Positions 1 through 34,511 of a stretch of DNA of 34,511 bases are shown here, one piece after another. Position 1 is the first letter of the stretch. The number at the start of each line of letters is the position of its first letter. The stretch is from Rhodothermales bacterium. Lineage in GTDB: Bacteria; Bacteroidota; Rhodothermia; Rhodothermales; UBA10348. The notes beneath the pieces were generated by a model. It ran no database searches and was not told where the DNA came from. It was given only the letters and a program-made list of their open reading frames with translations. A program made the position numbers and the translations under genes. The stretch spans positions 1-34,511 of the forward strand of contig JABDJZ010000367.1 in NCBI GenBank assembly GCA_013003255.1, in the 5' to 3' direction.

Positions 1-2021
<2,021 letters not shown>

Positions 2022-2022
<1 letters not shown>

Positions 2023-2795
2023 TGGCCGCGCCGATTACCGTCGAACCGCTCGATGTCCTGGCATTCGGTGCCCATCCGGATGACGTGGAGCTGTGTGTAG
2101 GCGGGACGGTGGCGCTGCTGGTGAAACAGGGGTACCGGGTAGGCATCGTGGATCTCACCCGCGGCGAGTTGGGATCGCGCGGGTCCGTGGACCTCAGGGC
2201 CAAGGAAGCGGCCGATGCCGCGCGCATCCTGGGTGTGCACGCCCGCGAGAACCTGGGATTCCCGGACGGCGACATCGCGAATACCGTCGAGAACCGCTGG
2301 CGCGTGGCCCGCGCGATTCGGAAGTACCGGCCGCATATCGTGCTCATCGGTGCGCCGGACTGCCGGCACCCGGATCACCCGGCAGGAGCCCAACTGGTGG
2401 CCGACGCCATCTTCCAGGCCGGTCTGGTCAAGATTACGTCCCAGGAGTTCGGACAGGATCAGGAGCCGTGGCGCCCCAGCCATGTGCTCCACTACATGCA
2501 GTCCATCGACTTCATCCCCGACTTCGTGGTGGATGTGGGCGAGGTATGGGAGCAGCGGACCAGGGCGCTTCTGGCCTATTCGTCCCAGTTCCACTCACCG
2601 GACTACACCCCCGGCGAAGATGAGCCGGAGACCTTCATCTCCAACCCCGGATTCCTGAAGTTCATCGAGTCACGTGCTGTGGCGTTGGGCTACCGGATTG
2701 GGGCTACGCATGGAGAGGGATTGCTCTACCGGCACGGGCCGGTGGGCGTGTCGGACCTGATGGACGTGCTCAAGCGGGGGCGGTCGGTCCGGTAG
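2022..2795 (+). CDS. bshB1: LmbE/PIG-L family N-acetylglucosaminyl deacetylase, BshB1-like (bacillithiol biosynthesis)
   Basis: MAAPITVEPLDVLAFGAHPDDVELCVGG, DLTRGELGSRG and CRHPDHPAG are LmbE/BshB1 signatures. The ATG at 2022 shares one base with the leuS stop (TGATG). The upstream extension of the ORF to 1755 overlaps leuS and is arginine-rich. Confidence 0.8.
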
Positions 2796-2876
2796 TTCTG
2801 CTGCGCCCGCGCGGTGGGGCCGCCAGGCGGCGCGGCCCGGGCTGCGCGCCCGTGAGGCCTCTGCCCGAAACCCCCA

Positions 2877-2918
2877 AAAAATGAGACGTCCTGCAGCTCT
2901 AAGAACTACAGGACGCCT
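2877..2918 (-). terminator. Candidate intrinsic terminator of the minus-strand polysaccharide operon
   Basis: 2884-2893 pairs with 2909-2918 (10 positions, one mismatch), with two more possible pairs inside the loop. On the minus strand the stem is followed by CA + T5 (A-run 2877-2881 on +). It lies ~70-115 nt downstream of the stop at 2990. Confidence 0.45.
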
Positions 2919-2929
2919 CTCCCCGACGC

Positions 2930-2979
2930 ACACGTCCCGGTTGCGAGGGACGTGTATTCGATGCCGCCTCGCAGGCGGC
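2930..2979. terminator. Two further GC-rich hairpins in the convergent intergenic region
   Basis: ACACGTCCC (2930-2938) pairs with GGGACGTGT (2947-2955), 9 bp with an 8-nt loop. GCCGCCT (2963-2969) pairs with AGGCGGC (2973-2979), 7 bp with a 3-nt loop. Neither has a clear U-tract, so their function is uncertain. Confidence 0.25.
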
Positions 2980-2989
2980 TAAAACTTGG

Positions 2990-4870
2990 TTAGAACAGGT
3001 TCAGTGTCACGCGGCTTGTTCCGGTTGGTACACGGTCAAGGACGAGCAGGTAGGTCCCCTCGATGTCGCCGGCAACCAGGTCACCGGTCAGATCGCCTTC
3101 AAGAGAATCGAAGCCGACATCGCCCAGACTCAGTTCGAGCGTCAGTCCGGAGACAGCCTCCCGGCTCTGGTTGTTCAGTTCGATCGAGAAGCGATCGCCC
3201 TCGGACTCCACGACATCCACGGAGACGGCGTTGCGGAGCGTCCACCAGCGAAGCACTTCGTTTACTGTGGCCATCCAGGTGCCGCGCTCCTGAGCGAGCC
3301 CGATGACCTCGCGGAGTTCGCCGGTCCTGGCTGATCCAGCGCGCTCGGATTCGGGATGGAAAGGAAGGATGTAGACACCACCGGCACGCTCCACCTCGTG
3401 GAACCGGGTCACGAAGTCGGTCACCCCTGGATCCAGCGGCATCAGAATCGCCGGGTTCGGAGCTACCGCCTCGCGCTGAGGCTCACGGGCCTGGCGACGA
3501 CGGGAGCGAAGGAATGCAAGATCGACCTGCTCGGTGGCGGAAGCCTGAAGGGCGCGGTAGTCCACGTCCTCCCACCAGCGCACCGCGGTAGGAGCCAGGC
3601 TTTGGCCGTTGGGCAGCAAGACGTAGTTGTACCCGCCCTCGACCGCCGCACGCAGCGTGTTGCCGTCGTGGTAGCCACCCGGCGGATAGAGTCCCACCTG
3701 GGTGCCACCCAGCGAGCCGCTGGCGCGGGCAATCCTTCCGGCCTGTACCTCAAGAGGCTGTCCAAGCAATACGTTGTCTGATTCGGCTGCGATGGCCACT
3801 TCACCCAGTTGGCCCATCGTGGCTACGAGATCCGGAAATCCGAGAGCCTCGTCCGTTGTGACGAAGAAGGTTGCCGGGACCCGGTGGGTCTGAAGAAGAC
3901 TGAGGAATTCTTCCCATCCGGACATGTAGCTGAGCGGAGCCATACCGACCGTGGGCAGGGCTGCCACTGCCACGGCAGATCGCGCCAGTTCCGGCCAGGG
4001 GCGAACGGAAACGCTCCGGGCTCCGGTAAGGTGCGCCATGGCGTTGGCCATCATGCGCTGATACGCGGCTTGATGAGTGCGCTCACGGGACACGTCCTGC
4101 GGACCGAAGCGCGTCCAGAGTACAGCGCCGTCCCCAACCCTGTTGAACATCATCAGGGTCAGGTCCGCCATCAGACGGTCATCGCGACCGCTGTAGGAAT
4201 ACGGGGTGCCCAGGGCCATTCCAGTGACTGGACGGGCAGCCGTCAGCTGCGGAATGGCCGCAAGATTGAGTCGAAAACCCGGCGGGACGCCCTGGCCGAC
4301 CGGCGTTGCCGCGTCGACGCTGTGAAGCAGTCCAAATGGCTGATCCGGAATGCGGGTTACGAGTTCGGCACCCACCAGCTCGGCAAAGAAGGAGTTGTCC
4401 GCATCACGGCCACGCTCGTCGTAGCGTCCCATCGATCCGGTAGCAATTACGGAGCCGCCGCGATCCACGAAGCGAAGGATTGATTTCCGCTGCCGTCCCG
4501 AGAGGGCATCGGAGGAGGGCATGATCAGCAGGTCATAGTCCTTGTGGCTCAGGTCCTTGGCTACCTCCGAGTCGCTGACCGTCATGTAGGGGACCTGAAG
4601 TCCGAGGAGGAACACCTCCCAGTAGTAGACGGCATCCCGGACACGGGAAGTCTCAAGGGTCGAGAGGCCACGGGCCTGGTCGGAGACCATGAGCGCCACG
4701 CGCGGCTCATCGCTGTCCCACAGTCCGCCCACCGTGTGGCTCACGCCCGGGGAGGGCTTGGCCAGGGTCAGGGTGGCGTCCACGGCCTGCGCGCCTGCGG
4801 ACAGGGGCAGCCCCAGGGCAAACACGAGGGCTAGAGCCAGGAGTCGCACGCTATGTTTGATCTCGTTCAT
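2990..4870 (-). CDS. Secreted protein: signal peptide + GATase1/ABC_transp_aux-like domain + NodB-fold (polysaccharide-deacetylase-like, motifs degenerate) + C-terminal beta-sandwich; paralog of 4875-7181
   Basis: Preferred start is ATG 4870 (MNEIKHSVRLLALALVFALGLPLSAGAQA, a signal peptide), 4 nt after the upstream stop. The ORF-track start at 4912 would overlap the upstream gene by 38 nt. DYDLLIMPSSDALSGRQRKSILRFVDRGGSVIATG resembles a GATase1-like strand-loop. RVPATFFVTTDE ... LYPPGGY ... ILPFHPE ... TVNEVLRWW resembles a NodB/CE4 fold. Confidence 0.7.
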   Translation of the reverse strand: MNEIKHSVRLLALALVFALGLPLSAGAQAVDATLTLAKPSPGVSHTVGGLWDSDEPRVALMVSDQARGLSTLETSRVRDAVYYWEVFLLGLQVPYMTVSDSEVAKDLSHKDYDLLIMPSSDALSGRQRKSILRFVDRGGSVIATGSMGRYDERGRDADNSFFAELVGAELVTRIPDQPFGLLHSVDAATPVGQGVPPGFRLNLAAIPQLTAARPVTGMALGTPYSYSGRDDRLMADLTLMMFNRVGDGAVLWTRFGPQDVSRERTHQAAYQRMMANAMAHLTGARSVSVRPWPELARSAVAVAALPTVGMAPLSYMSGWEEFLSLLQTHRVPATFFVTTDEALGFPDLVATMGQLGEVAIAAESDNVLLGQPLEVQAGRIARASGSLGGTQVGLYPPGGYHDGNTLRAAVEGGYNYVLLPNGQSLAPTAVRWWEDVDYRALQASATEQVDLAFLRSRRRQAREPQREAVAPNPAILMPLDPGVTDFVTRFHEVERAGGVYILPFHPESERAGSARTGELREVIGLAQERGTWMATVNEVLRWWTLRNAVSVDVVESEGDRFSIELNNQSREAVSGLTLELSLGDVGFDSLEGDLTGDLVAGDIEGTYLLVLDRVPTGTSRVTLNLF

Positions 4871-4874
4871 GTTC

Positions 4875-7181
4875 TTAGCGGTCGATGCGGAACGGATCGG
4901 TTTCCGGACCAATCAGGTCAATGTGGAAGATCCGGTACTGCTGCGGCTTGAGCTCATTGATGGGCATCACCAGGACAGTGCCGTTCTCGTGGAGTTCGTA
5001 GGGCGGGATGTCCTCCCCTTCGCCGAACACCTTGAAGATGTTGATGAGCTCCGGACGGATATTCACCGACTCGACAGGGCGCCCGAGGGCAATACTGATC
5101 GAGGCGTTTTCCGCGATGTTGCCGTTGTCATTTGAGACGCGGACAAAGATTCGGCTCGGTCCACGCTGCTCCACGTCGGCGTTCAGACCCTGGTGAAGCC
5201 TCCACCAGTGTGCCATCTCGTCGCCGGAGGCGTTCCAGAAGTTGCCAGACTTGAGGGTGCGGGCCACGCCGCGGATCACCGCGGGATTCTGCCCGAGCAG
5301 ATCACCCGAGTAGATCAGGTTGAACAAGCCACCTTCGTACTCTGCGCGTCGAATGCCGTCCTGGATCAGGCTGGAGGCCAGGTCCATGGAGATAGTGGCA
5401 TCGCCACCCAGAATGTCCTTGTCGCTCCGTGTGGTGACACCGATTCGAGTTAGTGACTCGAAGGGTTCACCCATCAGCTTGGGGGTGGTGCGCCGACCGA
5501 TGGAGTCGGGCAGGAAGTAGGTGTAGACGCCGGCGTCCACCAGTCCGCCCATGGTCTCGTTGCTGAGCATGCCGCGCTCGGTGGAGCGGTATCCGCGGAT
5601 GGGACGGCCGCCCACGAGCCCTTCGAGGGTGCTGCGCATACGCTGCAGGCGCTGTGCCTGGGTTGACGTGGATCCGTCGCTGCGAGTCCGCAGGGTGTCG
5701 TACACGCCCACGTCACCAACATCATACATCCGGGAGACCAGCGAGCTCAGCCCCTGCGAGTTCTCCGGCTGGACAAACCATGTGCCCGGGAAGTTCTCGG
5801 CCTCGAGGACGTCAACTGCAGATCCCAGGGCATCGACATTGTCTTCTGCCACGCCGGTGATCATGCCGCCGGCGGTATAGGGATAGGGCCAGTCGTGCAC
5901 CCAGATCACCGGTTTGCGGCGGAGGTAGTTCATCATGTTGGCGAACAGCTTGCCGAGCTGGCGCCAGTCCTCACGGTCTTCCGGACCAACGCCCATGGCG
6001 TTGCGCTGGAAGCCGAGGTACACAAAGCGTCCCTTGCCGTAGTTGCCGTAGGCCATGCCGGTGGTGTTTTCCACGGCATCGGTGCTCACGAGGTCATCCG
6101 TGGCAAAGTCGTACCAGAAGCCGCCGGACTGCGTCCGCTCGGGTTCGGTAACGCGGACCTTCACACCCGGATTGTAGACCTGGATCTTGACTCGGTATCC
6201 CGACGGCACGTTGGCCGTCATGGGCGTGTTGCCCCGAAGCGTAAAGCGACGGACACCGGCGTTGGTCCGCGGATACGGAATCTGTGCCGTGGGGTCCCCG
6301 CCAATCCACGTGAAGTACGTGACTTTGACGGCGTCCGTCATCGAGCGCTCACCGGCCGTATTGCGAAGCGGTGCGCGAACGATCTCGGCACGAGCGTAGT
6401 CGCGGGTCGGCGGGTTGGTGCCCAGGGTGTCGTTCCACTCGTAGGTACGGAGCGGCGGGAAGTCCGCGGCTCTGGCCTCGGTCCGCTGGGTCTCGCGGAA
6501 AAGAAAGTCCCGGGAACTAGTCCCATCAAAGGGATCGGAACTCTCGTTTTCTGCGAGATACTCGGGCAGGTAGATGCCAGGTGGCGTGTACCCGGGGAAG
6601 GTGTCGGTGTAGACGCGGTAGTTACCTACGCCACGCTCGACAAAGCCCTGGAATTCCACACCGAAAGCCTCTTCCACAAAGCTCCAACCGCGCCAGGATC
6701 CGTCGGGACGATACACGCCCGGGGTCCACGTGGCCAACACACTTCCACCGTCCTGCATGAACTCCTTGACCCGCTGGATCTGAACGTCCGACATGGCCCT
6801 TACGGAGGGCAAAATCAGCACGTCGTAGTCCTCGAGGGAGCCCTGTTCCAGATCCGTGTCACTGATGTCACGGAACGAGATCTGGCGTTCTTTCTCGATG
6901 AGAAACTCGCGCCAGCTGAGCAGGGTCTCGTCAACCCACGTGGTCGTGGTGTCGCGGAGGTTCAGCTCACGATGGACCCGCTTCGTGTAGTCACTCTGCA
7001 GGAGCGCCACACTGGGGTTGGCCGTTTCGCCGATCGCCATCGGTGAGGCATCCCGGATGCTGAAGGCGCCCAGGGCGGACTCCAGCAGGAGGATGTACAC
7101 CAGGATCGCGGCGGCGAGAGCCGTGACGCCGAGCGTCACAAACCAGAGCGTGTTGATCCTTTCGAGTCGAGGCAGTGCCAT
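4875..7181 (-). CDS. Membrane-anchored exported protein: N-terminal TM/signal anchor + GATase1-like domain (with large insertion) + NodB-fold (motifs degenerate) + C-terminal beta-sandwich; paralog of 2990-4870
   Basis: ATG at 7181. INTLWFVTLGVTALAAAILVYILLL is a TM helix. EDYDVLILPSVRAMSDVQIQRVKEFMQDGGSVLATW parallels the downstream paralog. FPGTWFVQPENS ... PIRGYRS ... ASGDEMAHWWRLH parallels ATFFVTTDE ... LYPPGGY ... VNEVLRWWTLR. Confidence 0.75.
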   Translation of the reverse strand: MALPRLERINTLWFVTLGVTALAAAILVYILLLESALGAFSIRDASPMAIGETANPSVALLQSDYTKRVHRELNLRDTTTTWVDETLLSWREFLIEKERQISFRDISDTDLEQGSLEDYDVLILPSVRAMSDVQIQRVKEFMQDGGSVLATWTPGVYRPDGSWRGWSFVEEAFGVEFQGFVERGVGNYRVYTDTFPGYTPPGIYLPEYLAENESSDPFDGTSSRDFLFRETQRTEARAADFPPLRTYEWNDTLGTNPPTRDYARAEIVRAPLRNTAGERSMTDAVKVTYFTWIGGDPTAQIPYPRTNAGVRRFTLRGNTPMTANVPSGYRVKIQVYNPGVKVRVTEPERTQSGGFWYDFATDDLVSTDAVENTTGMAYGNYGKGRFVYLGFQRNAMGVGPEDREDWRQLGKLFANMMNYLRRKPVIWVHDWPYPYTAGGMITGVAEDNVDALGSAVDVLEAENFPGTWFVQPENSQGLSSLVSRMYDVGDVGVYDTLRTRSDGSTSTQAQRLQRMRSTLEGLVGGRPIRGYRSTERGMLSNETMGGLVDAGVYTYFLPDSIGRRTTPKLMGEPFESLTRIGVTTRSDKDILGGDATISMDLASSLIQDGIRRAEYEGGLFNLIYSGDLLGQNPAVIRGVARTLKSGNFWNASGDEMAHWWRLHQGLNADVEQRGPSRIFVRVSNDNGNIAENASISIALGRPVESVNIRPELINIFKVFGEGEDIPPYELHENGTVLVMPINELKPQQYRIFHIDLIGPETDPFRIDR

Positions 7182-7225
7182 CGTTTCGGTGGTCGGGGTG
7201 GAGGTGGATTACGGAGAGGTTGGAC

Positions 7226-7657
7226 CTACAGCCAGGCGTAGCCTTCGTCCTGCTGGGACTGCTGCTGCTGCTGAGGCGGGGCCTGCTGAGCCTGCTGCTG
7301 CTGGACCTGCTCCTGCTGCGGGTTCACCGGCACAAAGCCTTCGTCGGTGTACTCCCAGAAGAGCGAGTTGGGATTCTGACCCTGCTGCGGGGCCTGCAGC
7401 TGCTGACGCTGTGCCTGCTGGCCAGGGGCCGGCTGGTACATCGACGCAGAAGCGGGAGCCGTCTGCTGGATCATGGGCTGCTGGCCTTGAGGAGCAACCA
7501 ACACGTGGGGCTCCTGCTGGAGGTAACCGGTGTGCTGCTGCGTCGTCCGGGCCTTGCCCTCACGAATCTTGTAAAGGATGTAGGCGGCCACTGCCAGAAT
7601 GAACGTGGCAATCGTTCCTACAAGGATGATTGTCGAGAGAATCGGGACTAGTTCCAT
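7226..7657 (-). CDS. Small single-pass membrane protein with glutamine-rich low-complexity tail
   Basis: Preferred ATG at 7657 (MELVPILSTIILVGTIATFILAVAAYILYKIREGKAR: one TM followed by positive charges, so the tail is predicted cytoplasmic). The ORF-track start at 7681 is a GTG. The tail has 35 Q in ~104 residues by my count and ends ...QQDEGYAWL. It is co-directional with the flanking operon genes. The + strand ORFs over the same CTG/CAG repeats read as poly-Leu/Ala-Pro shadows. Confidence 0.6.
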   Translation of the reverse strand: MELVPILSTIILVGTIATFILAVAAYILYKIREGKARTTQQHTGYLQQEPHVLVAPQGQQPMIQQTAPASASMYQPAPGQQAQRQQLQAPQQGQNPNSLFWEYTDEGFVPVNPQQEQVQQQQAQQAPPQQQQQSQQDEGYAWL

Positions 7658-7818
7658 GATGGTCGCGCCGTGGTGGCGCACTTAGGTTTCAATTCGCCTG
7701 AACAATCATCAAGCACTGTGCCCAAATCGGCGATGGCCCTTTTTGAGCCGTTTTGAGGGTTTTGTCTTCGATTTGCAGTCTCATTCTGCAACTGGAATCA
7801 AAATGAGATCGATGATCT

Positions 7819-9312
7819 CTATTGTTTGGACCCACTTCCGATGCGCTCCAGCTTGCCCCACGTCATACCAATGCCGAGGAATTCCTCGATGGTGGCGAAC
7901 GTCTTACAGACGTCAACGATGAGGATGAAGAAGAGCCGGTAGAAGAGTGAGTAGAAGACAAGGCGCGCTTCTTCCTTCTCCACGGCCACGCAGTACAGCG
8001 CGGCTATCAGGTCCAGAATGGTGAGACTGAGCCACCAGTAGACCAGGTAATAGCTCATGTCGAACACGAGCGCGATGAAAATGAAGTAGGCGTTCGCGAA
8101 GATGTTCATGATGGGCCAGATGAGGGCCTCGAAGGCCATCGACCACATCACAATCGTTCCACCGAAGTTGATGGTCGGATTGAAGAAGAGATCCTTGTGC
8201 TTGCGCACGGCCTGAATGATGCCGCGCGTCCAGCGGTACCGCTGCTTCAGCAGATCCACGATGGAATCCGGTGCCTCCGTATAGGACTTGGCATCCGGCT
8301 CGTACTCCACGCGCCAGCCGGCACGGATGATCTTGAGCGTGATGTCCGCGTCCTCAGCAAACGTGTCGGAGCTGTACCAGCCCGCGTCCACGATGGCCTG
8401 CTTGCGGAAGAGACCCAGCGGACCGGGAATGATGTTGACCAGCTTAACGATGGACTGCGCGGAGCGGGCCATATTGAGGCCTTCCACGTATTCCAGCGCC
8501 TGCAGTGTGGTCCACACGTTGTCGCGGTTGAGCACCTTGACATTGCCGGCGATAGCGCCGAGCCGGGGATCCACGAAGTGCCGGATGGTCTTTCTGAGGG
8601 TGTCCGGGGACAGCTGCGAGTCGCCATCCACGTTGAGGACGTAGTCGTGGCGCGACACCTGGATGCCCGCGTTCAGGGCCGTAGCCTTGCCGCCATTTGG
8701 CTTCTCCACCAGGCGGACTTCCACGGCGCCCTGCCGGTAGATGCCCACGAGTTCACGGGCAACGCCGCGGGTATCGTCCGTGGACCCGTCGTCCACCAGG
8801 AGTATTTCGTACTGCGGGTAGTCCATCTCGAGCAGGGAGGCCACGGTGGACTGTAGAAGTTTGCCCTCATTGAACGCCGGCACGATGATCGACACCGGCG
8901 GGAGGAAGTTGGGGTCATGCCCCTCCTCTATGGTGTGTTTCGTGGTGTTCAGGTACGCCATGTTCATCAGGCTCAGGTACCGGAACAGCAGAATCACCAG
9001 GAACAGCACCAGCGCGACGATCGAGGAGTACACGATCAGCCCGCTCCAGGAGAGCGACACCGGCTCATTGGTCCATCGCGTCAGGTATCCACCCGGATCC
9101 TCCATGAAGAACCAGATGATCCCGAACAGGATCAGTGAGAGGAATCCGTAGATGACAATGCGCCTGACGATGACCGCTTGGTCCTCGCGCGGCCCGACCA
9201 TCCCCTCATCAGAGCGGCGAACGGGCTGGAACTGCGTGCGGCTCAGAGATTCCTCTCTCTGGGCCGGGGGCGCAGATGCAGGCTGATTGTCAGTTTTCGT
9301 TTCGTCGGCCAT
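7819..9312 (-). CDS. Processive family-2 glycosyltransferase (PgaC/IcaA/NodC/BcsA-type membrane-embedded polysaccharide synthase)
   Basis: IIVPAFNE...LLVDDGSTDDT (UDP-binding D), NVDGDS (DxD), TFAEDAD (TED-like acceptor motif) and LKQRYRWTRG (Q-x-x-RW processivity motif). Two predicted TM helices lie before the catalytic domain and about three after it. There is a ~55-aa polar N-terminal extension and no PilZ or other fused sensor domain. Confidence 0.9.
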   Translation of the reverse strand: MADETKTDNQPASAPPAQREESLSRTQFQPVRRSDEGMVGPREDQAVIVRRIVIYGFLSLILFGIIWFFMEDPGGYLTRWTNEPVSLSWSGLIVYSSIVALVLFLVILLFRYLSLMNMAYLNTTKHTIEEGHDPNFLPPVSIIVPAFNEGKLLQSTVASLLEMDYPQYEILLVDDGSTDDTRGVARELVGIYRQGAVEVRLVEKPNGGKATALNAGIQVSRHDYVLNVDGDSQLSPDTLRKTIRHFVDPRLGAIAGNVKVLNRDNVWTTLQALEYVEGLNMARSAQSIVKLVNIIPGPLGLFRKQAIVDAGWYSSDTFAEDADITLKIIRAGWRVEYEPDAKSYTEAPDSIVDLLKQRYRWTRGIIQAVRKHKDLFFNPTINFGGTIVMWSMAFEALIWPIMNIFANAYFIFIALVFDMSYYLVYWWLSLTILDLIAALYCVAVEKEEARLVFYSLFYRLFFILIVDVCKTFATIEEFLGIGMTWGKLERIGSGSKQ

Positions 9313-9342
9313 CGTTATACCAGTTTGGCTGCCAGGACCACC

Positions 9343-12300
9343 CTATAGGGTCCAGGAAAGCGCTGCAGACAACGTGAATGTGTTGTAGCTGTCGATGAAG
9401 CTTGTTGCCCCGGATCCCAGGGATCGGGTGGACTGACCCAGCGAACCGGACATGTTGAATGACCAGTTAGCGGCCAGGCGCTTGATCCAGTCCATCTCCA
9501 CGCGTCGTGAGACGAACCCGGAGGAGCGTGCCACGATGCCCATGGCTCCGCGAAGCCGGATGTAGGACTGGAACGGGATGTTCTTCTCGTACTCCAGGAA
9601 GAGGTCGTACGAGGAGTAATTGCGGGGCGAGAAGTACAGATCGGTCCGGGACCGGTAGTCGATCTGGTAATAGGTGATGCCCAGCCACGTGTTCGGGACG
9701 ACGCGATAGGACGCCTCGAGCAGGATGTTCGTACCGAAGTTGGTGTCGTTCGCCGTACCCGGGGTGCCGAAGTTGTCACGGACCACGTTGAAGGACACGT
9801 TTCCGTGCAGACGAAGGGTCGAGTCCGGCATCACGCTTGGCACGAAGCCCTGGAAGTTCAGCTGCGTCAGGCGGAGGTTGTACTCGCCGCCGGCCGGTGA
9901 CCAGAGATCAATGGAGCCTTCGCCTACCCGCAGGCCAACGGATCCGCGATACACACCCGGATCCTGCCTCCAGTAGCGGATGCCACCGAATCCAACGGTA
10001 CGGCCACCTTCGTAGTCGTAAATCCCTACCTCGCCGGAGAGGCGATTCGTGTAGGCCGCGTGGTTGTACTGCATCTCGGGAGGCGTCAGGTCGCGGTATC
10101 CGGCCGCGAAGACCTGGTTGACGCGTCCGCGGGTCTCGGCAGATCCTGGAATGAGTTGGCGGGTACCCTCAATGAAGTGCGAGTTCACGCCGGCCATGAA
10201 CACGGTGCCGTATCCCCACGGGATGGTCACGTGCGTCTGCATGCCCTGTGCCCAGCGGTCATAACGCGTGCCGCCACCGCGGGCCAGGACGGCCTCGGCC
10301 ACGGGCACGATGATGCCGGCAAAGTCCAGCCCCTGCCACTCGCCGCTCTGCGCCAGACTCTGGCGCATGCTGAGGTCGAGGGCAGCGGAGCGCTCCTCAA
10401 CGGTTTCAGAGGCATCAGCCAGGGCCTGCGCATCCGCATAGACGGCCTCGGCCTGCGTAAAGAGACCCAACTCCCGGTAGGCATCCGCCTGAAGGAAGCG
10501 AACCTCGTAGTCACGCGGGTTGCGCGTAGCGAGATCCTCGAGGGTGCGAAGTGCACCGGAGTAGTCCTCGCGGTAGTACTGGTTGCGCGCGATCTCCTTG
10601 GCCACGTCGTACTCCCAGGCCTGCTGCTGCAGCGCGTTGAGAATCGAAAGTGCGGCCACGTAGTCGGCAGCGGCCGAATGGACCTGCGCCAGCTCCTTCA
10701 GCTCCGAACGGGAGCGGCGGCCCTGGGCCTCGAAGTAGTCTTCGTACGCAGCGATGGCCTGATTGAACTGGCGTGCCGCCGCCAAACGACGCGCGTTGTT
10801 CAGTACCTCAATGCGATCCGCCTCGGCGGTTCGAATCCGCTCGCGGGCCACCAGCTGGGCCACGGTCGAGATGCGGGTGTCAAATCGGGAGTCGTTCAGG
10901 GCGTCCGCCGTACGGACGTAGTTGTCGGCGGCCTCCACATCACCCCGGAGGAGACGGTACTCGGCCAGTACCAGCAGAAGTTCTGGATCGGTCTGACCGA
11001 CGGTCCCCATCAGGTTGTCGACATAGGCTTCGCCCAACTGGTCCAGATCACCCATCGAAATGGAAGCCAGGACGAAGAGGCGCTGGAACCCTGTGTTGTC
11101 CGGCTGGCGATCCAGCAGGTAGTCGGCCTGCTGCAGAGCCTGCTCGTAGTAGCCGCGGGACTGAAGTGCCTCCGCGAAATCGCCCCGGAGTGCATCATTG
11201 CCGGGCTCGACGCTGAGCAATTCGGCGTAGGTCTCGAAGGCGTCCTCGTCACGGCCCAGCACCAGGTAGTGCGTTGCAATCTCACGGAGGGCTTCGCGGT
11301 TGCCGGGATTGGCCACCAGGATGTCCTCAAGCTCCATCACGCGGCGCTCGGCCACGGCCAGACGCATCTCGGCGATGGTGCGCAGACGGTTCTGGTACCC
11401 GGGGTTGCCCGGATCGCCGTAGCGTGCGTCCGTCAGGACATCCAATGCTTCCTGAACACGACCGGCTTCGGCGAGCTCATCCACCAGGGCGAATCGCGTG
11501 CTGGTGTCGCTCGGGTCAAAGGCCAGCCGATAGGTCAGGCGGTCAATGGCAAAAATGGGCGTTCCGGCACGGACGAGTCCGTCATCCACCCTGACGAAGG
11601 CGGTGAGCCAGCGACGGCCATCGCCGTGCCGATCCTCGAGAATTCGGAGCTGATCCCAGGCCTCCGCATACCGGTCATACTTGATCAACTGGTCTACGAG
11701 GCTGAAGCGCTTCTCGTCATCACCCGGCGTGGAGCGCAGTTCGCGATACAGGCGATCCACAATGAATTCCGGTGCCGGCTGAACGGGACCGCGGCGCTCC
11801 ACGGAGCGCAGGCCGGCCTGAGCGCGCTGGTTGTAGCGTCTCCACTGGTTGGTCCGGCGGTGCCGCGGCGCGAGGTAGTCCAGATTCTGCTTGGCCTCGA
11901 AGTAGCGGCGGTTCTCCAGTAGGAGGCCCACCAATTCGAAGCGCTTGGCGTCCTGATTGGGGCTGGCCATCAGCTCCCGGGTCAGGACATCAATGGGATA
12001 GGTCGAGAGACGGGACCGACCGCCGTCATCCAGGCGTGCCAGCTGAGTGGAAACCGAGGTCCAGCGGGTCTGCCAGCGGTCGGAATCGCCGTGGCGGGTA
12101 CGCAGGTATTCCAGATTCTGACGGGCCTCGAAGTAGCGATCATCGCCGATCAGCAGGTCGACCAGCTCAAAACGAGTCTCGTCCTTGCTGGGATTGGCCA
12201 TCAATTCCCGCGTCTTCACGTCGATCGGGAAGGTGGACAACTGCTGCGGTGTCGCCGTCAGGCCGCGTGTAACTGCACGGTCGCGACTCTTCCATTCTGT

Positions 12301-13209
12301 CTCGGCTCCGCGACGATCCGCCATGAGGTCCAACTGCTGCCGGGCCTCGAAGTAGCGCTCGGCCTGGATGAGCAGGTCGATGAGTTGGTAGCGGCGAGCG
12401 TCATCATTCGGATTGGCGCGAACCTCGCGGAACGCCACGTCAATCGGGAAGGTGGAGGAGCGGGCAATCACATCGGGATTGCGGGCCTGCAACTGGCAGT
12501 CCTGCGCTTCCTTGTTGCCCGGGTTGAGCAGTAGAGACTGTTCGCAGGCCTCAAGCGCGCCGGCATAGTTACCCTGCCACAGTCGAAAGAAGCCGAGGCG
12601 CATCCACAGGTCATCGTCAGTCGTGTAGATCTCCACGTACTCGGTGGCCACCGACTCACCAAGCGCGTTGTCGCCCTGGTAGTTGGCGATCGCGATCAGG
12701 TAGCGCTGGACGATGTCCGGTGTGCCCTGGGTCTGATCCAGATAGATGCTGTACTGCTCGGCAGCCTCCCGGTAGTACTGCGCGTCGAACAGGGCGTCCG
12801 CATAGCGGATCTGAAAGGAGAGGTTGTCCGGGTTGGCCTCAACCAGTCGTCGGAGGCTCCCCAGATTTCCGGTGTTCGGCGAACGATTCCCTCGAATGGC
12901 CTGTAGTCCCTCCAGAGCCTCACTATTGGCGGGATCGATCTCCAGGACCGTCCGGTAGTCCGCTTCCGCGGCGTCTTCATTGCCCAACAGGCGCTGAGCC
13001 TGTGCCCGCAGCAGCAGGGCACGGGTGTCCAGGGTGCCCGGCTGAATGACGCCGTTCAGGATGGTCAAGGCCTCATCGTAGCGACCCTGCTCAATGGCAG
13101 TTTCCGCTCTCGCCTGGGCCGCAACATCCTGGGCGTTTAGAGAAACAGGCGTGGTCGCCACGAGAATCGCGGCGACCAGACTGGCAAATAGGTACCTGTA
13201 TGAGGTCAT
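9343..13209 (-). CDS. 1288-aa outer-membrane export component: signal peptide + long TPR/helical-repeat periplasmic region + C-terminal ~330-aa beta-barrel (PgaA/BcsC/PelB/NfrA-like architecture)
   Basis: MTSYRYLFASLVAAILVATTPVSLNAQD is a signal peptide. TPR-like A/L/Y/E-rich helical pairs run through ~residue 950. From ~958 the sequence switches to alternating Y/G/N/S/T-rich beta-strand patterns (GIRYWRQD, NLRLTQLNFQGF, WLGITYYQIDYRS, DLFLEYEK, TFTLSAALSWTL). Confidence 0.85.
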   Translation of the reverse strand: MTSYRYLFASLVAAILVATTPVSLNAQDVAAQARAETAIEQGRYDEALTILNGVIQPGTLDTRALLLRAQAQRLLGNEDAAEADYRTVLEIDPANSEALEGLQAIRGNRSPNTGNLGSLRRLVEANPDNLSFQIRYADALFDAQYYREAAEQYSIYLDQTQGTPDIVQRYLIAIANYQGDNALGESVATEYVEIYTTDDDLWMRLGFFRLWQGNYAGALEACEQSLLLNPGNKEAQDCQLQARNPDVIARSSTFPIDVAFREVRANPNDDARRYQLIDLLIQAERYFEARQQLDLMADRRGAETEWKSRDRAVTRGLTATPQQLSTFPIDVKTRELMANPSKDETRFELVDLLIGDDRYFEARQNLEYLRTRHGDSDRWQTRWTSVSTQLARLDDGGRSRLSTYPIDVLTRELMASPNQDAKRFELVGLLLENRRYFEAKQNLDYLAPRHRRTNQWRRYNQRAQAGLRSVERRGPVQPAPEFIVDRLYRELRSTPGDDEKRFSLVDQLIKYDRYAEAWDQLRILEDRHGDGRRWLTAFVRVDDGLVRAGTPIFAIDRLTYRLAFDPSDTSTRFALVDELAEAGRVQEALDVLTDARYGDPGNPGYQNRLRTIAEMRLAVAERRVMELEDILVANPGNREALREIATHYLVLGRDEDAFETYAELLSVEPGNDALRGDFAEALQSRGYYEQALQQADYLLDRQPDNTGFQRLFVLASISMGDLDQLGEAYVDNLMGTVGQTDPELLLVLAEYRLLRGDVEAADNYVRTADALNDSRFDTRISTVAQLVARERIRTAEADRIEVLNNARRLAAARQFNQAIAAYEDYFEAQGRRSRSELKELAQVHSAAADYVAALSILNALQQQAWEYDVAKEIARNQYYREDYSGALRTLEDLATRNPRDYEVRFLQADAYRELGLFTQAEAVYADAQALADASETVEERSAALDLSMRQSLAQSGEWQGLDFAGIIVPVAEAVLARGGGTRYDRWAQGMQTHVTIPWGYGTVFMAGVNSHFIEGTRQLIPGSAETRGRVNQVFAAGYRDLTPPEMQYNHAAYTNRLSGEVGIYDYEGGRTVGFGGIRYWRQDPGVYRGSVGLRVGEGSIDLWSPAGGEYNLRLTQLNFQGFVPSVMPDSTLRLHGNVSFNVVRDNFGTPGTANDTNFGTNILLEASYRVVPNTWLGITYYQIDYRSRTDLYFSPRNYSSYDLFLEYEKNIPFQSYIRLRGAMGIVARSSGFVSRRVEMDWIKRLAANWSFNMSGSLGQSTRSLGSGATSFIDSYNTFTLSAALSWTL
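11380..12456 (-). repeat. Five tandem in-frame ~71-79-aa protein repeats inside the TPR/porin gene
   Basis: Units start at residues ~252, 325, 402, 481 and 552. The pattern is S-T-[FY]-P-I-D-V-x-x-R-E-[LV]-x-A-N-P-x-x-D-x-x-R-[FY]-[EQ]-L-[IV]-D-L-L-I-x-x-x-R-Y-F-E-A-[RK]-Q-x-L-[DE]-[YL]-[LM]-x-x-R. At DNA level the 15-mer GGCCTCGAAGTAGCG recurs at 11893, 12124 and 12343 (spacings 231 and 219 nt), and GTC[AG]ATCGGGAAGGTGGA recurs twice. Confidence 0.85.
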
Positions 13210-13224
13210 GACGTTTGGTCGGGA

Positions 13225-14475
13225 TTAAGCCTCGTCCATCGCATAAGTGAGAAACTCGTCTGCACTTTGGAATGGGCGGCCGTCGGGGACGACGATCGCA
13301 GAGACGGCGTGCAGCAGGTGATCTGCCTGCTGGGGCGCGTCTGCGCGGAGTCGGTTTTTGAGTCGTGCGAAGAAGCCTTGCGCTTCCTCGGGCTTGCTGT
13401 CAGCGAGCAGCACGACAAGCCGCTCGTTAATGGCGCTGATCAGCATGTCATCCTGGGGACGGAGGCTATCCGCTACCAGGTCGATAATGAATTCAAAGTC
13501 CACCGGACCGGACTCCGAGGTCTGGTCCATGCGCATGGCCAGCAGGAGAAACGGATTCGCTCCGTCCTCGCGGTCAGCGAAGAACTCCTGGAGTCTCTTG
13601 CCGAAGGCGCCACGGTTCGAGTAGCGCTCAAATGCGTCTTCCTTCTCCACCTTTGGCGCGGCGGTCTCCGCTCCCGTGACATCCGGGGCGACATGGGGGA
13701 ATTGGGGGGGCTTGGGAGCGGCCGGGGCGGTCTGACGGGCGGTCTCCGTAATCACGGGTGTCTGTCCCGGCGTCTGGACGATGTCGGCAAGGTCCCAATG
13801 ACGAACCACCTGGCGCTTGATTTGCCCAATGTGCGGGATGAGGGTCAGACGGCGCTCCGTGCTCGTCATCTCCTCATCAGCGGCCTCAATGTGAATGGCT
13901 CCGGTCATCTGTCCGGCCATGAAGTCAATCACGCGGCGGGACTGGGGGTTGGCCGGCTCCGGCAGCGCAACCACGACCGTGGTGTCCAGCGAATCGATCT
14001 GCTCCAGCATGCGGATGAACTCCATCCGGAACCGGTCGAATGACCTGAACATGACAAACGGCATGAAGTCGTTGATCACCAGGCGATCCGGCCGCTGCTT
14101 GCGAATGATGGTCACCAGATCCCACAGGGCCTTCGCCACGGAGTCATCACCCATCGCCTGGGGATTCATCATCGGGGGAATCCGCATCAGGCGAATCAGG
14201 CCATCCTGCTGCGCCTGCTTCAGATCAAATCCAATGGACGCGGCCTGAATGACCAGGTCCTTGGGGCGATCCGAAGCAATGAAAAGGCAGCGCTCCCCGC
14301 CCTGGACACCGGTCTGGGCGTAGCGCAACGTCAGGAGTCCGCGGCCGGTAGCCGCGCGTCCGAAGGTGAGGTAGGCCCCACCTTTGTAGAGACCACCCCA
14401 TTCCTCATCGAGCGGATCGATGCCGGAAGGGAGCATTGCGGCGAAAGCGGACATGCTTGCTGGCGTGTCTTTCAT
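13225..14475 (-). CDS. KaiC/RecA-superfamily-like domain (degenerate Walker A) + Pro/Ala-rich linker + degenerate GGDEF-like domain; first gene of the operon, candidate regulator
   Basis: ATG at 14475. LPSGIDPLDEEWGGLYKGGAYLTFGRAATGRGLL resembles the KaiC/RadA N-terminus, but the P-loop reads G-RAAT-G-R-G instead of GxxxxGK[ST]. RLVINDF is Walker-B-like. The C-terminal half, FERYSNRGAFGKRL...FLLLAMRMDQ...SLRPQDDMLISAINERLVVLLADS...AVSAIVV...ADEFLTYAMDEA, follows the GGDEF-domain layout without a GG[DE]EF motif. Confidence 0.8.
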   Translation of the reverse strand: MKDTPASMSAFAAMLPSGIDPLDEEWGGLYKGGAYLTFGRAATGRGLLTLRYAQTGVQGGERCLFIASDRPKDLVIQAASIGFDLKQAQQDGLIRLMRIPPMMNPQAMGDDSVAKALWDLVTIIRKQRPDRLVINDFMPFVMFRSFDRFRMEFIRMLEQIDSLDTTVVVALPEPANPQSRRVIDFMAGQMTGAIHIEAADEEMTSTERRLTLIPHIGQIKRQVVRHWDLADIVQTPGQTPVITETARQTAPAAPKPPQFPHVAPDVTGAETAAPKVEKEDAFERYSNRGAFGKRLQEFFADREDGANPFLLLAMRMDQTSESGPVDFEFIIDLVADSLRPQDDMLISAINERLVVLLADSKPEEAQGFFARLKNRLRADAPQQADHLLHAVSAIVVPDGRPFQSADEFLTYAMDEA

Positions 14476-15092
14476 AATGAGCAGGCAGAGAGTTCGATGG
14501 AGCTGGGAGCCGGTATCCGCTTTATCAAACGGTATGCCGAGATTCCCTCAACTCCCCCAGAACGCCCAAAACAGGCTGTTTCGACTGGTTTCGCGTTTCT
14601 CATTGCCTTGATTCCTGTTAGTCCAATCCCTGTTTGAGATCGGTATCGACACGCCGGTCCGGGTTTTGGAGCCGACGCGCAATGGGTTGGATCGGCGGGA
14701 AATCCAGTTCCTCAAGCCTCAGAAGACCCAAGAATGCCCGCACCGGGACCTCTGACCGAGGCTGGACCGGAAGAGCGGCAGCACACAATCAGCCGATGCG
14801 GGATCTCATCCGGAGAACGGCAGGAAGCTTGTAAAGGGGTGTCACCGGGGCCACTGAAGCGGTCTCCACATCCCTGTCATCCTGATTCACTCTCGGTCTC
14901 ACATTGAGCGAACCTCGTCCCATTCGGCGCTTGCCGCTCATCGAAAACGGCCATTTCAGGCCTAAATCGAAGCTTTGGACCACTCGGCGTGAGATTGGCC
15001 CGAACCTTGATGACATGATTCTCGACCGCACCGCGGCCTACCCGGATCAACTTGACATTCGACCCATGTCGGATACGAATCCAACACTTGCC
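14476..15092. promoter_or_regulatory. Long divergent intergenic region, presumed to hold the promoters/leaders of the polysaccharide operon (-) and of the beta-propeller lipoprotein gene (+)
   Basis: About 600 bp with no convincing ORF; only short arginine-rich or out-of-context ORFs are present. GC looks lower than the flanks. I could not recognise specific promoter motifs. Confidence 0.4.
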
Positions 15093-16985
15093 ATGAAGCG
15101 CAGCACTCTTCTCAGTATGAATACCGCGTCCCGCCGAATCGGGCTCACGTGCATTCTCTTTCTCTCCGTCCTTCTTTCGGGATGCGACATCTTCGGAGAG
15201 GCGTTCGACGAACGCGCCCCGAGCGTGCAGTTGGACCGTCCCTTTGAGGGCGCGCGACTCACTGGCGCCAACGCCATTGTCGCCGTCAACGCGGAGGCCC
15301 TGGGAGATGACAACTACATCTCCTTTGTCAATGTCCAGTTGGACGGACTGCGCGTGGGCGAAGCTGAGTGGGATGGCGGGCGTTATGCGCTGCGTCTGAA
15401 CACGTTTGAGCTTGCCGACGGCCTTCACCGCCTTGAGGCGGTTGCGTTTGACCGGTACCAGGCCCGTGGCATTTCCGCGCCGATCACCATTGAGGTGGAG
15501 AACATCAGCGCCGGAGACGGCCCCGTGATGCAGATCCTCGAGCCGGAAGACGGCCAGGCCGTATCCGGGACGGTTCGGGTGTTGGCGCAGCGTGGAGCCG
15601 GACAGCCTCCGGTCTCGCGCGTGGACCTCATCGTAGATGGCATCCCCTTCTACAGCACCTCGACTTCCGTGGGCGGCGATGCCTATGCCTTCGACTGGGA
15701 CACCTCCCAGTTCTCCGGCGGCAGCCATGTGATCGAGATCAAGGCCTACAGCGGTGATGAGGTCTTTCGCCTGAACGGACCCATCTCAGTGATCGTGGGT
15801 GGCAACGACGAAGAGGGAGGAGGCACGTCCACTGGCGCCGGCACCCTGGCATTCCGCGGCACCGGCCTTGCGGGCGAAATCAAGGGGTCCGTGGCCGTCG
15901 GTTTCAACGACGACATCTATGTGGGCTCCTCCAACAACACCCTGTATGCCTTCGACAACACCGGTGAGCTCCGCTGGGAGCGCGAAACCAAGGGTCCCAT
16001 CCGCTCCACTCCGGTAGTCGGCAACAACGAAGACGTCTTCGTAACGAGTGAGGATGGCCGCCTCTGGGGCTTTACCTCGGACGGCAACGACCTCTGGGCC
16101 GTCCCCTACAACAGCGCCGCTCCGCTCCGCTCATCCCCAGCGATGGGAGTCGATGGCGTCCTGTACTTCGGTGACACCTTCGGCAATCTGCACGCCGTCA
16201 ACTCCTTCAACGGCCTGTCAGCATGGACGAACCCGGTCAAGGTTGTTGACGGGTCCATTGTGGAAGCGCCGGTCATCACCCGTGACCACACCGTAATCGT
16301 GGCCGATTCCCAGGGACGGCTCTCCGGCTATGACCGGATGGGCACGCTCCTCTGGCAGTCCCAGATTCGCGGTTCCGGCGTCTGTGGGGGTGGTACCGCC
16401 CGGGCTCCGATGGCACTTGCCGAGATCCAGCTTACCGTTGAACTGCCCACAGGTGAGATCAGAAGCTCTACCGAGGCACTCATCTACGTGATGGCGGATG
16501 ACGGCTGCCTCTACGCCTACAGTGGCTTTGACGGGTCCCGCCTCTGGCACTACGCGGTTGGTGGCTCCCGCGTCTCCGGTCCCATCATTGACGAGAGCGG
16601 TACCATCTACGTGGGCACCGAGACGGGTCTCTTCTCCTTCAATGAGACCGCCGATGCGCTCACGCCGCGCCTCCGCTACAAGTTCGTCGCAGACGATGTT
16701 GGAATGCCGGCGATCGATACCAATGGCGTCATCCACTTCGTCGCCGGACGAACGGTCATGGCCATCAACACCAACGGAACGCCTTACTGGGAGTACCCGC
16801 TCAGTACGCTTTCCGATGGGCCGGTCACCATCAACCGCTCAGGGCAACTCCTGATTGCGGGTCGGAACGGCCACCTGTTCGGGCTCAACACGGCCTCGGC
16901 CGGGCTCGCCCGGGGTAAGTGGCCCATGTACGGCCGCAATGCCCGCCATACCGGTCGGATCGGCATCGACGCCAACGACGGCTAG
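15093..16985 (+). CDS. Lipoprotein with two Ig-like domains and a PQQ-like (BamB-type) beta-propeller
   Basis: Lipobox LLSGC follows MKRSTLLSMNTASRRIGLTCILFLSV. Candidate starts are ATG 15093 or 15117; the ORF-track start at 14904 adds a non-signal extension. Two ~90-aa Ig-like segments are present (ARLTGANAIVAVNA...; QAVSGTVRVLAQ...). Repeated propeller blades follow (LYAFDNTGELRWE, LWGFTSDGNDLW, LHAVNSFNGLSAW, LSGYDRMGTLLWQ, LYAYSGFDGSRLWH). The C-terminus carries GKWPMYGRNARHTGR. Confidence 0.8.
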   Translation: MKRSTLLSMNTASRRIGLTCILFLSVLLSGCDIFGEAFDERAPSVQLDRPFEGARLTGANAIVAVNAEALGDDNYISFVNVQLDGLRVGEAEWDGGRYALRLNTFELADGLHRLEAVAFDRYQARGISAPITIEVENISAGDGPVMQILEPEDGQAVSGTVRVLAQRGAGQPPVSRVDLIVDGIPFYSTSTSVGGDAYAFDWDTSQFSGGSHVIEIKAYSGDEVFRLNGPISVIVGGNDEEGGGTSTGAGTLAFRGTGLAGEIKGSVAVGFNDDIYVGSSNNTLYAFDNTGELRWERETKGPIRSTPVVGNNEDVFVTSEDGRLWGFTSDGNDLWAVPYNSAAPLRSSPAMGVDGVLYFGDTFGNLHAVNSFNGLSAWTNPVKVVDGSIVEAPVITRDHTVIVADSQGRLSGYDRMGTLLWQSQIRGSGVCGGGTARAPMALAEIQLTVELPTGEIRSSTEALIYVMADDGCLYAYSGFDGSRLWHYAVGGSRVSGPIIDESGTIYVGTETGLFSFNETADALTPRLRYKFVADDVGMPAIDTNGVIHFVAGRTVMAINTNGTPYWEYPLSTLSDGPVTINRSGQLLIAGRNGHLFGLNTASAGLARGKWPMYGRNARHTGRIGIDANDG

Positions 16986-17028
16986 GCACGCCGGCAACAC
17001 CCCCCTCTCCAGAGACTCCTCCGTGCGT

Positions 17029-17064
17029 CGCTCCTGCCCCTCAGGAGCGGCGCGCGCTCGTTTT
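17029..17064. terminator. Hairpin between convergent genes (possible terminator)
   Basis: CGCTCCTG (17029-17036) pairs with CAGGAGCG (17042-17049), 8 bp with a 5-nt loop. A TTTT run lies 11 nt downstream (17061-17064), which is further away than in a canonical intrinsic terminator. Confidence 0.3.
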
Positions 17065-17097
17065 GGGAGTCCCTGATACTTTGGGTCGGGCGTCAGG

Positions 17098-17730
17098 CTA
17101 CTGTCTGAGCAGCACCGAGCGGGATCGCTCCAGGAGCCGCCCCTCCTCATCGAATGCGTCGAACCAGATGCGGTGGGGGCTCTCGTCCAGGAAGCCCGCG
17201 ATTCCAGTCATGTCCAGGCTGGGCACGTCTGAGTCCACCCGGCCAACCACCGAGGCCGTCTCGTCATCCCAGATCACCAGTCGGTAGCTGCTGGCACCGC
17301 CTACGTCATGCCAGTCCAGCGTCCCCAGCGGCCCACTCATTGTTATCATGCGGGACGTTTCGGCAGAGCCGCCCACGACTTCGGTAAGCCCGCGGTCCAC
17401 GCCGGCCCGGTACGCAACCACCACCGTGGTCAGGAACGCCGTGAGGCAGACCAGAATGACGGTGGTCCATAGTATGACCCCCAGTCGGGCACTCTGCGTC
17501 AGCAGCGGTCTCCGCCGGGGCGGCAGGGAGACTGAGGTCAGGGGCGGTCTGCTCGAGGACTGGCCGTCGCCCTCCGACTCCAGTAGCTGGTTTGCGGCTG
17601 AAAGGATCTCCCGGGCATCCTCATCGGATCGAAGGAAATCGGCGACGTCTTTTCTGCGGCTCGGCGAAAGCCTGCCGGCCAGATAGGCCGCCAGGGTATA
17701 TTCGTCAATACCGCGACCTGCAAGTCGCAT
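17098..17730 (-). CDS. Single-pass membrane protein with an anti-sigma-factor-like N-terminal helix and a small extracytoplasmic domain
   Basis: ATG at 17730. IDEYTLAAYLAGRLSPSRRKDVADFLRSDEDAREIL resembles the anti-sigma N-terminal helices, but without Cys/His zinc ligands. LGVILWTTVILVCLTAFLTTVVVAY is a TM helix. The C-terminal ~95 aa are beta-rich (SSYRLVIWDDE). Confidence 0.55.
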   Translation of the reverse strand: MRLAGRGIDEYTLAAYLAGRLSPSRRKDVADFLRSDEDAREILSAANQLLESEGDGQSSSRPPLTSVSLPPRRRPLLTQSARLGVILWTTVILVCLTAFLTTVVVAYRAGVDRGLTEVVGGSAETSRMITMSGPLGTLDWHDVGGASSYRLVIWDDETASVVGRVDSDVPSLDMTGIAGFLDESPHRIWFDAFDEEGRLLERSRSVLLRQ

Positions 17731-17901
17731 GATGGATGAGGGCGCGTGGGTGGGTACATCGGTCTACACAGTGCTGCTCGCCTTTTGCAGCCTGTACCTC
17801 GGAGAGTACGCGCATTTTTGTCCGATTTGTGTCATTGCCCCGGGTGAAATGGGTGCCCTCGGCCTCTTGCGCCGCCGGAGCCCGCCTATCATATTTCGGA
17901 C
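17731..17901. promoter_or_regulatory. Divergent intergenic region (171 bp) between the anti-sigma-like gene and the aldehyde dehydrogenase gene
   Basis: Inferred from position only. It contains T-rich tracts (CATTTTTGTCCGATTTGTG), but I could not assign promoter elements. Confidence 0.25.
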
Positions 17902-19590
17902 ATGGACTCTGATCTGCGATCCATCCAGCAGGCACGGGAGCTTCTTCGAGAGGCACGGGCCGCCCAACACCTGGCCAAGAAACTGGACCAGGAGGCCGTG
18001 GACCGGATCGTGACGGCCATGGTCCGGGCCGGCGCATCCCAGGCGGATCGGCTTGGGCGCCTCGCACATCAGGAGACCGGGTTCGGAAAGCCGGAAAGCA
18101 AAAAGGAGAAGAACCTCTTTGCTACCCAGACCCTCCATGAGCGCATGGAAGGAATGCGCACGGTCGGGATCATTCGAAAGCTTGAGGGCGACACGATCTG
18201 GGAGGTGGCCAGCCCGATGGGTGTCGTGGCCGCGCTGATTCCGTCGACCAATCCCACCTCCACGGCCATGTATAAAGCCATCATCGCGGCCAAGGCACGC
18301 TGTGCGGTGGTGATGAGTCCCCACCCTCGGGCGCGCAACTGTACGGCCGACGCCCTGTCTGTGGTCGCGGAGGCCGCGTATCGGGCCGGGGCGCCGAAAG
18401 GGCTGTTTGGATGCATGACCGAGGTAAGCCTGGCCGGTACACAGGCGTTGTTGGAGGATCCCGAAGTGGATCTGATCCTGGCCACCGGGGGGACAGCCAT
18501 GGTGAAAGCGGCCTACTCGAAAGGGAAACCCGCCTATGGCGTAGGATCCGGGAACGTACCTGTCTATGTGGATCGCAGCGCTGATGTGTCAAAGGCTGCG
18601 CGAGACCTGGTGCACGGAGCCAGCTTTGACTGGGGAACGCTGTGCTCGACCGAACGCAGTATTGTCTGTGACCTGCCTGTCCGCGAGGCCCTCCTGCAGG
18701 GGCTTAAAGCAGCCGGCGCGTACCTGGTCACAGAGAGGGAGCGCCCAATGCTGGAGGCAGCGGTCGTCGTGAATGGGGCACTGAACATTGAGCAGGTCGG
18801 CAAGTCACCCGAGGCCATCGCCGACATGGCCGGTTTCAAGGTACCCCGGGGAACGCGCGCGCTCATTGCGGAAGCCACCAAGGTCGGCGCGGCTGATCCG
18901 CTGTCCCGCGAGACCCTCTCACCCATCATGACCCTCTACACGGCGGACGGCTGGGAAGCCGGATGTGAGCGGTGCATGGAAATCCTGGCCTATGGGGGGA
19001 TGGGACACACGCTGGCCCTTCACGCCGGCAATGAGCGAATCATTGAGGCATTCGCCCTTCAGAAGCCCGCGATGCGCATCGTGGTCAATTCCGTATCCGC
19101 CCTCGGATCGGTGGGGTATACAAACCGCCTGTTCCCGGCCATGACGCTTGGCCCCGGGACCGTGGGTGGCTCAATCACCAGCGACAACATCTCTCCCCTG
19201 CACCTGCTCAACATCAAGCGGGTGGCCTTCGAAACCAACCCGGTTACCAGTCGTGGCCGCTCCTCGGAGCCGGTGTCTGGCGTGAAGCGCGGCAAAGCGA
19301 GCTCTTCGGGGGGAGCCGGCGGCAAGGCCGGAGCCCCGACCAACCTGGCAAGTCCAGCCCGCGCGACAAAGTCAGGGCCCGCCTCATCGTGGATTGACGA
19401 GATCGAATCACGCCTCCGGGACCGGGCCGGCAATCCGGTGCACTCCACCTCCGCTGCGCCGCTCTCCGGTCCCGCCGGCAGCAAGTCATCCGCCGGCAGC
19501 AAAGCATCCGCCGCCACTTCGAAGGGCGAATCGGACGCTGGCTTGAGTGACGCTGAGATAGACGCTCTTGTCCGGGAATTCAGACGCTGA
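17902..19590 (+). CDS. CoA-acylating aldehyde dehydrogenase (AdhE N-terminal/EutE/PduP-like ALDH family) with a ~115-aa low-complexity C-terminal extension
   Basis: MDSDLRSIQQARELLREARAAQ, IPSTNPTST, catalytic-Cys context WGTLCSTERS and GMGHTLALH are typical of acetylating aldehyde dehydrogenases. From ~19241 the sequence becomes S/A/G/K-rich. Confidence 0.85.
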   Translation: MDSDLRSIQQARELLREARAAQHLAKKLDQEAVDRIVTAMVRAGASQADRLGRLAHQETGFGKPESKKEKNLFATQTLHERMEGMRTVGIIRKLEGDTIWEVASPMGVVAALIPSTNPTSTAMYKAIIAAKARCAVVMSPHPRARNCTADALSVVAEAAYRAGAPKGLFGCMTEVSLAGTQALLEDPEVDLILATGGTAMVKAAYSKGKPAYGVGSGNVPVYVDRSADVSKAARDLVHGASFDWGTLCSTERSIVCDLPVREALLQGLKAAGAYLVTERERPMLEAAVVVNGALNIEQVGKSPEAIADMAGFKVPRGTRALIAEATKVGAADPLSRETLSPIMTLYTADGWEAGCERCMEILAYGGMGHTLALHAGNERIIEAFALQKPAMRIVVNSVSALGSVGYTNRLFPAMTLGPGTVGGSITSDNISPLHLLNIKRVAFETNPVTSRGRSSEPVSGVKRGKASSSGGAGGKAGAPTNLASPARATKSGPASSWIDEIESRLRDRAGNPVHSTSAAPLSGPAGSKSSAGSKASAATSKGESDAGLSDAEIDALVREFRR

Positions 19591-19667
19591 GGCCCCCGCC
19601 TCAATTGACTGAATCGGCCCAAGACGGCTACCTTGGGGGTCTTTGCTCGAAACGACTCTACGACTGA

Positions 19668-20237
19668 ATGCCTTCTACAAGCGACTTCCGCAATGGGCTT
19701 ACCCTGATCTGGAATGGGGACCTGTGGTCCATCATCGAGTTCATGCACGTGAAGCCAGGCAAGGGCGGGGCATTTGTCCGCTCCAAGCTGAAGAACGTCA
19801 AGTCCGGCAAGATCGTGGACAACACGTTCCGCGCCGGCGAGAAGGTGGAAACCGCGCGCATCGAGCGGCGGACCTACCAGTACCTCTACGAGGACGATCT
19901 CGGCCTCCACTTCATGAACCTGGAGACGTACGAGCAGATCTCGCTCCCGGCAGAAAGCATCCAGGGCCGCGAGTTCATCAAGGAAGGGGGCACACTGGAG
20001 ATCCTTTTCCATGCCGAGACCGAGAAGCCCCTGACCACCGAAATTCCGAACAGCGTGGAACTGGTGGTCACCCAGACCGACCCCGGTCTCAAAGGAGACA
20101 CGGCTACGGGTGCCACCAAGCCGGCCACGCTTGAGAGCGGCGCCGTTGTCAACGTGCCTCTGTTCATCAACGAAGGCGATACGATCAAGGTTAGCACGGA
20201 CAAGGGTGACTACGTCACGCGCGTCTCCACCGGCTGA
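19668..20237 (+). CDS. efp: Elongation factor P
   Basis: [43 protein letters not shown], 189 aa, with the conserved KPGKG loop. Confidence 0.95.
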
Positions 20238-20256
20238 TCGCCAAACCCCACCTCAG

Positions 20257-20763
20257 ATGGATATAGAACGCATCAGGGAGCTCCTGCAGGTTGTCTCAGA
20301 CAGTGGCGTGGCCGAGGTCGAAATCCACGACGACGACTTCAAACTCGTCGTCCGGAAGTCCGCGCCCACCGTCACGATGCAGCAGGCTCCGTCTCCGTTT
20401 CCCTACGGCTATCCCATGCAGGCCGCACCAGCGATGCCTGCAGCACCGGCCATGGCGCCGGTCGCCCCGGCTGCTCCGGCGGCACCCGCCCCGGCGCCTG
20501 CACCGGCCGAGCCAGTTCCATCCGGCGAAGACATCTGCTCGCCAATTGTCGGCACCTTCTACAGGGCGCCCTCGCCGGACTCGGACAACTATGTGAATGT
20601 TGGAGACCGCGTCAAACCGGGCGACATTCTGTGCATCATCGAGGCGATGAAACTGATGAACGAGGTGGAGTGCGAAGTCAGCGGCACCATCACCGAGATT
20701 CTCGTCGAGAACGCCCAGCCGGTTGAATTCGATCAGCCGCTGTTTCGTATTGATCCCAGCTGA
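20257..20763 (+). CDS. accB: Acetyl-CoA carboxylase biotin carboxyl carrier protein
   Basis: Start [13 protein letters not shown] at ATG 20257; the ORF-track start at 20110 overlaps efp. An Ala/Pro-rich linker is present, as is the biotinyl-lysine motif [13 protein letters not shown]. Confidence 0.95.
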
Positions 20764-20777
20764 CCAAACGGTCCTGC

Positions 20778-22130
20778 ATGCGTAGAGAGATCAAGAAGGT
20801 TCTGATCGCGAACCGGGGCGAGATCGCCCTTCGCATCATCAGGACCTGCCACGAAATGGGGATCCAAACGGTGGCCGTGTATTCCACGGCAGACCGCGAC
20901 TCCTTGCACGTCCGATTCGCGGATGAGGCTGTATGCATCGGTCCTCCGGCCAGTCGCGACAGCTACCTGCGCTTCGACCGGATCCTGGCTGCCGCCGAGG
21001 TCACCGGAGCCGATGCCATTCACCCGGGCTACGGGTTCCTGGCCGAGAACGCGGACTTCAGCGCCATTTGCGAGGATCACGAGATCAAGTTCATCGGGCC
21101 CTCCCCGGAGACCATCCGCATGATGGGGGACAAGAGCCTGGCCAAGGACACGATGCGGGCAGCGGGCGTGCCCGTGGTTCCGGGATCCGACGGCGTGGTT
21201 GCTGACCTCAAGGAAGCCAAGAAGATCGCCGACGGCATCGGCTACCCGGTCATCGTCAAAGCCAGTGCTGGCGGCGGTGGCAAGGGCATGCGCATGGTCC
21301 CGGCTGCCGAGGACTTCGAGGCCGCTTTCACCATGGCCTCCAATGAGGCCGAAGCCGCGTTCGGCAACGGCGAGGTCTACATCGAGAAGTTTGTGACGGC
21401 GCCCCGGCACGTCGAGATCCAGGTTCTCGGTGACGGCAAGGGCAAAGTCATACACTTCGGTGAGCGCGAGTGCTCCATCCAGCGCCGCCACCAGAAACTG
21501 CTCGAAGAGTCCCCCAGCCCCATCGTGGATGAGGACCTGCGAGAGCGCATGGGCGAGGCGGCCATCAAGGGCTCCGAGGCCGTGAACTATGAGGGGGCCG
21601 GTACGGTGGAATTCCTGGTCGACGCTGACCGGAATTTCTACTTCATGGAGATGAACACGCGGATCCAGGTGGAGCATCCGGTCACCGAAGAAGTGACGGA
21701 CTGCGACCTGATCCAGTACCAGATCCGGGTTGCGATGGGTGAGCCCATCATTTCTGAACCGCCTCCGCTGGATGGACACGCCATCGAGTGTCGGATCAAC
21801 GCGGAGGATCCGTTCCGGAACTTCTCCCCTTCGCCCGGGAAGATCACCACGTTCCATCCACCGGGAGGCCACGGCGTCCGCGTGGATACCCACGTATACA
21901 GTGGTTATCTCATCCCGCCCAACTACGATTCCATGATTGCCAAGCTCATCGTGCGGGGAAAGACGCGCGAATTGGCCATCAACAAGGCGCTCCGCGCGCT
22001 GGACGAGTTTGTGATCGAAGGGGTGAAGACCACGATCCCCTTCCACGCCCAACTTCTTCGTGATCCCAAGTTTCGGGCCGGCGATTTTGATACCCGGTTC
22101 CTTGAGACGTTCGAACTGAAACCTGCCTGA
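20778..22130 (+). CDS. accC: Acetyl-CoA carboxylase biotin carboxylase subunit
   Basis: [22 protein letters not shown]-grasp [22 protein letters not shown]; 450 aa. Confidence 0.97.
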
Positions 22131-22135
22131 TCGAC

Positions 22136-22519
22136 ATGAACTTCCCCGCGGAACTCCGCTACACCAAGGACCACGAGTGGGTGCGCGTCTCAGAAGACGG
22201 CTCGAGCGCCACAGTGGGCATCACAGACTTTGCCCAGAATGAACTGGGAGACATTGTCTACGTGGACATCGACACGGTGGGCGATGACGTGGGCAAAGAT
22301 GATGTGTTCGGGACGGTGGAGGCGGTCAAGACGGTTTCCGAACTGTTCATGCCCGTTAGCGGCACCGTGGCCGAATTCAACGAGGCGCTGGAAGGCAGCC
22401 CCGAACTGGTCAACGATGATCCCTACGGCGAAGGCTGGATGATCCGGATCGACCTTTCGGAAGCTTCCGAACTGGATGATCTGCTCACGGCCGAGGCCTA
22501 CGCTGAAATGACCGGCTGA
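22136..22519 (+). CDS. gcvH: Glycine cleavage system H protein
   Basis: [12 protein letters not shown], lipoyl-lysine context [19 protein letters not shown]; 127 aa. Confidence 0.95.
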
Positions 22520-22522
22520 CCT

Positions 22523-24088
22523 ATGCACCAGCGGATCGTCATTCTGGACTTCGGGTCCCAGTACACGCAACTCATCGCGCGACGCGTCCGCGAATCGGGA
22601 GTCTACTCGGAGATATTCCCGTGTACGACCCCAACCGCCGAGATCGCCGCCCTGGATCCGGTAGGCATCATCCTGTCGGGCGGTCCTTCCTCAGTTTATG
22701 ACGAGGGTGCCCCGCCACTGGACCCGGCCATTCTGAGTCTCGAAGGCCCCTCGGGCCGGATTCCCGTGCTGGGAATCTGCTACGGCCTCCAGGCCATGGC
22801 ACACGTATCGGGAGGCAGCGTCGCCAAGGCTGACCGTCGCGAGTTTGGCCGGGCGGCGCTGGATGTGCTTGATCCAGCCGGGCTCCTGGAGGGTCTCCCT
22901 GCGGACACGACGGTCTGGATGAGCCACGGTGACCACCTGACTCGCCTTCCGGAGGGCTTCAAGGTCATCGCAAAGACAGACAACGCGCCGATCGCGGCCA
23001 TCAAGGTTGAAGGGCTGCCTCACTACGGCGTCCAGTTCCACCCGGAGGTGGTTCATACGCCCGAGGGCAAGACTGTCATTCGCAACTTCACCCACGGCAT
23101 CTGCGGGTGCTCGGGCGACTGGTCCGCGGCCTCGTTCATCGACGAGAAGACGCAGGAGATCCGGGATCTGGTGGGAGACGACCACGTCATCCTCGGTCTG
23201 TCAGGTGGCGTAGACTCGTCAGTGGCGGCGGTTTTGCTGCACCGGGCCATCGGAGGCCAGCTGACCTGCATTTTCGTGAACAACGGGCTGCTTCGGCTCG
23301 GCGAGTGGGAGCAGGTCCAGGAGACGTTCCGCGACCACTACCACATCCGGCTTGAGGCGGTGGATGCCTCGGATCTATTTCTGGACCGGCTTGCCGGTGT
23401 CACCGATCCCGAAGAGAAGCGCCACATTATCGGCAACACGTTCGTCGAGGTATTCGATGACGCCACCGACTCCGTGGTCAACCGGATTGGCATCAAGCCC
23501 CGATACCTGGCTCAGGGAACGCTCTACCCCGACGTGATCGAGAGCGTCTCGTTCAAGGGTCCCTCGGCCACCATCAAATCCCATCACAACGTCGGCGGAC
23601 TGCCCGACGAGATGGACTTCGAGATTCTCGAGCCGTTTCGGGAGCTCTTCAAGGACGAGGTTCGGTCCATCGGCCGGCTGCTTGAGGTACCCCAGTCCAT
23701 CATCGGGAGGCATCCCTTCCCGGGGCCGGGTCTTGGCATCAGGATCCTGGGTCCGATCACGCGCGAAGAGGTCAGGGTCCTCCAACTGGCCGACGCCATC
23801 TTCATTGAGGAACTGCGCAAGTGGAACCTCTATGACGAGGTGTGGCAAGCCTTTGCAGTGCTACTCCCGGTGCGTACCGTTGGGGTGATGGGCGATGAGC
23901 GGACCTACGAGAACGTGTGCGGAATCCGCGCCGTGACCAGTGTCGACGGCATGACGGCCGATTGGGCCCACCTGCCGCATGATTTCCTGGGGCACGTCTC
24001 CAACCGCATCGTCAACGAAATCCGCGGGATCAACCGCTGCGTCTACGACATCAGTTCCAAGCCACCGGCGACCATCGAGTGGGAATGA
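22523..24088 (+). CDS. guaA: GMP synthase (glutamine-hydrolysing)
   Basis: GATase with catalytic Cys in [10 protein letters not shown]-loop [10 protein letters not shown]-terminal PPATIEWE; 521 aa. Confidence 0.97.
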
Positions 24089-25536
24089 CGGGACGCGCAC
24101 ATAGAACCCGTTGTCGCGTGGCCAAGATGGCGGCGCTGCTGATGCTTCTGGTGACGGTGGCGGCGCTCCCGGCCTCCGCCCGGCAGACCTCCGTGCCAGA
24201 CAACGCCCAGGCACAGACACTGTTTGACGAGGCACTGACCTCATTCGATGCGGGAGAGTATGCCGAGGCGGCCGCTCAGTTTTCCCGCGTCGCGGAGGGC
24301 TTCGACCTCCACTCCATGACCACGGCGGCTGCCCTCATGGAAGGCAAGGCCCTGTATCGGGCGGGCGCTTTTCAGGAAGCCGTCCAGACCCTGAGTCGGT
24401 TTGAAGAACGGTTTGCCTCCAGCCGCTTCGTAACTGACGCGCGACGGGCCCGCCGACTGGCCGCCAATGCCCTGGAGGCCACGGCCAATGCCCCGATTGA
24501 CCTCGGTATCATTCTTTCGCTCAACCCGGACGAGGCGTCGGCCAGCCAGGAGCTTTTCAACGGGCTTCGACTGGCGGTCGATGCCCACAACGGCATGCCC
24601 GGGGCGCGGCCTATTCGGATGGTGTTCCGCGATATCGGTCAGATGGGCGCAGACGGCGCGCTTCGCAGCGCGGTGGATGCCGGCTCCGCCACGGTGTTCG
24701 GTGCCTTGTTCAGCGACCAGGCCACGGTGGCCGCAGCGCTGGCCGAGGAACTCGAAGTGGTCTTTATCGCCCCCCTCGCCACCGATGAGCAGGTCACCGA
24801 CGAGCGGACGCTGGCATTCCAGGCCAACCCGTCCATCCAGATGCGCGGAAGGCTTATGGCCCGTTTCGCCGTCAACGGGCTGCGCCTGCGCGACCTCGGC
24901 GTGGTGACAGAGGGCGAAGCCAACGGCATTTCCCGCCTGATGGGCGCTGCATTCGCTCAGGAAGCCGAAAGCCTCGGCGCCAGGGTTCGCTTTGCCGAGG
25001 TGCTTCCGGGCCCCCGTGCCTGGCTGAACATTGAGAATCATCTTTCCGCTGATTCGCTGCGTGCGGTCAGCGGGCTTTACGCTCCTCTTGCGGGCGCGGC
25101 CTCGGATCAGCTGGCCGGTGGATTCCTCGGAGGCCTCCGGAATCTCCTCACGCCGGACGAGCAGCGCAGCCTGCGCGTACTGGGAAACTCGGAGTGGCAC
25201 GACCTGCCTCTGCGTGAAGATGCATCCCGGTTCATGGTGACCTACTCCAACGACTATTTCTTCGACCGGTCGACGGATCGGGCGCAGGCGTTCACGCGCC
25301 GTTTCCGAAACTTGTCAGGGGTCAGTCCGGGCCGGCTGGGCGTCGTGGGCTATGATCTGGGCACCTACCTGTCCGAGCACCTGACGTCGTCCGACCCGCA
25401 GGAGGTCCGCGCACGGCTCCTGAGTGCTGCTCCGTTCCAGGGTCTCGGTGTACGCGTCTACTTCGGCGGTGAGCAAGTCAACCGCCAGATGTTCTACCAC
25501 CGATACCGGGACGGACAACTCTCGCTGATGCGGTAG
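24085..25536 (+). CDS. Periplasmic protein: TPR-like N-terminal domain + type-I periplasmic-binding-protein (LivK/LpoA-like) domain
   Basis: ATG 24085 overlaps the guaA stop (ATGA). [32 protein letters not shown] is a signal peptide. TPR-like [17 protein letters not shown] / [17 protein letters not shown] follows. A Leu/Ile/Val-binding-protein-like alpha/beta region comes next ([10 protein letters not shown]..., [10 protein letters not shown]..., LGVVGYDLG). Confidence 0.65.
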
Positions 25537-25742
25537 AGGTGGGGCGCGCGAAAGAGCGTCTCCTGGTCCGTCAATCTGGCGCCCTGGTCCGTCGCAGGAC
25601 GTAGGCCACGCGCCGTCGCCGCACGGAACTGAATCTCAGCCTGCCGGGTTCGACTTTGCTGCCGCACGTCTGCGGCGCCATACTAATCGGTCTGGGCCCT
25701 TCGTTTAGCGAGTCCACACCTGGAATCCGTGGTTTGATACCG

Positions 25743-26540
25743 ATGATCAAACGAATCATCCCCGCGCTTACCCTCGTCCTGCTCGCCGGCTGTGCCGGTT
25801 CGGGCAGGCTCAATTATGACGGGCCCGAGGACGCGTTCAACAAGGGCGTCGAGCGGATGGAGGCCGGCGACTACGAGCGCGCGGCCGAGTACTTCCAGGG
25901 GGTATTCGACTTTGGACGAACCCACGAGTGGGCGGCGGATGCGCAGTTGAATCTGGCGCGCGCCTACCGGGCGAACAAGGAGTTCCTCCTGGCCGCCAAC
26001 GAGTTTACCCGGTTCACGCAGATCTATCGGGCCGACCCCCGTGTCCCCGACGCGGCCTACGAGCTGGCCATGACCTACTTCGACCGCTCCCCTCGGTTCG
26101 AGTTGGATCAGACCGACACCGAGCGTGCCATCACGCAGTTCGAGCTGTTCATGACCCGCTACCCCAATCACCCCCTGTTCTTCGAGGGACAGGAGCGTAT
26201 TCAGGAATTGCGGGGCAAGCTTGCTCGCAAACGCCTTGAAGCGGGCAAACAATACCTGCTCCGCGGCTACACCGAGGCCGCTGCGCTCACCTTCGAGTCC
26301 GTGTTCGACGATTACTACGACACCGAATTTGCGGACGATGCACTGGTTGAGGCCGCCCGCGCCTACGTGGCTTTTGCAGACCAGAGCATTCCCGCGCGTC
26401 GGCCGGAGCGCCTGCGGTCCGCGATCGAGGTCTACGACCGGTTGATACAGATCTTTCCCGAGAGCCCCCTGATCAAGGACGCTGAAGAAGTCTACCGCGG
26501 AGCGGCCCAGCGACTGGAGAATCTGGAGAGCGCATCGTAG
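25743..26540 (+). CDS. bamD: Outer membrane protein assembly factor BamD (YfiO) lipoprotein
   Basis: MIKRIIPALTLVLLAGCAG is a lipoprotein signal starting at ATG 25743. TPR-like repeats follow, with FNKGVERMEAGDYERAAEYFQ and ITQFELFMTRYPNHP typical of BamD. Confidence 0.85.
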   Translation: MIKRIIPALTLVLLAGCAGSGRLNYDGPEDAFNKGVERMEAGDYERAAEYFQGVFDFGRTHEWAADAQLNLARAYRANKEFLLAANEFTRFTQIYRADPRVPDAAYELAMTYFDRSPRFELDQTDTERAITQFELFMTRYPNHPLFFEGQERIQELRGKLARKRLEAGKQYLLRGYTEAAALTFESVFDDYYDTEFADDALVEAARAYVAFADQSIPARRPERLRSAIEVYDRLIQIFPESPLIKDAEEVYRGAAQRLENLESAS

Positions 26541-26566
26541 TTCGGTGATCCATTCTGCCAGATCCC

Positions 26567-27157
26567 ATGCGTGTCGGAGTCTTCGGAGGAACGTTTAACC
26601 CGCCGCACCTGGGCCACCGCGTCATTGCGGAACAGGCTGTCGAGGCACTCGGGCTTGATCGCCTGATCTGGATCCCGGCGCTTCAATCGCCTCTCAAGGA
26701 GCCCTACGGACAGGCCTCCGCACACCACCGGTTGGCGATGACCAGCCTGGCGGCGGCCAATCACCCGGCGTTCTCGGTCTCGGACCTGGAGACTCGGCGT
26801 CAACCGCCATCCTACACCGTGGATACCCTGCGGGCGCTGAAGACAGAGCATCCCGACTGGACGCTCCATCTCCTCATCGGAACTGACAGTTGGGACTCCT
26901 TTGAGCGTTGGAGAGCGCCTGAAGAGATTCGGAGCCTGGCCGAAGTGGTGGTTTACCCGAGAGGAGCAAATACGTCGATCGACAGCGATGCGGCAGGGGT
27001 TACCTTCCTTGACGCGCCGACAATCGCCGTCTCGTCTACCATGATTCGTGCGCGTGTGGCCGGTGGAGCCGCCCTGGCAGGCCTTCTCGACACCGCGGTC
27101 CTGGACTACGTCCGCGCTCACCATTTGTACGAGGATCCAAATGCCGAAGGCGCCTGA
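26567..27157 (+). CDS. nadD: Nicotinate-nucleotide adenylyltransferase
   Basis: MRVGVFGGTFNPPHLGH is the (H/T)xGH nucleotidyltransferase motif. ISSTxIR-like VSSTMIRARV is present; 196 aa. Confidence 0.9.
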   Translation: MRVGVFGGTFNPPHLGHRVIAEQAVEALGLDRLIWIPALQSPLKEPYGQASAHHRLAMTSLAAANHPAFSVSDLETRRQPPSYTVDTLRALKTEHPDWTLHLLIGTDSWDSFERWRAPEEIRSLAEVVVYPRGANTSIDSDAAGVTFLDAPTIAVSSTMIRARVAGGAALAGLLDTAVLDYVRAHHLYEDPNAEGA

Positions 27158-28676
27158 GCAACTGCGCGACCGGGCGGCACAGCTCTTGATGCCGCGGCTG
27201 GGGTCCAACATGCCGCCGCCCGTATCCGTTGCCGATGACACCGATCGCGCGGCGGCACTGCTAAAGCAGATACCGGTTGGGGGCTTTGTACTCTTCCGCG
27301 GATCCAGGCTCGAAAGCCCCCCAGCGCTGGCTCGACTTCAGGAATGCTCCGAGATTCCGCTGCTGTTCTCGTCGGACCTCGAGCGCGGTGCCGGCCAGCA
27401 GTTGCATGGGGCTACTGTTTTTCCACATGCCATGGCGTTCGGCGAGGCGGACCTGTCCCTGGATGAGGAGGCGGTGTTCGAGGCCGCCCGCTGGACCGCA
27501 CGGGAGGCCGTGACCTGCGGGGTCCACTGGCTGTTCGCGCCGGTGGCTGATGTGCACTCGAACCCGGTCAACCCCATCATTTCCACCCGCGCATTCGGCT
27601 CCTCGCCCGAGGCCTGCGCAAGGCATGTCACTGCGTTCATTCGCGGTGCCCGGGCGGGCGGCGGACTATCAACGGCCAAGCATTTCCCCGGCCACGGCGA
27701 CACCGACACCGACTCGCACGATGCCCTGTCCGCGGTTTCGCGGTCCCGCGGGGAGCTGGATTCTGTCGAACTGGCCCCATTCCGGGCGGCCATTGAGGCT
27801 GGGGTCGACTCCGTGATGACGGCTCACGTGAGTTACCCCGCACTGGATCCGGGCGGGCGGGCGGCAACCTTCTCTTCCCCCATCCTGCGGGATCTCCTCA
27901 GGACAGAATTGGGTTTCGAGGGCGTGGTGGTGTCCGACAGCCTCCTGATGGGAGCGGCTGGCCGGGAGGTCAGTGCCAGGGCCCCGGAGTTGATCGCGGC
28001 CGGAGTGGATGTCCTGCTGGACATCTCCCATCCCGCGGTGGCGGTGGACGCCATCGTGCGGGCCGTAGAGTCGGGCTCGCTGGAGGAGCGACTGGTCCAG
28101 GACGCTTTCTCGCGGGTCTGGGCGATGAAGGAGCGCTCGGTATTCCGGAGCAACGGGGCGTCCGGGGCGAAGCCGAAGTCTGGCGCTGCGGCCGCCCTCG
28201 CCGAGCGTGTGGCCGAAGCCTCCCTCCGGCTCACCGGAGATTTTGAGACCATCCTTCGCGGCCGCACCACCGTACCGCTGGTGCTGATCCGTCCGCACAC
28301 GGACTACCCCGACCCGACCCGGGCCGACGCCGCATCCATCCTTTCTGCAGCCTCGAATCGCCTGCAGCTTGAGGAGGTTGGCCCGGAGCGTGACCCCCGG
28401 CAACTGGAGCGCATCCTCGAGCGCTCCCGAGAGGCCGGAGCCGCCGTCGTCGCCATGGTGATCAAACCGGCGGCGTGGCATTCGTTTGGCCTCCTCGACT
28501 GGCAGGCCGCGTTTGCGGCGTCAGTCATTGAAGCCGCCCCGACGGTCACCTGTCTGCTTGGCAGCCCGGATGGAGACCGGGGCCTCCCTGGTCCGGCCGC
28601 TCGACTGGTCTCGTTCAGTGACGTAGAGCCAAGCGTTCGGGCCGTGGCCAGCCAGCTGGCCCGCGCGTTGGGCTAA
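27141..28676 (+). CDS. Glycoside hydrolase family 3 beta-N-acetylhexosaminidase (NagZ-like) with an extra C-terminal domain
   Basis: Start MPKAPEQLRDRAAQLLMP at ATG 27141, overlapping nadD by 17 nt. GH3 motifs SDLERGAG and KHFPGHGDTDTDSHDAL (Asp-His dyad region) and VVSDSL are present. Confidence 0.85.
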   Translation: MPKAPEQLRDRAAQLLMPRLGSNMPPPVSVADDTDRAAALLKQIPVGGFVLFRGSRLESPPALARLQECSEIPLLFSSDLERGAGQQLHGATVFPHAMAFGEADLSLDEEAVFEAARWTAREAVTCGVHWLFAPVADVHSNPVNPIISTRAFGSSPEACARHVTAFIRGARAGGGLSTAKHFPGHGDTDTDSHDALSAVSRSRGELDSVELAPFRAAIEAGVDSVMTAHVSYPALDPGGRAATFSSPILRDLLRTELGFEGVVVSDSLLMGAAGREVSARAPELIAAGVDVLLDISHPAVAVDAIVRAVESGSLEERLVQDAFSRVWAMKERSVFRSNGASGAKPKSGAAAALAERVAEASLRLTGDFETILRGRTTVPLVLIRPHTDYPDPTRADAASILSAASNRLQLEEVGPERDPRQLERILERSREAGAAVVAMVIKPAAWHSFGLLDWQAAFAASVIEAAPTVTCLLGSPDGDRGLPGPAARLVSFSDVEPSVRAVASQLARALG

Positions 28677-28806
28677 GATCGCCGTCGCACGGCCAGTGAC
28701 CACCAAGTCGCGGCGCACGGCGAGGACCATCGACCAGCGTCAAGCCCCGGACCCGCGCCGCGCCGTATTTTGCGCTTCACCCACCTGGACCACCGCCCGG
28801 ACCCTC

Positions 28807-29712
28807 ATGTCGCCAGCCCGACTCTTTGCCTTTATCCTCGGAGGGCTGTTGGTTTCCGGATGCACAACACCCATTGACGTGGAGCCCCTCGAACAGCGGA
28901 TCGATGCCATCCTGGCTCAGGAGGCAGAAGCCACGGTGGCCGTCGCCGTCCGGGTCCCGAACCGGGGTCTGGTCTATGACCGCAATGCCGACCGGGTCTA
29001 CCACGCGGCCAGCACGATGAAAATCCCGGTCATGATCGAGGTGTTTCGACAGGCTGACGAGGGGACCTTCAGCCTGGATGACTCACTGCTGGTCGAGAAC
29101 CGCTTTCGCTCCATCGTGGACGGGTCGGAGTACGCGATCGGAGATGATTCCGATGACGATATCTACCAGCGCCTGGGAGGCCGCATGGCCATCCGGGACC
29201 TGGTGGAAAGCATGATCACGGTCTCGTCCAACCTGGCCACCAACCTGCTCATAGATTTCGTGGGTGCCGAGGCCGTGCAGCAGACCAGCGAATCCCTGGG
29301 GACCACGAAGATGCTCACGCTTCGTGGGGTCGAGGACCTGAAGGCTTTCGAGCAGGGGCTCTCCAACCGCACAACGGCTACGGATCTGGCGATGCTCCTG
29401 ACGGCGCTTCTCCAGGGGGACGCCGTGAACCAGTCCGCCGACATGGCCATGCTGGACGTACTTGCCCGTCAGCGGTTCAACGAGATGATTCCGGCCGGTC
29501 TGCCGGAAGGCACGCGCATCGCACACAAGACGGGACAGATCACGGCCATTCATCATGACGCGGCTGCCGTGCTTCCCGAAACAGGTGACCCGTACGTGCT
29601 GGTCATCCTGATCGAAGGCCTCGCCGATGACACGGAGAGTGCGGCGCTGGGTGCCTCCGTGGCGCGTACAGTCCACGACTTCCTTCGGACCAACGGCGTG
29701 GTGGGTGAATGA
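28807..29712 (+). CDS. Class A beta-lactamase-family serine hydrolase, lipoprotein
   Basis: MSPARLFAFILGGLLVSGC (lipobox) at ATG 28807; the ORF-track start at 28696 is a GTG with a polar extension. S-x-x-K in AASTMKIP, SDN-position VSSN, K-T-G in AHKTGQI. Confidence 0.8.
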   Translation: MSPARLFAFILGGLLVSGCTTPIDVEPLEQRIDAILAQEAEATVAVAVRVPNRGLVYDRNADRVYHAASTMKIPVMIEVFRQADEGTFSLDDSLLVENRFRSIVDGSEYAIGDDSDDDIYQRLGGRMAIRDLVESMITVSSNLATNLLIDFVGAEAVQQTSESLGTTKMLTLRGVEDLKAFEQGLSNRTTATDLAMLLTALLQGDAVNQSADMAMLDVLARQRFNEMIPAGLPEGTRIAHKTGQITAIHHDAAAVLPETGDPYVLVILIEGLADDTESAALGASVARTVHDFLRTNGVVGE

Positions 29713-30524
29713 GCCTGCTCGCGCGCCTCAGATCCTGGTTCGGTAGCCGTAGTGAGACCACGCACGTGCCACCCCACGTGGACCCCGCCGTTATCTCGCA
29801 AATCACCGGGGAGCCGGTGGGCGACATCAGTCTCTATGTCCACGCCATGCGCCACCGCTCCATTCTCCGGGGCAGGCCCGGTTCGTCCATTGAGTCCAAT
29901 GAGCGTCTCGAATTCCTGGGCGATGCCGTATTGGGCTCGGTCACCGCCGAACATCTGTTCCTGGAATACCCGGACGAGGCAGAGGGCTTCCTGACCCGCC
30001 TGCGTGCCAAGCTCGTCAACGGAAAGGCGCTTGCCGGTCTCGGTGTGGCCATGGGCTTGGACCGGCTCGTCCTTGTCTCCGACAACCTGCGCCAACAGGG
30101 CCAGACCCAGCAGTTTACCAGCATCATGGCCGACGCGTTCGAAGCGCTCATCGGCGCCCTCTACCTGGACCAGGGACCGGAAGCCGCCCGGCGCTTCATC
30201 GTGGGGCGCATGCTGGAACCGCAGGACCTGGACGCCCTGATGCTCCGGGAAGACAACCACAAGAGCCTGCTGCTCGAGTTCGCCCAGGCCAGGGGATGGC
30301 CCCAGCCCGTCTATCAGGTTCAGGAGGCTACCGGTCCCAGCCATGACCGGCGGTTTTCGGTTCAGGTTCTGGTCCAGGAAACCCCTGAGGGCGTCGGCCG
30401 CGGCAAGAGCAAGAAACAGGCAGAGCAACGAGCCGCCAAAGCCGCACTGGAGGTTCTGCGCGACCGCGAGCAACCCGACGGCGTTGTGGACGGGACCGCC
30501 GGGAGCGCTTTCCACGAAAACTGA
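29709..30524 (+). CDS. rnc: Ribonuclease III
   Basis: ATG overlaps the upstream stop (ATGA). RNase III signature [27 protein letters not shown] and a C-terminal dsRBD ([12 protein letters not shown]...[18 protein letters not shown]) are present. Confidence 0.93.
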
Positions 30525-30607
30525 ACAGCGGGCATGGCTCCACCACCCCCAACGCTGGTTCACCCAACTTCCAATCACCGCCCGGCAAGGGATACCCAGA
30601 AGAGCTG

Positions 30608-33456
<2,849 letters not shown>

Positions 33457-33466
<10 letters not shown>

Positions 33467-34359
33467 GCGACCAGGCGGTACATCTTCCCGGATAGCGGGC
33501 GACCGACGAGCGCTTCAACATCGCGCGAAACGGCAGCCACCTGTACGATGTCGATTCCGGTATCGTAGCCCATGCGCTCGCAGAGGTAGGCGACATCCTC
33601 AGTGGCCACGTTACCCGTGGCTCCCGGGATGAATGGACAGCCACCGAGTCCGCCGAGGGATGTGTCGAAACGCCGAACCCCCGCTTCCAGCGCTGCTACC
33701 ACATTGGCGAGGCCCAGACCCCGCGTATCGTGGAGGTGCAACACCAGGGGGATGTCTCCCACTCTGGCCCCAACCGAGTCCAGTACGCTCCGAATAGACT
33801 TGGGCGAAGCCATCCCGGTTGAATCGGCCAGAGAAAGGGACTCCAGATCCGACTGGGCAAAGCGCTCCACCACGGATTCAATCAGGGCGCGGGGCGTGTC
33901 GTCCGGAGACGCATAGCCCCAGACGGTCTGCAGGCCGAGCTGTACCCGAAGGCCGGCGCCGCGGGCGCGGCTGATCATTTCCTCGGCCGCCCGCACCCCG
34001 GCCTCGACCGTGGTATTCGCATTGTCGGCTGCATGCTGCTCATTCAGGGCAATCGAGAGGTCGACCGTGGTCACGCCCGCCTCTATGGCCCGATCTACGC
34101 CGCGGAGATTCAGTGCGAGTGCGGTGATCCTTTCGTCGCGCGGCAGAGCGGCAAGGACAGAGTCGGCATCGGCCATCTGGGGCACACGGCCGGGGTGAAC
34201 GAAGGACGTAGCCTGAATCCGCCTCAGCCCGGCATCGAGCATCCGCTGCATGGAGGCCACTTTGAACCCCGTCGGGATCGGCGTCGTTTCAAACTGAAAC
34301 CCGTCTCTGGGTCCCACCTCGCAAAGCTCGACAAAGGGCAGTGATGCGTTATCGGACAC
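33457..34359 (-). CDS. Hydroxymethylglutaryl-CoA lyase (HMGL-like/DRE-TIM family)
   Basis: [48 protein letters not shown] and [20 protein letters not shown] are present. The GTG start at 34359 is the furthest-upstream start in frame. The 3' end overlaps the gcvP 3' end by 10 nt (convergent). Confidence 0.85.
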
Positions 34360-34412
34360 GGCGACTCCAGGCAGTTCTTTAGCAGACTCCCCGTAATAGT
34401 ACGCCCCACCAA

Positions 34413-34511
34413 ATGTTCTTCCCTCCGATAAGAGCGCGCCAGATCGTGTCGGTGCCAGCCCGGCGCCGAACCCTCCTCGGGGCCCGCCTGGCAGTCGGCC
34501 TGATCCTCGGC
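34413..34511 (+). CDS. Possible 5' fragment of a membrane/secreted protein running off the window
   Basis: ATG at 34413 opens a frame uninterrupted to the window end: MFFPPIRARQIVSVPARRRTLLGARLAVGLILG (basic n-region, then a hydrophobic stretch). Only 33 codons are visible. Confidence 0.25.
   Translation, partial: MFFPPIRARQIVSVPARRRTLLGARLAVGLILG

Follow-up and report, generated by a model that had tools for sequence, protein, structure and literature searches.

Six minus-strand genes (g1 to g6), carried by a 34,511-nt stretch of Rhodothermales DNA (the window, i.e. the whole stretch that was analysed), quite probably specify a synthase-dependent machinery for polysaccharide secretion that spans the envelope, as a Rhodothermales-specific variant of a wider uncharacterised system. 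This reading is made from sequence, the observed features being the order of the genes, the folds of their domains, the state of their motifs, their co-conservation and their modular organisation. No published description of the operon was found. The genes occupy positions 2990-14475 and are separated, from g1 to g6, by 15, 30, 161, 44 and 4 nt. These coordinates and spacings, given in the preliminary description of the window, are all confirmed, and its domain assignments for the six genes, the beta-barrel of g2 apart, are borne out by Pfam and NCBIfam scans, TM segments and motifs. The features are as follows:

Presumed promoter region: 14476..14903, strand unspecified, 428-nt divergent intergenic region upstream of g1
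g1: 13225..14475, minus strand, 416 aa, predicted cytosolic regulator
RxxD motif of g1: 13450..13461, minus strand, R339-P-Q-D342, putative c-di-GMP I-site
g2: 9343..13209, minus strand, 1288 aa, predicted exported TPR protein with a putative C-terminal beta-barrel
Putative C-terminal beta-barrel of g2: 9346-10329, minus strand, ~330 aa (residues ~961-1288)
g3: 7819..9312, minus strand, 497 aa, predicted inner-membrane processive-type GT2, PgaC/IcaA-like
g4: 7226..7657, minus strand, 143 aa, predicted single-pass membrane protein
g5: 4875..7181, minus strand, 768 aa, predicted membrane-anchored periplasmic protein of NodB/CE4 fold
g6: 2990..4870, minus strand, 626 aa, predicted secreted paralog of g5
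Terminator-like hairpin: 2883..2919, minus strand, 17-bp stem then a T-run, ~70 nt past the g6 stop

The hairpin, a strong one, likely marks the end of the operon. At the other extremity, the sigma-70 consensus is absent from the presumed promoter region; promoters of the Rhodothermales lineage may deviate from this consensus.

The synthase, the regulator and the small membrane protein

The GT2 motifs of g3, DDGS (residue 174), DGD (229), EDAD (320) and QRYRW (357), are flanked by two N-terminal and three to four C-terminal hydrophobic segments. This is in line with the D, DxD, ED-like and QRYRW motifs previously placed between 2+3 TM helices. Neither PilZ nor MshEN matches g3 in Pfam and NCBIfam, as had also been noted. 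In NCBIfam, the closest characterised families are PgaC/IcaA (E=5e-58), NodC and CelA. The score against the PgaC_IcaA equivalog (TIGR03937) is 196.9 bits for a cut-off of 422.3, and the identity with E. coli PgaC amounts to 31% over 260 aa, as compared to 22% with BcsA (E=2e-12), while NfrB reaches only E=3e-4. By these scores, g3 is PgaC-like yet far under the cut-off of the PgaC family, and it does not cluster tightly with a characterised synthase.

The regulator g1 is formed by a KaiC/RecA-like domain (residues 13-228), a disordered linker (235-279) and a degenerate GGDEF-like domain (281-414). The first domain matches KaiC in Pfam (PF06745, E=4e-17) and in the PDB (1e-22), and a Foldseek search with the AF2 model of g1 (pLDDT 78) returns KaiC and FlaH. 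Its Walker A is degenerate (GRAATGRG), with an Arg in place of the Lys, a change conserved in the family. In Pfam, the C-terminal domain has sub-threshold matches to GGDEF_2 for 12 of 13 family members, to GGDEF for 7 and to PelD_GGDEF for 2. For g1 itself, GGDEF_2 is matched weakly and the match with the longest coverage is PelD_GGDEF (PF16963), which scores 15.4 bits across almost the entire profile; relatives reach up to 25.8 bits for a cut-off of 27. The RxxD motif lies five residues before the segment “AINER”, which occupies the GGDEF position, and the AF2 topology puts it immediately ahead of the beta2-beta3 hairpin. Among the Rhodothermales homologues, the Arg is conserved in 21 of 22 and the Asp in all 22. 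Since the g1-like proteins of the sister clade presented below lack RxxD, c-di-GMP sensing through this motif would be clade-specific at best.

The preliminary description did not recognise this architecture from any characterised EPS system. A precedent nevertheless exists (PMC7439463, PMC11470070): in BcsE, a degenerate RecA/KaiC-like NTPase is fused to a degenerate GGDEF domain whose RxxD I-site accommodates c-di-GMP, and the NTPase-like domain is recruited by the cytosolic tail of BcsF, a peptide that crosses the membrane once. By analogy, the architecture of g1 parallels those of BcsE and PelD. Comparison of the g1 profile with E. coli BcsE by hhalign does not detect homology (probability 0.7%), and CBP_BcsE (PF10995) does not match g1 itself in Pfam; the N-terminal region of this family gives weak, sub-cut-off matches in two remote members of the g1 family (E=0.002 and 0.007).

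The protein g4, with a Gln content of 24%, possesses one transmembrane helix (residues 5-29), near-invariant among homologues and still 70% identical in the sister clade. This helix is followed by a Q/P-rich, disordered cytosolic tail harboring the conserved short motifs EPHVLVAPQ, SLFWEYTDEGFVPV and a C-terminal DEGYAWL. The start at 7657 (MELVPIL...) is common to homologues. Pfam and NCBIfam scans of g4 return no match. The reported lack of a 2-TM PgaD-type or a BcsB-type partner holds: g4 is a single-TM protein devoid of PgaD similarity in BLASTP, and BcsB does not match any of the six proteins in Pfam and NCBIfam. By analogy, g4 resembles BcsF, the single-pass tether of BcsE. To note, g4 occupies the gene position of PgaD and IcaD.

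The periplasmic proteins and the exporter candidate

The proteins g5 and g6 are paralogous (BLASTP E=2e-12 and 7e-10), and both combine a GH42M/class-I-GATase-like domain with a NodB-like domain. From the N- to the C-terminus, g5 is composed of a TM helix, a GH42-domain-B/class-I-GATase-like domain (~55-420), a NodB/CE4-fold domain (~425-660) and a beta-sandwich, while g6 starts with a predicted cleavable signal peptide followed by the GATase1-like and NodB-like domains. Foldseek analysis of the g5 AF2 model (pLDDT 79.5) retrieves numerous CE4 structures, among them 3rxz (7.6e-10), PuuE and the pseudoenzyme BA3943, together with GH42 matches. In Pfam, g6 matches Polysacc_deac_1 with 25.8 bits for a cut-off of 23.1, and the family profiles of both proteins match CE4 structures in the PDB at 1e-6. 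In alignments to Bc1960 and 2J13, the CE4 catalytic Asp and the Asp-His-His triad (TFDD, H-S/T-x-x-H) are missing from both families, the corresponding positions being unconserved or substituted. The NodB fold is present and the CE4 catalytic residues are gone, in agreement with the earlier observation that the NodB-like proteins lack the CE4 catalytic motifs.

The N-terminus of g2 is signal-peptide-like and multiple TPR families are detected downstream by Pfam, with five tandem repeats of 73-78 aa each (residues ~254-625) within a long TPR region. The PGA_TPR_OMP/PgaA model (TIGR03939) covers the TPR repeats only (38.2 bits for a cut-off of 366.65, E=5e-10). The C-terminal domain equals the BcsC barrel in size and exhibits 35 alternating-hydrophobicity windows, as compared to 16.9 +/- 6.9 in shuffles. 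BCSC_C (PF05420) gives weak collinear matches in five g2 relatives (best 21.8 bits for a cut-off of 23.5), and is absent from g2 itself in Pfam. A PDB sequence search with this domain does not return a match, and its hhalign comparison with PgaA yields a probability of 0.4%. The barrel is the weakest element in the reading of the locus; it is putative and not established.

The locus might be a divergent system of the PgaABCD type, producing poly-beta-1,6-N-acetylglucosamine, in which g2 would be PgaA, g3 PgaC, g4 PgaD and g5/g6 PgaB, with g1 as a lineage-specific add-on; we find this rather improbable. The two systems share a homologous GT2 with a 2 + 3 TM layout (PgaC_IcaA being the top NCBIfam match of g3), a small membrane protein right after the synthase, a TPR outer-membrane component (putative for g2, whose TPR region fits the PgaA model) and a CE4-fold periplasmic protein. 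Furthermore, g3 orthologues are labelled PNAG synthase by JGI pipelines. However, the PgaC and PgaA scores are far under the equivalog cut-offs (196.9 vs 422.3; 38 vs 367), and g4 crosses the membrane once and shows no relationship to PgaD or IcaD. Besides lacking the catalytic Asp/His, g5 and g6 do not match PgaB in sequence, GH153 region included, and exhibit a GATase1-like domain instead. The gene order is not the same, the cytosolic regulator g1 is supernumerary, and the sister clade couples the system with a GH9. The GH9 family (CAZy) is not known to act on beta-1,6-GlcNAc.

Conservation, modularity and a sister operon

The g5 profile identifies 35 genome loci. Among those with enough flank, 28/29 have g3 upstream of g5 and 25/27 have g6 downstream of it; g4 occurs in 27/29, and g2 and g1 are encoded in 17/25 and 18/25, respectively. 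The order g1-g2-g3-g4-g5-g6 repeats across Rhodothermales genomes: the six genes are co-conserved, and this confirms that their arrangement is not due to chance. Two modules, g1-g2 and g3-g6, can be distinguished. They are usually fused and lie far apart in some genomes, as illustrated by a 961,516-bp contig on which ~580 kb separate them; genomes with split modules retain both.

A sister operon is found in 79 metagenome loci, each of which contains the g5-like gene as this was the query. Its hosts appear to be Ignavibacteria-like bacteria. The core order is identical to that of Rhodothermales (KaiC/GGDEF-like, TPR, GT2, g4-like, g5-like), with a KaiC-like gene in 40/40 loci with enough flank, TPR in 42/43, GT2 in 58/58 and g4-like in 73/73. 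The sister GT2 is 57-63% identical to g3, and g1 is ~27% identical between the two clades. The sister operon possesses one CE4-like protein instead of the two of Rhodothermales, and adds an exported GH9 (33/36), an fn3 protein (36/44) and a PAS/HisKA/receiver hybrid histidine kinase (34/34). Its KaiC-like domain retains the Walker B “DE” and, in half of the members, the Walker A “GKT”, while in its GGDEF-like domain the Arg position of RxxD is occupied by D, S or H.

The polymer had previously been considered impossible to deduce from sequence. It is not entirely beyond deduction. As for the linkage, GH9 is not present in the window and the clue comes from the sister clade only, whose operon hints at a beta-1,4-linked polymer because it encodes this hydrolase family. 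Conversely, g3 finds its best family match in a beta-1,6 synthase, at odds with the beta-1,4 reading.

These data also bear on whether g3-g6 and g1, alone or together with g2, might have unrelated functions and be adjacent by chance, g1 being a general regulator of the bshB1 neighbourhood. A lone g1 adjoins bshB1, without g2-g6, in four loci (Rhodocaloribacter litoris and three metagenome contigs), the g1 family is larger than the g5 family (167 vs 118 matches), and the two modules are separated in the split genomes. Since g1 occurs alone in some loci, its role may not be confined to the polysaccharide system. A chance association is nonetheless unlikely: the short-gap g1-g2-g3 adjacency is maintained in two clades that have diverged down to the above g1 identity, the KaiC-like and TPR genes are present at the sister frequencies given above, and both modules are kept where they are split. 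Moreover, bshB1, taken to be a housekeeping gene because it scores above its own equivalog cut-off, flanks whichever gene stands last and is therefore a positional anchor, not a partner. It is highly implausible that g3 is not an EPS synthase and serves instead as a membrane GT2 that builds a glycolipid, a signalling oligosaccharide or a glycan of the periplasm, its exported neighbours acting on another substrate. It does match ceramide glucosyltransferase structures (E=2e-15) and, weakly, the NodC, HpnI and MdoH models of NCBIfam, and the CE4-like proteins are apparently non-catalytic. Synthases that are processive and translocate their product, however, typically combine QRYRW and ED with C-terminal TM helices, and export of a polymer fits the strict association of g3 with a TPR/outer-membrane protein and, in the sister clade, with an exported GH9.

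Proposed mechanism and comparison with known systems

For the favoured reading, that of a polysaccharide secretion machine, we infer from sequence features what all six proteins do, how they interact, which ligands they bind and what polymer is made. The processive GT2 g3 would polymerise a nucleotide sugar at the inner membrane and translocate the chain. The near-invariant TM helix of g4 would pack on the synthase, its flexible cytosolic tail presenting three docking motifs. The pseudo-ATPase/GGDEF-like g1 would be recruited to the synthase, possibly via this tail, as BcsF recruits BcsE, and may sense c-di-GMP in Rhodothermales through the retained RxxD. In the periplasm, the degenerate CE4-fold proteins, membrane-anchored g5 and soluble g6, would bind or guide the nascent chain, which the TPR scaffold of g2 would take for export through the C-terminal BcsC-like barrel. 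As to the product, a homopolymer of beta-linked hexose or N-acetylhexosamine units is probable, with a beta-1,4 linkage favoured on account of the GH9 of the sister operon.

As stated in the preliminary description, the parts list fits none of the known systems: the PgaC and PgaA models stay below their cut-offs, and PgaB, PgaD, PilZ, BcsB, GT4, PelG and PelC are not matched. BLASTP comparison of g1, g2 and g4-g6 with E. coli PgaA/B/D, BcsB/C/E/F/G/Z, NfrA and YbcH does not yield any significant hit, the sole signal being a weak TPR similarity to BcsC. Besides Pga/Ica, three systems are close enough to be compared. The NfrB-NfrA-YbcH system of E. coli, which is under c-di-GMP control, also combines a GT2 with an outer-membrane TPR protein (a putative location for g2) and an auxiliary protein in the periplasm. 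NfrB senses c-di-GMP by a fused MshEN domain that is not found in g3 by Pfam and NCBIfam, and NfrA and YbcH do not resemble g2, g5 or g6 past TPR noise.

The Pel system possesses a degenerate-GGDEF c-di-GMP receptor, PelD, whose GGDEF family is matched below the cut-off by the C-terminal domain of g1, as well as an exporter built of TPRs and a barrel, and a periplasmic protein of several domains, one of them CE4. Pel relies on a cytosolic GT4, PelF, and its PelD also comprises GAF and transmembrane domains. When the six proteins are scanned against Pfam and NCBIfam, none of the GT4, GAF, PelC, PelE and PelG families appears, and the CE4 domains of g5 and g6 are degenerate.

Finally, as compared to the E. 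coli-type (type II) Bcs system, g1 does not possess a REC* domain nor g3 a PilZ domain, and BcsB, BcsQ, BcsR, BcsG and the GH8 BcsZ are not encoded here. Conversely, g1 and g4 share the architectures of BcsE and BcsF, and the relatives of g2 weakly match the BcsC barrel.

Operon layout, chromosomal site and modularity

Six minus-strand ORFs occupy positions 2990-14475 of the 34.5-kb window (~63% G+C), where the preliminary description placed them, and their intergenic gaps of 15, 30, 161, 44 and 4 nt are confirmed. They encode, in order, a putative KaiC-like/GGDEF-like regulator (g1), an exported TPR protein (g2), a GT2 synthase (g3), a single-pass membrane protein (g4) and two periplasmic proteins (g5 and g6). 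Their nearest protein relatives, 85-96% identical, belong to Rhodothermales metagenome-assembled genomes. The flanks are housekeeping genes: LeuRS and bshB1 on one side; on the other, a BamB-like beta-propeller, aldehyde dehydrogenase, biotin carboxylase, GMP synthase, BamD, GH3, RNase III and GcvP.

Features at the ends and flanks of the operon
13-2022, plus strand: LeuRS
~2010-2795, plus strand: bshB1, bacillithiol deacetylase (TIGR04001, 284 bits, cut-off 182.5)
2919-2883, minus strand: strong terminator-like hairpin 3' of g6, the last gene (17-bp stem and T-run)
428 nt, 5' of g1, the first gene: divergent intergenic region
14877-15728, minus strand: 283-aa ORF, no family match, nearly all overlapped by the BamB-like gene
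14904-16985, plus strand: BamB-like beta-propeller gene, strong Pfam matches

The 283-aa ORF is probably not a gene. A consensus search finds no sigma-70 promoters, those of this lineage possibly differing from that consensus, and the whole window is without any Rfam match to a regulatory RNA. To note, the 161-nt g3-g4 spacer (7658-7818) is A-rich, with small hairpins, a fold z-score of -2.05 and a weak terminator-like hairpin at 7805-7819; according to tblastn coordinates, this spacer measures ~160-225 nt in Rhodothermales relatives versus ~20-80 nt in the sister clade described below.

The PIG-L deacetylase encoded 3' of g6 was considered as a partner of the system and rejected: it is BshB1, a positional anchor. 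Of 22 related loci, 16 have its gene in convergent orientation to the final gene of the system, which makes the operon site a stable chromosomal insertion site.

A g5 profile search of one-genome-per-species contigs retrieved 35 loci, all in Rhodothermales or Bacteroidota assemblies, and bears out the co-conservation anticipated for the six genes.

Conservation around g5 (loci where the gene is present / loci with sufficient flank)
g1, upstream: 18/25
g2, upstream: 17/25
g3, upstream: 28/29
g4, upstream: 27/29
g6, downstream: 25/27

The block, initially described as one six-gene locus, is modular. Loci devoid of g1-g2 harbor SusC/SusD genes upstream instead; these were examined as alternative exporters and dismissed as unrelated. 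In one such split genome, a single contig of 961,516 bp carries both groups of genes, with ~580 kb between g1-g2 and the g5 locus. Two modules, g1-g2 and g3-g6, usually fused, thus make up the system. Complete as well as split loci have bshB1 convergent after g6, and four loci without g2-g6 have it convergent after g1. This context is consistent with vertical inheritance at a single chromosomal location and later translocation or deletion. These four lone g1 loci (L001, from the cultured Rhodocaloribacter litoris, CP076718.1, and L042, L043 and L044), with no g2-g6 nearby, indicate that g1 is able to persist without the synthase. A search for the g5 family returns no match from the 4.5-Mb R. 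litoris chromosome; in L044, a distant GT2 (29% identical to g3) lies 2 kb from g1. In both lineages examined for stand-alone g1-g2 pairs (L002/L003 and L041), glmS is found upstream at a distance of 1-3 kb, on the other strand. It encodes glutamine-fructose-6-phosphate aminotransferase, the first step towards UDP-GlcNAc; this proximity may be a coincidence.

Predicted synthase and exporter, and periplasmic paralogs

The 497-aa g3 protein is a GT2 that carries D, DxD, ED and QRYRW motifs and is flanked on either side by transmembrane helices; family scans and motif positions agree with its first reading as a processive GT2 embedded between membrane helices. Among NCBIfam models, PgaC/IcaA matches it best, with 196.9 bits for a cut-off of 422. 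It shares 31% identity with E. coli PgaC and 22% with BcsA, and is barely similar to NfrB. An exact-match look-up found nothing on record for this GT2.

The exported g2 protein (1288 aa) possesses the expected signal peptide and extensive TPRs, including five tandem repeats of 73-78 aa at residues ~254-625 (window 11335-12450), which follow the pattern TFPIDV...RELxANPxD...RFELVDLL...RYFEAxQxL. The C-terminal beta-barrel that had also been announced is putative. It is suggested by collinear yet sub-threshold matches of g2 relatives to the BcsC barrel family, and by an excess of alternating-hydrophobicity windows in the last ~330 aa (35 versus 16.9 +/- 6.9 in shuffles). For this region, a PDB profile search gives no match and hhalign against E. 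coli BcsC and PgaA is not significant.

The paralogs g5 and g6 measure 768 and 626 aa; the former has an N-terminal anchor and the latter a cleavable signal peptide. The AF2 model of g5 (pLDDT 79.5) matches the CE4/NodB structures 3rxz (7.6e-10), PuuE allantoinase and the CE4 pseudoenzyme BA3943, as well as non-catalytic domains of GH42 enzymes; both family profiles match CE4 structures at ~1e-6. In the alignments of both families, unconserved residues stand in place of the TFDD and H-S/T-x-x-H motifs, so that the description of these NodB-like proteins as lacking CE4 catalytic motifs holds. In seven split-type loci (L020, L022, L024, L029, L033-L035), the g6 homologue is ~800-890 aa long and aligns to the window g6 over its first ~440 residues only, and the g4 homologue is also longer (190-310 aa).

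Putative regulator, small membrane protein and sister operon

The regulator g1 (416 aa) assembles a KaiC/RecA-like domain (Pfam E=4e-17), a disordered linker and a ~135-aa C-terminal domain. Its AF2 model (pLDDT 78) matches KaiC and FlaH in Foldseek at ~1e-13. Among 22 Rhodothermales homologues, Walker A reads GxxxSGR(G), with Lys replaced by Arg in 21/22 and the next Thr gone, and Walker B reads 'ND'. The GGDEF-like assignment of the C-terminal domain rests on the GGDEF order of secondary structures in the AF2 model and on recurrent sub-threshold Pfam matches in a member-by-member scan (GGDEF_2 in 12/13, GGDEF in 7/13, PelD_GGDEF in 2/13). Remote g1 relatives reach 25.8 bits for PelD_GGDEF (cut-off 27) and match the BcsE family model weakly in its N-terminal region. 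The whole-model Foldseek list is filled by KaiC chains, and a PDB sequence search with the C-terminal domain profile yields noise only. This domain family comprises only 160 clusters among 1.84 billion representatives. An RxxD motif (R339, D342; Arg in 21/22, Asp in 22/22 homologues) precedes by five residues the 'AINER' segment that sits at the GGDEF position.

BcsE has a comparable composition: a degenerate RecA/KaiC-like NTPase, a degenerate receiver and a degenerate GGDEF domain binding c-di-GMP at an RxxD I-site (PMC7439463). The KaiC-like/GGDEF-like reading is upheld by Pfam and AF2, with sub-threshold matches for the GGDEF-like part. Its architecture, at first not recognised from any characterised system, has a precedent in BcsE and PelD. 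Because hhalign of the g1 family profile against E. coli BcsE gives no signal and a g1 profile search of the PDB returns only KaiC, RecA and FlaH, homology to BcsE was rejected and the claim lowered to an analogous architecture.

The 143-aa g4 protein has no Pfam or NCBIfam match. Its homologues share a near-invariant transmembrane helix, MELVPILSTIILVGTIATFILAVAAYILYK-RER, and a variable Q/P-rich tail, predicted to be cytosolic by the positive-inside rule, with three conserved short motifs: EPHVLVAPQ, SLFWEYTDEGFVPV and a C-terminal DEG[FY]AWL.

Homologues of g3 with 57-63% identity bear the labels Ignavibacteriales, Melioribacteraceae and other taxa. An 'Acidobacteriota' locus (L046) is syntenic with an Ignavibacteriales locus (L045), flanks included; the Bacillota, Clostridiales and Acidobacteriota labels of some GT2 homologues may therefore be binning errors. 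Such loci (L047, L048/L049, L051-L129; 79 from a metagenome scan) share a conserved eight-gene order and apparently belong to Ignavibacteria-like bacteria.

Sister operon, in gene order (loci where the gene is present / loci with sufficient flank)
Exported GH9: 33/36
KaiC-like protein: 40/40
TPR protein: 42/43
GT2: 58/58
g4-like protein: 73/73
g5-like protein: every locus, as the query
fn3 protein: 36/44
PAS/HisKA/receiver hybrid kinase: 34/34

The g5-like protein is missing the CE4 motifs too. The sister KaiC-like domain exhibits Walker B 'DE' in 34/34 and 'GKT' in 17/34, and motif comparison finds no RxxD in the GGDEF-like domain; the putative c-di-GMP I-site is restricted to the Rhodothermales clade. 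The pattern is reciprocal: ATPase motifs and an operon kinase in the sister clade versus a pseudo-ATPase and a putative I-site in Rhodothermales, which suggests that the regulatory input has been rewired.

Proposed mechanism and relation to known systems

The part list fits synthase-dependent secretion. The analysis supports the original exopolysaccharide interpretation and corrects it as regards the regulator, the small protein, modularity and the polymer. The g3 synthase would polymerise and translocate the chain, and g2 would provide the periplasmic scaffold and, through its putative barrel, the outer-membrane pore. The g5 and g6 proteins may have some non-canonical activity; they are most economically viewed as non-catalytic proteins that would bind or guide the chain, in place of BcsB or PgaB. 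The cytosolic tail of the single-pass peptide BcsF recruits the BcsE NTPase-like domain via beta-strand complementation (PMC11470070). By analogy with BcsE/BcsF, g1 could sense c-di-GMP in Rhodothermales, a nearly balanced proposal, and the g4 tail motifs might recruit g1 to the synthase, a rather doubtful step.

Some clues bear on the polymer, which was first described as not deducible from sequence. A HexNAc polymer is suggested by the similarity of g3 to PgaC, NodC and chitin synthases and by its CE4-fold partners, and a beta-1,4 linkage by the sister operon's GH9, a family that includes beta-1,4-glucanases and an exo-beta-glucosaminidase.

To our knowledge, few synthase-dependent systems are characterised (cellulose, PNAG, Pel, alginate, Nfr, Pss), nearly all in Proteobacteria and Firmicutes. 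Being conserved in no fewer than 35 species-level genomes of Rhodothermales and in 79 metagenome loci of the sister type, the system would take the catalogue to poorly studied environmental phyla and add three unannotated protein families (g4, g5/g6 and the g1 C-terminal domain family). The two clades offer a natural experiment on the rewiring of regulatory input to a synthase, and the system could serve to test the generality of BcsE-BcsF tethering. No description of it was found in the open literature, and a 2020 census of synthase-dependent operons mentions neither Bacteroidetes nor Rhodothermales (PMC7112194).

Tentatively, Rhodothermales and Ignavibacteria-like bacteria could share, in the operon and its sister, a hitherto unrecognised class of synthase-dependent machinery for polysaccharide secretion. 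In such a class, a single-pass protein bearing motifs would tether a KaiC-like/GGDEF-like cytosolic module; the BcsB or PgaB role would fall to CE4 pseudoenzymes with a fused GATase1-like domain; regulatory input would have switched in evolution between intact ATPase motifs with a hybrid kinase and a pseudo-ATPase with a c-di-GMP I-site; and the product would be a polymer so far undescribed for these phyla.

As initially stated, the system matches none of Pga, Bcs, Pel or Nfr, membership of each failing on defined features. The combination of a GT2, a TPR porin, helpers in the periplasm and a nucleotide sensor follows an overall logic that is already known and brings no new principle. The system would work as known ones do, combining solutions found separately: its synthase resembles that of Pga, its g1/g4 regulator pair resembles BcsE/BcsF of Bcs, its putative g2 exporter may resemble BcsC, and g1 also recalls PelD of Pel.

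Follow-up and report, generated by a model that had tools for sequence, protein, structure and literature searches.

To our knowledge, post-translational gating of synthase-dependent EPS systems falls almost always to c-di-GMP, whose known receptors, PilZ, PelD, BcsE, PgaCD and MshEN, come almost all from Proteobacteria and Firmicutes. In the latter, YdaK of B. subtilis and PssE of Listeria are degenerate GGDEF receptors of c-di-GMP for polymer production that keep only the I-site and adjoin a GT2 synthase in EPS operons; unlike the protein described here, these Firmicutes receptors are anchored in the membrane and have no KaiC-like domain. The B. subtilis context of YdaK is given in PMC7064775. 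The E. coli cellulose regulator BcsE is built differently: in a synthase-dependent EPS system, it combines degenerate RecA/KaiC-like NTPase, REC and GGDEF domains, the last with an I-site, and the single-pass peptide BcsF recruits it through the NTPase domain (PMC7439463, PMC11470070). PelD, for its part, binds c-di-GMP through residues R367, D370 and R402, which lie in a GGDEF-like domain without the GGDEF motif itself (PMC2170427).

The locus that we compare to these systems lies in a window of 34,511 nucleotides, the whole stretch of DNA that was analysed, from a Rhodothermales bacterium (contig JABDJZ010000367.1). All the features located below are on its minus strand. The open reading frame 13225..14475 encodes a protein of 416 amino acids with more than 150 homologue clusters which, together with the conserved synteny, make it a real gene. 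The open reading frame, the homologues and the AF2 model define two domains joined by a linker: a KaiC-type ATPase fold with crippled motifs, and a diguanylate-cyclase fold whose active site is gone. As in BcsE (PF10995), a degenerate GGDEF domain with RxxD comes after a RecA/KaiC-like P-loop domain that is itself degenerate; like BcsE, the protein is predicted to assist a synthase-dependent EPS system from the cytosol, in an operon that contains a small single-pass protein (BcsF in E. coli). By this analogy, we regard it as an uncharacterised counterpart of BcsE. The initial annotation of this DNA took the architecture to be undescribed, but BcsE is a precedent (PMC7439463, PMC11470070): since it combines both elements, the design of a pseudo-NTPase with a pseudo-GGDEF domain was already known. 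A literature search on KaiC, GGDEF and EPS found the BcsE paper alone. What sets the protein apart from BcsE is that the REC domain is missing, that the synthase is PgaC-like and not a cellulose synthase, and that there is no detectable sequence homology.

Homology to BcsE was indeed tried and rejected: hhalign of the family profile against E. coli BcsE alone gives no significant alignment, and against a profile of 20 BcsE sequences the probability is below 1%. The CBP_BcsE family of Pfam does not match the window protein, and matches 2 of 77 members of its family at E=0.03 or weaker. A lone local hhalign match, which places RPQD..NERLVVLL on RTGD..GNRLVLFL of BcsE with a probability below 1%, is a lead only.

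Profile HMM searches and AlphaFold models, checks that the initial annotation proposed, bear out much of what it claimed: the N-terminal half has the KaiC fold and the C-terminal half the GGDEF fold, as Pfam, PDB, AF2 and Foldseek together indicate, and the catalytic motifs are gone from both, with GRAATGRG, N135 and AINER in their places. The Pro/Ala-rich linker that it placed at about residues 235-280 also appears, as a Pro/Ala/Thr-rich segment (residues 238-277, 13645..13764) that is disordered in the AF2 model, with a pLDDT below 50. This disordered linker takes the place of the REC domain of BcsE, and the model has no REC fold between the two domains. The linkers of the family contain 20% Pro and 13% Ala, and range from 15 to 365 amino acids with a median of 122.

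The N-terminal domain (residues 14-232, 13780..14436) is identified as a KaiC/FlaH fold by three methods. The Pfam family KaiC (PF06745) matches residues 16-175 with E=4.2e-17, at 62.7 bits for a cut-off of 26.6; HMMER matches KaiC chains in the PDB with E down to 8.7e-22; and Foldseek, applied to a model whose N-terminal half has a mean pLDDT of 85, retrieves KaiC at E~1e-14 and FlaH (4yds) with a TM(target) of 0.79. FlaH/ArlH and the single-domain archaeal KaiC-like proteins share with this domain a KaiC fold of about 230 amino acids, and they are nucleotide-binding regulators, not motors. FlaH, however, is a component of the archaellum, retains the canonical Lys of Walker A, and carries no GGDEF-like domain. 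Some homologues of the window protein are automatically annotated as FlaH.

When the domain is aligned to KaiC with HMMER, the motif GTPGTGKT faces GRAATGRG (14338..14361), which departs from the Walker A pattern GxxxxGK[ST] by R45 in place of Lys and G46 in place of Thr. The Walker B equivalent, RLVINDF (14065..14085), is aligned to RVVIDS of KaiC, and its Asp is lost, N135 facing D145; the catalytic pair E77/E78 of KaiC is replaced by S68/D69. The losses in Walker B and in the Glu pair come in addition to those listed in the initial annotation. To judge by these motifs, the N-terminal domain of the window protein has lost its hydrolytic competence. The “dead P-loop” of the initial annotation is accurate in that both substitutions, Lys to Arg and Ser/Thr to Gly, are real, but it misses how strongly the loop is conserved: in 120 homologues, G39 and G44 are each present in 119 and R45 in 117, a sign that the P-loop is under selection and not decaying, and the Arg is found in 232 of 268 family members (87%). 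The P-loop of BcsE is eroded, whereas this family conserves GxxxxGR. The state of the motifs varies with the clade: a few Ignavibacterium-type members retain GKT and the DE of Walker B, most Ignavibacteriota members have GRT and retain DE, with hhFDE at the Walker B position, and the Rhodothermales clade has GR[GDS] at Walker A and N-D at Walker B.

In RecA-type P-loops, the replacement of Lys by Arg, as in RecA K72R, classically keeps ATP binding and abolishes hydrolysis. In a rival explanation, which we consider rather unlikely, the protein is an ATP-bound switch and not a receptor of c-di-GMP. The KaiC-like domain would bind ATP without hydrolysing it, and would both sense and oligomerise, while the C-terminal domain would be an output or interaction module of the GGDEF_2 type, with no cyclic-dinucleotide ligand. 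The segment Gly-x4-Gly-Arg of Walker A is among the most conserved of the protein, the prevalent Arg is a natural equivalent of K72R, the Ignavibacteriota members just described keep GRT or GKT with DE, and FlaH, a close structural match, is a KaiC-like protein that binds ATP. However, the window protein has Gly at the Mg-coordinating Thr and Asn at the Walker B Asp, and its binding of Mg-ATP is doubtful for this reason. Other evidence on this explanation comes from the C-terminal half.

The C-terminal domain (residues 281-416, 13228..13635) is a degenerate GGDEF fold according to AF2, Foldseek and the GGDEF_2 matches in the family. For residues 278-416, AF2 gives a model with a pLDDT of 88.6 and a pTM of 0.84, and each of its 45 Foldseek matches in the PDB at E<=1e-3 is a GGDEF domain, with TM values of 0.6-0.67; PelD is among the best of them, with an rmsd of 3.6 A and 20-26% identity. 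In Pfam, PF00990 does not match the window protein, and two related families match it below threshold: GGDEF_2 with E=0.011 (16.4 bits for a cut-off of 24.5), and PelD_GGDEF with E=0.14. The former matches 67 of 77 family members, with a best E of 3.5e-7, and the latter 5 of 77. An HMM search of the PDB with a profile of the domain yields chance matches and no GGDEF chain, so that the GGDEF assignment relies on the predicted structure, compared by Foldseek, together with weak Pfam matches. That the best Pfam match is GGDEF_2, a family without a known role in c-di-GMP signalling, agrees with the ATP-bound switch.

At the hairpin position of GG[DE]EF, the translation reads AINER (residues 348-352, 13420..13434), in which E351 and R352 are nearly invariant in the Rhodothermales clade. 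The initial annotation was right that the motif is replaced, but its coordinates, 13417-13431, correspond to INERL, one residue off. In a weak tblastn alignment (E=0.16) to a hand-written GGDEF consensus, R315 faces the first of the two Asp residues in the DxD strand, and the guanine-binding segment FKxxND is deleted. Since GG[DE]EF is absent and an Arg replaces the metal-binding Asp of beta1, the domain, as far as its motifs tell, cannot make c-di-GMP. It may still be argued that the protein is an active enzyme, either an ATPase or autokinase of a non-canonical kind, or a cyclase whose active site is unusual: the conserved P-loop glycines, and the conserved E351 and R352 where the active-site hairpin used to be, could provide another site. 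We consider this highly improbable, given that non-conservative substitutions affect four of the five catalytic positions of KaiC, with Asp at the fifth, E78, and that the C-terminal domain has neither a GGDEF motif nor the metal-binding Asp of beta1, and lacks FKxxND in the weak alignment to the hand-written consensus.

The motif RPQD (residues 339-342, 13450..13461), read from the translation and the AF2 secondary structure, is an RxxD directly before strand beta2. It is followed by five residues of that strand, by AINER and by strand beta3. Counted from the position equivalent to GGDEF, R is thus at -9 and D at -6, as in the I-site of PleD (PMC2170427); the initial annotation had the motif correctly at the I-site position. 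The domain resembles PelD in its GGDEF fold without GG[DE]EF, in its RxxD, and in the place of its gene in a synthase-dependent EPS operon; PelD, however, sits in the membrane and has a GAF domain but no P-loop domain, whereas the N-terminal part of the window protein is a soluble KaiC fold. In close homologues, D342 is present in 119 of 120 and R339 in 92, with Gly in its place in 22. Basic residues R371, K373, R375 and R377 are also conserved, and are candidates for a counterpart of the additional Arg of helix alpha3 in PelD (R402) and PleD (R390). The positions conserved in the Rhodothermales clade are G39, G44, R45, D342, E351, R352 and the basic helix FFARLKxRLR.

As a trait of the whole family, RxxD does not hold up: 139 of 268 members (52%) have it, mostly of the Rhodothermales-type clade, and it is absent from the Ignavibacteriota-type clade, which has [DEN][KR]KD instead, and from all nine members whose Walker A is a canonical GK[ST]. 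That half of the family does without it again suits the ATP-bound switch. On the other hand, the strong conservation of RxxD, E351 and R352 in the Rhodothermales clade points to a site for a ligand or a partner on the C-terminal domain. Binding of c-di-GMP at the RxxD of the window protein is a plausible hypothesis, to which we would give a little less than even chances. The surroundings count against it: Pfam, and tblastn with hand-written consensus sequences, find no GGDEF, EAL or PilZ gene in the window; the same tblastn over 1.35 Mb of related loci, weak evidence because these sample one neighbourhood repeatedly, finds only the C-terminal domains of the family itself at E=0.16 or weaker; and Rfam gives no match, to a c-di-GMP riboswitch or to any other RNA, either across the window or in 14380-15000. 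Nothing usable was found in the literature on c-di-GMP in Ignavibacteria, Rhodothermus or Salinibacter.

The regulator gene heads a block of six genes. The second, whose start is 15 nucleotides past the regulator stop codon, encodes a TPR protein of 1288 amino acids with a signal peptide (9343..13209); it is identified by TPR Pfam families and by PgaA and BcsC NCBIfam matches below cut-off, and its C-terminal region, which matches no family, is presumably a beta-barrel. This gene is the most conserved neighbour of the regulator. As a counterpoint, its product is exported, presumably to the outer membrane, where a cytosolic regulator would have no direct contact with it. Then comes the GT2 (7819..9312), a processive membrane synthase of the PgaC/IcaA type: besides the Pfam GT2 families, it matches TIGR03937 at E=5e-58, below cut-off, and the hyaluronan and cellulose synthases of the PDB. 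As the initial annotation stated, it has no fused c-di-GMP sensor, Pfam detecting neither PilZ nor another recognised c-di-GMP domain, while BcsE works with BcsA, which has PilZ. The block continues with a single-pass membrane protein of 151 amino acids with a Gln-rich tail (7226..7681), present with the GT2 in all full operons, and ends with two syntenic deacetylase-like proteins: a membrane-anchored one of 768 amino acids with a match to a GH42M-like domain (4875..7181), and its secreted paralogue of 640 amino acids with a CE4 polysaccharide-deacetylase domain (2990..4912; Polysacc_deac_1, E=1.2e-5). The BcsR and BcsQ partners of the BcsE system are missing here, and no MinD/ParA-type BcsQ is encoded in this operon. 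A scan of 12900-15100 for promoters and terminators gives nothing above chance. A PIG-L gene was considered as an operon member and rejected, because it lies beside LeuRS in genomes where the EPS genes are absent.

The full block is found at 18 of the 35 Rhodothermales loci with enough downstream sequence. At Ignavibacteriota-type loci, whose regulators have only 25-28% identity to the window protein, the downstream GT2 is present in 21 of 22, and the other genes of the block in 20 of 22; the gene is the first of an EPS operon, as initially annotated, with an order conserved in Rhodothermales and Ignavibacteriota. The link to EPS is not universal: at about 9 of the 35 Rhodothermales loci, or a quarter, including that of Rhodocaloribacter litoris, an intact regulator has no adjacent EPS genes, and at seven further loci the TPR partner alone is retained. 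One could conclude that the protein is a general-purpose regulator of other targets, its adjacency to the operon reflecting ancestry only, the more so as the copies of R. litoris and six other loci, intact and with all their motifs, directly adjoin PIG-L and LeuRS where the five EPS genes are missing. We find this improbable: the gene order is common to two phyla despite the low identity, and the EPS genes of the orphan genomes could lie elsewhere.

It is probable that the protein has no catalytic role and serves the adjacent EPS machinery as a regulator or scaffold. The complete reading, a cytosolic regulator or scaffold of a synthase-dependent system for a probably GlcNAc-based (PNAG-like) EPS, we favour by somewhat better than even chances; from the observed folds, motif states, conservation and synteny, we infer the binding of a ligand, the contact with the synthase, and the identity of the polymer. 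The KaiC/RecA-fold domain would most likely be an oligomerisation or docking module, possibly still able to bind a nucleotide, joined by a long, flexible Pro/Ala-rich tether to a minimal GGDEF-fold domain. In the Rhodothermales clade, the latter, with its RxxD and its conserved basic helix alpha3, would be the likely sensor of c-di-GMP or a related nucleotide. The bound ligand would promote the activation or the assembly of the GT2 with its small partner that has one transmembrane segment, and the polymer would pass out through the TPR/barrel protein and undergo modification by the two deacetylase-like proteins of the periplasm.

The distribution of motifs also allows a more speculative scenario, which we hold to be unlikely, in which the regulatory input was handed over within one operon. 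The ancestors would have been ATP-driven KaiC-type regulators with GKT and DE, which survive in Ignavibacterium-type genomes; the change of the Walker A Lys to Arg, fixed in most lineages, would then have locked them in an ATP-bound, non-hydrolysing state; finally, the Rhodothermales clade would have lost Mg coordination, with GR[GDS] and the N-D of Walker B, while it gained a canonical RxxD I-site, ATP giving way to c-di-GMP as the controlling input. If true, this would reveal, in lineages of Rhodothermota and Ignavibacteriota, a kind of synthase-dependent EPS system not recognised before, with a BcsE-like regulator that evolved independently of enterobacteria.

Assuming that the protein is indeed a regulator or scaffold of the adjacent machinery, the family would supply, for Rhodothermota and Ignavibacteriota, the first candidate gatekeeper of a PNAG-like system. 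Beside BcsE, it would provide a second instance, apparently an independent one, of a pseudo-NTPase paired with a pseudo-GGDEF domain, and the recurrence of this pairing suggests a functional solution and not an enterobacterial oddity. With a natural Lys to Arg exchange in the P-loop across the family, it offers a system in which to ask what role a non-hydrolysing RecA-fold domain plays in a secretion machine.

The 416-residue open reading frame at 13225-14475 on the reverse strand, whose stop codon precedes the start of a 1288-residue TPR protein by 15 nt, is a real gene, since relatives are recovered: 167 by a word-indexed search, 168 loci encoding a homologue when one genome per species was scanned, and 157 clusters at E ≤ 1e-30 when 1.84 billion representatives were searched exhaustively by HMM, essentially all with a common two-domain layout. 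The family of this protein, here called the regulator, is uncharacterised and, as far as seen, confined to Rhodothermota and Ignavibacteriota-related lineages; no description of it was found in the literature searched. Two main clades are seen: Rhodothermales members are 34-93% identical to the window protein, and those from Ignavibacteriota, Melioribacteraceae and Chlorobiaceae MAGs, the Ignavibacteriota-type clade, 25-28% over the full length. The inter-domain linker, at 13645-13764 on the reverse strand in the window protein, is of hypervariable length across the family (15-365 residues, median 122, 20% Pro); in one homologous locus, L027, it holds an EEPTYR-like repeat expansion.

The assignment of the N-terminal domain to KaiC is solid. 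Residues 16-175 match Pfam KaiC (PF06745) at E = 4.2e-17, exceeding the curated cut-off, and the domain matches PDB KaiC chains at E-values down to 8.7e-22. Foldseek, applied to an AF2 model built from a 77-sequence alignment (mean pLDDT 85), retrieves KaiC (E~1e-14) and also FlaH (4yds), a KaiC-like protein of one domain, with a TM-score of 0.79 normalised to the target. The initial annotation had described a dead P-loop, with Arg for Lys and Gly for Ser/Thr. Translation of 14338-14361 indeed yields a Walker A of GRAATGRG, and the HMMER alignment to KaiC puts R45 at the Walker A Lys (K52) and G46 at the Walker A Thr (T53); the losses exceed those first noted, since the same alignment puts S68 and D69 at the catalytic glutamates E77 and E78, and N135 at the Walker B Asp (D145), within a translated Walker B that reads RLVINDF. 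The catalytic residues are thus replaced, but the loop itself is not in decay: among 120 homologues, G39 and G44 are each kept in 119 and R45 in 117, and the stretch ranks among the most conserved in the protein.

Walker A is GRAA[ST]GR[GDS] in the Rhodothermales clade and mostly GxRKSGRT in the Ignavibacteriota-type clade, with the canonical GE[RK]KTGKT in Ignavibacterium album-type genomes; Walker B is hhhNDF in the former clade and hhFDE in the latter. Four Ignavibacterium-type loci (L057, L060, L067 and L069) retain both the canonical Walker A and the Walker B DE. Among 268 two-domain members, whose counts are not phylogenetically independent, Walker A is of the form GK[ST] in 9 (RxxD in 0), GR[ST] in 69 (RxxD in 22), GRx in 163 (RxxD in 109) and other in 27 (RxxD in 8); RxxD is mostly found in the clade with the most degenerate P-loop. 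Lys to Arg is thus the dominant, selected state of the family, and the sequences read as a natural series in which the P-loop degenerates by degrees: GKT with DE in a few members, GRT in most, and GR[GDS] with a Walker B N-D in the window's clade. The conserved GxxxxGR loop, the relatives with intact GKT/DE and the classical behaviour of Lys to Arg mutants in RecA-type proteins support the main rival reading, an ATP-bound, non-hydrolysing switch whose output module would be the GGDEF-like domain; we consider it unlikely. The reading that we prefer, and hold to be probable, is a non-catalytic regulator or scaffold of the EPS machinery.

The C-terminal domain of the window protein has only sub-threshold Pfam matches (GGDEF_2, E = 0.011; PelD_GGDEF, E = 0.14). 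Over 77 family members, GGDEF_2 matches 67 (best E = 3.5e-7), GGDEF 10 (0.0045), PelD_GGDEF 5 (0.0038) and CBP_BcsE 2 (0.031). AF2 models residues 278-416 with confidence (pLDDT 88.6, pTM 0.84), and the GGDEF likeness first proposed for this half holds in structure: the Foldseek PDB matches at E ≤ 1e-3 are GGDEF domains in 45 cases out of 45, including active cyclases, FimX and PelD, the last with the lowest rmsd (3.6 Å) and the highest identity (20-26%). The modelled core comprises α0, β1, α1, a β2-β3 hairpin, α3, β4 and α4. GG[DE]EF is missing, as had been observed: AINER (residues 348-352) fills its hairpin, and RPQD (339-342) immediately precedes β2 (343-347). RPQD therefore stands where an RxxD inhibitory site had been suspected, with R at -9 and D at -6 from the GG[DE]EF-equivalent position, the I-site spacing of PleD (PMC2170427). 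A tblastn alignment to an approximate GGDEF consensus (E = 0.16) agrees with this: R315 is placed opposite the leading Asp of the DxD strand, and the FKxxND segment is a four-residue gap. The domain is a GGDEF fold incapable of acting as a cyclase. At the I-site position, the Rhodothermales clade usually has RxxD and the Ignavibacteriota-type clade [DEN][KR]KD; in the latter, the hairpin is two residues shorter than in the window and its Rhodothermales relatives, and the E351/R352 pair, conserved in Rhodothermales, is not.

Five genes follow the regulator on the same strand. The TPR protein has a signal peptide and weak PgaA and BcsC NCBIfam matches, below cut-off and all inside the TPR region; its C-terminal region has no family match, and we infer a β-barrel there. 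The membrane GT2 is closest to PgaC/IcaA (TIGR03937, E = 5e-58, below cut-off) and resembles PDB hyaluronan and cellulose synthases; it has no PilZ, in agreement with the earlier remark that it has no fused c-di-GMP sensor, and the window has no c-di-GMP riboswitch, GGDEF, EAL or PilZ genes. A 151-residue protein (7226-7681, reverse strand) with one N-terminal TM helix and a Gln-rich tail might, speculatively, be a BcsF-like or PgaD-like partner. Even in Ignavibacteriota loci its TM stretch retains 70-78% identity, and its gene is always with GT2. Two exported paralogues of 768 residues (4875-7181) and 640 residues (2990-4912), both on the reverse strand, have GH42M-like (glutamine-amidotransferase-like) N-terminal parts, the shorter also matching CE4 polysaccharide deacetylase; their reading frames overlap by 38 nt.

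On the other side of the regulator, a divergently transcribed gene (14904-16985, forward) encodes a 693-residue protein that combines Big_7 Ig domains with a BamB/PQQ-like β-propeller. It is syntenic with the regulator in 15 of 35 Rhodothermales loci, and Ignavibacteriota loci lack it. Beyond it lie a 210-residue protein (17098-17730, reverse) with an anti-sigma-like N-terminus, one TM segment and no Pfam match, and, adjoining, an aldehyde dehydrogenase-family protein (17902-19590, forward) with a long Ser/Ala/Gly-rich C-terminal tail.

The six-gene order at 2990-14475 (reverse) is kept across Rhodothermales and Ignavibacteriota, Melioribacteraceae and Chlorobiaceae MAGs despite regulator identities of 25-28% in these MAGs; it is common to the window and loci L003, L006, L007, L009, L010, L017, L019 and L053-L081. 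Of the 35 Rhodothermales loci that end 8 kb or more from the start of the regulator gene, 18 show the full order after it; of 22 loci in the Ignavibacteriota-type clade, 21 have a GT2 downstream and 20 the remaining block genes. The regulator is deeply conserved in an operon with a synthase-type GT2, and the block looks like a synthase-dependent EPS operon of a type of its own, not yet described. Seven Rhodothermales loci retain the TPR partner alone. Close upstream of some of these stand GlmS and CE4 genes: L004 (6845-8683) and L005 (3405-5243) have glmS (glucosamine-6-phosphate synthase) within a few kb, and L005 also has two CE4 deacetylase genes. These neighbours fit a GlcNAc-based polymer. 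In about nine loci, EPS genes are missing from the neighbourhood. The regulator gene directly adjoins PIG-L and LeuRS in Rhodocaloribacter litoris (L002, CP076718), L016, L018, L024, L036, L051 and L068. In the window this pair (13-2795) borders the EPS block at its far end; on the simplest reading, these loci lost the five EPS genes by deletion and kept the regulator intact.

The initial annotation thought a KaiC-like pseudo-ATPase joined to a pseudo-GGDEF domain undescribed in an EPS system; its observation is confirmed and its interpretation partly supported, but BcsE already has that layout, with an I-site in its pseudo-GGDEF domain, and is the closest working model. In BcsE, the RecA-like NTPase* domain is eroded; it forms dimers and is caught by BcsF, a single-pass peptide, through the peptide's cytosolic tail, and the GGDEF* I-site keeps c-di-GMP beside the synthase (PMC7439463, PMC11470070). 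Membership of the BcsE family is unsupported, because the window protein has no Pfam CBP_BcsE match, an hhalign probability below 1% against the BcsE profile, no REC* domain, and no BcsRQ or BcsA(PilZ) partners in its operon. PelD is rejected, the regulator having no transmembrane or GAF part.

Two confidently folded domains on a flexible tether have both lost their catalytic residues, and within the window's clade the glycines and Arg of the P-loop, RxxD, E351/R352 and the basic helix α3 are under strong purifying selection. The protein would be a cytosolic regulator or scaffold of the GT2 synthase, its C-terminal domain the nucleotide sensor and its KaiC-like domain the oligomerising or docking part; c-di-GMP binding at RPQD is a tentative proposal. 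The regulator repeats a known design, a degenerate GGDEF protein as receptor for an EPS synthase, more precisely in the layout of BcsE; the sequence family is new, the polysaccharide system differs, and the selected Lys to Arg P-loop is unusual.
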